A model generated the notes under the pieces. It had not been told where the DNA came from. It was given only the letters and a program-made list of their open reading frames with translations, and searched no databases. Shown piece by piece: positions 1 to 64,000 of a stretch of DNA of 64,000 bases (positions within the stretch are counted from its first letter, which is position 1; every line of letters begins with the position of its first letter). Both the position numbers and the translations under genes were made by a program. The DNA lies in the NCBI GenBank assembly GCA_035606845.1, contig DATNEA010000082.1, forward strand, positions 65,142-129,141. The letters are read 5' to 3'. The stretch comes from Candidatus Angelobacter sp. GTDB lineage: Bacteria > Verrucomicrobiota > Verrucomicrobiia > Limisphaerales > DASXHY01.

Positions 1-177
1 CAGATAAGGCAGGCGGAACTCCGGCACGTACAAGGTGCAATTTTCGATTTTGGAGAGATTGCTGCGGGAAATATCCCAGCCCGCGAGCTGCAAGCGGCTG
101 GACAACTCCTCCTGCGTCCAGCCGCGCTCCTGGCGCAGCCGCGTGACTTGATCCGCAATCAAATTCACCATCTTCAT
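1..177 (-). CDS. XRE-family helix-turn-helix transcriptional regulator, N-terminal part only (the gene runs off the left edge)
   Basis: The reverse complement from ATG at 175-177 reads MKMVNLIADQVTRLRQERGWTQEELSSRLQLAGWDISRSNLSKIENCTLYVPEF... This is the classic HTH_3 pattern (R-x-x-x-G-W-T-Q-E-x-L-S ... IS-x-x-E). It is absent from the ORF track because it is truncated. Confidence 0.7.
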   Translation of the reverse strand, partial: MKMVNLIADQVTRLRQERGWTQEELSSRLQLAGWDISRSNLSKIENCTLYVPEFRLPYL

Positions 178-1134
178 TCAACTCACTAAGATACCGTGCC
201 GCTGGGCAAAAGCGTTAATGCGTACTGGGCTTGTAGGCCCAAGTTCTCGCGTTGTAATGAGCGAGTACCGATTTTTGCACCTCCTGTTGCCTCCTTGAAA
301 TGATTCTGTGCTGTCGGCTTTCATCAGTCGCAAATTAACCCGTGCGGCCAAAAAGCTTGTCCAGATACCTGGACAACATTTTTCACGTCCGATCTTCGTT
401 CTTCCGGCGCGCGTTCTTGATTTGTCTGCATTGGACTTCTTTCAACTCTGCAATTGGGGCTATCAAAACAGTTTTTTGGGCCTCATCTTGTGATGCTTTT
501 ATCACAACTTCCTGTCCGAACTTTAGCCAAAATCTGTGAGACAGGTTGTGCGCTTACCGCACAAATGTGGCGTACGACCCGACAAAGTTTTTAACGAGTT
601 TCCGGATTCTCTCATTTCATTTGCTCCAACTTTGCCCGACGACCCGGCATCGTGCTGTAATGGTTTCGTTACAATTCATTTCCATTGCCCGGCAGCTTGC
701 CAAAACAGGCGCAAACAGTTGTGCTGTTACGCAGCAATTTGGCATAAACCGAAGGCGGTTTGGTGTAGGAGCTACACCACTGATGAAAATAACGAAAGGA
801 AGGCAGAAGCGGATTTCCCGATTGCTCGGGGTCGTCAAAGGGGCGAGCAATCGGGGTGCGCCCGTCCGGCGCGAGAGGACAGAAGCCCACCGATAAGGAC
901 AAGACTGGCCCAATGCAAGACGCGCTGCCAAAGCTCGCGACGCGGTTACGATGCAAACCGGAACACATCTCTAAAAGCCAAACAGAAGAACGAAACGCGG
1001 AGCCGGTTAGAACACCTAAGCGGAGCAACCACTTATCATCGAGACGAACATTCCGAATCCCAGATTAGGAATCCGTCCGTCGTCGTGTTCATCTTACGAC
1101 CAAATGCAACGGCTGGACGGTGTTCCAAACTGAT

Positions 1135-1470
1135 CTATTTTTTCTTCACTTTCCGGCGTAACTCTGGGTAAGCGACAACCCCTGAAACTATGAGCAGCAG
1201 CGGAGCGATTATCTCTCCCGAACGAAAGCATAACGCAGAAAAGAATACCAATAGCACTCCTGACGAGATCAAAAGAAAATTTACAAATTTAACCAAACCA
1301 GGAATGAAGGCCATAGCGAGCAGAAAAAGATAGAGCGAAGGCGTATAAGCAATCATCTGACTAGATTGATTGACACCAACTGCCCCGTCTCCCGCTCTGC
1401 CGAGGACCAAAAGAAAGGTGACAAACGCCGCCCATGAAATTGCACCGATAAAATATAATATTCCAAGCAT
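1135..1470 (-). CDS. small integral membrane protein (3-4 predicted TM helices), function unknown
   Basis: 111-aa ORF that is almost entirely hydrophobic segments (ILYFIGAISWAAFVTFLLVL, LYLFLLAMAFIPGLV, LLISSGVLLVFFSAL, IIAPLLLIVSGVV) with a basic C-tail. It is co-directional with, and 14 nt downstream of, the 1485-2531 gene. Confidence 0.55.
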   Translation of the reverse strand: MLGILYFIGAISWAAFVTFLLVLGRAGDGAVGVNQSSQMIAYTPSLYLFLLAMAFIPGLVKFVNFLLISSGVLLVFFSALCFRSGEIIAPLLLIVSGVVAYPELRRKVKKK

Positions 1471-1484
1471 GAGTGCCGCACCAT

Positions 1485-2531
1485 TCAGGGTTGCAAGTTG
1501 CGTGATCCTGCCGGATTCACGGTGGACTGAAATTCGATTGCACTTTTGTCCTGATAGTCGGGATGGATTGTCATTTGAATTGTTCCATAAAGGCTTCCGG
1601 TCCGGGACTTCACGTAAAATGCTTTCTTCAGAAGGTCAATCCAAGCGGGGTCCGTAGGGTCCATTTCAATCTTAACTGATGGCGCATACCCGTTTTCAGG
1701 GGCTTCATATCGAAACTCATCTGTTGCTTCGACCAAGCCACCGCTCGGAGCAATAATTTGGATTGACCAGGGATACCTTTCGTGAGGATGAATATCATGA
1801 GGGCGGGTAATCTGAATCTGAATGTCCCCATCCGCACTTCCCTCAGTCTTTTTCCCCGTCATAAGGTCAATTGAATAGGTGCGACCATCAGGTTCAAACC
1901 CGAAGAAGTGACCTTCGCTGACGAGGGGTTCGGTAGTTCCCTTTTTCCACATTTTTATAATCACCGGACCTTCGGGACTTCCACTGCTGACACCAAACTC
2001 ACGCGGAGCTTTAGGAGACAACTTGTAGCCCTCCTTTACGATGGATTCGACATCGAACCCGTCGCCATCAACGTCTTGTACTTCAAATCGACCATCTGTC
2101 CCCGTTTGTTTTTCAATAGGAATCATTCTGGCTCCAAAGGTCTTTGTTTCCGGAGCGGCGGTGTACCACTGGCGCACCTTTACCTGAACGTTTACTCCTG
2201 GTATCGGGATTCCGTTCTGATCGACTACTTTTCCGTAGAAGTGAATTGGAGAATTTTTGCCTTCCACCGCTTGGCGAAATATTTCTTCTCGATTTTGCGC
2301 ACTGGCGCTCCCTTTGGGGCCAGAATTTATGACCGACGGAACTGGTGGATTGTTAGGGGTGACAGGGGGGAGACTCTGGCCTGCCATTCGAGGAATGTCG
2401 CGATTCGTGGCAGCAGGCTCTCGGACTTGCTGTTCAGAATGTGTCCGTGAATGACGTTGGTACAAAAGTAAAGCCAAGAAAAGAACGGCAGCCAATGTAA
2501 CCGGTATAATTACACGAGGCCTTATTCTCAT
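1485..2531 (-). CDS. secreted or membrane-anchored protein with a carboxypeptidase-regulatory-like beta-sandwich segment
   Basis: 348-aa ORF with an N-terminal signal anchor (VIIPVTLAAVLFLALLLY), a Pro-rich linker, then FYGKVVDQNGIPIPGVNVQVKV, which is typical of CarboxypepD_reg-like domains. Its start overlaps the stop of the upstream gene by 4 nt (2528-2531). Confidence 0.7.
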   Translation of the reverse strand: MRIRPRVIIPVTLAAVLFLALLLYQRHSRTHSEQQVREPAATNRDIPRMAGQSLPPVTPNNPPVPSVINSGPKGSASAQNREEIFRQAVEGKNSPIHFYGKVVDQNGIPIPGVNVQVKVRQWYTAAPETKTFGARMIPIEKQTGTDGRFEVQDVDGDGFDVESIVKEGYKLSPKAPREFGVSSGSPEGPVIIKMWKKGTTEPLVSEGHFFGFEPDGRTYSIDLMTGKKTEGSADGDIQIQITRPHDIHPHERYPWSIQIIAPSGGLVEATDEFRYEAPENGYAPSVKIEMDPTDPAWIDLLKKAFYVKSRTGSLYGTIQMTIHPDYQDKSAIEFQSTVNPAGSRNLQP

Positions 2532-5500
2532 TGTAAACCCTTGAGGCTCATCTTTATTAACGCTTCATCCCAGAACTGCCAACGTGCCATATTGTTCGAA
2601 CGAAATTGCCCACTGTGATACTTATGCTGGGTACTAAAATCATAAGGATCGCTGGCTAAGTCCACTTGCTGGCTCGTTGCAAACACGCCGCCCACATCCG
2701 GCTGCGCTCCAAGCGCAAAACACCGCGCCTCGTCGCAAAAAGCGAAAATTTGATAAGTATCCTGCGGAAAAAATAAAGCCGTGTTCAAATCGTCGCCGAG
2801 GAATTGGTTAGTGTTCGAGTCATAGCCAAATCCGAGTCCCGTGTCAGGCTTTAGGTCTTGGTCAGTCTGCCACGCATTCAAGGCGTAATCGTTAGTATTA
2901 AAGAAATTCACATACGTTTCTGCGCCCATGGCACCGTCGAAATAGCATGGCGCGCCATTGGTCCAGTATTCTGCGTAGCGATTGGGAGTTTGACTATCCA
3001 GTAAGAAGGGAATCGTTCGTTGCGTGGCGTTGGGATCGTAACAATGCGAAGGGATGGCCGCTTCCATCGCAATATAGGTGCGAACAAGAGGCGTGTTCGT
3101 TCGTAGAGCTTCTCCAGCAACGACGTTGCCCATGCTATGCGCCATGAGATGTACATTGCCGGCGTATTCAGTGTCCAATTGCATCAGTAATTTTCGCAGA
3201 GGCGTGGCTGAACGCCAAGCGGCCCACTCGCTCTCATCATAGTTGTCGGGATCAATCGCCTGAGATGAGAATTCTCCGAGGGGAAAACTGTACAAGGTCG
3301 GCCATCGGAAAAAACCGAATCGCCCCTGATATCCCTGCCAGTAGAGACGCTTGAAGGCTGTCTCCGCAAATCTGTCCTTTTCCCAGCGTTGCATGTTCCA
3401 TCCATGAACAAGTAGGATGTAAGGTGTGTTGGTTGAAGTCGGCAGGTCATATTGAAATGGGGAAACCCCTTGCGGCAAGTCTTCAACAGCGTTGGTTGCA
3501 GTTTCGAATGGGGGATAATTCCAAGCGTCTCCCACCGTCCAACGCTCATACATTTCTTTGACGTCCTTAAGTTGAATCCACGCGGAGGTTTCTCCAACCA
3601 CATTTGTCCCGTCCTTGATTTGCAAAACCAATTCGCCTTTGCCGCGCGATGCGCCGCACCAGATGAATTTCTCGGCACCCGTTCCGGATGGCAGAAGCAA
3701 ATTGAAATAGTCGTTTAATCGAATTGGCGAATTTGGGGTGAGCCGCCCGAGACTTTTCGCGCTGGGTGAAGTAATCTGCTCATCCGCGACCGTTGTGTTG
3801 GTCAGATAAGCAGTTCCGCCGTCGGATTCAGCAGCCAAATAGAGATTGATGGCCGGGCCATCGTCAGTGTCATTGTTCTGTATGCTCAGTTCAAAAGTTA
3901 GATTGGGATGGGCTTCGTAAAGCGCCTTTATGCCCGGCATCCAAAGGCGGGTATAATCCTCCAGGTCGCGTTTGCAGGGAATGGCATACGCGCCGCTTGA
4001 CCACTGATAATCGCAATCTGGAGTGTTTCCGCCGACCGTTCCAGGGCTTCCGGCAATTTGCAAATCATCCTCCTCCGAATCACAGTTGCCACCAATGATG
4101 GGCGTGCAATCCACATCGTGCAATCTGTCATAATCATTGTTAACCCAAAACACAAAGGGACTTGCCGCCGACGTATTATCCGGTCCGCCGAAACTCAAGT
4201 CCATTATTCCATCGTGGTTCACATCCAATTGTAATTTGATCACGTTCACAACACCAGTGCCGCTTGTGCTCTCACCCCAATTCGGCATTGTCACCAACGC
4301 GGCAGGACCGACATTGGTCGCTAGGAAAGTCCCATACGGGGAAATAATTCCGGCGCTATTCGTTGTTTGCATTCCATTCGTATCAATAATGTACGCGCCT
4401 TGGAAGTATTGGCCGAGATATGCGTACACCCCGGGATAGCCGTTGATTAACTGCTCTTTGGAATAACCTGCAATTTGGATCGGTTCGCCAAAACCGGCGA
4501 ACAATAATGGCGTCGTATTCGTGACCGAGAAGGCAGCATTTCCGGGAATTAAATTTAAGGGTTGTTGATTTCCAAACATGCTCGGTTCAGAAAAATAATA
4601 GTCCACATTCGTCAATCCCGGCAATGCGGCCTTCGGATAAGCGAAACCGCCCACTGCCGGGATGTTGCCGCCCGGGTTTAGAAGCGTAAAGCCGTTATTA
4701 TTGGTGGCGAATAAGGCAGCATCATAAGGCAAACCGAAATAGTTCACCGTATTGTTGGTCATGTAGTACGTGCCGGAAACCGACGTGACGTTGATGGCGT
4801 CGAGATCGGATTTTGTATCGAGCGGGAAAAAATAAGTATATTGAGCATCGCTTCCGGCATCCAAAATGGCTGGAATTGAACCGGGAGTTGTCGGCGTTTG
4901 AAATTCATATGTAACGGGGTACTGCAAAAAAGGAGCCGCAATGGACAGATTGGGATTGTAAGGAGAATAATCCGTAGATTCCGAACCACCGTTCGCGCCG
5001 GTCGTCAATTCGCCGTTGGAATCGAGGTCAGATTGAGTAAAAACGAAATTGTGGAAAAGATAATTTTCCTCGAAGGGGCGGAATGCATCGACCAGACCTT
5101 CGTCACTAAGGCTGGTAGCGTCATACGGTTGATATAAACCAGCGTAAACATAATTCGACGGGTAGCTGAAATGCGTCGAAGAGGTGCTGTTGGAAGGATA
5201 GGCCAAATAATTGAATGGGGCCAACGTCGCGGCCCGCAACAGAAAATCCAGATTTTGCTTCATCTGCTGCCGTCCATCGTAAAAGTAGAAGGGAAATTGC
5301 CCGGAAGAATCTGAAGCACCATTGGGTTGCGCCAAAGGAGTGAATCCCGGGCTTTGCGGAAGCGATGGCCCGAAGCCCAAAGAAATCGGTGCACTTGGGT
5401 TGTTATTCGCGTCCAATGTTTGCAAATACCATTCGTAGCTATTATAGCCGTCCCCATCGATGGGGGAACTCGCGAGCCATGATGGCAACGGGCACACGCC

Positions 5501-6883
5501 GTTCATCACGTTGGAAATCGGAATATCAAGATTGGTATTGAAAGAAAAATCCCAAGTGTCAACTCGCGTAACGCGAATGCCAGTGACTCCGGAGGGTAGC
5601 CCACTGGCTGCCACATAGGTTTGGTTTTGTTGCCCAATAACCATTTGTGCCGATAAAATGGATATGAGCGCGTCATTCGGATCGAATGTTGGTTGTAATG
5701 GCACCTGTGGACTCCAGTCGGAATCCCCGTTCGGATAATGAGCCTGAACTGAATACCTGACAAAAATCTGCTGGCTATTGCCGAAGAAAGGGCCGTCAGG
5801 TGTTGTTGGCACAGTATCCGGGAAACTGGTCGTCCCTGCGGGGAAATCCATATTGGTTGTGGTGAAAGTTTGCAGGGTCCATTTTTGAACCGTATAGCCT
5901 TGAACCGGGCCGGGCGACGGCGACCAACTCACGGTGGCAGCACCAGTGCTGGCGTTGTATTGAACAGCCAAACCTGTGGGCGCAGGCGGAGTGTGCCATG
6001 AGCCGGGAATAAATCCGTTCTGATAGTCCTGCACGTACGTCCAACCGTCGCCCGAAGAGTCCTGCGCGTACGGGGCCACACTGTTTGTGCCAAAATATTG
6101 CTGTTGCCACCAGTCCGGTATATCGCCGGAAGCGCTGCTCCCACCAAACCGAGCGTCGACAAATAGATTGGCGCGGCCATTCATTATCAAAGAGACTGGC
6201 GAACCATTGGTTCCTTCGACTCCGAGCATGGTTTGCTCAACCGTCCATTCGGACAAGGGCAAAGCGAGGTTGGTCGATGTGAGCACATCGTAAGGAGCAT
6301 CCTGAATAGTATTGTGCAGTATGACAGAAAACTGGTCAGCCGCCGCCAAGCTGTTTGTCGGCACCTCAATCCAAAGACCATTCGTTGGAGGCACAAATGG
6401 CGTATACTGAGCGTAATTTGTAACCGTTCCTGTGGAATTTGTATCACCACCGGTGGGGTCAATCGAATCCGCTGCCATCATGGTTCCACCACTCGTCAAA
6501 AATTTAGCGGAAAACGCATCCTGCGGCTGCGCTAATAGTTCCAGCGCATTAGCCAACGCTTGATCGTTGGTTATCGAAGCATCATCGACTAAAAATGCAC
6601 CCTGATTCAGTGCGTACACAGTCGCGTTGCTGCTAATTAACGACAAGCTTGGCCACGGTGGACCAAGTTTCCCGTCATATTCCAGATAATCAGAAAGTCG
6701 GAAGAAAGTGCCCGCATCTGGAATACTGCCGGGCGCAACCGGTTGCAAAATGCTATCCGTGATTGTTTGCGCATCGGTTGTCTGCGTCTCAGTTTGCGCG
6801 CGCAGCACGGCACCCAGGGCACAGAGGACGAGCAGAATGATTGCGAACGCAATAGTTCCTTTTTTGAGAATAGTGGTTTTCAT
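2528..6883 (-). CDS. giant secreted protein (1451 aa) with an FN3-like segment and a C-terminal DUF900-type alpha/beta hydrolase (lipase/esterase-like)
   Basis: Signal peptide MKTTILKKGTIAFAIILLVLCALGAVLRAQ. FN3-like segment PPAPTGLAVQYNASTGAATVSWSPSPGPVQGYTVQKW. The C-terminus has LLVHGWNM ... GNVHLMAHSMGNVV (GxSxG-type nucleophile elbow HSMGN), as in the PF05990/DUF900 fold. The long uninterrupted ORF has only short antisense shadow ORFs. Confidence 0.85.
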   Translation of the reverse strand: MKTTILKKGTIAFAIILLVLCALGAVLRAQTETQTTDAQTITDSILQPVAPGSIPDAGTFFRLSDYLEYDGKLGPPWPSLSLISSNATVYALNQGAFLVDDASITNDQALANALELLAQPQDAFSAKFLTSGGTMMAADSIDPTGGDTNSTGTVTNYAQYTPFVPPTNGLWIEVPTNSLAAADQFSVILHNTIQDAPYDVLTSTNLALPLSEWTVEQTMLGVEGTNGSPVSLIMNGRANLFVDARFGGSSASGDIPDWWQQQYFGTNSVAPYAQDSSGDGWTYVQDYQNGFIPGSWHTPPAPTGLAVQYNASTGAATVSWSPSPGPVQGYTVQKWTLQTFTTTNMDFPAGTTSFPDTVPTTPDGPFFGNSQQIFVRYSVQAHYPNGDSDWSPQVPLQPTFDPNDALISILSAQMVIGQQNQTYVAASGLPSGVTGIRVTRVDTWDFSFNTNLDIPISNVMNGVCPLPSWLASSPIDGDGYNSYEWYLQTLDANNNPSAPISLGFGPSLPQSPGFTPLAQPNGASDSSGQFPFYFYDGRQQMKQNLDFLLRAATLAPFNYLAYPSNSTSSTHFSYPSNYVYAGLYQPYDATSLSDEGLVDAFRPFEENYLFHNFVFTQSDLDSNGELTTGANGGSESTDYSPYNPNLSIAAPFLQYPVTYEFQTPTTPGSIPAILDAGSDAQYTYFFPLDTKSDLDAINVTSVSGTYYMTNNTVNYFGLPYDAALFATNNNGFTLLNPGGNIPAVGGFAYPKAALPGLTNVDYYFSEPSMFGNQQPLNLIPGNAAFSVTNTTPLLFAGFGEPIQIAGYSKEQLINGYPGVYAYLGQYFQGAYIIDTNGMQTTNSAGIISPYGTFLATNVGPAALVTMPNWGESTSGTGVVNVIKLQLDVNHDGIMDLSFGGPDNTSAASPFVFWVNNDYDRLHDVDCTPIIGGNCDSEEDDLQIAGSPGTVGGNTPDCDYQWSSGAYAIPCKRDLEDYTRLWMPGIKALYEAHPNLTFELSIQNNDTDDGPAINLYLAAESDGGTAYLTNTTVADEQITSPSAKSLGRLTPNSPIRLNDYFNLLLPSGTGAEKFIWCGASRGKGELVLQIKDGTNVVGETSAWIQLKDVKEMYERWTVGDAWNYPPFETATNAVEDLPQGVSPFQYDLPTSTNTPYILLVHGWNMQRWEKDRFAETAFKRLYWQGYQGRFGFFRWPTLYSFPLGEFSSQAIDPDNYDESEWAAWRSATPLRKLLMQLDTEYAGNVHLMAHSMGNVVAGEALRTNTPLVRTYIAMEAAIPSHCYDPNATQRTIPFLLDSQTPNRYAEYWTNGAPCYFDGAMGAETYVNFFNTNDYALNAWQTDQDLKPDTGLGFGYDSNTNQFLGDDLNTALFFPQDTYQIFAFCDEARCFALGAQPDVGGVFATSQQVDLASDPYDFSTQHKYHSGQFRSNNMARWQFWDEALIKMSLKGLQ

Positions 6884-7009
6884 ATTGCCAAACAGAAATC
6901 CCGTGACTCGTTACCTTGATACTCCAACGGGAATGGAGTTCAAGGAATTAAACATCGAAAACAATTCATTGTTCGCAAAATTTGCGATGATTATCTGTCC
7001 CATAAAAGT

Positions 7010-7348
7010 TCAAGTTACAACAGCGAAACCAGCGGCCTTCAATTCGGCAACGATCTTCGAAGATTTACACGGATGCACCCGGATTCGTTCGCGCCCATTG
7101 TGACTGTCTGCCGCCATCCCACAGCGTCCGCGCAGCCATGCCGAAGCTCGCGAATTCTGCGCTTCAAATAACGAACTGTTGTCATCCGAGATCACGATGA
7201 CATCAGGATTCAGTTCCACGCAAAAATTCCTGTCCATTGGGCCGCATTCCAAGAATTCTTTCCTTTTCGCCAACTTCTCCAGTATCTGACGCTTGGTAAC
7301 AAATTCCGACCGCGTGAGTTCTGCACCCAAATCCTGTTGCCCGTCCAT
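7010..7348 (-). CDS. hypothetical protein (112 aa), divergent from the XRE gene at 7450
   Basis: The track ORF 7010-7540 was trimmed to the internal ATG at 7346-7348 (MDGQQDLGAELTRSEF...), because the upstream part overlaps the divergent XRE gene and reads like non-coding sequence. No domain recognised. Confidence 0.4.
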   Translation of the reverse strand: MDGQQDLGAELTRSEFVTKRQILEKLAKRKEFLECGPMDRNFCVELNPDVIVISDDNSSLFEAQNSRASAWLRGRCGMAADSHNGRERIRVHPCKSSKIVAELKAAGFAVVT

Positions 7349-7449
7349 ATTCACGCGATAGGCATTATTCCCATTTGGGAAAAACGTCAAGAATATATTT
7401 CCCACATGTGGGAAGCTCTGCCCGCCACAATTCAACCGTGGCTGCCTCC

Positions 7450-7653
7450 ATGCAAAAGCAACTTGGTGAATTCCTGCGAAAGAAACGGGGTGACATGAGT
7501 TATCCCGCGTTTGCTCGGAAGGTTGGCATTTCTTCGTCATCGCTTCAACGCATGGAAATGGGAGAACAAAACGTCACGCTCAAAACGCTGGAGCATTTGA
7601 TGAAACGCTTGAAGTGCAACATTAGTGACGTGTTTGGCCCTGAGTTGAAGTAG
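7450..7653 (+). CDS. XRE-family HTH transcriptional regulator (67 aa)
   Basis: MQKQLGEFLRKKRGDMSYPAFARKVGISSSSLQRMEMGEQNVTLKTLEHLMKRLKCNISDVF is the HTH_3 pattern. The start was set at ATG 7450 rather than the ORF-track start 7375. Confidence 0.7.
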   Translation: MQKQLGEFLRKKRGDMSYPAFARKVGISSSSLQRMEMGEQNVTLKTLEHLMKRLKCNISDVFGPELK

Positions 7654-7856
7654 ATTCGCCTCTACACCAATGCCGGTTGACTGTTCCGATTCTTGGTGCG
7701 AGAAGCTTTTTTGTCCTCCATCCGTTTGATCTCCCGCAACCTTGCCGAATACGGCGAGAGTTGCCTCGAATGAAGCCCTGATTAACATTCGAGCGAAATT
7801 CTTAACCTAGTGGTTATCCGGTGTCAACTCTCAAAATGTAGAGGCTCACTCTGTGA

Positions 7857-8147
7857 GTGAACAATCGCGAAATCTTGCGCGTGCTCGGGCGGAACATCCG
7901 CCAAGCCCGTTTGAATGCTGGCTTAACCCAGGAATGCCTCGCCGAATTGGCTGGTATTCACGTACAAACCATCGGTGCGATTGAACACGGCGGATTTCCG
8001 TTCGCCGTAACGACGTTTGCACGGCTCTCGCAGTTTCTTGAAATCAGTCCCAACCGATTGTTGGACGGATTGAAACGTCCCGATCCAGAGAGAACGGCCC
8101 GTATCAAGAAGGCGCTCGCTCGCAAACGCAGGCCACGCAAGCCATAA
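7857..8147 (+). CDS. XRE-family HTH transcriptional regulator (96 aa, GTG start) with a basic C-tail
   Basis: LGRNIRQARLNAGLTQECLAELAGIHVQTIGAIEHGGFPFAVTTFARLSQFLEISPNRLL is the canonical HTH_3 pattern. The tail is KKALARKRRPRKP. Confidence 0.75.
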   Translation: MNNREILRVLGRNIRQARLNAGLTQECLAELAGIHVQTIGAIEHGGFPFAVTTFARLSQFLEISPNRLLDGLKRPDPERTARIKKALARKRRPRKP

Positions 8148-8330
8148 CTAGAGCGTTATCTTGACGGTGCTCGTTTCACCGGGCTTGGCTCTTGTGGATT
8201 ACGCAGTGATTTCATAGCCGTTTGGCTATGAAATGGATTGTGTCGCATAAGATATATTTTGGCCTGCACAACTGCGCGGCAAATTGGCCGAATGGCCCTC
8301 GCCCGAATGGGCAAAATTTTTTGGGCTTCG

Positions 8331-8391
8331 GTCTGGACTGGCGGCGCGGGGGAAGTGAAGCACAGCGGAACGCCGCGCCGCCAGTCCAGAC
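8331..8391. repeat. perfect 19-bp GC-rich inverted repeat with a 23-nt spacer
   Basis: gtctggactggcggcgcgg (8331-8349) is the exact reverse complement of ccgcgccgccagtccagac (8373-8391). It lies in a 390-bp gene-free gap between convergent genes of the mobilization region. Confidence 0.9.
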
Positions 8392-8540
8392 GGAAGCTAC
8401 CGGGTGCCGCGACGAGCGCGGGTTTTGGCGACTGGAACGGACGAGGCGCAAGGGTGGGGGGGACGCCTTCAGTCCGTGGAACGAGCCAAAACTTGCGTTG
8501 GTCGCGGCGGGGAAAACCTTGGCAGCGACTTGCTGCCGCT

Positions 8541-8903
8541 TCACAGGGCAAATTTGCCGATCAAAATTCCGACTGCGAATGTCAGGACAACAAATAGGAA
8601 ACTGGAAATGGCGTCCCTCACCGCACAGGCTTTGCTGGTATCGTCCCGATGCCTCAGACCGCTGATGACATCATCTACCTTGGATTTAAAAAGCCGAACG
8701 CTTTCATTCTGCTTCTCCACCATCTGCCGAAATTGCAGCAAGCCCACTGTGTCCCGCTGGCGAATGCCGTCCCAATGGTCTTGATGAATCCGAAACAATT
8801 CCAACAGAAGCATGATCGGATCGCTTTCCCGGATGGCAAACCGCTTGCGCCAACTTTCAATTGCGGCTTCAAATTCCGCATCAAAATCACGAGGCGTTTG
8901 CAC
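8541..8903 (-). CDS. hypothetical protein with a C-terminal TM anchor, last gene of the ParA operon
   Basis: 120-aa ORF. Its start overlaps the ParA stop by 17 nt. The C-terminus SSFLFVVLTFAVGILIGKFAL is a TM helix. A short hairpin (ggcagc-gactt-gctgcc, about 8521-8537) follows the stop. Confidence 0.55.
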   Translation of the reverse strand: MQTPRDFDAEFEAAIESWRKRFAIRESDPIMLLLELFRIHQDHWDGIRQRDTVGLLQFRQMVEKQNESVRLFKSKVDDVISGLRHRDDTSKACAVRDAISSFLFVVLTFAVGILIGKFAL

Positions 8904-9624
8904 GGCTGGCCTTTTCGTGGGCTGCGCCTTCGGGCAACAGCAATTCTTTCACTGAATCAAGCTGCTCGTAGAACCGACGCTGCCACATGACCAGGCGTTG
9001 GCGGTCTATGATGTGAAAATCCTCGTGGTTCCGGGCCGTGGTCGGTGTCAGTTTGCTTCGTTGCAATCCCTCCACCAGCCATTTGTACATTTTGGTGACA
9101 ACGATTTCCTTTGCGCCCACTTCGTTCATTAGTTTCTGGCGCAGCTTGGACTTGTCGAACAATTCAAATCCCTCGCCATGCACTTCGTTGCGGATGACGA
9201 GGAAATCCGTTTTGCCTTTGATGCCGCTTACCAGTTTCTGAATCTGGTGAATGCTGTCGAGTTCATGGTTCACCGGGCTGGCGATAGTCAAACCCGCGTC
9301 GAGTGAACCAAGGAGCGAAACCAGGTTTGTGTCCTCGAAGTAATTGAGGAAAATTCGGGTGGACGCCGCGCGGCAGTCCACGACCACCACGGAATGGTCC
9401 TGGAGGGCTTCCACCATTTGGTCAATCTCAGAGAGATGATCCGGGTCGATGAATCCGACTTCAGGATGAAACCGTTTGAGAGTCGAGTTTTCGTTGTCGC
9501 TGTCGAAGGCGGCATGGGCGATGCCGCGGTCTTTGAGATACTGCACGAAATGGACAGCGAAGAAGCTTTTGCCCACGCCGCCTTTGCCATTCAAGATAAG
9601 GATGAGTCGTTTTTTCATAATCAT
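8887..9624 (-). CDS. ParA/MinD-family P-loop ATPase (partition or transfer-associated)
   Basis: From ATG 9622-9624 the protein reads MIMKKRLILILNGKGGVGKSFFAVHFVQYL, the deviant Walker A KGGxGKS. It also has VVVVDCRA (Walker B-like). The longer track ORF (to 10071) reads as junk upstream of this start. Confidence 0.9.
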   Translation of the reverse strand: MIMKKRLILILNGKGGVGKSFFAVHFVQYLKDRGIAHAAFDSDNENSTLKRFHPEVGFIDPDHLSEIDQMVEALQDHSVVVVDCRAASTRIFLNYFEDTNLVSLLGSLDAGLTIASPVNHELDSIHQIQKLVSGIKGKTDFLVIRNEVHGEGFELFDKSKLRQKLMNEVGAKEIVVTKMYKWLVEGLQRSKLTPTTARNHEDFHIIDRQRLVMWQRRFYEQLDSVKELLLPEGAAHEKASRANAS

Positions 9625-9986
9625 TTTTCTGGTTCGTCTATGAATTCCACCTCGGCGATTTGCGGCCCGTCCAACTTCGGTTTCGCGGCCGGTCGTGGGG
9701 AAATGGTTTTGGTGGCCGGCTCGGACTGCGCCAGCCGTCGGCTCCGGCGCTTGGACGGCGATTCCTTGAGCACGTTCCGGCAGAATTGCCGCACGGTTGT
9801 ATCGCTGATTTCCACGCCATGCCGTTCTCGCAGGATGGCGACAATGGTGTCGTACGATGCGACGTTCTCGCGCAGCTCGCCGATCAATTCGGCATGTGGA
9901 CGGAGCTTCACATAAGGCCCAGTACGCTTGGGGCCATATTGCGCGATCAACTGCGCCACCGTTTCGTTTTGTTTTGGAAAGTTCAT
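9621..9986 (-). CDS. small putative DNA-binding protein (HTH-like) translationally coupled to ParA
   Basis: From ATG 9984-9986 the protein reads MNFPKQNETVAQLIAQYGPKRTGP...ASYDTIVAILRERHGVEISDTTVRQFCRNV (helix-turn-helix-like), followed by a basic, Pro-rich tail. Its stop overlaps the ParA start (ATGA, 9621-9624). Confidence 0.55.
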   Translation of the reverse strand: MNFPKQNETVAQLIAQYGPKRTGPYVKLRPHAELIGELRENVASYDTIVAILRERHGVEISDTTVRQFCRNVLKESPSKRRSRRLAQSEPATKTISPRPAAKPKLDGPQIAEVEFIDEPEK

Positions 9987-10154
9987 TGGAAACTCTTTTC
10001 CAAACTCTCTTGGAAAACGGTTTCCGAAAGTGCCTTGCGTATAGCAAGGAGACCGGCGTCCCGTCTTCCATTGCATTACAAATAGCATTATCGCTTCATT
10101 ATTTTGCGCACGCTTGTGCGCAAGTTTTGGAGGCTGGCGGACTATGGTTTGGCC
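9987..10154. promoter_or_regulatory. divergent promoter region between the ParA operon and the relaxase; candidate oriT or operator
   Basis: 168-bp gap with several inverted repeats: ttggaaa-ctc-ttttccaa (about 9986-10003), an imperfect palindrome ttggaaaacggtttccgaa, and a perfect 8-bp inverted repeat ttgcgcac-gctt-gtgcgcaa (10104-10123) just upstream of the relaxase start. Confidence 0.3.
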
Positions 10155-13040
10155 ATGCTCACCATGAAGGCGCAATACAGTTTGGGGAATGCGGAGAAGT
10201 ATTTTAAGGAGCATTTGCAGGTCGGCGATTATTACATGGAAGGCCAGCAGGTGATGGGGCAATGGATGGGACAGGGGGCGGAGTCCTTGGGATTAACCGG
10301 CGCAACACATACGGATGAGTTCGTGAGATTGTGTCGCAACCTACATCCTGAAACAGGTGAACAACTGACTCCACGGCTGAATGGAAAGCGGATAACAGTA
10401 GATGGCCATGTGCAAGCTAATCGCCGTGTGTTCTATGATTTCACCTTGTCGCCGCCCAAATCCGTTTCCATTGCCGCACTGATTGGCAATGATCAACGCA
10501 TCATTGATGCGCACGATAAGGCAGTTCAAAGCGCGTTCCGGCAACTGGAACAATACGCGGCGGCAAGGATTCGGAAGGGTGGGCAGACTTCCTACCGAAT
10601 GACCGGCAATGTGGTCGCGGCCGTGTTCCGGCATGACACGTCCAGAGCACTCGACCCGCACTTGCACAGCCATTGCATTCTGTTCAATGCCACCAGGGAT
10701 TCAGTGGAGAACCGTTGGAAGGCATTGGAGCCTTACGAAATGCTGGTCGCCAAGAAGTTCACGGAGCAGGTTTACTATCACGAACTGGTTCAGGCGCTCA
10801 CTCGCTTTGGTTACGGCATTGAGAACAAGCCCCGTGGGGATTTCGAGATTGCGGGCATCTCCCAGGAATTGATTGAGCGGTTCTCCAAACGTCACCGGGA
10901 GATTGATGAAAAAACCCGCGAACTGCTCGCCAGAGAACCGGATAAGGTCACGCAAAATTTGCAGGAAATTCGCGCCAACATCGCCCACAAGGAACGGGCG
11001 CGAAAAATTAAGAACGTCGGCATTCAGCGGTTGCAATCGCTTTGGAACGGACAATTATCGGACAAGGATCGGATGGAGCTGCGGGAACTTTCCCGTAATT
11101 TCCGAGGGCAATCGGATACGCCTCGGATGAGTGCCAGAGAAGCGGTGGTATGGGCGGAAGCACATCTGTTTGACCGGCGTTCAGTCGTCCCTGAGCATGA
11201 GCTTTGGCGTCATGCGCTGGACCGCGCTCGCGGCCAAAATATTTCGTTGGCGGATATTCAGGCTATCACCCGGCAGCGTGGCTATGTGCGCAATGAACGA
11301 TTTCCGGGTAAAGTTACTCGACAGGAGGTCATCACCCGCGAATGGAATATCGTTTGTCTCGCGCAGGAAGGCCGGGGGACCTATGCGCCAATTTCCTCCC
11401 ATGCTTTGGCAAAGTCGCCTTCGCTCGATGCGGAGCAACTGCGGGCGGTCGAACATATTCTGTCCTCGCGTGATTTCGTGACATTGTTCCGGGGTGGGGC
11501 TGGCACAGGCAAAAGCTACACGCTTAAAGAAGTGCAGGCCGCGCTCAAACGGGATAATCGGGCAATTCAGGCGCTCGCCCCGCAACGTCAGCAGGTGAAT
11601 GATTTGGAACGGGCCGGTTTCACTAACGCACAAACGGTCAGTGGGTTTCTGGCACGCGGTTCCCTGCCGCGCGGAGCGGTCGTCCTGGTGGATGAAGCGG
11701 GGCAGATTGGCGGCGAACAAATGCTGCGCCTGTTGCAACTGGTCAAGGAAAACGACGGTCGCATCATCCTTTCTGGCGACACGCGCCAACATGGAGCGGT
11801 CGAGGCCACGGACGCATTACGCGCGATTGAGAAGTATTCAGGATTGCGCTACGCAGAACTGACGAATATCCGCCGCCAAGACCCTGAATCCGCGAAGACT
11901 GAGGCGGAACGGCAATGGCTGGAGCAATACAAGCTGGCGGTGGATGAGGCGCGGCAGGGCAGACTGGCCGCGTCCTTTGAACGACTGGACAAGCAAAAGG
12001 CCATTGTCTCCTGCACTCTGGCGGACCAGCATCAGAAACTTACGGAAGATTATCTTCACCTTGCCGAAACCAATCATTCCACGGTGGTGGTGTCGCAAAG
12101 CTGGGCGGAGATCCACAAGGTCAATGAGCAGGTGCGGAATGGTTTGAAAGCCAAAGGACTGATTGGAGAAAAGGAAACGGCAGTCACGGCTTTGGACCGG
12201 TTGGATTTAACGGACGCCCAAAAGCGCGACAAACGGCATTACGATTCCAATTCGGTGGTCGTGTTCAATCGCGATGCGGCCGGGTTCAAGGCTGGTGACA
12301 CCGGACGGTTGCTCGCCATGACCAACCGACAGTTGCTCATTCAGGGAAACAACCGGACTCGTCCGGTGCCATTTCAACAGTTGGACAAACTCACCGTTTG
12401 CCAGCCCAAGGAATTGACTCTCTCGACCGGGGACCGGTTGCAACTCAAGGCCAATGGCCAAACGCGAGCGGGCCAAAAACTCGCCAATGGTGAATTGGTC
12501 ACGGTCAGGGAAGTGCGTCCGAATGGAACCATCGCGTTGGAAGATGGGCGGGTGCTGGAAAAAGATTATCGCCAGTTCGTGCGCGGCTACGCGGTCACGT
12601 CCTATGCCGCCCAGGGCAAGACGGTGGATTACGTTCTGTTCTCCGATTCCGCCGTCAAAGCGGCCACCAATGAGCAGCAATGGTACGTGACGATTTCACG
12701 CGGGCGCAAGGGGGTCAAAGTTTACACCGCCGATAAGTATCAGCTTCGGGAGAACATTACGCGCTCTGGAGATCGGACGCTGGCCTTGGACATTGCGCCG
12801 CGCAGGGAAACTTTCGCTCAACGCCTGGCTACACTCTGGAAGCGGGATGTGGCTTTCGTTGTCGGTGTCCTACGCTCGCAGCGAAAATCGGCGCAACGTC
12901 GCGTCGAAGCGAGCCGGCAGGAAGTGAAAACCGTCGAACAGTCGGAAACAGTTCGTCCATCGCGGCCCGTGCGTCAGACTCCTGCCATTGTCCACGAGCA
13001 TCAGCCAAAACAAAGTCATGGGAGAGGAATGGGAATATGA
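10155..13040 (+). CDS. MOBF (TrwC/TraI-type) conjugative relaxase fused to a RecD-like helicase
   Basis: The start MLTMKAQYSLGNAEKYFKEHLQVGDYYMEG aligns to the TrwC N-terminus with its Tyr pair. It carries the 3-His relaxase motif FRHDTSRALDPHLHSHCILFNAT. The helicase part has Walker A FRGGAGTGKS, Walker B VLVDEAGQ and C-terminal YVTISRGRKGVKVYT. Start set at ATG 10155 (the track ORF begins at TTG 10104). Confidence 0.9.
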   Translation: MLTMKAQYSLGNAEKYFKEHLQVGDYYMEGQQVMGQWMGQGAESLGLTGATHTDEFVRLCRNLHPETGEQLTPRLNGKRITVDGHVQANRRVFYDFTLSPPKSVSIAALIGNDQRIIDAHDKAVQSAFRQLEQYAAARIRKGGQTSYRMTGNVVAAVFRHDTSRALDPHLHSHCILFNATRDSVENRWKALEPYEMLVAKKFTEQVYYHELVQALTRFGYGIENKPRGDFEIAGISQELIERFSKRHREIDEKTRELLAREPDKVTQNLQEIRANIAHKERARKIKNVGIQRLQSLWNGQLSDKDRMELRELSRNFRGQSDTPRMSAREAVVWAEAHLFDRRSVVPEHELWRHALDRARGQNISLADIQAITRQRGYVRNERFPGKVTRQEVITREWNIVCLAQEGRGTYAPISSHALAKSPSLDAEQLRAVEHILSSRDFVTLFRGGAGTGKSYTLKEVQAALKRDNRAIQALAPQRQQVNDLERAGFTNAQTVSGFLARGSLPRGAVVLVDEAGQIGGEQMLRLLQLVKENDGRIILSGDTRQHGAVEATDALRAIEKYSGLRYAELTNIRRQDPESAKTEAERQWLEQYKLAVDEARQGRLAASFERLDKQKAIVSCTLADQHQKLTEDYLHLAETNHSTVVVSQSWAEIHKVNEQVRNGLKAKGLIGEKETAVTALDRLDLTDAQKRDKRHYDSNSVVVFNRDAAGFKAGDTGRLLAMTNRQLLIQGNNRTRPVPFQQLDKLTVCQPKELTLSTGDRLQLKANGQTRAGQKLANGELVTVREVRPNGTIALEDGRVLEKDYRQFVRGYAVTSYAAQGKTVDYVLFSDSAVKAATNEQQWYVTISRGRKGVKVYTADKYQLRENITRSGDRTLALDIAPRRETFAQRLATLWKRDVAFVVGVLRSQRKSAQRRVEASRQEVKTVEQSETVRPSRPVRQTPAIVHEHQPKQSHGRGMGI

Positions 13041-13360
13041 GCAACGATTCACCTTGTTACAAAGTCCGGCACGATCATTTCAATCCAGTCGAAGTTCTGC
13101 GGCTCGAACTGAGTCCATCTTGTTTTCACCTCCTGTCATATTACCACATGGATGCGGCCAAGTTCGAGTCTGCTAAAGACCGCGACTCGATCACGATTTC
13201 ATTTCTGAATAGGGAAGTGAAGATTGCCGGACGCAACTTGCGTCAGTTGGCTCTTTCTCTCCAAGACCGCGACGTTGAATTTATCAGGCTCGCGCCGACT
13301 CGATATAGCGGCGTCGCTGGCAGCGAGGCCGGGTTTGTGGAAGCAATCGAAATCAAATGA
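13037..13360 (+). CDS. hypothetical protein (107 aa) coupled to the relaxase
   Basis: The ATG overlaps the relaxase stop (ATGA, 13037-13040). The composition is protein-like. No domain recognised. Confidence 0.5.
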   Translation: MSNDSPCYKVRHDHFNPVEVLRLELSPSCFHLLSYYHMDAAKFESAKDRDSITISFLNREVKIAGRNLRQLALSLQDRDVEFIRLAPTRYSGVAGSEAGFVEAIEIK

Positions 13361-13443
13361 GAATTTGCATCGTAAATTGTGTTTTGAAAACTGGACGCAC
13401 CGCGGAGCCATAAAACTTCGCGGCTGCGATTGGCGGCGCAAAC

Positions 13444-14598
13444 TTATTTCCAACTTACGAGCCGGTTAGATTCATCAAATTTGATTGTCGCCTCGCTCGA
13501 ATCTCGTGGAACAACCAAACGATATTCGCGAAGTGATGCAGAAGATACCGCGTAATCTCGAATGTTATTAACGAAATTCCTCGAAATTCGATCTACTTCA
13601 CCAAATGTCATGCCAACGCGCAAGTTGGATAAAAAGTCTGTGGCCGCTGGCTTGTAGGCATGTCCGTGAATCCGTTTGTAAAGGCTCGATGGCACGCTGA
13701 CCCGATAAACCTCGCCGCCGATGCTGACCTCAATTTGTCCCCAACACCGGATGTCGCTTGAATCCGCACCAACATTGAACGTATCCGTCCGCCGCATACC
13801 ACTGTCGTCGAGATGAAGGCTGACACATCGGCCGGCGCAAACCGTTCCGTCAGAATCCCGAAGATGCACCTCCGTATGAGGTGAATAAAGGTCTTGCGAC
13901 TTTTCAAAACGATAAAGTTCCACCTCGCTTTTTGCATAGAACGGATTCGATTGGCTCAACGACACTTCGCGACCATCACTTGTCTTGCCTAGGTCATAAT
14001 TCACCGCATCCCAGCGCACGACATGATCGTGTTCGGTTAGCGCATTCATTGCCGGGATGAATTTGGGCACCCCGCCTGGCATTGACGACGGCAGCGGATC
14101 TTCTGGGTTCTGGTCAAAGCCGTAAGAAATCTCCAGCCAATACCGTTCCGGCCAAATCGTGACTTCTATCCAACTTTCCTCAAGCTCGTTTGTGCCCCAG
14201 GGGAACCACGTCATTACTTCCGGAAGCAATTCCTCGCCGGGCGCTGACGAACCGACAGCGAACGGCAGTTTGAGAAATCTCTTTCCGTCAGTGGTTGGCT
14301 CGACGACGTCTCCGCTTGCGCGATAGAGACGAGCCGCAATCCCGTTGGTCTTGATAAACTTCGCTCCCTGTGCGATCTGCTCTATGTCCAATCCCAGTCC
14401 GCGCGAGGTCTGGCCCCATTCTTCCCCAGACCGCAGAAGAAAAACCGGGCCAACGTTCCATTCCCCTGGCTTTGGGAACGGATAACCGATAGACTTCCAA
14501 ATTATCACCCGTTGCGTCTGGCTGTTGGTCTGCGCATGGACGACAAACAATCCACCACCTAAAATAGCCGCGAGCCAGAAAGCTTTTTGGAAGTTCAT
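13444..14598 (-). CDS. secreted hypothetical protein (384 aa)
   Basis: Signal peptide MNFQKAFWLAAILGGGLFVVHAQT. Last gene of a three-gene operon with 4- and 10-nt overlaps. Confidence 0.75.
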   Translation of the reverse strand: MNFQKAFWLAAILGGGLFVVHAQTNSQTQRVIIWKSIGYPFPKPGEWNVGPVFLLRSGEEWGQTSRGLGLDIEQIAQGAKFIKTNGIAARLYRASGDVVEPTTDGKRFLKLPFAVGSSAPGEELLPEVMTWFPWGTNELEESWIEVTIWPERYWLEISYGFDQNPEDPLPSSMPGGVPKFIPAMNALTEHDHVVRWDAVNYDLGKTSDGREVSLSQSNPFYAKSEVELYRFEKSQDLYSPHTEVHLRDSDGTVCAGRCVSLHLDDSGMRRTDTFNVGADSSDIRCWGQIEVSIGGEVYRVSVPSSLYKRIHGHAYKPAATDFLSNLRVGMTFGEVDRISRNFVNNIRDYAVSSASLREYRLVVPRDSSEATIKFDESNRLVSWK

Positions 14599-15176
14599 TG
14601 TTCTTCAATCAACACCGTATTGGAGTGAAGGTTTCCCTTCCAGAAATTCATCAATTCAATTCCCTGTGTGTCATTGTTGATTTCCCTGACACCCTCGCCG
14701 TGAAATTTCGCTCGGATTTTATATTTGCCGCCTTTTAACTTCACATCGAATTCACCTGTGGCTGGAGAAATGAATTGATCCAATCGCAAAACGAGAGAAT
14801 AAGTTGACCTAGCCCGTAGGGGCACTACATAAGCGTCCACACGACCGGCGATGCCGCTGAAGCGTTTATCAGAAAAATGCAGTTCTCTGGAATTCCCAGT
14901 TTCGTCTGTGACGTGGAGAGAAATTTTATCTGGAAGCTGAAATTTTCCATTTGCCAAAATCATCCCCAGGTTTAGCACGACATCTTTCTCACCGATATTT
15001 CGAATCGTAACGTTGAATTCTATATCCGACTTGCGTTTTGTCTTCACGAACAACGACATTTGCAAGCCGTCGTTTGGAAGTCCCCAATTCTGCGGGTTTG
15101 TTGTATGACAGCCAACAATACAAATGAGCGCAAGTGAGAGCGCAACGCTTAATGGTCCTTTGCGGGTCATTTCCAT
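14595..15176 (-). CDS. lipoprotein (193 aa), function unknown
   Basis: Lipobox LALICIVGC near the N-terminus. Overlaps both neighbouring genes. Confidence 0.75.
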   Translation of the reverse strand: MEMTRKGPLSVALSLALICIVGCHTTNPQNWGLPNDGLQMSLFVKTKRKSDIEFNVTIRNIGEKDVVLNLGMILANGKFQLPDKISLHVTDETGNSRELHFSDKRFSGIAGRVDAYVVPLRARSTYSLVLRLDQFISPATGEFDVKLKGGKYKIRAKFHGEGVREINNDTQGIELMNFWKGNLHSNTVLIEEQ

Positions 15177-17098
15177 CCGTTCTTTTTTTCAGTTATATCA
15201 CCAAAGTTGATTTCCGTGAATTCCGCAGCCGTGACGAAGAAAAGCTTGCTGCCCAACCGAATGAAATGGTCGAAATAGTATCCGATCATCCGATGTGGAA
15301 GCTGCGCTCGCCATTGCGCAGCGATTTTACCGTCCTCGACGCTGACCGCATAAAACACGCGTGTCCAAGCCTGCTGTTGGTCCTTTGTCTGTGGCGGAGA
15401 ATCCAATCGCGCGGGTTGCTCGACAGCGAGGATCACAAAATCCGGCGTCAGGCCAATGGCCATCGGCCGCGCGTCTTCCGGGACGGCGATATCCCACAGC
15501 CGATTGCCGGTATCCCAATCAATCAGCGCGCAGCGGTTGGATTCGTTTCCATAGCTCGTCAGGAACAGTGATTTTCGGGTGCCGGGAACCCACCCGATGC
15601 ATTCGGGATTGAAATTGATCTCTCGCGAATGCAGTTTTCCCTGCCGAGTGAACCACATGAAGGTGTTTGAATTTGTCCCGTTGGGGCGCAGCAGAACGCC
15701 GGCTCCATTTGGCGATACGATTGGGTCCATCAAATCCCTTCCGCAGTCGGTTTGGAATTGGACTGCTCCGTTTGAGTTCAGCGCCACGATTTGTGCCATG
15801 GTTTTGGATTCATCCTTCCAGACCAGCAAACAGGCGCTGCCATCTTCGTTTAATTCAACGGAGGGCGAAGGATAACAAGGCAGAAAAGGGCCGAGCGTGT
15901 TGACGCGGTGCCCATGAATGTAGACGTCCAATCCCACCTTTCCGTGTTCGGGGACGAATTGGTCGATGAAAACCCGGCTATCAGCAGTCCCGCGGGTCGT
16001 GCGTTCATCCGCGCCAATTGGACCGGGTGGCAATGGCCGCGGTGTCACCTGCCAGTCCTCATTAAGGCCTCGAATCACAAATCGATTGCTGACGGACAAT
16101 CCCACGAAACCCGAATCCTGGTCTGCATCGCCGTCTTCCAGTTGCAGTTGCTGCACCACATTTCCAATCGTGTCGTACCACGTAATCGTGCTCTTACCTA
16201 GAGCCTCACATTGCTGCACATAAGGGTCAATCCAGAAGGCATACGGGGCGCCGATATCATGGCCTGGCAAATCCAACGGCAGCTTTGCCTGCGGCGGGCT
16301 GATGGGATAAACTTCTCGCGCCCTGGCCTTGACGGTTCCATCCGCCGCAACGGCGTATTCCCACGAACCGATTGCCTCCAACATAAACCTGACTGTATAA
16401 CCGGAACCATTCCTTGTTACACGGACGGAGCGATACCCTGTGTGAGGTTCTTCGCCCGGGCTGTTCACTACAGGCCACCCGACGAATTCATTCTCGGCTC
16501 GAATGTGGTCTGGTAATTCGCGCCAAGCGAGGCTTTCGGCCCATGCCGCGCTGCCAATCGGCGTATCGCAAAAGCGAAGACTTTCCAGCATGGAAAGAAA
16601 TTTCTGGCGATTTTCGGCGGAGTGCGGCTCCCGCAAAGCGGCGGAAATTTGCCAATCTTGGCCCCGCTTGAAATAATTAAGCTCCACGAATAAAACACCA
16701 TCGCGGGAAAAGGTCCTGATTTCATTCGTGCCCAGGAGCGAATGAACATCCGCCGCCACGGAGTCCGGCCGCATGGATCCAAATGGGGCATTGACGAGGG
16801 CGAAACAGACATAAATTTCTCCGGGCTTGATTTCGCTCAGAAATGAGTCGTTTTCCGCCGGTAATGCGACGCCGGGGAGGGTGTTGTCGACCGTCAGCAC
16901 GCCATCGCTGTAATGCGCGTTGTAAAAATTAGTTTCGGTGACGTTCCAGCCGTCAGGCACGCGAAAGCTGAAGCCGTAAGTTGTATTGGTATAAACTCCT
17001 GCCGTGGCGATTCGGCAAGATGCGGCGAAAATTGCGAATACGTTCAGTAGCACACCCACGCGCGGGAGCCTGGGGGAGAGGAGGGTTTTGATCTTCAT
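15167..17098 (-). CDS. secreted hypothetical protein (643 aa)
   Basis: Signal peptide MKIKTLLSPRLPRVGVLLNVFAIFAASCRIATAG. Long ORF, first gene of the three-gene operon. No domain recognised by eye. Confidence 0.8.
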   Translation of the reverse strand: MKIKTLLSPRLPRVGVLLNVFAIFAASCRIATAGVYTNTTYGFSFRVPDGWNVTETNFYNAHYSDGVLTVDNTLPGVALPAENDSFLSEIKPGEIYVCFALVNAPFGSMRPDSVAADVHSLLGTNEIRTFSRDGVLFVELNYFKRGQDWQISAALREPHSAENRQKFLSMLESLRFCDTPIGSAAWAESLAWRELPDHIRAENEFVGWPVVNSPGEEPHTGYRSVRVTRNGSGYTVRFMLEAIGSWEYAVAADGTVKARAREVYPISPPQAKLPLDLPGHDIGAPYAFWIDPYVQQCEALGKSTITWYDTIGNVVQQLQLEDGDADQDSGFVGLSVSNRFVIRGLNEDWQVTPRPLPPGPIGADERTTRGTADSRVFIDQFVPEHGKVGLDVYIHGHRVNTLGPFLPCYPSPSVELNEDGSACLLVWKDESKTMAQIVALNSNGAVQFQTDCGRDLMDPIVSPNGAGVLLRPNGTNSNTFMWFTRQGKLHSREINFNPECIGWVPGTRKSLFLTSYGNESNRCALIDWDTGNRLWDIAVPEDARPMAIGLTPDFVILAVEQPARLDSPPQTKDQQQAWTRVFYAVSVEDGKIAAQWRAQLPHRMIGYYFDHFIRLGSKLFFVTAAEFTEINFGDITEKKNGWK

Positions 17099-17519
17099 TC
17101 CGATGCGGTTTTGACTGGGAATGGGTTCTGGCTGTTCATTCTCGGTTGCTGACGCGTTAAAGGCGTCAAGTCGGCGATGCGAATGCCGATTTCTTTCGAT
17201 ACAACTGGATGTTACAATAAACGTCTTCGGGTTTCAGACTCAGCCGCCATCACCCCGTTGGCTCGCACCTGACAGCGTTTGCCAATGGTTCATATTGAAC
17301 AGCCATTGGAAGCGCCGTGAACCGGTGCGGCGATCTTCCTGCCGAAAATTCAAAATACACGGGGAATTTTTGACATGGTCGAGAATCGCGTCAATGTCGA
17401 GAAGCGTGTTTTTCATATCGTTTATTTGCCTTTCTATTTCGCTTTCGGAATGGCGTCACACACAAAAATTCCGACTCCCTACCGGCCCTGGCTTCGCTCC
17501 AATTTTGGAGGCAGGGACT

Positions 17520-18071
17520 CTACCGCACGCAAGGGGCTTCATTGCGGTACAAATAAGCATGGATTTCGCAAATGATGAGCTTGATGCGTTTGACCTCGGC
17601 TTCAAGCGCGGGCAAATCACGCACAATTTTCTTGGGCATCTTTTTCGCATCAAAGAGGGACGTGTCAATGTACATCAACTTCTTCGCCGTTGAAGAATAT
17701 TGCCCTCCCTCGAACGTGAGACTGTAACGCCCGTGTGCATACCTGTTTCGAATATCCGTCGCCTCTCGCAATAATCCTACAAAGTACCGGGCGATCTTTG
17801 CTGCATCATCTGATGGATTGCGACGTTTTGCCAGGGATTCCAGCAGTTCAATGCGCGCCCGAAAATTCATGAAGCTGCCCGAAAACACAAACGCATCCTC
17901 TGCTGGTGCGCCTGTAAGTTTGCTTATCAGAAGATGTGCGTAGGACTCAATCACAGCGAAGCAACTTATCAAGATGCCAACTTGAGCGGCGAATTCGGGG
18001 AATTCGTCAAGGGCCACTCGATAATTAGCTGCTTCACGTTGAGCTTTGGTCGTGGTGGTTTGCTTTTTCAT
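17520..18071 (-). CDS. protein with a HEPN-like motif (Abi/DUF4145-like), solitary
   Basis: Contains LLREATDIRNRYAHGRY, that is R-N-x-x-x-H (the Rx4-6H HEPN signature in its common RNxxAH(G) form), in a helical context. The ATG at 18069-18071 is preferred over the track TTG at 18113, because that TTG sits inside the integrase terminator hairpin. Confidence 0.55.
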   Translation of the reverse strand: MKKQTTTTKAQREAANYRVALDEFPEFAAQVGILISCFAVIESYAHLLISKLTGAPAEDAFVFSGSFMNFRARIELLESLAKRRNPSDDAAKIARYFVGLLREATDIRNRYAHGRYSLTFEGGQYSSTAKKLMYIDTSLFDAKKMPKKIVRDLPALEAEVKRIKLIICEIHAYLYRNEAPCVR

Positions 18072-18104
18072 TTCGCGCCTAATCTTGGCTTGCCTCTCAT
18101 TTAA

Positions 18105-18140
18105 AACCCGCAATCGCCGCAGGGCGCGCGATTGCGGGTT
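18105..18140 (-). terminator. hairpin downstream of the integrase gene (13-bp perfect stem)
   Basis: aacccgcaatcgc (18105-18117) pairs with gcgattgcgggtt (18128-18140) around a 10-nt loop, 15 nt beyond the integrase stop at 18155. Confidence 0.4.
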
Positions 18141-18154
18141 AAGGCTCGTTATGG

Positions 18155-19258
18155 TCAGAAAGTCACCTTCAATGCCTCGCGCTGACTATGCTCGTCGCGC
18201 AAATGGCCGTAGGTCTTCATGCACAAGGCGCCGCCGTCCTGATGCCCTAGCCAGCGCGAGACGGTGGGAATGTCCACGCCCGCCTCGATGCAGCGCGTGG
18301 CGAACAAGTGCCGCAAGTCATGGTGGGTGATGCGTTTCGCGCCAGCCAGCTTCGCCGCCCGGTCAATGGACTTCTGGCACTCGAAAACCTGCATCACGCT
18401 CTTGTCGGCGGACTCATTGGCGCGGTCGGTTCGCATTTTTTCCAGCAGTTCGCGCAAGCTGCTGTTTAGCGGAATCCAGCGGTCTTTGCCGTTCTTAGTA
18501 ATCCGAGCATGCAACAGACCCTTTTCAAAATCCACATCACTCCAAACAACGTGCCGTGCTTCGTCAATTCGCAGACCGGAGAACGCCAGAAACCGGAACA
18601 GGTTCGCGCAATCCTTTGACTGTCCAGCGCCCGAGGTTTCAATATGCTTGGCCATTTCCTGGAACTGCGCCTGCGAGGGCAGGTGCAACTCTTTCGGTTT
18701 GACGCGCCGCCGATCGACGAACTTGGCCGGGTTGTCCACGCGGTAGCCATGTTCAATCGCAATCTCAAAAATCCGGCGCACAATACCCAAGGCTCCGTTA
18801 TATCGGGTGGGGCTGTATTCTTTGCCATAAGCCGCCGCCCATTCATTGCAATCCTTCTGGCTGATTTTGGCGATGTCCGTCGAATACAGTTGCGGCCAGG
18901 TCTTTTTGAGGGCAATCAAGACTTCCTCTTTATAGAGCTTGGTGCGCGGCTTGTTGTTGTGGTCGTCCTCCACTTCCTTTTTGAACATTTCGATGATAAC
19001 TTCGCCTTTGACGGATTGGCCTTTGTTGATGGCCAGTCGGCGGTGGTCTTGCAGGAAGTCGGAGAGTTTGAGTTTGGCAACACTCAGCACGTGCGTGTCG
19101 AGCGAGCGGCGAATTAGCTTGCCATTGACTCGCACTCTCCCAAAATACGTGCCGCTTGGTTTGTAGCGGATGAGATTGGGATACGGTGTTTTAAGCCAAT
19201 CGAGATCGGCTTCGGATTTGGGCTTGCGCTCAGTTGGTAATGGTAATGTGTCTTTCAT
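18155..19258 (-). CDS. tyrosine recombinase/integrase (367 aa) of the left element
   Basis: From ATG 19256-19258 the protein reads MKDTLPLPTERKPK... The catalytic region has LRIDEARHVVWSDV (Arg I), ITHHDLRHLFAT (HxxR) and WLGHQDGGALCMKTYGHL (His, then the nucleophile Tyr). The longer track ORF (to 19948) crosses the tRNA gene and is not credible. Confidence 0.9.
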   Translation of the reverse strand: MKDTLPLPTERKPKSEADLDWLKTPYPNLIRYKPSGTYFGRVRVNGKLIRRSLDTHVLSVAKLKLSDFLQDHRRLAINKGQSVKGEVIIEMFKKEVEDDHNNKPRTKLYKEEVLIALKKTWPQLYSTDIAKISQKDCNEWAAAYGKEYSPTRYNGALGIVRRIFEIAIEHGYRVDNPAKFVDRRRVKPKELHLPSQAQFQEMAKHIETSGAGQSKDCANLFRFLAFSGLRIDEARHVVWSDVDFEKGLLHARITKNGKDRWIPLNSSLRELLEKMRTDRANESADKSVMQVFECQKSIDRAAKLAGAKRITHHDLRHLFATRCIEAGVDIPTVSRWLGHQDGGALCMKTYGHLRDEHSQREALKVTF

Positions 19259-19351
19259 AGCAGGAGAAACATACCATATACAAATTGAGTATGCAAGCCC
19301 TTTAAAGCCTCCGCGAAAACATTGAAAATCGCCAATGTTTTCAAGGTAAAA

Positions 19352-19426
19352 GCCAATGTAGCTCAGTGGTAGAGCAACGGTTTCGTAAACCGTCGGTCGC
19401 CGGTTCAATCCCGGCCATTGGCTCCA
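19352..19426 (+). tRNA. tRNA-Thr (anticodon CGU), CCA encoded
   Basis: Hand-folded cloverleaf: acceptor gccaatg/cattggc, D stem gctc/gagc, anticodon stem acggt/accgt with loop ttCGTaa, T stem gccgg/ccggc with loop ttcaatc, discriminator t, then cca. Confidence 0.9.
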
Positions 19427-19496
19427 CTTCTTTGCAACTGTCTTGCAGGGACTTAGGAAGCATGGTTTGTCCACCTTCAGTGAAAGTTTCAGCGTA
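19404..19496 (+). repeat. copy T of the tRNA-3-prime-end plus trailer repeat (candidate attL)
   Basis: ttcaatcccggccattggctcca is followed 65 nt after cccggccat by cttcagtgaaagtttcagcgt. The same two blocks recur with 64-nt spacing at 34401 and 43518. Confidence 0.6.
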
Positions 19497-19600
19497 TTAG
19501 CTGCTCTGGCACCGTTCGGCATTGCTCGCCGACCGCTCCGCCACTGCTCGCTAACACAAACTTTCCGGGCTGTTTTACGCTCACAACCGTGAGTGATGAA

Positions 19601-20608
19601 ATGAAACAGCGTTACCGATTGTTTAAGCGAGGGTGGGGCACGTACTATTTTCAAGACGTTGAGACGGGCAAACAGGAGAGTCTTAAAACCCGAGACAAAC
19701 ACCAAGCCCGCACACTCGTTCATACGATGAACGAGGCCGTGCGGCAGCCGATGCTGAATTTGGACATTGCGCGCGCTTACTTGAAAGGTTCCGACTCGGG
19801 ATTTAATTCTCGGACTTGGGCGTGGGTGATGGAGAGAGCGGGGGAAGGCAAGCAGGGCGCCACAAAGGAACGGTGGCTTCGCGCGGTGGCGGAAAAGCCG
19901 TTCGATATAATTCGCGATCTCAAGCTGACGGAAACGAAGGCGGAGCATTTGTTGAGCGTCCTCAAAGAGGGGACGGTTTCCACAAACATTTTCTTACGTC
20001 GACTGCACAACTTCGCGCTCGATATGAATTGGCTTTTGGCGCCGATCATCCCGCGGCGTCAGTGGCGTCCGGTGAAATTTCAGGAAAAGCGCGCGATCAC
20101 ATTGGATGAGCACCAGAAAATCTTAGCTGGCGAACGCAATGAGGAATGGCGCGCCTTTTACGAGATGCTGTGGCACCTGGGAGGCTCTCAATCAGACGTG
20201 GCCACACTTCAGGCTGAAAACGTGGATTGGAAAAATCGAACGATTGCCTATTCCCGCATGAAGACGGGCAGCCACGCGCTTATCCGATTTGGCGAAAGTG
20301 TTGGGCGGATCCTTCAATCGCGTCCCAGGAAAGGGTTGCTTTTTCCTCAAATTGGAAGTTGGAAGGAATCGGATCGAGCAAAAGCTTTTTCACGTCGGAG
20401 GGCGCTGGTCGGAATCAACGGAATTACGTTGCATTCCTACCGGTACGCCTGGGCGGAGCGGGCTCTCACCGCCGGTTATCCGGAGCGCTACGCTCAGCAG
20501 GCCCTCGGGCATCGGAGCAGGGCTGTTCACACTGCTTATGCCCGCCGCGCGCTGGTGGAGGTTCCGTCATTGGAGCAATATGAGCAACCTGAGCCGAGCC
20601 CAAGGTGA
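19601..20608 (+). CDS. tyrosine recombinase/integrase of the tRNA-Thr island
   Basis: MKQRYRLFKRGWGTYYFQD... The C-terminal catalytic region has ITLHSYRYAWAERAL (HxxR-like) and QQALGHRSRAVHTAYARRA (His, then Tyr). ATG 19601 is preferred over the track GTG at 19589. It lies 175 nt downstream of the tRNA 3-prime end. Confidence 0.85.
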   Translation: MKQRYRLFKRGWGTYYFQDVETGKQESLKTRDKHQARTLVHTMNEAVRQPMLNLDIARAYLKGSDSGFNSRTWAWVMERAGEGKQGATKERWLRAVAEKPFDIIRDLKLTETKAEHLLSVLKEGTVSTNIFLRRLHNFALDMNWLLAPIIPRRQWRPVKFQEKRAITLDEHQKILAGERNEEWRAFYEMLWHLGGSQSDVATLQAENVDWKNRTIAYSRMKTGSHALIRFGESVGRILQSRPRKGLLFPQIGSWKESDRAKAFSRRRALVGINGITLHSYRYAWAERALTAGYPERYAQQALGHRSRAVHTAYARRALVEVPSLEQYEQPEPSPR

Positions 20609-20688
20609 TTGAATTGCGCAAGATTGCATTCTCGAAAAATTCAGAGGACGCACCACTCCGGCGGCAGTCAATAGCTGATGGATTATCA

Positions 20689-20715
20689 GGCCGTTGCGAT
20701 CGATGCACAACGGCC
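20689..20715. terminator. hairpin between convergent genes (the integrase and the 185-aa ORF)
   Basis: ggccgttg (20689-20696) pairs with caacggcc (20708-20715) around an 11-nt loop. Confidence 0.35.
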
Positions 20716-20768
20716 TGGAATTGCGGTAATATGTAAAATCGCGATTCTGGATTTCCCAACCTCAAAGG

Positions 20769-21326
20769 TTAGGATTGCGACCATGATTTAAAATCTTTGT
20801 GCTCACATTGAAGGCTTTCTTCCATTTCCAATGCGGCGACGACCGCTGCACTCTTTGCCCGTCCTGTATGAAATTTGGCTGCATCGGCCGGCGTGAGTTT
20901 CTGGGCGTCTTTGCTGCTCTCCTCCAAAAACCAAGCCAACAATGGTTTAATCCAAGTTCCAAACTGTTGAGGCTCCGGCTGCGGTGATATTGCCATCATT
21001 TGTTCAGCCAAACCAACGAGCACACCGGCGTGTTGAGGAGACTTAAAAGGATCGAAATCAGCGCCAACAAAATATTTCCAAAACTGTTTGGAAGCTGCGA
21101 TCGCCCAATCAGGCATAGGAATTCCCAAGTTCATTCCCAACCCGGCAAACAAGCCAGCAAGCTGATCGTCGGGGAGCTCGGGTGCTAAAATCCTCAGGTG
21201 TTCTAAGGGCGTTTTCTGTTCAAATTGTTTGATAAGGGCGGAAATATCAATTTGGACGGGTTGGTCCTCGCCAGGTTTTTCGTGCTTCTCTGCCCCGGCA
21301 CCTCCCTCATTTTCTGATGATTCCAT
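20769..21326 (-). CDS. hypothetical protein (185 aa, acidic N-terminus)
   Basis: Clean ORF, MESSENEGGAGAEKHEKPGEDQP..., divergent from the three STAND genes. No domain recognised. Confidence 0.55.
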   Translation of the reverse strand: MESSENEGGAGAEKHEKPGEDQPVQIDISALIKQFEQKTPLEHLRILAPELPDDQLAGLFAGLGMNLGIPMPDWAIAASKQFWKYFVGADFDPFKSPQHAGVLVGLAEQMMAISPQPEPQQFGTWIKPLLAWFLEESSKDAQKLTPADAAKFHTGRAKSAAVVAALEMEESLQCEHKDFKSWSQS

Positions 21327-21601
21327 AGCATTATTAGAATGAACAACTGTACTTTTTCAAGTTTAGAACATTATCCAAATGCCGTCCCGCCCCGCGCGCC
21401 TGACATTTCGCAACAAATCCATGTTTTGGACCATTCGAATAAATCGCATTTTCACGCCTGTAGGATGAACAATGTTCGAATCTTGATTGCTTGGCAATTC
21501 GCACCCAATTCAAATAATATGGTCTCGGGAGGGCACAGGGATGAGCTCTGGCTTCCTAATGCTGGACCGACGCTTAACGGCACACCCACTCCAATGGAGC
21601 C

Positions 21602-22051
21602 ATGAACCAACTAAACAGAATTGAACCCGCGCATATTGAACGGCTAACCCCCGATCAACTGATTCGTCTGCTCAATTTGCTCCTGCACGCAGAAGCAAAA
21701 GAAAGATTGCTCGCCGTCCACGGCATACATGTTCCATTCCAGATAAATGTACCAGACGGGGGGCGTGACGGCAGGTGGGTGGCAGATATTGGTGAATACG
21801 AATATATTCCCCGCAAGATCAGTTATTATCAGAGCAAAGCGCAATCGTTGAGCGACAGCCAGTGCCGTGCGGAAATCCTCCGAACTGACGAGCCAGGGAA
21901 ATACGTGCTAAAGGAAAAAGTTCAAGAGGTGCTTGAAAGTGGCGGTGCTTATGTGCTTTTTAGCAGTCATCCGTGTGTAAAAATCGATGAAAGAATCAAG
22001 GCCTGTCGCGATGCTCTGCGCGATGCCGGCCGAGTTAATCCGGAAAAATGA
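21602..22051 (+). CDS. STAND gene 1, N-terminal piece: Mrr/PD-(D/E)xK-like nuclease domain, separated from the rest by a 1-nt frameshift
   Basis: LTPDQLIRLLNLLLHAEAK ... INVPDGGRDGRW (D at 21755) ... ISYYQSKAQ (QSK at 21830-21838) matches the order and spacing of the Mrr-type D...(E/Q)xK motifs. Reading stops at TGA 22049-22051 immediately after an A5 run (22044-22048). Confidence 0.7.
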   Translation: MNQLNRIEPAHIERLTPDQLIRLLNLLLHAEAKERLLAVHGIHVPFQINVPDGGRDGRWVADIGEYEYIPRKISYYQSKAQSLSDSQCRAEILRTDEPGKYVLKEKVQEVLESGGAYVLFSSHPCVKIDERIKACRDALRDAGRVNPEK

Positions 22052-25000
22052 TTGTATCGAATTTTTGGATGCCAATCGTATTGCGAACTGGGTTAACCTT
22101 CATGCCTCGGCATTCGCATACGTCTCTCAGGTAACGGTTTTCCAACAAGTCGGACTCCGCAGCGTCGAGGCATGGGCGGAGGACGCGATGTTCGAATACC
22201 AATTCCAACAGAACGAATACCTGACGGCCCAAATTTGCGGCCTGCGCGAATGGCTATTAAAGCCGAAACGAGTTGCGAGGATTACCGGTCCGACGGGCCT
22301 GGGTAAAACCCGATTGGGTTATGAAACATTTGGTTGCGCTCAAGTCGGAGATGATAAAATCCGGCAAGCATTGTGTGGGGCTGCCGCTTATGTTGACGCC
22401 CAGATGTACGGCACTCTGGTACTCGGTTGGGTCGATCAAATGTGCCAACTCGGCTATGGGGGTGTTATTATTGTCGATAATTGCCCCTACGAATGGCACC
22501 ACCAACTCGCATCAATAGTCCAGCGACAAAATAGCCGGTTGAACCTTTTAACGCTCGATTATGTCCCCGAGTATGGACAACCCGATATCCTGCACATTGA
22601 GCTCAACCCGGAAAAACTGCGCGATATTGTTCCAAAAATTCTCAAATCCGTTCCTGACTTGACCCATCTTGATGATGCCCAGATTGAAAGGGTATCCAAT
22701 TTTGCGCAGGGTTTTCCGCAGATCGCAATACTCACAGCTAAAGCCGGTCGAGCTCTCGAAATTCGGCACCTTAACAGTCAAAATGGCCTGGCGGACCGGC
22801 TCCTATGGGGGAGGAATGCGCCGGACCCTCAAGCGCGTGAATTTGTGCGATGCCTCGCTTTATTTTCGTCCGTTGGCGCGCAAGGCAACTATAAGCATCA
22901 ATTGGATTTTATAAGAGAAGCCCTTTGCAAAGGCGTTTCAGAATACGACTTCAATCGAGTAACCAAACAGTTTTATGAAAAGAAGATTCTCCAGAGAGCC
23001 GGTGATTTCATAATGGTTACACCCCCACCGTTAGCGGTAGCACTTGCCGCGGAATGGTTGTCCGATGCCCCCGACGACCATGTCTTAGCTCTTTTTCCTG
23101 GATTCGAGGAGCATAAATTAACCAACGCCTTTTGCAGCCAACTGCGGCTGTTGGACTTTTCACCGAGGGCTGAGGAGTTAAGCAGAAAACTATTGGGGCC
23201 CGGCTCCCCTCTTTCCGTAGCGGAAGTTTTGGATTCTGAAGTGGGTTCACGAATCTTCCGCGCACTTTCGGAACTGAACCCCTTAGCCGCCACCGATTGT
23301 TTGTATCGCATATTCTCGACTTATTCGCCGCAACAAACCAAATCGATTGTTACCGGACGCAGGAATATCATTTGGGCATTGGAAAAGTTATGCTGGTCGA
23401 TTGACACTTTTTCAAAGGCTGCGACTGTCCTTCTTTTGTTCGCAGCGGGTGAGAATGAAACATATGCAAATAGTGCGACTGAGCAGTTTAAACAATTGTT
23501 TCATGTATTTCTTTCTGGAACGAAGGCACCTCCCGAATTACGTTTAGATGTAATCAAGACGGGCCTAAAATCTACCCATCCTGAGGTTCGTGCTGTTTGC
23601 ATCCAAGCTCTGGGCTCCGCACTTCAACATGGTCACTTTTCACGCTCGTCAGGTCCTGAGGCAAGGGGAACGCGTTTGCCGGAAAAAGATTGGGAGCCTA
23701 AGTTGTGTACTGACATTTGGAATTATTGGAGGGAAGTATTCCAGCTTCTCAAGGATCAGATTTTTTCAAAGGGAGATTTAGCGTCAATTGCGGCGCACAC
23801 CCTTGGAGAGAACACGGGTGCGTTTCTTGGCAATCCTCTGCTCTTGGAACTTGAAGGTGACTTCAAAAAGCTCGCTCAATCCCAAAACGGCTATTGGCCG
23901 GAGGCTCGCGAGCAAATCACAAGTTTTCTGAGTCACACAAAGGATCTCCCCGACAATGCCAAAACTGCTCTAAGACGGTGGTTGAGCTATGTGCAACCAA
24001 CTGATCTGAAAAGTCGATTTTTAGACATCGTTTCGCTCCCGGGCTGGCACCACGAAGAGGCGGAGGGGGGAGGGTATGTAGATGTGTCGGCACATCAGGC
24101 GGAGGCGTTTGCTGAAGAACTTTACAAAAATGGAGTCGATTGGGACGAATTCATTCCAATGCTCCTTCAAGGTGACCAACGGCAAGCATGGCAATTTGGG
24201 GTGCGATGTGCTCAGCTTGACAAAGATGTACAAGGGCTAGTCACAAAATGTTTGGACTCCTTACGAGCAATAAGAAAGGAAAACCAGAATCCCCAACTCC
24301 TGCGTGGCATTCTCTCCGCAATTGAGGACAAGGGATATGTGGAACGGGTGCTTGATCTTGTGGCAAAGGACGACGCCTTGGTTTTCATTTTAGTGCCACT
24401 GACAATCGCGATCGCACCCACACTCGCCGACTTTGACCGAGTGACCACACAGATCAAATTATCTCGGCTTCCACCTAATACCGTGTACGGATTCGGCTTC
24501 GGTTCGGTCACCAAGAATTTTGACGACGATGCCTATAGCGCGCGGCTCGAAGACCTTTTCAAAACCGTACCGGAAAGTGCCACAGCAATATTGCAACTTA
24601 TAGACGCGCAGTGCTTTCTTCATCCCGAGAAAACCAAGTCTTATCGCAAGTTGATGAAATCGCTCTTGCTGTTGCCCGAGGTTTTGTCAAAGGGTCGAAG
24701 TACTAGAACTGGATACGAGTGGCAAGAAAACGCAAAAAAGATCCTGAGTGACACATCGGATGCCAATTGGGTTCGAGAGTTGACGAAGGTTCTCATAGCA
24801 GCAGCAAAGGACAGGCTGATTATGCCGTGGGCCAGCGACAATATTCATCCAATCATCAGCCTTCTTCTCGAAAAACATTCCGATATTGTTTGGCCTGTTT
24901 TCCTCGACACATTTAACCATACTGAAGTTGGCGAATATTATTATTTAATAAAATTGCTTACCGAGGGAGGGAGCTCTTTCGAAAATCATGGATCACCAAT

Positions 25001-25388
25001 TTGGAATTTGCCATCAGACAAGTTGAGGCCCTGGGCTGAAGCAAACCCACAAGTTGTTCCTGGCCTTCTGCACTTTATGGCCCTTTACTTTGTGCAGCAA
25101 TCAACGAACGGAAGCGAAGAGTTCTGTTGGCACCCACACTCCCTAATTCTTCTTGGGATTGGCGAAGTTGATGAAGTGATCGGCTGTGTGCACGCAAATC
25201 TCGCCTCGTTTGGTTCCTCCGGTTCGAGAGTTCCGTATATCGAAAAGCGAATTGTCCTCGTAAATAAACTGCACTCTGCTGGAGACAAGCGGCTATCCCA
25301 TATTGCGGACACCGTAATTGGATTCTTGATGCAATCTCTGGAAAGCGCGAGGAAGCAGGACGAGCATCACGCGGCGGGAATTTACTAG
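21987..25388 (+). CDS. STAND gene 1, main piece: P-loop NTPase plus a long helical-repeat region (continuation of 21602-22051 in the +1 frame)
   Basis: Walker A ITGPTGLGKTRL (22287-22310), Walker B-like GGVIIVDNC, then about 800 aa of helical repeats. The sequence NDCIEFLDANRIANWVNLH just after the frameshift point matches equivalent segments of genes 2 and 3. The true start of a stand-alone version is uncertain. Confidence 0.8.
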   Translation: MKESRPVAMLCAMPAELIRKNDCIEFLDANRIANWVNLHASAFAYVSQVTVFQQVGLRSVEAWAEDAMFEYQFQQNEYLTAQICGLREWLLKPKRVARITGPTGLGKTRLGYETFGCAQVGDDKIRQALCGAAAYVDAQMYGTLVLGWVDQMCQLGYGGVIIVDNCPYEWHHQLASIVQRQNSRLNLLTLDYVPEYGQPDILHIELNPEKLRDIVPKILKSVPDLTHLDDAQIERVSNFAQGFPQIAILTAKAGRALEIRHLNSQNGLADRLLWGRNAPDPQAREFVRCLALFSSVGAQGNYKHQLDFIREALCKGVSEYDFNRVTKQFYEKKILQRAGDFIMVTPPPLAVALAAEWLSDAPDDHVLALFPGFEEHKLTNAFCSQLRLLDFSPRAEELSRKLLGPGSPLSVAEVLDSEVGSRIFRALSELNPLAATDCLYRIFSTYSPQQTKSIVTGRRNIIWALEKLCWSIDTFSKAATVLLLFAAGENETYANSATEQFKQLFHVFLSGTKAPPELRLDVIKTGLKSTHPEVRAVCIQALGSALQHGHFSRSSGPEARGTRLPEKDWEPKLCTDIWNYWREVFQLLKDQIFSKGDLASIAAHTLGENTGAFLGNPLLLELEGDFKKLAQSQNGYWPEAREQITSFLSHTKDLPDNAKTALRRWLSYVQPTDLKSRFLDIVSLPGWHHEEAEGGGYVDVSAHQAEAFAEELYKNGVDWDEFIPMLLQGDQRQAWQFGVRCAQLDKDVQGLVTKCLDSLRAIRKENQNPQLLRGILSAIEDKGYVERVLDLVAKDDALVFILVPLTIAIAPTLADFDRVTTQIKLSRLPPNTVYGFGFGSVTKNFDDDAYSARLEDLFKTVPESATAILQLIDAQCFLHPEKTKSYRKLMKSLLLLPEVLSKGRSTRTGYEWQENAKKILSDTSDANWVRELTKVLIAAAKDRLIMPWASDNIHPIISLLLEKHSDIVWPVFLDTFNHTEVGEYYYLIKLLTEGGSSFENHGSPIWNLPSDKLRPWAEANPQVVPGLLHFMALYFVQQSTNGSEEFCWHPHSLILLGIGEVDEVIGCVHANLASFGSSGSRVPYIEKRIVLVNKLHSAGDKRLSHIADTVIGFLMQSLESARKQDEHHAAGIY

Positions 25389-25454
25389 TCAGAATGAATT
25401 GGAGCGGGCCTCCATCTATCGACACATAGGCATAAGCTAAACCCTGACTGACCG

Positions 25455-27266
25455 ATGACGACACTTGATAAATTGCGGGATCTGAATGATGGCCAATTTC
25501 ATCGATTGGCGGATGCCATTCTCAAGCGAGTCGAGCCGAGATTCCGTAATCTTCGCACCCATGGTGTAAATGACAATGGGGTCAGCATCAAAGGACAGCC
25601 AGACTCTTATGTCGGAAACTCAGCTCGTTCTTGCACAATTGCTTTTTGTTATACCGTCGACACTGGAGATTGGTGGAATAAGCTCTGCAGGGATATTTCA
25701 TCAGCTCTGAATACATCTCCTAATATTTGCGAGCTTGTTATAGCCCTTCCGCGAGACGTCGACCGCGAGGGTCCAAAGGATAAAACGATTGATTGGGAGG
25801 GAAGACTCAACGCTGCGGCTGGAAACAAGTCTGTCACGATTTTTGACGGTCGACGGCTTTCGGCTTTGCTCGATGAGAAATATCAAGATCTAAGATATGA
25901 ACATTTAGCAATCCCGTTTTCCCGGCTATCGAATGAGGTTGTTATCGCCAGTTGCCAAACAGTGAATCAAATCACAATTGACGACTTAAAGACAAAGGGC
26001 CGGTTCGACCCCGAACACTACGTATTCAGACAAGCAGATGGTCAGCTAAAGCAACTGTGGAGAGAAGCGTTTGGGTCTCGAAAAGGATGCAGATTGATTC
26101 CTGTGGTAAATGACTCCGGCCTCGGCAAGACGAGTCTGCTTTGCTCTTTTGTCGACTCTTCCGGGGGAAGTGTGCCAATTCTCTTTTTGCAAGCCAGGGA
26201 CTCGGATTTCCACGCCGAGGACGTGCTGGTGCGGATGGTTATGCAGAAATTGCAAGGCGTTCTTTCGCAGGAGTTGCAAAAGCAGGAAGAGGTCGCTTTG
26301 ACAAAAGTTATCGACGATCTCGGCGCTCTCACTGTTGTGCTGGATGGTTTGGACGAGGTCAGGAATTCCTCAAACGTTAGACGCGCACTAAAATTCTGGT
26401 TCGAATCCACAATCGGAGCGGTGAGTGTTTTGATCGTTTCTTCCAGACCGGATTTTTGGCGAAGATGCTCGGAAGGATCGTGGGCCCGCTGGATATCCTA
26501 TTCTAATTCCAATGTTCGCAAGACAACAGAAACGTCCCGTGAGCAGACGATTCTGCCCGAAAAACGAATCCTTGGATACAGCTTACCCGAAAGGTTTTCA
26601 CCCGACGAATTGAGCTTGGCATGGAGCAAGTTTGGCCTCGACCCAAGTGATCTGGCAAAGGCCTCAAACGACATTCGGCAGGAATTGTCTCACCCCTTCA
26701 CACTTAGAGCTTGGATTGATATTGCTACGGATCGGAGTGCGGCGAAACTTCCCAGCACACGAGACGAGATAATCGAGACCTGGATTTGGCACCGTTTGGA
26801 GCAAGAAGCTGATACGGCTGCTCGGATTTCTAAAGAACTTCTTTGGGCTGTTTTGCTGCAAATCGCAAGACGCATTAACGAAGCAGGTGAGTCTTGCATT
26901 TCGATTGATGCATTGACTGATATTGCCCGATTCGATCCTACTCATCCACCCGGCGAAGTTGTGGAGCGATTAATCAACGCACATTTATTGGAGTTTCTCG
27001 AAGAGAAGAGAGATTTTATCCGATTTGTTTTTGATACTGTCTACGAGTTTTTCCTTGCAGAAGCTGATGTTGAAGACATTAAAACTGATATTCAAAGCGT
27101 AGTTGCCTCAATTGGGAAAATGACATTTTCGCGTACAGCAACACGGTTAGGGCGAATTGGATTTCGTATTGCCGGCAGGAGACGCGTTTGCAATTGCTCT
27201 CGCCAGCCACGATTGTGCGAAATCGCTTGTACTCATTCAGGGAAGGCCTCAAAAGTTTTCTGCTGA
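25455..27266 (+). CDS. STAND gene 2, N-terminal piece: degenerate Mrr-like N-domain plus a NACHT-type NTPase; the last roughly 38 codons are out-of-frame read-through
   Basis: FHRLADAILKRVEP...KGQPDSYVG. Walker A NDSGLGKTSLL (26109-26132), canonical NACHT Walker B LTVVLDGLDEV, VLIVSSRPD, and winged-helix motif FIRFVFDTVYEFFLAEAD. The tail RIGFRIAGRRRVCNCSRQPRLCEIACTHSGKASKVFC looks non-protein-like. Confidence 0.8.
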   Translation: MTTLDKLRDLNDGQFHRLADAILKRVEPRFRNLRTHGVNDNGVSIKGQPDSYVGNSARSCTIAFCYTVDTGDWWNKLCRDISSALNTSPNICELVIALPRDVDREGPKDKTIDWEGRLNAAAGNKSVTIFDGRRLSALLDEKYQDLRYEHLAIPFSRLSNEVVIASCQTVNQITIDDLKTKGRFDPEHYVFRQADGQLKQLWREAFGSRKGCRLIPVVNDSGLGKTSLLCSFVDSSGGSVPILFLQARDSDFHAEDVLVRMVMQKLQGVLSQELQKQEEVALTKVIDDLGALTVVLDGLDEVRNSSNVRRALKFWFESTIGAVSVLIVSSRPDFWRRCSEGSWARWISYSNSNVRKTTETSREQTILPEKRILGYSLPERFSPDELSLAWSKFGLDPSDLAKASNDIRQELSHPFTLRAWIDIATDRSAAKLPSTRDEIIETWIWHRLEQEADTAARISKELLWAVLLQIARRINEAGESCISIDALTDIARFDPTHPPGEVVERLINAHLLEFLEEKRDFIRFVFDTVYEFFLAEADVEDIKTDIQSVVASIGKMTFSRTATRLGRIGFRIAGRRRVCNCSRQPRLCEIACTHSGKASKVFC

Positions 27267-29265
27267 CACGTTGCAGACGATTTTCAATAAATGCAGGGAA
27301 TCTTTCTGGAAGTCGAGGCGCCCTGAAATGGCTTTTTTGATCGAGCGTATGGGATATGTCAACTGCGACGAAGCGCGGGCGACCTTGACCAAATTGGTTA
27401 TCCCATGGGAGCATTGTCCGTACGGATTACATATAGTGGCTTCATATAGCATCATCCGCCTGAGTCTTGTTCCCGGTATACCGCTTCTCGTCAAGGCTTG
27501 CTGGTGGTTTGATGGAATCCATTCATATTACCATCAGAATATTCTCTCTCTTGTGCGCAATGCTTCGGAGGAATTCAAACGGGCGTTCGCCACAGAGGCG
27601 ATGAACCTGTTAAAAGCTCCTTCTGAGAGTATCGAGCACGCTAAAGGCGCGTGCATATTGGGCTATCTCGGCGACAATCGCCTTGTCGCACACCTGGACG
27701 AGAGACTTCAGGCCAACAACAGGTTATTCGGATACGAAAACCATGCTCTTTTCGCTGTTGGAACGCAGGCTGCCACGGAAGTATTTGTGAAAGCCGCAAA
27801 TCAAACAGCAACTAAAATTGAAGCAATCCGTAAAGAAAATGAGGATGCGGCCGCCATGCTCTGGTACGATGTGGCTTTGAGGAGTGCTGATCTCCGTCAT
27901 TTAGTTACAGAACCATTTGAAAAATGTCTTTTATCTCTTATCGATAGCGGCATAACGATAGTAGTTCGTTTCGCGACAGATTTGTCATTTTCGAGCAGAC
28001 GTCCGGTTTTGCTGCGACGGATAATATTCTCGGAGAAGGAAACTGCGTCCAGATGGCTTTATGAAGACGATTTAAGCGAGGCCATACCGATTTCCGATTG
28101 GCTCGACTGGTGGGCTTCTGCAACGTCGACCACAATCAAAGCTTCCATTTTGAAATTGACAGGTAAGGTGCCAGATCTTCGCGTTGAAGATATTGCTATC
28201 GAGTGTTTGAAGGTCCCGGAGCTGCGATCCGGCGCCGCTTATGCTCTCGCACGTGCTGGGACTCTCCGATGCTTGACTCGTTTGAGAGAAACATTGAATT
28301 CTGTGGACATTAAATCTTCAGATTCTTTTTCCTTCCTCTTTAGCGCAGTTCAGGCGCTGGGCAATCTTCGCGATAAAGATGCAGTTGAGTTGCTTGGGCG
28401 AATTGCTGAAGACGAACAAAATGCCATTCGGCAATTTGCTCTCGATGCTTTGGCGAAGATCGGGACCGACGAGGCCGCTGATGTTTTGATTAACCTTTCG
28501 AAAAGCGCCAAATGTAGTGACAAACATAAGGATTTTATTATTGAATCCCTAATCGCGCACGGCAGCGCGCTTACGGTAGGGAGAGCCATTGAAATTGCAA
28601 GGGGGCGAGCTGGAGGTCCGAAATGGTTGGTTCAGCAGATAAAGTATGTGTTTAGACTCCGCGGTTGGAAAGTGGGCGAGTATTACGCCCACGTGCACGA
28701 TAAAGAACTCGTTGAATATTTAGCCTCTGCCGAAAGCAGCATGGATCCGACAGAACGAAGGGATCTGCTAAAGTCTTTTGAACAAATTGACAGTCAGAAT
28801 GTACGTCGAATTCTCTGGGTTTTCGCGAACCGGGTTGGAACGAATGAAGATGTCAAAGTGGTTCTCCTCAAAAATCATGATGGTATAATGCTCAGCTCGG
28901 AAGCGTTGGAAGAACTAATTAATAGGGCTGACGAAGGAACACTGCCTCATGTAATTGGATCAGCGTTGAGGTGCAAGGATGGGATTTTCACCCGTAATGT
29001 GGAGCGAATGGCCAAATTCCCAAGTGCCTTGATTATTCGCGAAGTAAAGAGGCAGCTTGCAGTTGCGGGCCGGCCTGCAGAGCAGACAGCTCGTCTATTA
29101 TCGATATTTGGAGCTTATGGAAACTCCACAGACATAGGTGATGCCACACCTTTTCTAGATATGCCTGATGAATCCGTCCGCAACGTTTCCTATGAAACGA
29201 CAACGCTTTTACTCGACCCCCTTCGTATTGCCGAAGGATGGAGAGAAATGTATTTTGGCGCTTGA
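27157..29265 (+). CDS. STAND gene 2, C-terminal piece: HEAT/ARM-like repeat region (continuation of 25455 in the +1 frame)
   Basis: The track start is a TTG three codons (two sense codons, GGC GAA) after an in-frame TAG. Textbook HEAT/PBS-lyase-type repeats, e.g. VQALGNLRDKDAVELLGRIAEDEQNAIRQFALDALAKIGTDEAADVLINL (about 28346-28495). Removing one G from ggg 27150-27152 fuses it to the upstream ORF as ...TRLGELDFVLPAGD... Confidence 0.8.
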   Translation: MDFVLPAGDAFAIALASHDCAKSLVLIQGRPQKFSADTLQTIFNKCRESFWKSRRPEMAFLIERMGYVNCDEARATLTKLVIPWEHCPYGLHIVASYSIIRLSLVPGIPLLVKACWWFDGIHSYYHQNILSLVRNASEEFKRAFATEAMNLLKAPSESIEHAKGACILGYLGDNRLVAHLDERLQANNRLFGYENHALFAVGTQAATEVFVKAANQTATKIEAIRKENEDAAAMLWYDVALRSADLRHLVTEPFEKCLLSLIDSGITIVVRFATDLSFSSRRPVLLRRIIFSEKETASRWLYEDDLSEAIPISDWLDWWASATSTTIKASILKLTGKVPDLRVEDIAIECLKVPELRSGAAYALARAGTLRCLTRLRETLNSVDIKSSDSFSFLFSAVQALGNLRDKDAVELLGRIAEDEQNAIRQFALDALAKIGTDEAADVLINLSKSAKCSDKHKDFIIESLIAHGSALTVGRAIEIARGRAGGPKWLVQQIKYVFRLRGWKVGEYYAHVHDKELVEYLASAESSMDPTERRDLLKSFEQIDSQNVRRILWVFANRVGTNEDVKVVLLKNHDGIMLSSEALEELINRADEGTLPHVIGSALRCKDGIFTRNVERMAKFPSALIIREVKRQLAVAGRPAEQTARLLSIFGAYGNSTDIGDATPFLDMPDESVRNVSYETTTLLLDPLRIAEGWREMYFGA

Positions 29266-29531
29266 TTTCCGATTCCAAAGTTGTGTGGAAACACAGGGCT
29301 AAAATTTTAACTTCATCTGTGTCGCAATTCATGCACTAGAATACGAGATTTAGACGGTTTGGAAAGATTCGCGAAATGCTAAAAATCGCAGCCACTCGAA
29401 GGTGCAATGTGCCTGCGCGGGCGTCGAAATTGTCTCCATGGGGCGATGAATTGACTCCGAGCAATCGGATTCCTAAGACGTCAGGGGAATTGCCTTCTGA
29501 CTCGCCCTTTTAGAACTTCCAATTATTATAT

Positions 29532-32500
29532 ATGCTTCGATTTTTTGGACCGGGACGTGTGAATACCCAACGACTCAAAATCAAAGAAGCGATTCAGGTT
29601 CTGCTTGAGGCCCAAAATCACAGGGCATTCCAAAGAATCGCCATACATCTTGCTAAGAAGAAGTGGCCGGAACTCCAGGCAACGGAAGAACAAAGCGATG
29701 GCGGCGAGGACGCCACTTCCTTCGAGGCGAGCGCAGACGGTCGCCGGCGGCGAGTTGCTGTTTCGCTCACCGGCACGCTGGCGAAGATTCGCCTGGACGC
29801 CGGACGCATTCGAGAGCGAGGCGTCAAACTTGACACTCTCGTGTTCATCACACCCGTTGCCATAAACAATGTAACCGTTGCCGAATGGGCCGAAGAAATT
29901 CTCAAGGAATTTGGGCACGAACTCCATGTCATCGAGCAAGCCGAGATTATCACGCTGCTCGAGGAACCCGAGAACCGCTGGTTGTGTAAGGATTTCTTAG
30001 GCCTCGACTTCACAATCGAGTTGCCGATCGCGCGTTTGCTGACTGCTGTGAGAACGGCTGCAGCGCAGGTCCTCAGCGGCTGGAAAGCTGCGCATCGTTT
30101 CGACGATGCAAAGGCCATTGAACTCACCCTCTTAATTTCACGAGCCCGGGAGTCTGGGAAAACGACGGATGAGGTTCATCGCGTGGGTGTTGACGATTTG
30201 TGCCGCATGGCTCTTGATCGGCGAAGAGCTGCGCTGTCCGGTGGACCCGGCGCAGGTAAAACTTTTACCTTGATTCAGAGTGCCGACGCGCTGCTCCAAA
30301 AATTAGATGGGCCGATTCCCATTCTTATCCCTCTGCCTATTTGGGCGGCATCAGGGAAGTCGCTGCTTGAGTTCATCGAGAGCCAATTTCATGGCAACGA
30401 GGCCAAGGGCGAGGATTTGGCAAAACTCTTTGCGCTAGGCCACGTGGCGCTTTTGCTTAATGGTTGGAACGAGGTGCCCGATTCTTCTGTCGAACGGACT
30501 GCTTCCGAATTAAACGCGTTGGCGTTGCACTACCCAAGCCTTTCCATCTTCATATCAACGCGCAATTCAAGGTCATCTCTGCCCCTTGCTGCCGATGTTG
30601 ATATTTACGTCGCTCCGCTGTCGCGCGAACAAAAGGTGGCGATGGTGAAGAAAACTGGCCATCAAAGCCCTGAGGCGTTTGAGCGCGAATTGGAATCGAA
30701 TCACGCTCTTGCAACCATTACGGGGACGCCGTTATTTCTTAGTGCTGCAATTGCGATCTCGCTCTCCGGTGAAAAGCTTTTGCAGACGCGATATGGCCTT
30801 TTGGCACAGGTCATCGAACATTTTGAAAAGAGTAACGAGCATGCAGGGGCTCTGAGAAATCCTCCGTGTAGCTCTTTTCACCGGCGCTACCTTGAAGCGA
30901 TCGCGCTGAAAATGACGCAAGATGGAGGGACGACCCTCACGTTCGACGAAGCAACGTCTGTGATCGCTCAGTGCACGGTGGTGCTTCGCGCCGAGGGGCA
31001 CTTTGAAAAAGCCCCGAATTCCGCAGAAGTGTTGGATTGTTTGGTGCGGCATCATCTCCTCGTGCTCTCACCCCTATCCCCGGGGTCTTATCGTTTCATT
31101 CACCAGCAATTTCAGGAGTGGTTTGCTGCGGAAGCCTTGCGGCGCATTATCGCGGCGCTTGGCGGCAACCCTGACCAGGAGAAGGTGTTCGCTTTTCAGC
31201 GCGACTTTTTAAACCGCTTCCAATGGCAAGAGCCGCTGGCATTCCTGCTTGACCGATTGGCAACCGGGGGCGAAGCAGAAATTTCCACCGCTGCGAACAT
31301 CATTCATTGGGCCATGCTCGTGAACCTGTCGATTGCAGCAGAGCTCGCGGGGGTTGCCGGAGAGAAGGTCTGGGAAAAGGTGTGCGATGAATTGGGAAAG
31401 GCATTACGGGCTTGGTTTGAGAAAAGCGGGAAAGACTGCCGCGGCCCTGCGCTGGCTGCCATGCTTGCTACCGGCAGCTCCGACTTTCAGGATATCATAT
31501 GGCCGCTCATCGAATCGAACTCCCAGAACACGCGGCTTTTTACCTATCGCCTGTGGCGGCCCTTTCCCCTCTCATCGTTGGGACCGAAGTGGAAGGAAAG
31601 ATTTATCAAATGGGACAGCAAGCAAAAGATTGAATTCCTCCATCAGTTTTCGTGGGAACCGCGTCGGGAACACGTTTTCCTCGCCGAAGAATTGTTAAGG
31701 GGCGCAGAGCCGCCCGAAGTGAAATTCGTGTGCTTTGAAGTGCTGCTTAACTTTGGCGCCTATGATCTCATCCTCACCCTTTCAAAAAATGCCGAGGTAA
31801 AGGAATGGCCTAAGGGATTCGCGAAGCACATTTTGTTTAGTCTGCCTCGTCGCTATCTCGCTCCGCTTCTCATGAAAGCCAAAGCGGCACTGCCTTCCAT
31901 TCAATCAATTGGTGCGCGCCACGCGATCATCGCAACGCTTAAAAGGAATGACGATGCTGATTGGCTAGATTTGATGAAGCACGAGGTTCAGTCTTTACTA
32001 AGCAACGAGGAACTGGATTTCCGGGCGCTGAATGACTACCCGCAACGATTCGGCTCAAAGCCAAAGCCAAACGCCGGACCTTATTTGGCTGAGTTTCTCT
32101 CAGCGATTGCGGAGAAAGATCCGGAATGGGTTTCTGCTTTCGTGGCAGAGACAATGACGAAGGGACGTCTCTGGAACGATCCGTTTTTGAATTATCTTCT
32201 CAAAATGAGCGCCGGCGAAGCGGAGCGCGTGACTGAAGCGGCCCTGCAGAAGGATCTTGAGCCGGGTTTGACCCGCTCGCGGTGCGCTGTCCTCGCTCCG
32301 GTTGGCTCGTTTATTTTTGCAAAGGCTTTGCTCACGAATTTCTTGGCATATGAGACCAACAAGGGGAAAATGCCGAACCGCAGCCCGATGGATCGAGGAG
32401 ATGCGTTGCGAAACGCGATTCAAGCGCTTCCCATCAACTGTCTCGCCGACGCAGTCCTCGATGTGGCAAAAGGCAACCGCGATGCTGGATCAGTCCGCAG

Positions 32501-34133
32501 TATCGTAAAGCTCTTATCACAATTGCCTCTCATGGAGGCATCCGTCGAACGGAAGACAGCGTTACGTTCGCTCGCACTCGAAGTCGCTAAGGAAACAGCT
32601 GCTGATGCAGACGAGCGTGAATGGATTCATGCCGAGCTCGCGGACATTCTTGGCCGAGTTGGGCAGCCGGGCGATGCGCAAATAATCGAAAAATGGCTTC
32701 TCGAAGATGTTAGACGCATGACCGAGGCGGCCGAGCGGCAACAAGCGGCATTACAAAAGTGGATGTCGGAAGGGCGTAAGGGACCTCATCCGAACAGGGT
32801 CATGCCTCTCTATTTGTGGAACTATTATCAGCGGGCGCTTATTCAATTTGGAGGTAAGGAAGCTGCGGACGCTTTCATTCGGCTGTTGGAGGCGCCTTCC
32901 CTTCTGGGAGACGCAGCTGGTGGACTTTATTCATTAAGTCGCGATGCCAATGGAAAGCGCGATTCGGGTTTCGGGAACCGTCCGGACTATGCCGGTGTTT
33001 GGCAACGGCAGCAGAGCAGTGTTGCCCAAACTGGAACTGCTAAGAATTACGTGGACAAAATTTTCAATGCCATCCAACGTGACTTGCCGGAGTTTGAGAA
33101 AAATGGATCAGGGTATCTAAAGAACGGTCTCCTCAGCGCTGTCTCGGTCCTTGCTGCGCTGAATGATCTGCGGGCAATTCCTCTTCTAACGCGCTTCGCA
33201 TCCGAGAAATATTCTTCTGGGATGGTGATGAATGGATTTCACACACTCATGCTTCAGGGAACTGTTCTCTCAGGCGATGAGATGACAGCCTTTTTGGATC
33301 GGTTCATTGAGGAACAAGAAAAAGAACACCGCAGCTCAAATAATGATACGTGGTATCTAGTGGTGCGGGCGATCGCGATACTTCTCTTCAGCGACAAACC
33401 AGCCTTGGGCATTGCGCGCATTCGTAAATTACCGGAATACAGGCTGAAGAATTATTCTGTTCGTGACGTGTTAGGCCTGCTTGGGGCCTCTCAAGTGCCA
33501 GAGGCAATCGACCTCATTGTCGAGCTCGCACTCAAACCGGAAATCAACGAACACTACATGTATGAGGTGGCAACCGTGTTGTCGAAGAGCCACAATCCGG
33601 CGGCCGAGGGAGCCCTCGTCAAGCTCCTGGATAAATTCTGTTCTGGAGAATTAAACTCACACGACGCGCACTCTCATTTTCCGAAAGCATTCGCTCAAGC
33701 GGCGAAAAGCGAAGGAAGGATTTGGCAGGAAATAAAGCGGAGATGCGCAAATGTGGGATCGACGCACGAGCGCAAGGTATTGCTTTCCATTCTTAGCGAA
33801 GCCGATGGGCTGGATATATCTGGTTGTCTTTGCGATTTAATCGACCCCGAACTCCCCTTCGGCTACGCGGCTGAGCATGTAATTGAAGAAAGCGTCACAA
33901 GGAGAGTGCCCGCCGGCGGGACCTCCTGTTACATCAAACCGCGCGAAGCGTCGGACTTCAAAAAGCGGCTAATTAATATCGCCAACTCCGATGTCAACCG
34001 GAAGGCGAGCGCCACTCGTCTGCTGGATATAATTGGCCGTGTTCGGACCGAATACGGTTGGCCCGCAAATGAGCCATTCCATCCTGATATTGAGTTGTTG
34101 AAGAAGCTTGGCGGTCCGTGGGAGCTGTTTTAG
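29532..34133 (+). CDS. STAND gene 3 (1533 aa): degenerate Mrr-like N-domain, NACHT-type NTPase with an Asn-substituted Walker B, and a very long helical/HEAT-like repeat region
   Basis: FQRIAIHLAKKKWPELQATEEQSDGGEDA...VAVSLTG. Walker A LSGGPGAGKTFTL (30240-30263). HVALLLNGWNEV sits where NACHT has hhhhDGhDE. Also SIFISTRNS and winged-helix YRFIHQQFQEWFAAEAL, followed by more than 1000 aa of helical repeats. Confidence 0.85.
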   Translation: MLRFFGPGRVNTQRLKIKEAIQVLLEAQNHRAFQRIAIHLAKKKWPELQATEEQSDGGEDATSFEASADGRRRRVAVSLTGTLAKIRLDAGRIRERGVKLDTLVFITPVAINNVTVAEWAEEILKEFGHELHVIEQAEIITLLEEPENRWLCKDFLGLDFTIELPIARLLTAVRTAAAQVLSGWKAAHRFDDAKAIELTLLISRARESGKTTDEVHRVGVDDLCRMALDRRRAALSGGPGAGKTFTLIQSADALLQKLDGPIPILIPLPIWAASGKSLLEFIESQFHGNEAKGEDLAKLFALGHVALLLNGWNEVPDSSVERTASELNALALHYPSLSIFISTRNSRSSLPLAADVDIYVAPLSREQKVAMVKKTGHQSPEAFERELESNHALATITGTPLFLSAAIAISLSGEKLLQTRYGLLAQVIEHFEKSNEHAGALRNPPCSSFHRRYLEAIALKMTQDGGTTLTFDEATSVIAQCTVVLRAEGHFEKAPNSAEVLDCLVRHHLLVLSPLSPGSYRFIHQQFQEWFAAEALRRIIAALGGNPDQEKVFAFQRDFLNRFQWQEPLAFLLDRLATGGEAEISTAANIIHWAMLVNLSIAAELAGVAGEKVWEKVCDELGKALRAWFEKSGKDCRGPALAAMLATGSSDFQDIIWPLIESNSQNTRLFTYRLWRPFPLSSLGPKWKERFIKWDSKQKIEFLHQFSWEPRREHVFLAEELLRGAEPPEVKFVCFEVLLNFGAYDLILTLSKNAEVKEWPKGFAKHILFSLPRRYLAPLLMKAKAALPSIQSIGARHAIIATLKRNDDADWLDLMKHEVQSLLSNEELDFRALNDYPQRFGSKPKPNAGPYLAEFLSAIAEKDPEWVSAFVAETMTKGRLWNDPFLNYLLKMSAGEAERVTEAALQKDLEPGLTRSRCAVLAPVGSFIFAKALLTNFLAYETNKGKMPNRSPMDRGDALRNAIQALPINCLADAVLDVAKGNRDAGSVRSIVKLLSQLPLMEASVERKTALRSLALEVAKETAADADEREWIHAELADILGRVGQPGDAQIIEKWLLEDVRRMTEAAERQQAALQKWMSEGRKGPHPNRVMPLYLWNYYQRALIQFGGKEAADAFIRLLEAPSLLGDAAGGLYSLSRDANGKRDSGFGNRPDYAGVWQRQQSSVAQTGTAKNYVDKIFNAIQRDLPEFEKNGSGYLKNGLLSAVSVLAALNDLRAIPLLTRFASEKYSSGMVMNGFHTLMLQGTVLSGDEMTAFLDRFIEEQEKEHRSSNNDTWYLVVRAIAILLFSDKPALGIARIRKLPEYRLKNYSVRDVLGLLGASQVPEAIDLIVELALKPEINEHYMYEVATVLSKSHNPAAEGALVKLLDKFCSGELNSHDAHSHFPKAFAQAAKSEGRIWQEIKRRCANVGSTHERKVLLSILSEADGLDISGCLCDLIDPELPFGYAAEHVIEESVTRRVPAGGTSCYIKPREASDFKKRLINIANSDVNRKASATRLLDIIGRVRTEYGWPANEPFHPDIELLKKLGGPWELF

Positions 34134-34394
34134 CAAGCGAATCAAAAGGGCAATTGGCGTCCGTATCTCTACGGGAATCGAAGTGCCTTTGTTGTTTTTC
34201 GTGGCGAGTTTCCTTAAGGAGCAAATATTCCATTTAGCAGGACGTATTTTTTGTTCCACGGGTTTTATCGTTACGTTTCGGGCAACGTCAAAGGATTGGG
34301 GGCGATTCCGGAGGTGGTGTTTTGATGCTACTACCAATTAGTCGCCATGATGGAGGCACAAGTTGAATCGTCTTTCGCGGCCGGATGTCCATTG

Positions 34395-34520
34395 TTTCGA
34401 CCCGGCCATGGACTTAACTCCTAGCGTTGCAGCGCCAAGAAGTTACAAATGGAGCAGGGGAGGGTTTCAGTAAAAGCTCCAGTGTTTTCGATTCCCCGAA
34501 CGGGTTTCTTCTGTGAGGTG
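34395..34520 (+). repeat. copy A of the tRNA-3-prime-end plus trailer repeat
   Basis: 34398-34488 aligns without gaps to 43515-43605 at 76 of 91 positions (hand count). Weaker similarity continues for about 30 nt more. Confidence 0.8.
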
Positions 34521-34758
34521 GCGAGTTGATTTAACGCAGGATTGAAAAAGTCCGAATTGGCTGACGCAAAACGGCAGAAAGTATGGCGGGGAGTGGCATA
34601 CGGGCAGAAAGCACGGACAGCGGATAATCACCGTTGACAAACGTGGAGCAAGTGGAGCGGCTGACAGTTTCACTGACAATGGAAGATTGCAGTGAGAGTG
34701 TGGGCAAAACGCTGGCCATTAGAGGCTGAGAGGAGAGGGGCGGATCGAACTGTTGTCC

Positions 34759-35532
34759 CTACCACAGCAAGGCGGAGTGCTGCTTGAGCCATTTTTCGGC
34801 CAAATGATAGTCAGGACAGACTTGCTTAACTTCCCGCCAATATCGGGCCGAATGATTCATCTGACGCAAATGCATCAATTCATGAAGGATAATGTAATCG
34901 CGAACGAATTCCGGCGTTTGTATCAATCTCCAGTTAAGCGAAATTGTGCCTCGCCGTGAGCATGACCCCCATCGAGACCGTTGATTGCGGACAGTGATTT
35001 GATTGACCGTCAATTGGTGGATTGCCGCGTGTTCGAAAACTTTTGGAGGAAATTCTTTCGCTGCCATGCGCCAGAGGTGCTTTTCGATTGCCGGGCGAAG
35101 ATCAGTCTCAGAACGGGATATCTTAATCTGTTCACTCCCGAATCGGACAACGATGTTCTCCCCATTTGTTTCCGTTTCGATTTTCACTGGCTTCCCCTGA
35201 AAATAAAATTCCTTTCCCGGCAGCCACTTTTCCTGCCCGTTGGAATGTCCATCCGATCGCAGCAATTGTCGTTCAAGCCATGCTGAATTGCGTTCGGCGA
35301 ACCGGCGAGCTTCCGATTCGGAACCGCCTCGCGGAACGGTCACTCTCGCCGCGCCGTTCGGACGCAGTCGAAGCACGTAACGGCGGGCGCGAGGATTTCG
35401 CACCAGAACCAGAGGAATTCGGCGACTGCCGATCGTCAGGAATTCCTCTAGCGAGGATTTTCTGTGAGGTCTTGAGAAAAAATCGAACTGCACCTGCTGA
35501 GTAGAGATAACGCGACTCAGTTTGGCAAACAA
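34759..35532 (-). CDS. YgjP-like metal-dependent hydrolase (DUF45/WLM-like, HExxH)
   Basis: RSRWGSCSRRGTISLNWRLIQTPEFVRDYIILHELMHLRQMNHS is the hallmark DUF45 C-terminal region with HELMH. Confidence 0.8.
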   Translation of the reverse strand: MFAKLSRVISTQQVQFDFFSRPHRKSSLEEFLTIGSRRIPLVLVRNPRARRYVLRLRPNGAARVTVPRGGSESEARRFAERNSAWLERQLLRSDGHSNGQEKWLPGKEFYFQGKPVKIETETNGENIVVRFGSEQIKISRSETDLRPAIEKHLWRMAAKEFPPKVFEHAAIHQLTVNQITVRNQRSRWGSCSRRGTISLNWRLIQTPEFVRDYIILHELMHLRQMNHSARYWREVKQVCPDYHLAEKWLKQHSALLW

Positions 35533-35561
35533 TTCAGTAAGATTTTAGTTTAAGTTGAAAC

Positions 35562-36503
35562 ATGGCCACCATTGGCAAGCGCAATATTCTCACGGTTGTT
35601 CGAGGTTCAAGTCCAGGTCTTTACCTGGATGGCGACGAGGACGGGGAGATTCTCTTGCCGAATCGCTATGTGCCGCAAGGGATCAAAATGGGCGGCCAAA
35701 TTGAAGTCTTTGTTTACCGCGATTCGGAGGGCCGATTGGTAGCCACCACAGAAACTCCGCGCGCCACGGTGGGGGAGGTCGCGACGTTAAAAAGTGATCG
35801 GCATCAATCGTCAGGTAGGAGCGTTTTTGGATTGGAGCCTGGCCAAGGATTTATTGTTGCCCTTCCGGGAGCAGACTGGTCCGGTTCGCCCGGGCCAGAT
35901 TGTGGTCGTGCGCATTTATATCGATCAAAAAACCAGAGAATTGTCGCCTCAATGAAACTCGACCGAAATCCAGCGGTTGAACCGCCCGACTATCGATCCG
36001 GCCAACCAGTGGAATTTCTCATAACAGAAAAAACCGACTTGGGCTACAAGGCTTTGGTGGAAGGCAAGCATTCCGGTTTGATTTACCATGATGGTCTTTC
36101 CGTTCCGGTTGCAGTTGGAAAGCAACTTAAGGGTTTTGTGCGAGCGTTTCGGCCCGACGGCAAGATTGATTTAACCCTCAATCAGCCAGGTTATCGCCGC
36201 GTGGCGCCGCTGGCGCTGCGAATTGTCGAGGCTCTCCAGCATAATGGAGGACGATTGGATGTTGACGACGACAGTTCGCCTGAAGCAATTCGCCAGGCTT
36301 TTGGTGCCAGCAAGAAAGCGTTCAAACAGGCGTTGGGCACGCTTTATAAAGCGCGGCGAATACGTTTTTCCAAACCGGGTATAGAGCTTCTGGATAACAC
36401 GACGTCGTCACCTGGCGTGCCCGCTTCGACCCAGAAGACAACACTCAAAAACAGTCCAGGGGCCATTTCCAGGGAAGGTAGCGTGTTGAAAAAACTTCGA
36501 TAA
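35562..36503 (+). CDS. cvfB: CvfB/YitL-family S1-like RNA-binding protein; the ORF stays open but about 47 internal codons are read out of frame
   Basis: The N- and C-terminal parts fit the CvfB family (LLPNRYVP..., GFVRAFRPDGKIDLTLNQPGY, winged-helix tail). The family hallmark VGAFLDWSLAKDLLLPFREQ appears only in the +1 frame between an A5 run (35789-35793) and an A6 run (35927-35932). Confidence 0.75.
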   Translation: MATIGKRNILTVVRGSSPGLYLDGDEDGEILLPNRYVPQGIKMGGQIEVFVYRDSEGRLVATTETPRATVGEVATLKSDRHQSSGRSVFGLEPGQGFIVALPGADWSGSPGPDCGRAHLYRSKNQRIVASMKLDRNPAVEPPDYRSGQPVEFLITEKTDLGYKALVEGKHSGLIYHDGLSVPVAVGKQLKGFVRAFRPDGKIDLTLNQPGYRRVAPLALRIVEALQHNGGRLDVDDDSSPEAIRQAFGASKKAFKQALGTLYKARRIRFSKPGIELLDNTTSSPGVPASTQKTTLKNSPGAISREGSVLKKLR

Positions 36504-36595
36504 ACACTCGCTATTCTCTTTGCATCCAGGCTATTTCAGGCTTAACTCGTTGGCCCCACAACTTAAAGGGGAATCAAAATCGAATAAGAATTATT

Positions 36596-36883
36596 ATGGC
36601 AAAAGCCCTTTCAAAGTCCCAAATCGAATCCGCCCTGGCTGAGAAACACAGCATCACGAAGAAGCAAGCTGGCGAGATTCTCGCGTCCATTGCAGAGTTG
36701 GCTTACAAGAACGCAAAGAACACCTTCACACTGCCTGGACTGGGCAAGCTCGTGCTGGTCAATCGCAAAGCCCGCATGGGTCGCAACCCCGCCACTGGAG
36801 AAACAATTAAGATTGCTGCCAAGCGCGTGGTCAAATTCCGCGTGGCCAAAGCCGCCAAGGACGCGATCCTCGGAACAAAGTAA
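36596..36883 (+). CDS. hup: HU/IHF-family nucleoid-associated DNA-binding protein
   Basis: LSKSQIESALAEKHSITKKQAGEILASIAELAYKNAK...LPGLGKLVLVNRKARMGRNPATGETIKIAAKRVVKFRVAKAAKDA is the canonical HU fold sequence, including the R-x-G-R-N-P-x-T-G arm. Confidence 0.9.
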   Translation: MAKALSKSQIESALAEKHSITKKQAGEILASIAELAYKNAKNTFTLPGLGKLVLVNRKARMGRNPATGETIKIAAKRVVKFRVAKAAKDAILGTK

Positions 36884-36896
36884 TTCTCCGACAGAA

Positions 36897-36928
36897 AAAG
36901 GCGTTCTGATTATTTTCAGAGCGCCTTT
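36897..36928. terminator. bidirectional intrinsic terminator between HU and the helicase gene
   Basis: aaaggcgttctga (36897-36909) pairs with tcagagcgccttt (36916-36928). The stem is 13 bp with one G-U pair and a 6-nt loop, with A-run and T-run flanks. Confidence 0.7.
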
Positions 36929-36950
36929 TAATTTCCTGCAGTGGCTTTTG

Positions 36951-39569
36951 TCACGTCAGGCTTCCGATTCGACGCAATCGTAAAAATGGTTCGCCTGATT
37001 TTCGTGATTCGGCGAGATCAACTTCGAATTCCGCGACCCAATCGTTGTCGCCTTCAGGATCCACGAGCATTTGTTGTACTCGCCAGGATTTTTTGTCCTC
37101 TGTTGGTGTGACATACGTATGGCGTACATTCCGCGCGTTTGGATCGAGACAAAGATGATCGTGATCGATCAAATACGCTTCCATCGATTGTTTCAAACGG
37201 GCAGCGGTCCATGGTTGGCCGTCAGGATCCACGAGTGAATTGAGGTTGGCGATCGCTTGTTCGAAGTCCGCTATCACCAATCCACGCAGGAAAATAAAGA
37301 TGCGGTTTCGGATCGTGGCGGTAAACGCCTTCACGTCTCGTGTAATGTCGGCGGCGGCTTCTTCCGCTCCGGGAGGGCGAATTTCTTTCGCCATGGTCGC
37401 CTGATAGTTTGGGTCGCGCATTTTTTCCCATTCTTCGAGCAAGCTGGAGTCGACCTGTCGAATCATGCTTCCCAAATAAACTTCCATTTCGCGGACTTGA
37501 TCGTTCTTAGCTGAATCGGGCACAGTTTGCGCAAGGACTTTGAACACGCTGTTCAAATGCCGCAACAGGACTCCCTCCGCGCGTTGTAATTCGTGGAGTT
37601 TGATATAATCGCTGAACGAGCGAAACTCCTCGAACATCTCGCGCACAATTGATTTAGGACGGATATTTTCCTGGCCCACCCAAGGATGGCGCGCGGCGAA
37701 TTCATTGAAGGTGGAATACACAAATTCGCGATTTGGTTTCGGATGTTCCAGCTTCTCGAGTTCTTCCATGCGCTGATCGTACTCGGTGCCTTCCATCTTC
37801 ATCTCCGCCATCTTCTGGTCTTTCACCTTGTCGAGTTGTTTTCGCAGGATGATATCCGGATCCTCAAGGATGGATTCTACGAGCGTCAGCAGCACCAACG
37901 CATAGTCCGGCGCTTGAGGATCCATCAGCGGCAAAGTATCCAACAGGTAGAGCGACAACGCTTGATCCATCGAAAAATCATCCTGCAGATCTACATTGAC
38001 GCGCAGATAGCTGCCGTCCTCGGTCTTTGGGATGAATTCCACAATTTTGCGATCGATCAATGATCGGAATAACTGCCAGGCCCGATCGACGTGAGCCTTT
38101 TTCTGTTTCGGTGTCTCATGGCAATCGCGAATCAACTTCTGCATCGCCGTGCAGCCATTTCCTTTTCTGCTCAAAACATTCAGCAACATCCCGTGCGTCA
38201 CCTGGAATCGGGAAGTCAGTCGTTCGGGCGGCGCACTGATCAGCCGCAAGAACGTATTCTTATCCCAATTGACGAAATTTTTTCCGGGCGGCTGGCGCTT
38301 TACGGTTTTCTTGCCGTCACGCGCGGATTTTTCTGCCAACTTCAGATTCTCGATCACGTGCTCCGGCGCCTGCGCGACGACCCAGCCTTTGTCATCAAAT
38401 CCTTTCCGCCCGGCGCGTCCGCCAATCTGGTGAAAATCCCGCGCGCTCAAGATAACTGTTTTTTGCCCGTCATACTTGCATAGCCGCGTGAACAAGACCG
38501 TTCGGATGGGTACATTGATGCCAACGCCCAATGTGTCGGTGCCGCAGATGACCTTGAGCAGCCCTTTCTGCGCCAATTGTTCGACCAGCACGCGGTATTT
38601 AGGCAACAAGCCGGCGTGGTGCAAACCAATGCCGTGCCGAAGCCATTTTTTTATTTCCGGACCGTAGGGGCTGGAAAATTTGAATCCTTCGAGCGTGTTC
38701 CCGATGGCCGCCTTTTCATCGCGACTGCAAACGTTGATGCTCGTGAAATCCTGCGCGCTTTGTGCCGCCTCCAATTGCGTGAAGTGGACGACATACACGG
38801 GCGCTTTGCCATCCGCGATCAGGCTTTCAAGTGTCTTGGTCAGCGGTAATTCAGAATAAGCGTGCTCCAACGGAACGGGACGATCCGCGGAAGTCACCGT
38901 AACGGTAAGTCGGCCGGTCAAGCGCGTGAGATCCTCCTCGAAAAACGTCGTGTCACCAAGTGTGGCGGACATTAAAAGAAAGCGCGTTTGCGGCAGCGTC
39001 AATAATGGCACCTGCCAGGCCACACCACGCTCGCGGTCAGCGTAATAATGAAATTCATCCATCACCACGTGCTGCACGTTCCCCGCCGCGCCTTCGCGCA
39101 ACGAGATGTTGGCTAGAATTTCCGCCGTGCAACATAAGATAGGCGCGTCACGATTGACGGTCGCATCGCCAGTGCTGAGTCCCACGTTGTCCGGGCCGAA
39201 TTCCCTGCAGAGCGCCATAAATTTTTCATTCACGAGCGCTTTGATCGGACAAGTGTAAACGGAGCGCTGTCCTCTCGCGATGGCTTGAAAATGCAGCGCC
39301 GTAGCTACGAGCGATTTTCCTGAGCCGGTCGGAGTATTGAGGATGACGTTCTTCTCTTCGAACAATTCAAGAATCGCCGCTTCCTGCGCGGGATAAAGTT
39401 GAAGCTGCCGCCCGGCTGCGTAGTCGAGAAAACGATCCAGCAAAAGATCGTTGCCGATTTTCTCATCGCGCGGAATCAATTCGTAAAGCGTCGCTGCCAC
39501 AATCAAGACTACTGTTCCGGTGAACGGCTGAGAAGAAAGATCAGCGCCGACGCCGTTCGGAGTTCTCAT
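36951..39569 (-). CDS. DEAD/DEAH-box (Ski2-like) helicase with a long C-terminal extension (DUF3516-type)
   Basis: Motif [10 protein letters not shown], motif II VMDEFHY, motif III SATLG, and [14 protein letters not shown], which is typical of Ski2/HelY-like helicases. About 400 aa of C-terminal helical region. Confidence 0.85.
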
Positions 39570-39597
39570 CGAGTCTCCCTTGCATTATATTCGGACG

Positions 39598-42500
39598 ATG
39601 TCGATTGAGCTGACTGAGAAACTTTTGGGCGATGCCGCGGGCTGGGATGTGATGAAATTCGCCCGGGCGTCATTGGCTCAAGGCCAGGTCATTAGTTCCC
39701 ATTGGGCGCCTCCATTGTTACGCGGTGTGGTGCAGTCTGGCGGCAATTCGATTCGGGCGTCCATGGTTATTAAAAGCAGCAGCGACATTGACAATCTCTG
39801 CACCTGCCGTGAAGCGCGGGAGTGGGGGAAGATTTGTGCCCACGGTGTGGCCGTGGGTTTGCATTGGTTGAACGCCCAAAAAAAAGAAGCCGCCACCGAG
39901 CCCACACTAACGAAGATCGCCGCCAAAAAAACTCCGTCGTTGGTGCGCTCCGCTGAAGGTGAACCTGCCGAACTCTTTTTCATTCTCCCGCCAAATTTTG
40001 ACCAGGCAGCCGCTCGTGGCCGGGTCATGCTCGTCATTGAAGCCAAGTGGGGTGGGGGACGATGTCCGCTCAGTGCCTTGCCGAAGGGCCGCCCTTTCGC
40101 GTTTTCCGCGCAAGATAATGCGATTCTCGACGCTATGGAAAAGTGGACGGACGGCGAAACTCCCGCGGTCCTCCAGCTCGAAACCAAAGATTTTGCCTCC
40201 TTGCTCCCGACGCTTACTGGACATCCCAACATTACCCTCGGCAAATCGAGCGAAGTCACCGTCACCAACAAGCCATTCGCGTTACCTCTGCGCGCTACGT
40301 TGGAAAAGAACGGCGAAATTACGGTTGCATTGAAGGAAAAGACAACCGCGCTTGCTATGGTTGGGAATTGGGTTTGGCGAAATTCAACCCTGCAACCACT
40401 CGCGCTGCCGCCTTCGCTAAAAGATCTCTTGCGTGGTCCTGCGCGCGTGACACGGGCGGAAGTGCCGGCATTTCTCAGTCAATGGCCGCAGATGCAAGCA
40501 ACCAGTGCGGTGGAAGCAAACTTCAAGCTCGATGATTTTACGCTGAAACCCCAAGCCCCGCGTTTCCTGCTTGAACTCAAAGGCGGTCTCGCGCAATTGA
40601 CCGCGCGCATTCAATGTTCTTACGGCTCGCGCATTATGACTCTCGGCGTGACCGATACCGACGAGGCCGTCTGGCTGCCCGATCCGGACGCGCCCACGCG
40701 TTATTCCACTCGTGACGTCAGCGCTGAACGCGCGGCGCTCGCGCGATTGCAACGCCAGGGATTTTCCGCGCCCGATAGTTCGGGAAAGTTGCAATTGCTC
40801 GGGCAGAACGCGGTCTTGAACTTTCTTGCCCGCGAATTCACGAAGCTCCAACGCGAATGGACCGTCACGCTGGACGAACAACTAGAGAATCGCACCCTCC
40901 GGAATATTGAACGCGTCGAGCCGCAGTTCCAAATCACTCCGTCAGGCGTGCAGTGGTTTGATCTCGGCGTGGTGTTTGCCACGAGCAGCGGTGAGACTTT
41001 TTCTGCCGCAGAAATTCAACGGTTGATTCTCTCCGGTCAAAGTCATACTCGTTCCAAGGGCGGCAAGACGGTGGTGATCGACACTGGCGCAGTTGAGGAA
41101 TTGCAGGAAGTGTTGCTGGATTGTGCGCCGCAACAACACACGCAGGGTTATCGCATGAGCAATACTCAGGCTGGTTTTCTAGAGGCCACGTTGCGTCAGC
41201 ACACGAACTGGAAAGTCCAGGCGCCGGCGGCATGGCGTGATCGTGCCTCCCGGCAGAGCGGCGAGGCGAAACTCGAGTGCCCTCCGCTGGGAAATCTGGA
41301 ATCGGTGCTGCGCCCTTATCAAAAACAAGGTGTGGCGTGGCTTCAGTTTCTGCGTGAGAACGGTTTTGGCGGCATTCTGGCGGATGAAATGGGGTTGGGC
41401 AAAACGCTCCAAACGCTGGCTTTCCTTCGCGTCGTCCGCGAGAAACAGCCCGACGCCGCGCCGATGTTGATTGTTTGTCCGACCAGTCTCGTCTTCAACT
41501 GGCTGGCGGAGGCGAAGAAGTTTACGGCTGAACTCAAGGTGCTTGCACTGCATGGGCCGGACCGGCATACGGCGTTTGCCCGAATTAGTCGAAGCGATAT
41601 TGTCATCACGAGTTATTCGCTGGCCCGTCGCGACGCAGAACGTTACCGCGATTTTGAATTCGATACCGTGGTTCTCGATGAGGCGCAACACATCAAAAAT
41701 CGGCAAACTCAAAACGCGCAAGCCGTTAAAGCAGTGAAGTCCCGGCATCGCCTTGTCCTCACGGGCACCCCGCTGGAAAATTCCGTGCTAGATCTCTGGT
41801 CCATCTTTGATTTTCTCATGCCCGGTTACCTCGGGACCGCCAAGGATTTTCGCGAACGTTACGAATTACCCATCGCCAAAGCCAAAGACGCTTCCGCACA
41901 GCAGCGATTGGCCCGCCGGTTGCGCCCCTTCCTGCTCCGGCGATTGAAAAAAGATGTCGCTGCCGACCTTCCCGTGAGAATCGAGCAAGTTTCTTTTGCC
42001 GAATTGACACCGGAACAGCGCGGCGTGTACCAGCAAGTCATTGAAGCCAGTCGCAAGGAAGTCCTGGAGGCCGTCGGCGCTCAAGGACTGGCAAAAAGCC
42101 GAATCGTCGTCCTCACCGCACTTCTGCGATTGCGACAGGTGTGTTGCGATTTGCGCTTGTTGAATCTAGAGAACGCCGACCCCGCCACGGCCTCCGGCAA
42201 ACTGGAGATATTTGGCGAGCTGTTGGAAGAAGCTATCGATGGTGGACATCGTGTGCTCGTCTTTAGCCAGTTTGTAAAAATGCTGACGTTGTTGAAAGAG
42301 AAGCTTACCGCCGACGATATTGAATATTGTTACCTCGACGGTTCGACTGCTAACCGAGGCGCGGTGGTGGAACAATTTCAGAACAGCTCCATTCCCGTTT
42401 TCCTCATCAGCCTCAAAGCGGGTGGGGTGGGATTAAATCTGACGGGCGCGGATACCGTGATTCATTTCGATCCGTGGTGGAATCCAGCCGTGGAAGACCA

Positions 42501-42696
42501 GGCGACCGATCGCGCGCACCGCATCGGCCAAACCAAGGTGATCACTAGTTACAAACTTATCACTCGTGACACGGTGGAAGAAAAAATCCTGCTGCTGCAA
42601 AATCGCAAACGAGAAATCATTCAATCGACCATCAGCGGGGACGAGGCGTTCGCCGAAACGTTGAACTGGGATGAGATTCAGGAATTGCTCGCATAA
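39598..42696 (+). CDS. SNF2-family helicase/translocase with an N-terminal SWIM zinc finger
   Basis: SWIM CTCREAREWGKICAHGV. SNF2 motifs LADEMGLGKT, VLDEAQHIKN, LTGTPLEN and DPWWNPAVEDQATDRAHRIGQ. ATG 39598 is preferred over the track TTG at 39580. Confidence 0.9.
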   Translation: MSIELTEKLLGDAAGWDVMKFARASLAQGQVISSHWAPPLLRGVVQSGGNSIRASMVIKSSSDIDNLCTCREAREWGKICAHGVAVGLHWLNAQKKEAATEPTLTKIAAKKTPSLVRSAEGEPAELFFILPPNFDQAAARGRVMLVIEAKWGGGRCPLSALPKGRPFAFSAQDNAILDAMEKWTDGETPAVLQLETKDFASLLPTLTGHPNITLGKSSEVTVTNKPFALPLRATLEKNGEITVALKEKTTALAMVGNWVWRNSTLQPLALPPSLKDLLRGPARVTRAEVPAFLSQWPQMQATSAVEANFKLDDFTLKPQAPRFLLELKGGLAQLTARIQCSYGSRIMTLGVTDTDEAVWLPDPDAPTRYSTRDVSAERAALARLQRQGFSAPDSSGKLQLLGQNAVLNFLAREFTKLQREWTVTLDEQLENRTLRNIERVEPQFQITPSGVQWFDLGVVFATSSGETFSAAEIQRLILSGQSHTRSKGGKTVVIDTGAVEELQEVLLDCAPQQHTQGYRMSNTQAGFLEATLRQHTNWKVQAPAAWRDRASRQSGEAKLECPPLGNLESVLRPYQKQGVAWLQFLRENGFGGILADEMGLGKTLQTLAFLRVVREKQPDAAPMLIVCPTSLVFNWLAEAKKFTAELKVLALHGPDRHTAFARISRSDIVITSYSLARRDAERYRDFEFDTVVLDEAQHIKNRQTQNAQAVKAVKSRHRLVLTGTPLENSVLDLWSIFDFLMPGYLGTAKDFRERYELPIAKAKDASAQQRLARRLRPFLLRRLKKDVAADLPVRIEQVSFAELTPEQRGVYQQVIEASRKEVLEAVGAQGLAKSRIVVLTALLRLRQVCCDLRLLNLENADPATASGKLEIFGELLEEAIDGGHRVLVFSQFVKMLTLLKEKLTADDIEYCYLDGSTANRGAVVEQFQNSSIPVFLISLKAGGVGLNLTGADTVIHFDPWWNPAVEDQATDRAHRIGQTKVITSYKLITRDTVEEKILLLQNRKREIIQSTISGDEAFAETLNWDEIQELLA

Positions 42697-42715
42697 CCTG
42701 GCGACAACGATAGTC

Positions 42716-43426
42716 ATGACTTCTTTTACCTTACCTCCGGACTATGCCCGCGTTAAGCGCGTGCACAGTTTTCAGGAATTAATCACCACGCCTTTTGCCG
42801 ATGGCATCAATTGCTTCTGTTGGGAACGCACGTTATCTGGAGATTTCAGCGAAGTCGTAAAACACATTGCTATGCGGGAAGAAATCACCACTCTCGACGA
42901 GGCGCTTCTGCTGAGTCTTCCGGTGAGCGGAGCGGGCCGGCTGGCCGTTGAGCAACTTCTCGAAGATTATCGCCTGCTCAAGAATCACAATCTGGAACCC
43001 GCACTAAATTGCATTCGAGACTATCCTCGCGACGAAAATCCTGGGCCAGTGCGCACCGACGTTTTCTCCTTCCACGCCGACAGTGCCACTGTGGAGGCGG
43101 ACACCTACCTTTGCACTTATCACGGATCCGCGAGCGAGGGTTTGCGCAACCACGAGGCGCGCCGGCGCACAGATATTCCAGAAATTCGCGCCGAACTCCT
43201 AAAGCTTTTTGGCGGTAATGATGACGACGCCTTCCGCGAGTATCTGAAAGAAAATTGTTACGACCTCCATTATGCTCCCATTCCGTCGGCGCGATTTTTT
43301 TCCTTCGGAGTCGGTAATCTGTGGCGCATCGCAACGGACTATCCCGACTGTCCTGTTCCTCCGTGTATCCACCGCGCGCCCGAAACTCTACTCGGCGGAT
43401 CGCCGCGGCTGTTGCTGATCAGTTGA
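42716..43426 (+). CDS. hypothetical protein (236 aa)
   Basis: Clean ORF from ATG 42716 (MTSFTLPPDYARVKRVHSF...), 19 nt after the SNF2 stop. No domain recognised with confidence. Confidence 0.6.
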   Translation: MTSFTLPPDYARVKRVHSFQELITTPFADGINCFCWERTLSGDFSEVVKHIAMREEITTLDEALLLSLPVSGAGRLAVEQLLEDYRLLKNHNLEPALNCIRDYPRDENPGPVRTDVFSFHADSATVEADTYLCTYHGSASEGLRNHEARRRTDIPEIRAELLKLFGGNDDDAFREYLKENCYDLHYAPIPSARFFSFGVGNLWRIATDYPDCPVPPCIHRAPETLLGGSPRLLLIS

Positions 43427-43511
43427 AAAAATAGCAAGTAGATGTTGCTGATAACGTGTTTTCCTTCGTGCCGATGCGAAGCAGCCCAAACTGACGGCGC
43501 TCGACGAACTG

Positions 43512-43640
43512 GATTGACCCGGCCATGGACTCAACTCTTAACAATGCAGTGCCAAGTGGTTACAAGTGGGGCAGGGGAGGGCTTCAGTGAAAGCTTCAGT
43601 GTTTGTTGATCAATCAATGGCGGGCTTCTGTCGGTGCCTG
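43512..43640 (+). repeat. copy B of the tRNA-3-prime-end plus trailer repeat
   Basis: See copy A. It also shares 19 of 21 nt (cttcagtgaaagcttcagtgt) with the trailer of the real tRNA-Thr, at the same offset from cccggccat. Confidence 0.8.
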
Positions 43641-43857
43641 CCGGTCGGCACGCTCCGGGCTGCGGTTTTCTATGCGTTTCTTTTCCCCTCGGTTCCATTT
43701 TCTCCGCACACCACCCGAAGGCCGAAGCCTGATTCGGCATTGAACACAATTTGCGCGCAAGGGGGATTGGTGATATTGCTGTCCAAGCTATGATGCCAGA
43801 CTTGAAAGAAATGATTTGGCCAGAACCGAAGGATCATGCGATAGGAGGAAAAACTAA

Positions 43858-44070
43858 ATGAGCACTCCACTTGGATACGAGCGGAAATTTGCAGATTTCA
43901 TTAAACTTTGCTCGGACGCGAAAGCGAATGGCACGAGACAAATTGTTGTCGGATACCCTTGGGTCCTGGGCGATACCTACGAGGAACTGATCGAAAGCCT
44001 GTCCCGGTTAGCTGACGCCGGCTTGACCTTGCATATTGCCTCCCGAAAAGATTGGCCCAATCGGAATTAG
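43858..44070 (+). CDS. small hypothetical protein (70 aa)
   Basis: A strong SD (aggagg) lies about 10 nt upstream of the ATG. The composition is protein-like. Confidence 0.45.
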   Translation: MSTPLGYERKFADFIKLCSDAKANGTRQIVVGYPWVLGDTYEELIESLSRLADAGLTLHIASRKDWPNRN

Positions 44071-44447
44071 CCTCCGCAAACTTGCCTTTGCTTTTTGTTT
44101 TATGAACCAAAGCGCTTATTTCAAAAAGCTGTTCACCTTTTGGCCTGAATTTTCTAAACTTTGTCGCATAGACAACAATTGCCGAGCCGGCTATGTGTGC
44201 AGCGCACCCGTCCGTTTATGGAATGGACTCGGTAAATGCGTAGTTGTAAGGACCCAAAGCGGACCCTTTCTCCCCGGCCGGATCGCTGTTTTAAATCAAC
44301 CAAACGGCGGCGGTTTGGCTCCGCCAAACAAGCGATGAGTATTGGTTGCTTTGCGAAACGGTCTGCTCTCATTGTTCCGGCCAAACATACGGAAGGTGAT
44401 TTTGCATCCGCCACCAAAACGAGATGAAGCCTTCGGTGATGATCAGA

Positions 44448-45101
44448 TCATCCAGCCGTTCGCGCGCTCCCGCGAAACGATATAGCGGGTTGTCTTCGAT
44501 TATTCATACATTCAATCGTATTTTGTTTGTAATTCACGAAGGCGATTTTGATTAAATCTTCAGTTTGATTAGAATCCTCTAAATCCTCCGCATCTCGATA
44601 GTGTATGCGTTTGTGTCCCGCGACTATCACCGTTTCGAGGATGCAAAGCGCTTCTTCAATTATCCATCGAGCGCCCCGATCAAGTTTTTCCTGTTCAGTC
44701 AGTTTCGCATCTGCTCCCCCAGCCTCGGCGTAATACAGAAGAGCATTTTTTGCCTGCGGTTTCAGTTGAATTCTTGCGACCGCGACAGATTTAATGTGGG
44801 GCTGCTTAAAATCACGCAATTCTGCCGCTGCCTTTTCGAGTCTCTCTGCCATTTCAATGCGTGAAATCGGATCCATCGTTCGCGCCTGGGTGCTCATTGA
44901 ATCTGACATCCAATTCGGAATAGAAAATTCCGTATGAGGTTTTCTTTTGGAGGGCTTCGGATTCTTCATAGAATTTTGGAATTTAATGGAGTTGTCTGGT
45001 TGTCTTCTCGGCCTTCGAAGTGAGAGAAGCAAATCCAGATTGGCGGTGACAAGGCTGTTTCGAGAAAAAATCGGCGACTGCTTTCCTTCGTCTCGTTTCA
45101 C
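44448..45101 (-). CDS. hypothetical protein (up to 217 aa; start uncertain)
   Basis: Open frame directly downstream of the GNAT gene. The helical middle part is plausible. Internal Met starts are possible. Confidence 0.4.
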   Translation of the reverse strand: MKRDEGKQSPIFSRNSLVTANLDLLLSLRRPRRQPDNSIKFQNSMKNPKPSKRKPHTEFSIPNWMSDSMSTQARTMDPISRIEMAERLEKAAAELRDFKQPHIKSVAVARIQLKPQAKNALLYYAEAGGADAKLTEQEKLDRGARWIIEEALCILETVIVAGHKRIHYRDAEDLEDSNQTEDLIKIAFVNYKQNTIECMNNRRQPAISFRGSARTAG

Positions 45102-45108
45102 AAATGCC

Positions 45109-45738
45109 CTAGCTGCTATGCTTTATTTTGGTGACGCAGAAGTCTCTTTGAAATTGTATTAGAAATTTTGCAAATAACCTGGCCGTGTTGTTTTGGGGAA
45201 GTTGTGACAGATCACGTTGGAGGGGCAGATCGACTTTTAAAATTCCCTCGGCCTGGAATTTTTCATGCGCACCAAGATGGCGAAGCCACGAGACGATCTT
45301 CGTGTTTTCAGCCAAGACAACCGCCTGAAGAGTCTGGATTCCCCGTGCCAGCGCCATCAGATATAGAACCGCCAGCAAGGCGGTCCCCAGCCCTCGCCCT
45401 TGAAAGGCGTCAATGACAGCGAAGGCAACCTCCGCCGTTGTGGAGCGTTCTTTCATTCGAACAAAGCGAGCAATGCCGATTCCAGGAAGGCCTATGCTCG
45501 ATGCGTCCAAAGCTATCCAAGCGACATGGTTTTTCTGATCCACTTCCGTGAAATAGCGCAACTGTTCCTCGCTAAGTCCGCGCACAGGAGAAAAGAAGCG
45601 CCGATAGCGCGATTCGGAGGACATCTGGAGAAGGCCCGACTGGAGTCGGTTGCGATCCTCCCGCAGCACGGGTCGCAGTATTACGGGCGTGCTGTCTCTC
45701 AACCGAATAGAAAGTTGAATTATTTCTGCGTTGTGCAT
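45109..45738 (-). CDS. GNAT-family N-acetyltransferase
   Basis: The acetyl-CoA binding motif region VIDAFQGRGLGTALL (Q/R-x-x-G-x-G/A) sits in a GNAT-sized protein. Confidence 0.8.
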   Translation of the reverse strand: MHNAEIIQLSIRLRDSTPVILRPVLREDRNRLQSGLLQMSSESRYRRFFSPVRGLSEEQLRYFTEVDQKNHVAWIALDASSIGLPGIGIARFVRMKERSTTAEVAFAVIDAFQGRGLGTALLAVLYLMALARGIQTLQAVVLAENTKIVSWLRHLGAHEKFQAEGILKVDLPLQRDLSQLPQNNTARLFAKFLIQFQRDFCVTKIKHSS

Positions 45739-45768
45739 GGCGTGTCAGGAGAAATTATTTTGACCGCT

Positions 45769-47073
45769 TCATCTGTCCCTGGCGGGCATTACGAGCACCT
45801 TGTCCACGCGGTGCCTGTCCATATCAAGAATTTCGAAAACGTAGCCCTGCGTCTCAAAAGCCTCACCCTCCTTCGGCACATGGTCCAGATGTTTTACTAC
45901 AAAGCCGGCGAGCGTCTGGTAATCCTTGCTTTCTTCGTCGCCAAAGGTCAGTCCCGGCAGAATCTTCTCCAGCTTCTCGATTTCAATCATCGCGTCAATG
46001 AGCCAGGAGCCGTCCTGCCGCCGCTTCGCTTGTGGCTGGAGACGCTTTTCGGGCGAAGGGAAATCGCCGATAATGGCCTCCATGACATCCTGGAATGTCA
46101 CCAGGCCGACAATGCCGCCATATTCATCCGTCACCAGGGCGATATGCTCCCCGGTCTGCTTGAACGTTTCGAGCAATTGAATGACGGTTTGCGTCGCCGG
46201 CACGACCAACGGTTGGGTCATCAGGTCGGATATTTTAGGTGTCACACCCGTGGCGAGATTCGCATAAATCGCTTTGACTGAGATAATGCCTTTGATCTTA
46301 TTCCGACTTCCCTCATAGACGGGGAAAAAGGAATGCGAACTTGTTACGATTTTCCGCCAGACCGCTTCGTGCGTTTCATCGCGATGCAACCCGATTATTT
46401 TGGCTCGAGGCGTCATGATGTCGCGCACCATCAACTGATCGAGTTCAAGGGCGCTGCTGACAATCTGGGTTTCCACTTTGTTGAACGCCCCGGATCGTAC
46501 GCCTTCCTGCATCAGCACTTTCACGTCCTCCTCGATGACAGTTGCTGGTTTTACTTGCCTGAAGCCCAACATTCGTAGCGACGCGTCGGTCGAGGCACCC
46601 ACAAAACTGACCAAAGGTCCGACGATGACTGAAAGCTTTTGCATGGGTTTTGCCATGAACATCGCGATGCGCTCTGGATTGTTCAGCCCAATTCGCTTCG
46701 GAACCAACTCGCCAAGTACGAGGGAAAAATACGTGATGGCAATGACCACAATAGCAAGGCCAATTGCCTCGCCGTAGGGAGCAAGCGCCGGAAGCGCCTG
46801 CAACGCGTCTCGAATCTTCTCCGCGATCGTGGCGCCGCCGAATGCGCCGGCCATGATTCCGACCAAGGTAATGCCGATTTGCACCGTGGAAAGAAATCGA
46901 GTGGGCGAGTGGAGTAGTTCGAGCGCCACTCGGGCTCGTTCGTCGCCCTGATCGGCGAAGCGTTTAAGTCGCAGCCTCCGGGCAGAAACCACGGCAATTT
47001 CGGTCATGGCAAAAACGCCATTGAGCGCGAGCAGAATGAAAATGGCGACGACTTCAATGATGATGCTAGTCAT
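45769..47073 (-). CDS. CNNM/CorC-HlyC family protein (DUF21 TM domain, CBS pair, CorC_HlyC)
   Basis: The N-terminal DUF21 has LLALNGVFAMTEIAVVSAR. The CBS region has VRDIMTPR. The C-terminus has DGSWLIDAMIEIEKLEKIL ... FEILDMDRHRVDKVLV. Confidence 0.85.
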   Translation of the reverse strand: MTSIIIEVVAIFILLALNGVFAMTEIAVVSARRLRLKRFADQGDERARVALELLHSPTRFLSTVQIGITLVGIMAGAFGGATIAEKIRDALQALPALAPYGEAIGLAIVVIAITYFSLVLGELVPKRIGLNNPERIAMFMAKPMQKLSVIVGPLVSFVGASTDASLRMLGFRQVKPATVIEEDVKVLMQEGVRSGAFNKVETQIVSSALELDQLMVRDIMTPRAKIIGLHRDETHEAVWRKIVTSSHSFFPVYEGSRNKIKGIISVKAIYANLATGVTPKISDLMTQPLVVPATQTVIQLLETFKQTGEHIALVTDEYGGIVGLVTFQDVMEAIIGDFPSPEKRLQPQAKRRQDGSWLIDAMIEIEKLEKILPGLTFGDEESKDYQTLAGFVVKHLDHVPKEGEAFETQGYVFEILDMDRHRVDKVLVMPARDR

Positions 47074-49886
47074 ACCGTTTTAGAGGTTCGTCCCACTCCA
47101 CGCGTGATGAACTTATCCAACTCACGAAGCCAAAGAACTGAACTCGCCACGGCAGTACAGCGGAGCCAGTCGCCTGAACTCAGGCTTACGGTGGAAAAAG
47201 CATTTTGCAGAAACGGGACATAAATCACTGCGATTTGCAGGACCAAAGACAATCCCAGTGCGCCCCAAAGCCACGGGTTGTCAAAAAGGCCCTGAAAGGC
47301 GGTTCGTTTGTCCGAGCGGGAGTTCAGGACGTTGAACATTTGAAACAGCATCAGCGTCGTAAAGGCCATTGTCTGTCCGTAGCGCAGGTTTCCGGAGCCC
47401 TCAATCAACCCGCCCGGCAGCGAAGCGTCCAGCACTAGCAATGTGCCCGCCGCCATAATCGCGCCAATGAAAAAGATGCCTGCCCACATACGGCGTGTAA
47501 TGACCCCTTCGCTGCGCGGACGCGGCGCGCGCTTCATCTGGTCCTCCGCAGGATCAACTCCCAGCGCCAGCGCGGGCGCGCCATCGGTGACTACGTTGAT
47601 AAAGAGTATTTGCGTGGCGAGTAGCGGCAAGACCACCGCGTTTCCCTCGGCCCGAAGTCCGATGAGCTTCGCAAACAGCACTCCGAAAAACATGGTCATG
47701 ACTTCGCCGATGTTCGAGGACAACAAATAGCGTAAGAACTTGCGAATGTTTGAGAAGATGGCACGACCTTCTTCAACGGCGGCCACGATCGTCGCGAAGT
47801 TGTCATCCGTGAGCACCACGTCGGCAGCTTCTTTCGAAACGTCCGTTCCTGTGATGCCCATCGCTATGCCAATATCGGCAGTTTTAAGTGCGGGCGCGTC
47901 GTTGACTCCGTCGCCCGTCATCGCAACCGTAGCACCGCCGCTTTGAAGCACCTTCACAATGCGCAGCTTGTGTTCCGGGTTGACGCGCGCATAAACCGAA
48001 ACTTCACGTACCGTTTTTGCGAGTGCTACGTCGGACATTTTCTCCAACTCGGCACCGGCAACCGCGCGCCCATCCGGAGCGATACCGAGCTCGGTCGCGA
48101 TGACGGCAGCGGTTTTCGGATGGTCGCCCGTGATCATGATCGGGCGAATGCCCGCGGTCCGGGCACGCGCTACGGCCTGCTTTGCCTCCTCACGCGGCGG
48201 ATCGATCATTCCAACGAGGCCCAGAAAAACAAGTTCCTGCTCGAGGTTTTCATCCACCTCAATATTCTGAAGCGCGTTGGCGGGCAGTTCACGGGCGGCC
48301 ACGCCCAAGGTGCGGAGCGCCTCACCCGCAAGACCCTCATTTAGCCTCAAAATCTCCGCTCGTCGCTCATCGCTCAACGGCTTCTTCGACTCACCCACCA
48401 GTTCGTGCGAACAGCGTGCGACCAACACATCCGGTGCGCCTTTCGTGAACACGAGCAAGCGCTCCTGCCGCTCGGTGTCCGTGTGGACTGTGCTCATGAG
48501 CTTGCGATCGGAGGAAAACGGGACTTCTCCGACACGCTCGAAACGCACGTCCAGCATTTCATTTGCCAGGCCGGCTTTGCGCGCGGCGACCACCAGGGCG
48601 CCCTCGGTTGGATCGCCCTGCACGGACCAGCGGCCTTCGTGCTCTTGTAGCACCGCGTTGTTGGCGCGGTCCGCGACCGTCAGAGCACGCTGCACTTCAA
48701 TCCGGAACGCGCCTTCCAGCGCTGCGCCGTTTTGCACACGAACATCGCCTTCAGGCGCGTAACCAGTGCCGGTCAGATTCACCCGGCCGCTCGCCGTGAT
48801 CACCGCCCGGACGGTCATTTCGTTTTTGGTCAGCGTTCCCGTTTTATCGGAAGCGATGATGTTGGCTGAACCGAGTGTTTCGACGGCCACAAGATGACGC
48901 ACGATGGCGTTCCGTTTCGCCATGCGCTGCACCCCCAGCGCGAGGACGACCGTCACCACGGCAGGCAATCCTTCGGGCACCGCTGCGACTGCGAGCGCGA
49001 CACCAAGGATGAGCACATCAAAGAACGCGGAAAAGCCGCGAACGTTCTCGACGAGAACAATCGTTGCGATCATCACCACGGCGATGATGACGACCACGGT
49101 CCCCAGGCGCTTTCCGACCCGGTCGAGTTCATTTTGGAGTGGTGTGGCCTCAGTGGGAGCTTCCTTCAACATTCCGGCGATACGACCCATTTCGGTTTGC
49201 ATCCCGGTCGCCGTGACGACGGCTTTGCCGCGTCCATAAGTCGCTGCCGTGCCGCTGAAGATCATGTTGGCCTGATCCCCTAATCCGCTTTGTCCAGTCA
49301 CCGGGCCAACGTCCTTGGAAACCGGCAAGCTTTCGCCCGTGAGCGCGGCTTCAGCAGTTTGCAACGCGGTGGAATGAATCAGACGTGCGTCCGCGGGAAC
49401 AGTGTCACCCTCTTCGACAAAGATAATGTCGCCGGGCACAATCTCCGCAGCCGCAACGCTTCGCCTTTCGCCGTCCCGCAGGACCTGCGCGTGCGCTGCC
49501 GACATCTGACGCAACGCGGTCACTGCCGATTCCGCTCGCGACTCCTGGATGTAGCCCATAATTGCGTTGAGCAGCACGACCGCCAAAATGGCAATCGCTT
49601 CATAAGGCAGCGCGGATTCCCGTTCGATTACCCACATTACAGCCGAGATGGCCGTCGCAATGAGCAGCAGAATCACCAACACGTCCTTGAACTGCGCGAA
49701 AAACTTCTTCCACGCCGGCACTGGCTCGTCCGCTGTTAATTCGTTTCGGCCAAACTTTGCGAGCCGCGCGCCTGCCTCAATTTCGCTCAAACCGCGCCGA
49801 GCATCCGCGTTGAACTCCGCCAACACTTCGTCCACGGTCTCTTGATAAGGCGTCGTTTTCCTTTTTGGAATCGCCCTGCTGCTCAT
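47070..49886 (-). CDS. P-type cation-transporting ATPase (type II, Ca2+/Mg2+-like)
   Basis: Phosphorylation motif SDKTGTLTKNEM, hinge MTGDGVNDAPALK, and the TGES actuator motif (LTGESLPV). Multiple TM segments. The stop overlaps the start of the downstream CNNM gene (47070-47073). Confidence 0.9.
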   Translation of the reverse strand: MSSRAIPKRKTTPYQETVDEVLAEFNADARRGLSEIEAGARLAKFGRNELTADEPVPAWKKFFAQFKDVLVILLLIATAISAVMWVIERESALPYEAIAILAVVLLNAIMGYIQESRAESAVTALRQMSAAHAQVLRDGERRSVAAAEIVPGDIIFVEEGDTVPADARLIHSTALQTAEAALTGESLPVSKDVGPVTGQSGLGDQANMIFSGTAATYGRGKAVVTATGMQTEMGRIAGMLKEAPTEATPLQNELDRVGKRLGTVVVIIAVVMIATIVLVENVRGFSAFFDVLILGVALAVAAVPEGLPAVVTVVLALGVQRMAKRNAIVRHLVAVETLGSANIIASDKTGTLTKNEMTVRAVITASGRVNLTGTGYAPEGDVRVQNGAALEGAFRIEVQRALTVADRANNAVLQEHEGRWSVQGDPTEGALVVAARKAGLANEMLDVRFERVGEVPFSSDRKLMSTVHTDTERQERLLVFTKGAPDVLVARCSHELVGESKKPLSDERRAEILRLNEGLAGEALRTLGVAARELPANALQNIEVDENLEQELVFLGLVGMIDPPREEAKQAVARARTAGIRPIMITGDHPKTAAVIATELGIAPDGRAVAGAELEKMSDVALAKTVREVSVYARVNPEHKLRIVKVLQSGGATVAMTGDGVNDAPALKTADIGIAMGITGTDVSKEAADVVLTDDNFATIVAAVEEGRAIFSNIRKFLRYLLSSNIGEVMTMFFGVLFAKLIGLRAEGNAVVLPLLATQILFINVVTDGAPALALGVDPAEDQMKRAPRPRSEGVITRRMWAGIFFIGAIMAAGTLLVLDASLPGGLIEGSGNLRYGQTMAFTTLMLFQMFNVLNSRSDKRTAFQGLFDNPWLWGALGLSLVLQIAVIYVPFLQNAFSTVSLSSGDWLRCTAVASSVLWLRELDKFITRGVGRTSKTV

Positions 49887-49898
49887 ATCGGGTATCCA

Positions 49899-50459
49899 TC
49901 ACTTTTGTTTGCGTATTTCCACGGGCATCTCACTCAGTTTCCTAAGTATCTTTGCGCGCCGCCGCAATGGCCACCAGTCATACAGATAAATTTCCATCGG
50001 CCGCCACATGCCCACCCAGCCGGCAATGGCCAAGCTCTCCCGTGCGAAAGTGGAAAACGTGCCAGTTCCCGCTCCCACGAGGAACCTGCTTATAACTAAA
50101 CAAGCGGCCAAAAAAGCCAGTCCCGTCAACAAACTTCTGCGACCCTCCTGCATGAGACGCCGAAATTCCAGCGGGTTGAGCTCGACGCGATACGCGAAAT
50201 AATGGTGGACAGCTCGTTGAACTATTGGCTGGGGTTCTCGCTCGTGGGGCGATGCGGCCACGTGGACCACCAGCGCTATCGGTTCGTCCAGGGGAAACTC
50301 CCGCGCCCAACTCACGATAAACTCTTCCGCATCACGGTCCAAATCCTTTTCGTGGAAAGGCGAAGGGTCCATCGTGTTAAACAACTGGCTCACCTCCCGA
50401 AGATTGAGCTCGATCCGATGGACGGATGACTGGCTGTGACCGTGAGAGGTCGGATTCAT
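49899..50459 (-). CDS. hypothetical membrane protein (186 aa) upstream of the P-type ATPase
   Basis: Clean ORF with two hydrophobic helices near the C-terminus (LLTGLAFLAACLVISRFLV, SLAIAGWVGMW). It ends 12 nt before the ATPase start. Confidence 0.6.
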   Translation of the reverse strand: MNPTSHGHSQSSVHRIELNLREVSQLFNTMDPSPFHEKDLDRDAEEFIVSWAREFPLDEPIALVVHVAASPHEREPQPIVQRAVHHYFAYRVELNPLEFRRLMQEGRRSLLTGLAFLAACLVISRFLVGAGTGTFSTFARESLAIAGWVGMWRPMEIYLYDWWPLRRRAKILRKLSEMPVEIRKQK

Positions 50460-50599
50460 GCATCAGAACATGCCAGCAAAGAGCAAGTTTGTTTAGAGCG
50501 TTTTGACAGATTTGACATCCTCCTGTCCGGAAATGAAATTCCAGAGGAGGGCGCGGGCCTCCTTCGCGCGCTGGTAAACTTTAATGGGAAGGAATTGTT

Positions 50600-51322
50600 A
50601 TGATTAATATTGAAGACTTCATCCGAAAGCGTCTCGCCCTTTATCGGGCCTACGAAATCCGAGATAATCGTGAACGGCCGGGACGCGGCAAGGAGGGCAA
50701 GTTGTCCTATGGTCCATATTTGCTAATTTCCCGCGAGAAGGGGGCAGGTGGCAGTGCGGTAGGCAAACTGGCCGGAAAACGCCTGGGCTGGCAGGTGTTC
50801 GACAACGAAATCGTGGATGCGATCGCACAGAAGGCGAACGTTCGCCGAGAGTTAATCGAAAGTCTGGATGAGCGCGAGCGGGCGATGATCCAGGAAATTG
50901 TCCAACGGTGGCTCAACCCTAAGTCCATTGGCAAATCCGGCTACCTGGCTCATTTGCGGGAGATCCTTCTCACACTGGGTCACCAGGGAGACGTAGTCAT
51001 CGTCGGCCGGGGGGCACAGTACGCTTTGCCCAGCGAATTCGGTTTGCGGGTGCGGATGGTGGCACCGGTCGAGGTTCGAGTTCGACGGATCGCCAAGCGT
51101 GAGAACATGAGCTTGGATCGGGCGCGGAAGGCGATCAAAAAATCGGATCGCGAACGAACCAGATTGGCCTTTAAAGAATATCGAAGAATCCTGACTGATC
51201 CCTTGAATTATGATGTGACTATCAATTCGGCCGAAATGACGGTTGAGGATGCAACCGAGGTCGTGCTGAACGCGCTCCAAAGAAAACTAGCGGTAAAGCT
51301 TAAAAGAAGGGGGTCCGCTTGA
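50600..51322 (+). CDS. cytidylate kinase-like family protein (P-loop)
   Basis: LLISREKGAGGSAVGKLAGKRLGWQVFDNEIVDAIAQ is the typical start of the Cytidylate_kin2 family. Confidence 0.7.
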   Translation: MINIEDFIRKRLALYRAYEIRDNRERPGRGKEGKLSYGPYLLISREKGAGGSAVGKLAGKRLGWQVFDNEIVDAIAQKANVRRELIESLDERERAMIQEIVQRWLNPKSIGKSGYLAHLREILLTLGHQGDVVIVGRGAQYALPSEFGLRVRMVAPVEVRVRRIAKRENMSLDRARKAIKKSDRERTRLAFKEYRRILTDPLNYDVTINSAEMTVEDATEVVLNALQRKLAVKLKRRGSA

Positions 51323-51421
51323 GGTTTCGCAACCTCGATCCGTCAGAGCATATGACCGGATGAGCGGCGGTCGAAGAGAGCCGGGGCTGCAAATCGTGGG
51401 CGGCAGATTGTCGTTTTTGAA

Positions 51422-52501
51422 TCACGATTTTTCTCCAAAGGCTATCTTCGCCGAGGTGAGAGACCGTTTCCTATCCCGCACAGCCAGAACAGTACAATGC
51501 GCGTGACGCACGACGAACTCTGCCGTGCTACCGAGCAAAGCTCTTTTGATTCCGGTGCGTCCGTGCGTGGACATGATAATCAGATCTATATTCTGCTTAC
51601 TGGACGTTTCGACAATGAGATTGCCCGGATGCCCGGTTTCCATGGCGGTAGTCACCCCGCACCATTTGCTGACGGAGTCTGCGAGCATCGCAAGTTCTTT
51701 CTTGGCGGTGCCCTGCATTTCCGAAATCAGTGCAGGATAATCGAACGCTAAATATTCATCACTGGTGACGAAATAATTCGTGTGAACGACGTGCAGGAGG
51801 ATGATACGCGCGTGGAAACGCCTAGCGATGGGCACCGCGTATCGAAGGGCTTCCGTGGCCCGTGGAGAAAAATCCACAGGGATCAGAATCCGTCGCAGAT
51901 TAAGTCGTTCGACTTTCACTTTGGTTTTCGTCACGGATGCTGACCGAACGCCAGCGGATGAGCTTGCCTTCGCCCGGACCACTAGCACTGGACAAGGTGC
52001 ATATCGCACCACTCTTTCGGCGGTGCTCCCCAGTTGAATATGCTTCAACCCGGTATAGCCATGGGTCGCAAGAATGATCAAATCCACAGACCGCGCCTGT
52101 GCCGCCTTCGCGATTTGCTGAAACGGCTTGCCGAAGGTGACCATGGTTTCCACGCTGCCGCGACCAAGGCGAGCGCCGGTCAAGCGCCTCGCAACATCTC
52201 CTAATCGCTCGCGCAATTGTTTCATCAACCATTGGTTCGCCTCTTCTGACCATTTCAATCCGAGTAGGTAATCTATTGGGAAAGCTTCGACGACGTGAAT
52301 GAGGACCAGGTGAGACTGGAATTGTTTGGCGAAAGAAACCGCGTAATCCAATGCATGGCTCGAGCCTTTAGAAAAATCGGTTGGCACTAGGATTCGCTTC
52401 GGCGGTCTTGGTGCTGTCTTGCGCAGAACACTGAGAGCCTTGGGGCGCACCCGCTTCGTTGCCTTCGGCTCTCGAAGTTTTTCTCTGGCAGGGTTCTTCA
52501 T
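51422..52501 (-). CDS. universal stress protein, two USP domains, basic N-terminal extension
   Basis: ILVPTDFSKGSSHAL ... LIILATHGYTGLKHIQLGSTAERVVRYAPCPVLVVR, repeated as ILIPVDFSPRATEAL ... LIIMSTHGRTGIKRALLGSTAEFVVRHAHCTVLAVR. Start set at ATG 52499-52501. Confidence 0.85.
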   Translation of the reverse strand: MKNPAREKLREPKATKRVRPKALSVLRKTAPRPPKRILVPTDFSKGSSHALDYAVSFAKQFQSHLVLIHVVEAFPIDYLLGLKWSEEANQWLMKQLRERLGDVARRLTGARLGRGSVETMVTFGKPFQQIAKAAQARSVDLIILATHGYTGLKHIQLGSTAERVVRYAPCPVLVVRAKASSSAGVRSASVTKTKVKVERLNLRRILIPVDFSPRATEALRYAVPIARRFHARIILLHVVHTNYFVTSDEYLAFDYPALISEMQGTAKKELAMLADSVSKWCGVTTAMETGHPGNLIVETSSKQNIDLIIMSTHGRTGIKRALLGSTAEFVVRHAHCTVLAVRDRKRSLTSAKIAFGEKS

Positions 52502-52538
52502 AACCTTTGAGGGGATGTTCTGCTTCCGGTTCAGACCA

Positions 52539-53564
52539 TCAGCGGCTCCGGCTGTATCCCTGCAGTTCGCGCACCACCAACACGGCACAATCCGCATGGC
52601 GCACGACCCGTTCCGCCGTGCTCCCCAAAAGCACATGCGCCAGCCCGGTATAGCCATGAGTCGTCAGCACAATCATATCTGCGCCCAAGCTCCTGGCAGC
52701 CCCCGTTATTTCCTGGAAGGGCAAACCTTTCCGCACAAATGCTCGCACCTGAACATTGTCGTCGAACACCTCGCGGGAGAGATCGAGTAAACGCCGCTGA
52801 GCCTCGTTTTGGTCCTCAGGCTCGATTTGAGGCGACATATACCCGGAATCGACTGGTATCAACATCGGCTCGATCACATGAAGCAGGATGATTTCGGCGG
52901 TGAATGTCTTTGCCAATGCAGCGGCGTAGGGCAACGCTTGAGCCGACGTTTCCGAAAAGTCAATCGGCACAATGATTTTTCGCAACCGCAATGCGGGGGT
53001 TCGGCGCACCTCAGCCTTCGGGAGGGAAGGAATTGTGAGAACCGGACACGGTGCATGGCGCACGACCCTTTCGGCTGTACTGCCCAAAAGTATTCGTTTC
53101 AGCCCAGTATAACCGTGCGTAGCCATGATGATAACGTCCACCTCCCGGACTCGGGCCAGCCTTGCAATTTCATTGAAAGCCTTTCCGTAACGTACAAAAG
53201 AACGAACCTGCGACCCTTTCTTCGATAGTCTATGGGCCAGTTTGGAGAGCTGCCTTTCAGCCAGTTCGACTACTTCCAAATCGTTCCGCGCAAGCGCGGA
53301 AGCTTCGACGCCGCCAAAGGTGGGGGATGGCTCGACCGCATTTGCCAGCCCTAGGCTGGCGCCGAGCTTCTCAGCCAGCCAGGCTGCATAGCGCACCCCT
53401 GCCATGGAGAACTTCGAAAAATCCGTGGTGACCAGTATCTTTTTGAGCCTGACCGCCGGCAGTTTGCGCGCTGCTTGAAATAGGGCAGCTGCGATTCGCG
53501 GTTCGGTTCGCGCGTTCACACCCGGTATTAGCTTTTCCAGTTTCTTTGATCGAGTGATTCTCAT
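52539..53564 (-). CDS. universal stress protein, two USP domains
   Basis: ILVTTDFSKFS ... VIIMATHGYTGLKRILLGSTAERVVRHAPCPVLTI, and a second copy IIVPIDFSETSAQAL ... MIVLTTHGYTGLAHVLLGSTAERVVRHADCAVLVVR. Confidence 0.9.
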   Translation of the reverse strand: MRITRSKKLEKLIPGVNARTEPRIAAALFQAARKLPAVRLKKILVTTDFSKFSMAGVRYAAWLAEKLGASLGLANAVEPSPTFGGVEASALARNDLEVVELAERQLSKLAHRLSKKGSQVRSFVRYGKAFNEIARLARVREVDVIIMATHGYTGLKRILLGSTAERVVRHAPCPVLTIPSLPKAEVRRTPALRLRKIIVPIDFSETSAQALPYAAALAKTFTAEIILLHVIEPMLIPVDSGYMSPQIEPEDQNEAQRRLLDLSREVFDDNVQVRAFVRKGLPFQEITGAARSLGADMIVLTTHGYTGLAHVLLGSTAERVVRHADCAVLVVRELQGYSRSR

Positions 53565-53621
53565 GGTGATCGAGATATGGTTGCCGTCGTTTCTTTGAAT
53601 ATTGGAGCAACGCTCCGCACC

Positions 53622-54944
53622 TCACGGGATGGGTGGACGTATGACCAGGACTGGAAGGTAGCTGCGCGCGATTACGTCGTAGGCAACTGATCCCAGAACG
53701 GCTCTTGATAATCCTGAACGTCCGTGCGATCCGATACAGATCAGGTCGGCCCCAAATCTTTCGGCTGCCTGACAAATGGTTGTCGAAGGTTTGCCGATTG
53801 ATGCGACCTCCACTTTTGTACTTATCCAGCGAGCTTTTGCTTCAGAGGGAATGAGTGCGCGCATTTGCTTTTCGAGTTTCTTGAGCGTGCGGTCCGTGTT
53901 GCGAGCCTTCGAGCGAGTTTGTTCTAGAACGTGAAAAAGGCATACGGCCCCACCTCGATAAAGCGTAGAATAGGCGAATGGAATAGCTCGATTGCCAAGC
54001 ACGGAGAAATCGGTCGGAACCAGCACCCGCTGGAATACTGGAATGCTTCCGCTGGCGATCGCCAATGAACCACACGGCGGCACGCAAGCCACACTCATGG
54101 GTGCGTCGTGGAGGATTCTCCGCGAGACCGACCCAAGCCAAAACCTCTCCACGCCATGGCGTTGGTGGGTGCCAACGACCATCAGGTCAGCCTCAGCATC
54201 CTTTGCGAATTCGATCAGCTGAGGATCCGGCCTGCCCCAAGATCCTGCCACGCGAATCCCGAAACCATCGTGGCCCAGGATTTTCTCACATTGTCTTCGC
54301 AAATCGCGCTCCAGAAATCTCTGAAGTTCGAACGAATCATCCCAGGAATGCTCCGCTAATCCGAAACGGTTACTGTCCTGCGGCGGCCAAAACACCGAGG
54401 CCACTGTGACTTTGCACGAACCGATCTTGCGCAGTTCAGAAACCCAACAAAGAGCAGCGTCCGCCGTGGCGGAAAAATCGTAACCGACCAGAATTCTCAA
54501 AGCACGCTTGCCCTGAGTCCAAGCTTTGAAAGCTCGGCCGCCGCGCACAACCAGCGTCGGCACGGGTGAGCTTTGAGCCACCCGTTCTGCGACACTGCCC
54601 ACAAGCCACCGACTGGGAGCGATTTGCCCAAGGGAGGAAACCACGATAAGGCTTGCTTTTGATTTAGAAGCGAAGTCAACCAAGGCGGCGGCTGCAGAGC
54701 CGTTGAGTAATTCCTCCTCGACCATTGCGCCCGCTTTCCGTAACCGAGCTGCCTCACCCTTCAGTTTCAGCCGGCGCTGCTCGCGCAATCTGTCAATTTG
54801 GTCTTTAGGGAGCAGTCCGGATAGATCTGTTTCAAAAACATGGACCAAACGGGAAGGCTCGCGGAGTCGAGCTGCCATTGCTGCTGCTACGTCAGCCGCT
54901 TCAACTGCGTGCTGCGAAAAATCAGTTCCACGAATAATCTTCAT
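53622..54944 (-). CDS. universal stress protein, three USP-like domains
   Basis: Three repeats each begin I-x-x-x-TDFS / ILVGYDFS / VLVPTDFS and end with G-S-x-x-x-x-V-x-x-x-x-x-P-[VT]-L-V-[VI]-R-like motifs. Confidence 0.85.
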   Translation of the reverse strand: MKIIRGTDFSQHAVEAADVAAAMAARLREPSRLVHVFETDLSGLLPKDQIDRLREQRRLKLKGEAARLRKAGAMVEEELLNGSAAAALVDFASKSKASLIVVSSLGQIAPSRWLVGSVAERVAQSSPVPTLVVRGGRAFKAWTQGKRALRILVGYDFSATADAALCWVSELRKIGSCKVTVASVFWPPQDSNRFGLAEHSWDDSFELQRFLERDLRRQCEKILGHDGFGIRVAGSWGRPDPQLIEFAKDAEADLMVVGTHQRHGVERFWLGSVSRRILHDAPMSVACVPPCGSLAIASGSIPVFQRVLVPTDFSVLGNRAIPFAYSTLYRGGAVCLFHVLEQTRSKARNTDRTLKKLEKQMRALIPSEAKARWISTKVEVASIGKPSTTICQAAERFGADLICIGSHGRSGLSRAVLGSVAYDVIARSYLPVLVIRPPIP

Positions 54945-55047
54945 GAAAGAACAACCGTTGCTGGTTGTTAAGCTTTAGGCAAAACTCCCCAAGTTAAACT
55001 TCATTCGTCCCCGGCTGAGCCCGATGTCTGAACTTGTCCGCCCGTCC

Positions 55048-55452
55048 TCAGATATGGAAATGGCCAGCCGCCTCGGGCTGATACAAGACTTCCTCAACTC
55101 GAATGCGCACCGGACCGGCTGGCACCAGCCATTCAAACTCGTCGCCCACGCGCTGTCCCAGCATCGCCGTGCCGATTGGAGCAACAACGGAGATTCTCCC
55201 TTGCTCGACATCAGCCTGTTCCGGAAAAACCAAAGTGTAGGTCATTTCCTCACCTGACGCTACCTCACGGACCCGGGCTCTGGAGTTCATTGTCACGACG
55301 TCCGCCGGCACTTCCTCCGGCGCTACGACTCGCGCCAGCTCTAACTCCTGCTGCAGGCTTTTCAAGTCGTCACGAGAGTTCTTCATTGTTTCAACCAGCG
55401 GACGAAGACGCCTCATATCCGCTTCCGTTATGTATATCGTACGCGTATTCAT
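55048..55452 (-). CDS. rnk: GreA/GreB-family regulator, Rnk-like (nucleoside diphosphate kinase regulator)
   Basis: MNTRTIYITEADMRRLRPLV... and the C-terminal GreA/B domain VVTMNSRARVREVASGEEMTYTLVFPEQADVEQGRISVVAPIGTAMLGQRVGDEF. A strong SD gaggag precedes ATG 55452. Confidence 0.8.
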   Translation of the reverse strand: MNTRTIYITEADMRRLRPLVETMKNSRDDLKSLQQELELARVVAPEEVPADVVTMNSRARVREVASGEEMTYTLVFPEQADVEQGRISVVAPIGTAMLGQRVGDEFEWLVPAGPVRIRVEEVLYQPEAAGHFHI

Positions 55453-55512
55453 GCTTTTCTCCTCTATCGGTTTCATCCGAAATGACACACGATCAAGGCT
55501 GATCCATGTTTC

Positions 55513-56160
55513 TCATTTTTTGCGAGGAATCTTTTTTGGCAACACAAGCACAGGGCAGGGCGCATGTCTCACGACCCGTTCGGCCGTACTGCCCACTTCG
55601 TTCGGGGGCGCGTGTGACAATCCTCTCGTCGGCATGACCACTACATCGGCCCGGAAGTCTTCGGCCGCTTTCAGAATCTGCTTCGGCGCTGTTCCACTCT
55701 TAACCATGCATCGCCATTCCTTCTTTTCACCCACGTGCCTGCGCCCAAGCGCTCGCAGCTTTTGCCGCGCTTGACGCATCAGGCCCTCATTGGGACGCCG
55801 TTGCTGGACCGGGCCGTAGCCGAAATCGCGAAGGTCATAGATTGGTCCGACGACGTGCACCAATAGCAGGCTTTGCCCAATGACCGATTCAAGATTAGCC
55901 GCGGCTTTCAGTGCCCATGTCGACTCAGCCGAGAAGTCAATAGGAACCAATATACGCTGGAATGCGAGTGTTGGTTTGGACTTGAGTTTTCGCTGCCGGG
56001 GATTAACCGCACTCCTTGTTTTCCGCTCGATATTAGTCTGTCGCAATGGCGTTCTCCGTTTTAGCCACGTTCCAACGGTCTGGGCCGAATGACGGCGGCG
56101 GAGGCCGCTTCTCGGGGAAAAACCGCCCCGCTTCTCGCTGCTCTTGCTTCTTGGTTTCAT
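55513..56160 (-). CDS. universal stress protein, single USP domain with an Arg/Lys-rich N-terminal extension
   Basis: ILVPIDFSAESTWAL ... VVVMPTRGLSHAPPNEVGSTAERVVRHAPCPVLVLP. Confidence 0.8.
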   Translation of the reverse strand: MKPRSKSSEKRGGFSPRSGLRRRHSAQTVGTWLKRRTPLRQTNIERKTRSAVNPRQRKLKSKPTLAFQRILVPIDFSAESTWALKAAANLESVIGQSLLLVHVVGPIYDLRDFGYGPVQQRRPNEGLMRQARQKLRALGRRHVGEKKEWRCMVKSGTAPKQILKAAEDFRADVVVMPTRGLSHAPPNEVGSTAERVVRHAPCPVLVLPKKIPRKK

Positions 56161-56346
56161 AAGATCAGGTTCGGTTCAAAAACACTGATCCTCCAAATCG
56201 ATGTCTCTCAAAAAAACCGAAAACTGCGAACACACACTCGTTCATCGATTTCAAAGCTGCAAGTCCCGAAAGAGCGCCCAATGTGACCGCCGCGAAAAGA
56301 TCGGAACCTTCGACTTCGCAGGTATGCAGCTTGTGCCAAATGCTAT

Positions 56347-56367
56347 GAGGCAGCCTCCTGCTGCCTC
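56347..56367 (-). terminator. hairpin downstream of the DUF488 gene
   Basis: gaggcagc (56347-56354) pairs with gctgcctc (56360-56367) around a 5-nt loop, 52 nt beyond the stop at 56419. The U-tract is weak. Confidence 0.35.
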
Positions 56368-56418
56368 GCTGGAGCGTACGACCTATGGCTGACCCGCAGT
56401 TGGAATAACCAATTCGAA

Positions 56419-56895
56419 CTACAGCTTCCGTTCCAGGAACGACTTCAGGGCCACAGCATTGTTATGTTCCTTATCTTTCGCGCCAAACACCAGTGTGACC
56501 TTGCCCCTTCGAGCTTCTTCCAAAAGTGGACGCCAGTTTTGCGGCCGCTCCCGTAGTTCGGCGAAGTATCGCTGCTGAAACTCACGCCACTTCGACGGAT
56601 CATGTCCAAACCACTGCCTCAATCTTTTGCTTGGCGCACTCTCCTTTTTCCAACTTTCAATGCGCAAAGCGTCCTGTTTAACGCCTCGTGGCCACAAGGC
56701 GTCGACCAGGAACCGCTTACCGTCCTTTGGACCAGGCGGTTCATAGGCGCGTTTCGTGCGGATTGTGTTTAAATCCCTACTCTCGTTGCTGCCGAGCGTC
56801 TGATCTGGTTTTACGACAACACTTCCGCCTTCATTCTCCCAACGCTCAAGCGCTCGCCGAAGACGAGTTCTACGGGATAGTTGTTTTGCTTTCAT
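56419..56895 (-). CDS. DUF488-family protein with a roughly 45-aa N-terminal extension
   Basis: IRTKRAYEPPGPKDGKRFLVDALWPRGVKQDALRIESWKKESAPSKRLRQWFGHDPSKWREFQQRYFAELR...VTLVFGAKDKEHNNAVALKSFL is the canonical DUF488 sequence. Confidence 0.8.
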   Translation of the reverse strand: MKAKQLSRRTRLRRALERWENEGGSVVVKPDQTLGSNESRDLNTIRTKRAYEPPGPKDGKRFLVDALWPRGVKQDALRIESWKKESAPSKRLRQWFGHDPSKWREFQQRYFAELRERPQNWRPLLEEARRGKVTLVFGAKDKEHNNAVALKSFLERKL

Positions 56896-56932
56896 AAGTC
56901 ATGGCTGCTCTCGGTCCATATTGAGAGAGTCC

Positions 56933-57121
56933 TTATCGAACATGCTCTAAGATACTCAATCGTTGCCCAATGTTCTTCTTCGCCTCCGTCGTCATCTGTT
57001 TCAAGTCCCATTGAGGTGGGGTGAAGAGCCACCACCACCTGTCAGCCGTCGCAAAATACCAACCTTCCGACGCAGCTGATTTCGCTAGCTGGTGCATTCC
57101 AAACGGTTCCACAGGGATCAC
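56933..57121 (-). CDS. possible small Trp-rich protein (62 aa)
   Basis: It fills the gap between the SLC13 stop (8 nt away) and the DUF488 start (37 nt away) on the same strand. There is no other support. Confidence 0.25.
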   Translation of the reverse strand: MIPVEPFGMHQLAKSAASEGWYFATADRWWWLFTPPQWDLKQMTTEAKKNIGQRLSILEHVR

Positions 57122-57129
57122 ACCTGTTC

Positions 57130-58923
57130 TTACCTATTTAAGCGGGCAGCCGCCCCTTGGTGGAGCGGCCAAAATACTGGAATTAATGCCAGCACAATCA
57201 CAGCGAGAACCACCGTAAGCAGTACTCCGGTTTTCACAAAATCCATAAATCTGTATTTGCCAGGCCCGTACACGAGGATGCATGAAGGCTCGAACGGAGC
57301 GATGAACGACACTGAAGCCGCCAACATAATCGCAATCGCAAACGTCCTTTCATTCGCTCCGAGGTCCCGGGCACTCTGTAGTGCGACCGGCAGCACAACC
57401 AAAGCGGCAGCGGCATTAGACATGGGTTGGGTCAGGAGAATTGTTAACACGAAGTAACCTGTCAAGATTCCCATGACGCCCAACTGTGATAACAGATTGT
57501 CGATGCCTCTGGCCAGCAGTTGCGCTGCGCCCGTTTGCTCGATGGCCACACCGAACGCAGTCATTCCTCCGATCAGAATCAGTAGCCGCCAATCGATAAA
57601 TTCATACGCCTGTTCAATCGTAAGGCAACGGAACAGAATCACCAGAAGCGCTGCCGCCAGGAAACAAAACGAGAGCGGCAACAAATGAAGTCCGCCGATG
57701 ACAAGTGCAGCCATAAAAAATATCACGACGAATAGTCCCTTTCGTTGTTTGAACTGGGGTGGAGTAAATTGTCCCAAAACCGCCAGTTCGCGTTCTCTCC
57801 GCAGGCTTTCGATTACATCCTTGTCCGCTTGGACTAACAAGAGATCCCCAACCCGGAGCCGCATTGAGCCGATATTATCGGTCGAGGCATGGCCACGGCG
57901 GTGAATGGCCACGATGTTTAGTCCGTGTTCTTCCCGTTGGATCGAATCCAGGGATCTGTCCAGTAAATCCGATTGTGGAGTCACGAGCGCCTCGGCGATT
58001 TTCACGTTCGCTTCTCTGAAGTCCTGATCGCCTCGCGCCAAACGCGCCCGGATCTGAAAGCCTTTAGCGGCCCGGACTTGAATGAGGTTTTCCACATTAC
58101 CCGCGACAACGAGAATATCGCCTGCCTGGAGCGCGAATTCAGGATCGATCGGGACGCCTTGATTCTTGCGGATCGCCCGCAATAACCGGAATCCTTTTTT
58201 AGCTAAATCAGACTCCAGTGCGCGTTGCCCGACCAATGGAGACTCCGGGAGGACCACGACCTCAGACAAATAATCAGGAATTAGATAGTCCTTCGTCTGC
58301 TCAGGATTGTTCGGCAGTAACCGCCGTCCTACCAACATGAGATACGCGATTCCAGTAGCCGTGATAATCAGGCCAATCGGCGTGATTTCAAAAAGGCCGA
58401 GAGGCTTCATTTGTTCACGCGTGATAAAGCCACTCACGGCTAGATTGGTCGAGGTGCCGACCAGTGTACAGGTGCCGCCAAAAATTGAAGCGTATGCCAT
58501 TGGCAAAAGCATCCTCGAAGAGGCCAACCCCTGTTGGCGAGCCAGCGTCAGTACCGGACCAATAAACATCGCAGTCACTGTGGTGTTGTTCATGAATGCC
58601 GACAATCCGCTGCATACGACCAATATAAGAAAAAGAATGCGGACTTCACTTTTCCCCGCTGGTCGTGTCAGCTTGCCGATAACGGCGTCCAGTACACCGG
58701 TCTCCTGCAATGCGCCACCGATCACGAAGATCGAGGCGAGCATCACTATGATTTCCTGGCTGAACCCCGAGAAAGCGTCGGCTGGCGAGAGGATTCCTAT
58801 CCCGATCAAAACAAGTAGCATTCCAAGCGTGATGACATCTACCGAAAACACTTCGAAGGCAAACAGCGCAATTGTCGCGGCGAGCAGACCGAGGACTATC
58901 AATATATTCCATTCGTTTCCCAT
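57130..58923 (-). CDS. SLC13/DASS-family permease with two central TrkA-C domains
   Basis: 597 aa with many TM segments at both ends. The central soluble region has two RCK_C-like repeats (VVVLPESPLVGQRALESDL..., EALVTPQSDLLDRSLDSIQ...). Confidence 0.8.
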   Translation of the reverse strand: MGNEWNILIVLGLLAATIALFAFEVFSVDVITLGMLLVLIGIGILSPADAFSGFSQEIIVMLASIFVIGGALQETGVLDAVIGKLTRPAGKSEVRILFLILVVCSGLSAFMNNTTVTAMFIGPVLTLARQQGLASSRMLLPMAYASIFGGTCTLVGTSTNLAVSGFITREQMKPLGLFEITPIGLIITATGIAYLMLVGRRLLPNNPEQTKDYLIPDYLSEVVVLPESPLVGQRALESDLAKKGFRLLRAIRKNQGVPIDPEFALQAGDILVVAGNVENLIQVRAAKGFQIRARLARGDQDFREANVKIAEALVTPQSDLLDRSLDSIQREEHGLNIVAIHRRGHASTDNIGSMRLRVGDLLLVQADKDVIESLRRERELAVLGQFTPPQFKQRKGLFVVIFFMAALVIGGLHLLPLSFCFLAAALLVILFRCLTIEQAYEFIDWRLLILIGGMTAFGVAIEQTGAAQLLARGIDNLLSQLGVMGILTGYFVLTILLTQPMSNAAAALVVLPVALQSARDLGANERTFAIAIMLAASVSFIAPFEPSCILVYGPGKYRFMDFVKTGVLLTVVLAVIVLALIPVFWPLHQGAAARLNR

Positions 58924-58955
58924 GCAAATCTAGATGGTGAGTATGCGAGTTAAGA

Positions 58956-59123
58956 TTAAATTTCTTTAGGCACTGTTATGCGCGACGGCGAACAGCCGCG
59001 GCCCTGCAAAGACCGTTCGAGTTTTGTTATCCAGTTGCCTTCGATGAATATTTCAGCCGGCCCCGTCAGGGAATCGGGGAGACCGTCGAAAATATTACCG
59101 AATATCAAAATAATCGGATTCAT
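58956..59123 (-). pseudogene. 55-codon ORF resembling only the N-terminal strand region of a metal-dependent amidohydrolase (likely a gene remnant)
   Basis: MNPIILIFGNIFDGLPDSLTGPAEIFIEGNWITKLER matches the usual amidohydrolase N-terminus pattern (x-I-x-N-G-x-I-x-D-G ... I-x-I-E-G-x-x-I) and then terminates. Its ATG overlaps the TRIC stop (ATGA at 59120-59123). Confidence 0.3.
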
Positions 59124-59782
59124 CTCAAACGCTCCTTGCCCGCATGCTTTGGCGCATGCGTGGCCGATTGTTCGGGTGTTCCAGCGTTCGGAAGATGCCA
59201 GTGGCGACGGATGGCCAAGAACCTGAGCCCGAAGCATAGACATGCGCCCGTTAATCCCGCTACGCCCGACGAAAAATTCAATTTGTGGCCAACAACAACC
59301 ACGGTGGCGCCAATTAACGCGGCGACTGCATATAAATCAGCACGCAACACAATGGGGATTTCAGCCACAAGCATATCCCGAGCCATGCCGCCGCCGATTC
59401 CCGTCGACATTCCGAGCAGCACAACGGCTACTGGACTAACGTGAAACGCAAGTGCCTTGTTTGCTCCCGTAACGGCGAACAGAGCCAGTCCCATTGCGTC
59501 AAATATTAGCACGGGACTGCGTAAGTGATTGATGAGCGAATACCGGAAGAATGTAATTAAGCCGGCCAGCATCGAGACCGCGACGTAACGCCAGTCATGT
59601 ATCGCCAAAGGTGGAACGGCTCCGATCAGCACATCGCGCGTAATCCCACCCGTGTTCCCAGCCACATAAGAGAGGACAAATATGCCAAAAAGATCGAGTT
59701 TATGCTGAACAGCCGCAGTCGCTCCGCTTAAGGCAAAAACAAATGTGCCAGCTAGGTCGAGCGCAAGATTGAGGGTATGCAT
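59120..59782 (-). CDS. TRIC/UPF0126-family membrane protein (YadS-like cation channel)
   Basis: Two internal repeats carry the Gly-rich motifs GNTGGITRDVLIG and GIGGGMARDMLV, across about seven TM helices. Confidence 0.8.
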   Translation of the reverse strand: MHTLNLALDLAGTFVFALSGATAAVQHKLDLFGIFVLSYVAGNTGGITRDVLIGAVPPLAIHDWRYVAVSMLAGLITFFRYSLINHLRSPVLIFDAMGLALFAVTGANKALAFHVSPVAVVLLGMSTGIGGGMARDMLVAEIPIVLRADLYAVAALIGATVVVVGHKLNFSSGVAGLTGACLCFGLRFLAIRRHWHLPNAGTPEQSATHAPKHAGKERLR

Positions 59783-59799
59783 TGATCAGGATGCCAGCG

Positions 59800-61101
59800 T
59801 CAAAATTGCGTTGTAGCCAACCACGCTTTCGCGGCAACGATCAGCGTCTGGACTCCGGTTTCCAAAGTCGGATGGATAACGGGCGCAAAGTGCGGATTAT
59901 GATTTGTCGGAATATCGCCAAGTCGTCCGGCTTTCTTGGCATTGGCGTATTGGACCGGGTCCGTGCCACCGACAAACCAGAAAACGGAAGGCACGTGCCA
60001 CTCGATTCCAAAGCAGCCAAAATCCTCGCTGGCCATCGTTGGTTTAGTCTCCTGGATTTGGTTGGCCGGAAAATTCTTCCGAAATGCTTCCACCACCCGG
60101 CGCGTTGCCGCTGGATCATTCGTCACCAAGGAATATCGATCGAGCGGCGTGATTTCCGGCGGTTTAGGAGCGCCGGAGGCTGACGCTTCGGCGTTTACTA
60201 TTTGCTTAATGGCGGCGAGCACACGTTTGCGAACCCCCTCATCAAACGTGCGCACGTTCAGCTTGATGATCGCGTCGTCGGGAATGACGTTTTCTTTCGA
60301 GCCAGCTTGGAGCACCCCCACGGTGACGACTGCTGACTCAGTGGGAGCGACCTCGCGGGAGACAATTGTTTGGAGGCGCATTACGGTTGAAGCCGCCATA
60401 ACGACGGGATCAACGCTGGCCTCAGGCATTGAACCGTGTGCTCCGCGCCCAAAGAATCGAATTTGCATGCTGTCAGCCGCAGACGTGATCACGCCAGAGC
60501 GGCCGCCGAGCGTTCCCGCGGAGAGACTCATTACATGCTGGCCAAGTACCACGTCGGGTTTCGGAAACCGTTTGAGCAGGCCATCATCAATCATGGCTTG
60601 CGATCCCTCAGCAATTTCTTCGCCCGGCTGAAAAACCGGCATCAAAGTCCCGCTCCAGGTGTCGCGCGCCTTAGACAGAAAAGTGCTTGCGCCAGCGAGC
60701 CAGGTGACGTGCATGTCATGACCGCAAGCATGCATTACGGGCACTGTTTTACCTTCGCGATCCGTCGCGGTTTGGTTGCTGGCGTAAGGAAGGCCGGTCA
60801 GTTCTTTCACTGGCAGCGCATCCATATCCGCACGTAGCATAACCGTCGGTCCCTCTCCATTGCGCATTAAACCCACAACTCCGGTTTTCCCGACTCCAGT
60901 AGTCACTTCATAGCCCGCCGCGCGGAGCCGCTCAGCGGCCAATCCGGCCGTGCGCGTTTCTTGCATCGATAATTCGGGGTGGGCATGAATATCCTTGTAC
61001 AGCTCCTCCAGATCCGGCAACAGTTCCGTCAGGCTGTTTCGAGATGCACCGGCCGAGCCTGAGGTCTTGGAAACTTTTGATTTAGATTTTTTCGGTTTCA
61101 T
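59800..61101 (-). CDS. M20D-family amidohydrolase (hippurate hydrolase/aminoacylase-like)
   Basis: IHAHPELSMQE ... ALPV ... MHACGHDMH ... FQPGEE are the typical M20D metal-binding motifs. Confidence 0.85.
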   Translation of the reverse strand: MKPKKSKSKVSKTSGSAGASRNSLTELLPDLEELYKDIHAHPELSMQETRTAGLAAERLRAAGYEVTTGVGKTGVVGLMRNGEGPTVMLRADMDALPVKELTGLPYASNQTATDREGKTVPVMHACGHDMHVTWLAGASTFLSKARDTWSGTLMPVFQPGEEIAEGSQAMIDDGLLKRFPKPDVVLGQHVMSLSAGTLGGRSGVITSAADSMQIRFFGRGAHGSMPEASVDPVVMAASTVMRLQTIVSREVAPTESAVVTVGVLQAGSKENVIPDDAIIKLNVRTFDEGVRKRVLAAIKQIVNAEASASGAPKPPEITPLDRYSLVTNDPAATRRVVEAFRKNFPANQIQETKPTMASEDFGCFGIEWHVPSVFWFVGGTDPVQYANAKKAGRLGDIPTNHNPHFAPVIHPTLETGVQTLIVAAKAWLATTQF

Positions 61102-61134
61102 TCCCTCTCTGCTATCCGGGCAGGACGTGTTTGT

Positions 61135-61689
61135 TTATTGTCGGAGCTGCTTGACCCAGGCTACGTAGCGGTCAACGAATCCCTGCAGAAATTTTTGCGT
61201 ATCCGGATCTCCGATCTTGCCCTCGGAATCAAACATGCCCTCTTTGAACTGAATGAAAACTTCCGGTTGACCCAGTGTCGGAACATCGAGATACCCCAGC
61301 ACATTGCGGAGATGCTGCTGCGCCATCGACGCTCCGGGAGCGCCAATCGAGGCACCAATTACCGCACCTGGTTTCCTCGCGAAGGAGTTGGCGCCGTACG
61401 GACGCGATGCGATGTCGATCGCATTTTTCAGCACGCCGGGGATCGAACGATTGTACTCTGGTGTGACGAACAGCACCGCGTCAGCCGGTTCAATTTCTTT
61501 TTTCAACCGCTGACAAACCGGGGGATAGTCGCTGTCGAACTCCTGCGTGTAGAGCGGCAGATCGTTGATTCGTACGTAGTGAAATTTCAGTTCGGCGGAG
61601 GCAAGTCTCTCAACCGCGCGCGCCAGTTTGAGATTGATCGATTCTTTCCGCAAACTTCCGACCAGAACGGCAACATTGATTGATGGCAT
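61135..61689 (-). CDS. NADPH-dependent FMN reductase family oxidoreductase
   Basis: MPSINVAVLVGSLRKESINLKLA ... LFVTPEYNRSIPGVLKNAID is the canonical FMN_red signature. ATG 61687-61689 is preferred over the track TTG at 61761. Confidence 0.8.
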   Translation of the reverse strand: MPSINVAVLVGSLRKESINLKLARAVERLASAELKFHYVRINDLPLYTQEFDSDYPPVCQRLKKEIEPADAVLFVTPEYNRSIPGVLKNAIDIASRPYGANSFARKPGAVIGASIGAPGASMAQQHLRNVLGYLDVPTLGQPEVFIQFKEGMFDSEGKIGDPDTQKFLQGFVDRYVAWVKQLRQ

Positions 61690-62208
61690 AAATCTCTTTG
61701 CTAATTGGACCGGATCGACGCCGGACCTCATGCTTTGGGTGCTTGCCTTTGCGTTTACCAAAAAATCCCAATTCGTCGCAGTGTCATTGTTTTGAAATCT
61801 CTTTCTTTAAAAGTCGAACATCGTCTCGCTTGTCACGATGTCCACTGCGGGTTTCACCCCTGTTCTGAGGTGGTAGAAACCTATTCGGAGTGCCGGTGCC
61901 AATCTCCTTGTCGATGGATCTGCTCGCTTTAGTTGATGCGAATCTGAGTCCCACGACTCCGGCACAATCATCCGAATGGCGATGCGAAGCCGTCCGAGGC
62001 AGACACCTTCTGCAACACCTCTCCGTATCCCTATATAGTCATTTCTAGGAAATCGGATTTTTTTGGAGGTCACAACCCCATTTGATTTCCGAGAGGGGTG
62101 GCCAGAGCCTTTCGAATGCATGCGGAGGACGCCTGCAGGGTTTCTTATAAAGTCAAAAGAGAACTCCAAACAAGCGCACCGCTTAACCTTTAACGGAAAA
62201 AGAACTGT

Positions 62209-62988
62209 ATGAGCATTAATGGAAAGGTCGCTTTGGTGACGGGTGCCGGCCAGGGAATCGGCCGGGCAATCGCCTTAAGACTGGCTGAAGATGGCGCACA
62301 CATTGCCGTCGTTGATATCAAAGAGAAACAGATGACAGCTGTCGCTGAAGAGGTGCGGCAGCTTGGGCGCAAAGCGACGACATTCACAGCAGACATCAGC
62401 AAACGGGAGGACGTTTATAAAGCTGTCGACCACGCGGAGCGCGAACTGGGTGGCTTTGATATCATGGTGAACAACGCCGGAATCGCCCAGGTGCAGCCCT
62501 TGGCGGAAGTCACACCAGAACAAGTTGAGAAGGTATTCAAGGTAAATGTCGAAGGTGTACTCTGGGGCATTCAGGCGGCCACGAAAAAATTCAAGCACCG
62601 AAAGCACAAAGGGAAAATCATCAGTGCTTCATCGATTGCCGGCCATGAAGGAATGCCGCTGCTCAGTATTTACTCTGCCAGCAAATTTGCCGTGCGCGCT
62701 TTGACCCAGGCAGCTGCCCAGGAATTCGCCAGTCACGGGATTACCGTAAACGCCTACTGCCCCGGAATTGTGGGCACCGACATGTGGGTGGAGATTGACC
62801 GGCGCATGGCGGAAATTACTGATGCGGAGATCGGCGAAAGCTACAAGAAGTACGTCGGTGGTATCGCACTCGGCCGCGCCGAAACACCCGAAGATGTTGC
62901 TGCTTTCGTATCGTATCTTGCCGGTCCCGATTCCGACTACATGACGGGGCAGGCGCCGATGATCGATGGCGGCTTGGTCTACCGATAA
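62209..62988 (+). CDS. budC: short-chain dehydrogenase, acetoin reductase/2,3-butanediol dehydrogenase-like
   Basis: GKVALVTGAGQGIGRAIALRLAEDG, NNAGI, catalytic YSASKFAVRALTQ, and the C-terminal DYMTGQAPMIDGGLVYR typical of BudC-type SDRs. Confidence 0.8.
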   Translation: MSINGKVALVTGAGQGIGRAIALRLAEDGAHIAVVDIKEKQMTAVAEEVRQLGRKATTFTADISKREDVYKAVDHAERELGGFDIMVNNAGIAQVQPLAEVTPEQVEKVFKVNVEGVLWGIQAATKKFKHRKHKGKIISASSIAGHEGMPLLSIYSASKFAVRALTQAAAQEFASHGITVNAYCPGIVGTDMWVEIDRRMAEITDAEIGESYKKYVGGIALGRAETPEDVAAFVSYLAGPDSDYMTGQAPMIDGGLVYR

Positions 62989-63018
62989 TTCATCTCCAGT
63001 GGAAGCGAGGCGCGTTTT

Positions 63019-63993
63019 ATGGAGATGCCCCATGCCGTTAAAGTTGCCTCGCCCAATGTGATCGGGTTGATGCTTTGGATCCCCGGTGGCACATTTCTGA
63101 TGGGTTCGGACGACTTCTATCTTGAGGAGCGTCCGCCGCACCGCGTCACTGTTGACGGCTTCTGGCTGGACAAAGACCCCGTGACCAACGCCGAGTTTCG
63201 GACGTTTGTCGATGCTACCGGCTATATCAGCGCCGCTGAACGTCGGGCAAACGCAGCAGATTATCCGAGGGTCGATCCGGCGCTGCTTGTGCCGGGCTCG
63301 CTGGTGTTTCAAAAGCCGAAGCAACGTGTCCCCCTGCACGATTCCAGGGCGTGGTGGGCATATGTTGCGGGAGCGTGCTGGAAAAGACCTGAAGGGCCGG
63401 ACAGCATTCTACGAGATCGGGATGGTCATCCGGTAGTGCACATTGCTTATGATGACGCCAAGGCGTTTGCGCGTTGGGCAGGAAAGGAGTTGCCTACGGA
63501 AGCCGAATGGGAGTTTGCTGCGCGTGGCGGTTTGGATGGCGCCACCTTTGTTTGGGGGAATGAGTTTGCACCGCAAGGACAGATGATGGCGAACACCTGG
63601 CAGGGTGAGTTTCCATGGGAGAATCTCAAGCTCGACGGTTACGAAGGGACCTCGCCTGTGGGAGCGTTTCCTCCGAACGGCTACGGCCTTTGCGACATGG
63701 CCGGTAATGTTTGGGAATGGACGTGCGACTTTTTTCGGCCGCAACATGAACACGATGCACCGAAGGCTTGCTGTATCCCAAGGAACCCGAGAGTTGTTTC
63801 AGCCAAGGGAAGCCATGCGGCCAACGATGCGGCTTCGCGCATCCCACGAAAAGTGCTTAAAGGCGGATCCCATCTGTGCGCACCAAATTATTGTCTGCGA
63901 TATCGGCCAGCGGCGCGACAGGGAGAAGCCATTGATACTTCGGCTTGTCATATAGGCTTTCGTTGCATTCTTCGAGAAACCCGCAACTCGTGA
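63019..63993 (+). CDS. formylglycine-generating enzyme (FGE/SUMF1) family protein
   Basis: IPGGTFLMGSDD...ERPPHRVTVDGFWLDKDPVTNAEFRTFVDATGY ... GNVWEWT ... VLKGGSHLCAPNYCLRYRPAARQ. Confidence 0.85.
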   Translation: MEMPHAVKVASPNVIGLMLWIPGGTFLMGSDDFYLEERPPHRVTVDGFWLDKDPVTNAEFRTFVDATGYISAAERRANAADYPRVDPALLVPGSLVFQKPKQRVPLHDSRAWWAYVAGACWKRPEGPDSILRDRDGHPVVHIAYDDAKAFARWAGKELPTEAEWEFAARGGLDGATFVWGNEFAPQGQMMANTWQGEFPWENLKLDGYEGTSPVGAFPPNGYGLCDMAGNVWEWTCDFFRPQHEHDAPKACCIPRNPRVVSAKGSHAANDAASRIPRKVLKGGSHLCAPNYCLRYRPAARQGEAIDTSACHIGFRCILRETRNS

Positions 63994-64000
63994 ACAGCTC

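Follow-up and report, generated by a model that had tools for sequence, protein, structure and literature searches.

The window analysed here, a 64-kb stretch of a soil Verrucomicrobiota (Limisphaerales-like) chromosome, very probably contains a small, partly decayed defence islet that consists of an integrase and three independent single-gene STAND phage sensors. Such islets are ordinary, so the locus does not represent a new kind of system, and its three giant genes form neither a paralogue array nor an operon. They occupy positions 21602–34133 on the same strand, are separated by spacers of 66 nt (25389–25454) and 266 nt (29266–29531), and encode proteins of 1261, 1269 and 1533 amino acids after frame correction. 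These values bear out an earlier sequence-only reading, whose Walker A coordinates also translate exactly (GPTGLGKT, NDSGLGKT and GGPGAGKT in genes 1, 2 and 3). The common layout that it described, with an N-terminal restriction-endonuclease-like domain, a STAND P-loop NTPase and a long helical-repeat region, is found in all three proteins, and their domain order agrees with the proposed Avs/bNACHT architecture. Features of the locus and its surroundings are listed in Table 1.

Table 1. Features of the islet and its flanks, in window coordinates
Feature	Position	Strand	Basis
TrwC relaxase-helicase, neighbouring mobilisable element	10104–13040	+	Pfam TrwC 9e-81
intL, second tyrosine integrase, 5' side of tRNA	18155–19270	-	Pfam Phage_integrase 1.5e-23
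tRNA-Thr (anticodon CGT), left landmark of islet	19352–19426	+	ARAGORN; Rfam tRNA 72.7 bits
Putative att core, 31 nt (last 26 nt of tRNA + 5 nt downstream)	19401–19431	+	copy in L014
Tandem 12-mer motif TCAGTGAAAGTTTCAG, 50 nt after tRNA	19477–19492	+	3 window copies vs 0.06 expected
intR, tyrosine integrase of islet	19589–20608	+	Pfam Phage_integrase 9e-10
Divergent 185-aa ORF, function not assigned	20769–21326	-	called as gene in three assemblies
Gene 1, Avs8/PD-lambda-4A-type STAND gene	21602–25388	+	PADLOC PD-Lambda-4_A
Gene 2, restriction-endonuclease-like N-domain + NACHT NTPase + HEAT repeats	25455–29265	+	homologues, AF2, HEAT_2
Gene 3, N-domain + NACHT-like NTPase + HEAT-like repeats + NCAB2	29532–34133	+	AF2, NCAB2, hhalign
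Inverted copy of tandem 12-mer, near probable right islet end	34661–34676	-	motif search

Profile alignments identify gene 1 as a collinear member of the characterised Avs8/PD-lambda-4A family. Its reconstructed product matches the PADLOC model PD-Lambda-4_A (PDLC03991) with E = 8.8e-71 and approximately 237 bits, residues 7–713 align to model positions 6–718, and its homologues P0098 and P0165 align end to end (positions 5–1271 and 3–1278 of 1283). The earlier view that none of the genes could be assigned to a characterised family therefore does not hold for gene 1; genes 2 and 3 match no PADLOC 2.0 model. The gene 1 N-domain carries the motif PDGGRDG ... YYQSK, in which 41 relatives show no variation at D52, D56, Q77 and K79, and the family invariants also include GxxGxGK and VVDNC. 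Avs8 (PD-lambda-4A) of E. coli and Klebsiella was reportedly described by Vassallo et al. in 2022. Gene 1 has in common with it the Mrr-type domain at the N-terminus (DGGxD ... QxK), the STAND P-loop NTPase and the large helical sensor, but the relationship is distant and seen only as a profile match, the host belongs to the Verrucomicrobiota rather than the Gammaproteobacteria, and the window copy is frameshifted between nuclease and NTPase. An Avs8B-like partner also sets Avs8 apart, as no PD-Lambda-4_B (Avs8B) match occurs among the ORFs neighbouring gene 1; no conserved neighbour accompanies its homologues in loci L009 or L094. Avs8 (PD-lambda-4) combines an Mrr nuclease with a STAND NTPase and is triggered by the major capsid protein (bioRxiv 10.1101/2025.07.02.662641; 10.64898/2026.01.04.697583).

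Gene 2 combines a NACHT module with HEAT repeats. Its Walker B is VVLDGLDE, with D297, D300 and E301 invariant in 41 relatives. The window protein scores 21.6 bits against Pfam NACHT (PF05729), for which the cut-off is 26.7, and many of its full-length homologues have a precomputed PF05729 match, with many carrying both NACHT and HEAT_2. HEAT repeats had been placed at about 28346–28495, and Pfam HEAT_2 matches gene 2 at nucleotides 28342–28503 with E = 1.7e-11. The best Foldseek match of an AF2 model of residues 1–565 (pLDDT 88) is Avs4 (8dgf, E = 6.8e-11), followed by the NLR proteins NLRP3 (4.6e-7) and NLRC4. The Avs4 alignment spans 571 columns and covers the whole query at 10% identity, with a TM-score of 0.42 and an rmsd of 11.5 Å. 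EcAvs4 (PDB 8dgf) consists of an Mrr-like nuclease, a STAND NTPase and a TPR sensor that is bound to the phage portal. Foldseek ranks it first for the gene 2 model (residues 1–565), over the whole length of that model, but it has a TPR sensor where gene 2 has HEAT repeats, and the gene 2 NTPase is of NACHT type.

Gene 3 is the only intact gene of the three. An AF2 model of residues 1–620 (pLDDT 88) matches NOD2 (7.5e-13) and NLRC4 (1.2e-12) in Foldseek. The C-terminal NCAB2 domain (PF22726) is recognised at residues 1451–1521 (nucleotides 33882–34094) with E = 4.6e-11 and a score of 43.5 bits (cut-off 27), and is present in 19 of 20 gene 3 relatives. Pfam NACHT is above cut-off in relatives and is matched by members of both the gene 2 and gene 3 families. 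A Walker B of the hhhhDGhDE type had been read in both genes, which is correct for gene 2 (DGLDE) but not for gene 3, where the motif is LLLNGWNE, invariant in 20 relatives and without a match to D[GAS]hDE. Among parsed representatives of the gene 3 clade, which comprises at least 418 clusters (50% identity) matching at E <= 1e-30, 76 have NGxNE and 11 have DGxNE. Since its Walker B is NGWNE, the nucleotide cycle of gene 3 may depart from the one that known NACHT proteins use; the Walker A lysine, the sensor-1 arginine (STR) and the winged-helix-domain histidine are all retained. Two winged-helix motifs reported for genes 2 and 3 are both present but had been interchanged, with YRFIHQQFQEWFAAEAL belonging to gene 3 and FIRFVFDTVYEFFLAEAD to gene 2. 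PNP_UDP_1 is a known defence effector, and it replaces the N-domain in some gene 3 relatives, from which it follows that the N-terminus is an effector slot.

The Mrr-like character attributed to all three N-domains is borne out by a catalytic motif in gene 1 (DGGxD ... QxK) but not in genes 2 and 3. The gene 2 N-domain reads GQPDS ... K76 ... D80 with IAFCYT at the third core strand, and that of gene 3 reads DGGED ... SLT ... K85 ... D89; the canonical (D/E/Q)xK is absent from the third core strand of both, and gene 3 has S78-L-T80 there. K85 and D89 of gene 3 are invariant and lie on the helix after this strand. Polar residues of the gene 3 N-domain are nearly invariant in 112 representatives, a pattern that indicates a constrained putative active site. 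A Pfam search with the N-domains of six representatives gave no nuclease family match at E <= 10; this includes Mrr_cat, which had been proposed as a check and which no N-domain matches. Profile searches of PDB sequences with the gene 2 and gene 3 N-domains found nothing, and hhalign comparison of these domains with the gene 1 Mrr domain gave only 4–30% probability. In the models of genes 2 and 3, the order of secondary-structure elements fits the alpha-beta-beta-beta-alpha-beta core fold, with the N-domain compared only within whole-chain models. With no (D/E/Q)xK, Pfam match or PDB match, a nuclease in genes 2 and 3 is inferred only from fold order and one whole-chain Foldseek alignment.

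These properties invite comparison with bNACHT proteins. bNACHT25 is a bacterial NACHT protein with an N-terminal Mrr-like REase effector and a repeat sensor (Kibby et al., bioRxiv 10.1101/2022.07.19.500537). By description, genes 2 and 3 resemble such proteins in having an REase-like effector position, a NACHT module and a HEAT-type repeat sensor, and gene 3 also has the NACHT C-terminal alpha/beta (NCAB) domain. They differ in that their N-domains have no (D/E/Q)xK and they match no PADLOC model, while in the gene 3 clade [N/D]GWNE replaces the defining D[GAS]hDE. It is conceivable, but rather unlikely, that the gene 3 clade and, more distantly, gene 2 form a distinct NLR-like lineage with an unusual switch and effector. 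In such a lineage, the nucleotide switch may operate without the canonical Walker B aspartates and with a near-invariant [N/D]GWNE, and the N-domain (D-x-G-x-D ... S-x-T ... K-x3-D ... T) may be a restriction-endonuclease fold with a new type of catalytic site or a non-DNase effector.

The islet resembles tRNA-borne phage defence elements in that a tyrosine integrase directly follows the tRNA 3' end and cargo varies at this site. Relatives of intR with 43–60% identity lie approximately 190 nt after the same tRNA in seven metagenome loci, and intR shares 52% identity with the integrase next to a gene 3 homologue in L012. The intL(-)/tRNA/intR(+) order recurs in L123, and the same site carries a T5orf172 helicase and an AAA_21+RloB pair in L122 and is empty in L124 and L105. 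A 31-nt fragment identical to the putative att core, without the tRNA body, occurs in the nearest relative (L014, positions 2283–2313), 7.7 kb upstream of CvfB. The islet differs from such elements in its undetectable attR, as no second copy of the tRNA 3' end occurs in the 64 kb with up to 3 mismatches allowed, and in the second integrase and TrwC element on its 5' side. The earlier description as a tRNA-Thr island is therefore sound with respect to integrase position and variable occupancy, but the island is not cleanly delimited; because attR is absent from the window, its extent can be estimated only from the synteny break at CvfB. The right-hand attachment site has probably been lost, and the islet is probably no longer able to excise. 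The tandem 12-mer may be either part of an att arm region or an element of the flank, and comparable tandem repeats are found after this tRNA in 24 metagenome loci. A weak, degenerate inverted resemblance to the tRNA at approximately 34700–34772 is tentative (score 41 compared to 25 ± 4.6 for shuffles, with 2 of 300 shuffles reaching 41). intL is part of the neighbouring mobile element; as intL and the TrwC element both lie 5' of the tRNA, the structure may be composite or rearranged. The divergent ORF has no Pfam, PADLOC or NCBIfam match and no relative among the fetched loci. The segment had also been described as AT-rich. This is real but modest (50.2% GC for 19427–34133 compared to 54.3% for 35562–64000), and it applies to gene 1 (48.8%) and gene 2 (47.7%) but not to gene 3 (53.1%).

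Most homologues of the three genes have defence genes around them or are carried by mobile elements, as anticipated, with AbiE, HepT/MNT, PIN, GAPS4, SIR2, AbiJ and TrwC relaxase as neighbours; one gene 3 homologue is surrounded by housekeeping genes. In three loci (L006, L011 and L012), gene 2 or gene 3 homologues directly follow TrwC relaxases, beside RadC, and these relaxases are 53–57% identical to the window TrwC. Such an arrangement, together with the related relaxase element across the tRNA in the window, would suit genes that, instead of defending against phages, serve conflicts between mobile elements or element upkeep, e.g., by keeping out rival plasmids or ICEs. We regard this as very improbable: other homologues occupy classical defence islands without conjugation genes, the gene 1 family has a demonstrated phage-capsid trigger, and anti-phage cargo is routine on mobile elements.

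Two of the three phage sensors are interrupted in the window. Gene 1 is split into ORFs at 21602–22051 (149 aa) and 21987–25388 (1133 aa), with one extra nucleotide at 22044–22049 (junction placed against four homologues), which cuts it between nuclease and NTPase. Gene 2 is split into ORFs at 25455–27266 (603 aa) and 27157–29265 (702 aa), and is cut between the NACHT module and the HEAT sensor. Skipping one nucleotide (27177) restores its frame and three codons are absent compared to homologues, which makes the lesion an 8-nt deletion. In homologues, genes 1 and 2 each form one ORF, of approximately 1260 and 1270 aa, respectively, and these ORFs span 100% of each reconstructed protein; the 1261- and 1269-aa reconstructions are therefore right. 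Intact homologues of the two genes reach 64–66% identity. Three independent metagenome assemblies, each matching the window at 100% identity over 16.5–24.6 kb, also have both lesions. The frameshifts are real lesions and most likely make pseudogenes of genes 1 and 2. The corrected lengths proposed earlier thus stand, but the earlier reading took as a matter for correction what is an inactivation of two of the three genes. Programmed +1 frameshifting, reversible phase variation that keeps expression of toxic sensors low, or split two-protein systems could each make the frameshifts functional. Both shifts are in the +1 direction, that in gene 1 lies at a slippery-looking GAA AAA TGA beside a stop codon, neither frame has any other interruption over 3.8 kb, and the same alleles recur in several assemblies. 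A functional role is nevertheless very improbable, because every homologue is a single uninterrupted ORF, the gene 2 deletion also costs three codons and has no slippery site, the runs (only A5) lack the length needed to slip efficiently, a stimulatory element was not seen, and the identical contigs may all derive from a single clonal population.

Genes 2 and 3 belong to two distantly and anciently related NACHT-clade families (98.6% hhalign probability at 11% identity). Profile-level homology of gene 1 to either was not detected, and each of nine related loci (9/9) holds only one of the three gene types, which contradicts the idea of a three-paralogue array. That the three genes act as one cooperative operon of paralogous sensors would explain their status as sole cargo and would suit their common strand, short spacers, shared coarse layout and the homology of genes 2 and 3, but it is very improbable given that none of the nine loci has more than one type, that gene 1 is not detectably related to the others, that two of the genes are frameshifted, and that characterised Avs and bNACHT proteins function as single genes.

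As independent phage sensors, the three proteins would be expected to act like characterised Avs and bNACHT proteins. The C-terminal helical repeats would bind a conserved phage protein, which for Avs8-type sensors would be the HK97-fold major capsid protein. Target binding would relieve autoinhibition of the NTPase and nucleotide-dependent oligomerisation would follow; the clustered N-terminal nuclease-like domains could then cut DNA and abort infection.

The locus leaves the current picture of bacterial NLR-like immunity unchanged. It provides a concrete case of defence cargo turnover: of the three sensors, two were recently inactivated, and the site is a conserved tRNA-Thr/integrase hotspot where related bacteria have other defence genes. 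With gene 1, the recently characterised Avs8 family of capsid sensors gains a member in the Verrucomicrobiota. Genes 2 and 3 bring out two large NACHT-type families without a model in PADLOC 2.0; in one of them, Walker B is consistently altered and the predicted nuclease-like effector is non-canonical. If the proposal of a distinct lineage is true, gene 3 would exemplify an effector and a switch mechanism that are as yet uncharacterised in bacterial NLRs.

Three giant genes in tandem on the same strand, with spacers of 66 nt and then 266 nt on the ORF map, occupy most of the islet downstream of tRNA-Thr, as the sequence-only reading had described; their three Walker A motifs fall, on translation, exactly where that reading placed them. 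Gene 1 is by sequence a member of the Avs8/PD-lambda-4A family. PADLOC recognises the reconstructed protein with its PD-Lambda-4_A profile (8.8e-71), along the whole of which the intact relatives align, and the family conserves DGGxD ... QxK within the first 80 residues together with a Walker A GxxGxGKT and a Walker B VVDNC. The earlier view that the genes could be assigned to no characterised family does not hold for gene 1. Avs8, the new name of PD-lambda-4A, is described as a fusion of an Mrr nuclease with a STAND NTPase, and phage major capsid proteins activate it (bioRxiv 10.1101/2025.07.02.662641; bioRxiv 10.64898/2026.01.04.697583). Gene 1 shares the Mrr-type QxK nuclease motif and the STAND NTPase with Avs8 but differs in that PADLOC models detected no Avs8B-like partner.

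Features of the islet and its surroundings (window coordinates unless stated)
Feature	Coordinates	Strand	Remarks
1451-aa protein	2528-6883	-	DUF900 alpha/beta-hydrolase end
ParA/CbiA-like ATPase	8887-10071	-	
TrwC relaxase-helicase	10104-13040	+	
Three overlapping ORFs	13444-17098	-	384, 193 and 643 aa; between relaxase and left integrase
Second tyrosine integrase	18155-19270	-	Adjoins tRNA-Thr on its 5' side
tRNA-Thr(CGT)	19352-19426		tRNA search; sole Rfam match in the entire window
Motif TCAGTGAAANNNTCAG, tandem 12-mer	19477-19492	+	
Tyrosine integrase (intR)	19589-20608		Pfam Phage_integrase
Divergent 185-aa ORF	20769-21326		
88-aa ORF	21339-21605	+	Overlaps gene 1 start by 4 nt
Gene 1	21602-22051 and 21987-25388	+	Two ORFs; ends at 25388
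Gene 2	25455-27266 and 27157-29265	+	Two ORFs; ends at 29265
Gene 3	29532-34133	+	One ORF, 1533 aa
Motif TCAGTGAAANNNTCAG	34661-34676	-	
YgjP-like metallopeptidase gene	34759-35532	-	
Motif TCAGTGAAANNNTCAG	43584-43599	+	
Motif TCAGTGAAANNNTCAG in nearest relative (L014)	2154-2169 and 2361-2376		

Genes 2 and 3 encode STAND proteins of the NACHT type, from two families that are remotely related. Profile-profile comparison joins the two families at 98.6% probability (E = 1e-15, 909 columns, 11% identity) in an alignment that takes in the N-domain, NTPase and winged helix; by the same comparison, kinship of the gene 1 family with either is undetectable. Modelled with AlphaFold2, residues 1-565 of gene 2 and 1-620 of gene 3 both reach a mean pLDDT of 88. 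For gene 2 the top structural match is Avs4 (8dgf, 7e-11), across the full length of the model, followed by NLRP3, NLRC4 and NOD2, and the best matches of the gene 3 model are NOD2 and NLRC4 (~1e-12). In gene 2 the Walker B is DGLDE, the form that defines NACHT, and HEAT repeats are clear; the C-terminus of gene 3 matches the NCAB2 domain significantly. A NACHT Walker B had also been claimed for gene 3, but the sequence there is NGWNE. Among the clade members parsed, NGxNE (n=76) and DGxNE (n=11) were found, and [N/D]GWNE is the rule in them. Some relatives pass the Pfam NACHT cut-off. The gene 3 family seemed "very rare" in a word-index search (21 matches), an impression overturned by an exhaustive search that returned 418 clusters at E <= 1e-30. 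An NCBIfam search gave phycobilisome-lyase HEAT matches alone, which are spurious. Both winged-helix motifs noted from sequence exist, although each had been assigned to the wrong gene.

In the N-terminal domains of about 150 residues, the order of elements first described (a helix, a DGGxD or PDS strand and a hydrophobic strand) is real, and secondary structure in the models of genes 2 and 3 fits an alpha-beta-beta-beta-alpha-beta core. All three had been called Mrr-like nucleases, but the Mrr catalytic Q-x-K is present in gene 1 only and nine N-domains searched against Pfam at E <= 10 matched no nuclease family. PDB sequences compared with profiles of the gene 1 family and of the gene 2 and gene 3 N-domains gave P-loop or chance matches only. 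Other residues are strongly conserved: D56, G58, D60, S78, T/S80, K85, D89 and T107 are almost invariant in 112 representatives of the gene 3 clade, and GQPDS, K76, D80 and E93 are invariant in the gene 2 family. Such conservation suggests a non-canonical active site in both families, whose N-domains are putative nucleases. In some gene 3 relatives a PNP_UDP_1 phosphorylase domain stands in for the N-domain; the N-terminal position is therefore an exchangeable effector slot, as is also found in other Avs and NLR-like proteins.

Genes 1 and 2 are each split into two ORFs in the window. Their database relatives are single ORFs of ~1260 and ~1270 aa, respectively, which cover 100% of both reconstructions at up to 66% identity; P0098 and P0022, both intact, are 64-66% identical. 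Alignment with four relatives places the gene 1 break at CCG GAA AAA T GAT, where one nucleotide is surplus (22044-22049). The frame of gene 2 is correct up to ...FRIAG (27176), base 27177 has to be skipped, and alignment to homologues reveals the loss of three codons that every relative has, so that the lesion is an 8-nt deletion. A homopolymer slip in the GGG run at 27150-27152 is ruled out by this alignment, which points to 27177. Contigs of three independent assemblies (ENA, JGI and Logan) share 100% identity with the window over 16.5-24.6 kb; contigs of all three carry both lesions, and no intact allele of gene 1 or gene 2 occurs among them. The frameshifts are real lesions, and genes 1 and 2 are most likely pseudogenes. 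As both are free of stop codons apart from the lesions, their inactivation looks recent.

The three genes had also been read as a three-paralogue array. Each of nine related loci holds one of the three gene types and never more, which, with the undetectable kinship of gene 1, argues against that reading; genes 1-3 are not a cooperating paralogue array. Neighbours of these types include HepT/MNT, AbiEii, PIN, GAPS4 and PLD genes (L008), AbiJ, SIR2 and Schlafen-like genes (L009), AbiEi/AbiEii (L095), TrwC relaxase with an integrase or RadC nearby (L006, L011 and L012) and housekeeping genes (L004). A gene-3 type in L008 and a gene-1 type in L009 share one position, upstream of a DUF72-LexA-ImuB/DnaE2 cassette, an arrangement typical of a defence hotspot and suggestive of a second such site in these bacteria. 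The shared spot lies at ~15.5-20 kb in these two different metagenome contigs. Viral contigs yielded three Avs8-like loci, two weak gene-3-like loci and no others; the families are therefore not typically phage-borne.

Base composition varies within the islet. GC content is 50.2% over 19427-34133 against 54.3% over 35562-64000; GC is lowest in genes 1 and 2 (48.8% and 47.7%), and gene 3 (53.1%) is near the chromosomal value. The 88-aa ORF is annotated by no gene caller in the three assemblies, lacks homologues in the fetched loci and is probably spurious. A promoter and terminator scan of the islet gave fewer matches than the shuffled expectation and is uninformative; upstream of gene 1, the sequence most like a promoter (21491-21518) falls within the 88-aa ORF.

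Integrases flank tRNA-Thr on both sides, an arrangement shared by locus L123, and the region to the left looks like an integrative mobilisable element. Its relaxase is 53-57% identical to relaxases that precede gene-2 and gene-3 homologues elsewhere. The ORFs between relaxase and left integrase, which match nothing in Pfam or PADLOC, could be further cargo of this element. The "island" probably belongs to a larger, composite mobile region that spans at least 35 kb.

The host belongs to the Verrucomicrobiota. Its nearest genome (MAG OY969416.1, L014) shows synteny from CvfB (35562) onwards to the right, with proteins 75-97% identical, and none to the left. Megablast of the islet against E. coli genomes gave no match; the host is not enterobacterial. 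The YgjP-like gene, between islet and CvfB, is missing there in the nearest relative and may belong to the variable region. At 2283-2313 in L014, a 31-nt fragment is identical to the tRNA-Thr end, with neither tRNA body nor integrase nearby, and looks like an att scar; from this identity, the tRNA-Thr end behaves as an att core in the lineage. The fragment lies 7.7 kb upstream of CvfB with copies of TCAGTGAAANNNTCAG on either side. This motif occurs three times in the window (0.06 expected), and a comparable ~12-nt direct-repeat pair follows tRNA-Thr by 45-50 nt in 24/24 metagenome loci with the core, integrase or not; its role may be that of an att arm or of a regulatory element.

No second core copy (attR) was found in the window by direct repeats, local alignment or 22-23-mers of the tRNA end with 3 mismatches, and the right border can be placed no closer than 34134-35561. 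Just past the inverted motif copy, ~34700-34772 bears a weak, gappy, inverted resemblance to tRNA-Thr (alignment score 41 versus 25 +/- 4.6 for shuffles, reached by 2/300) and may represent an att site, decayed or inverted, that marks the islet's right end.

All 24 metagenome loci have a complete tRNA, and seven have an intR-like integrase ~190 nt downstream. Locus L122 has a T5orf172/ResIII helicase, an AAA_21+RloB pair and, after these, a second integrase; in L124 and L105 the junction leads directly into housekeeping genes. Given these differing contents, the tRNA-Thr/integrase junction is a site of repeated integration whose defence cargo varies. The general reading, Avs or bNACHT-type sensors carried by a mobile islet, finds support; nothing is unusual beyond the altered Walker B and non-canonical N-domain of the gene 2/3 lineage.
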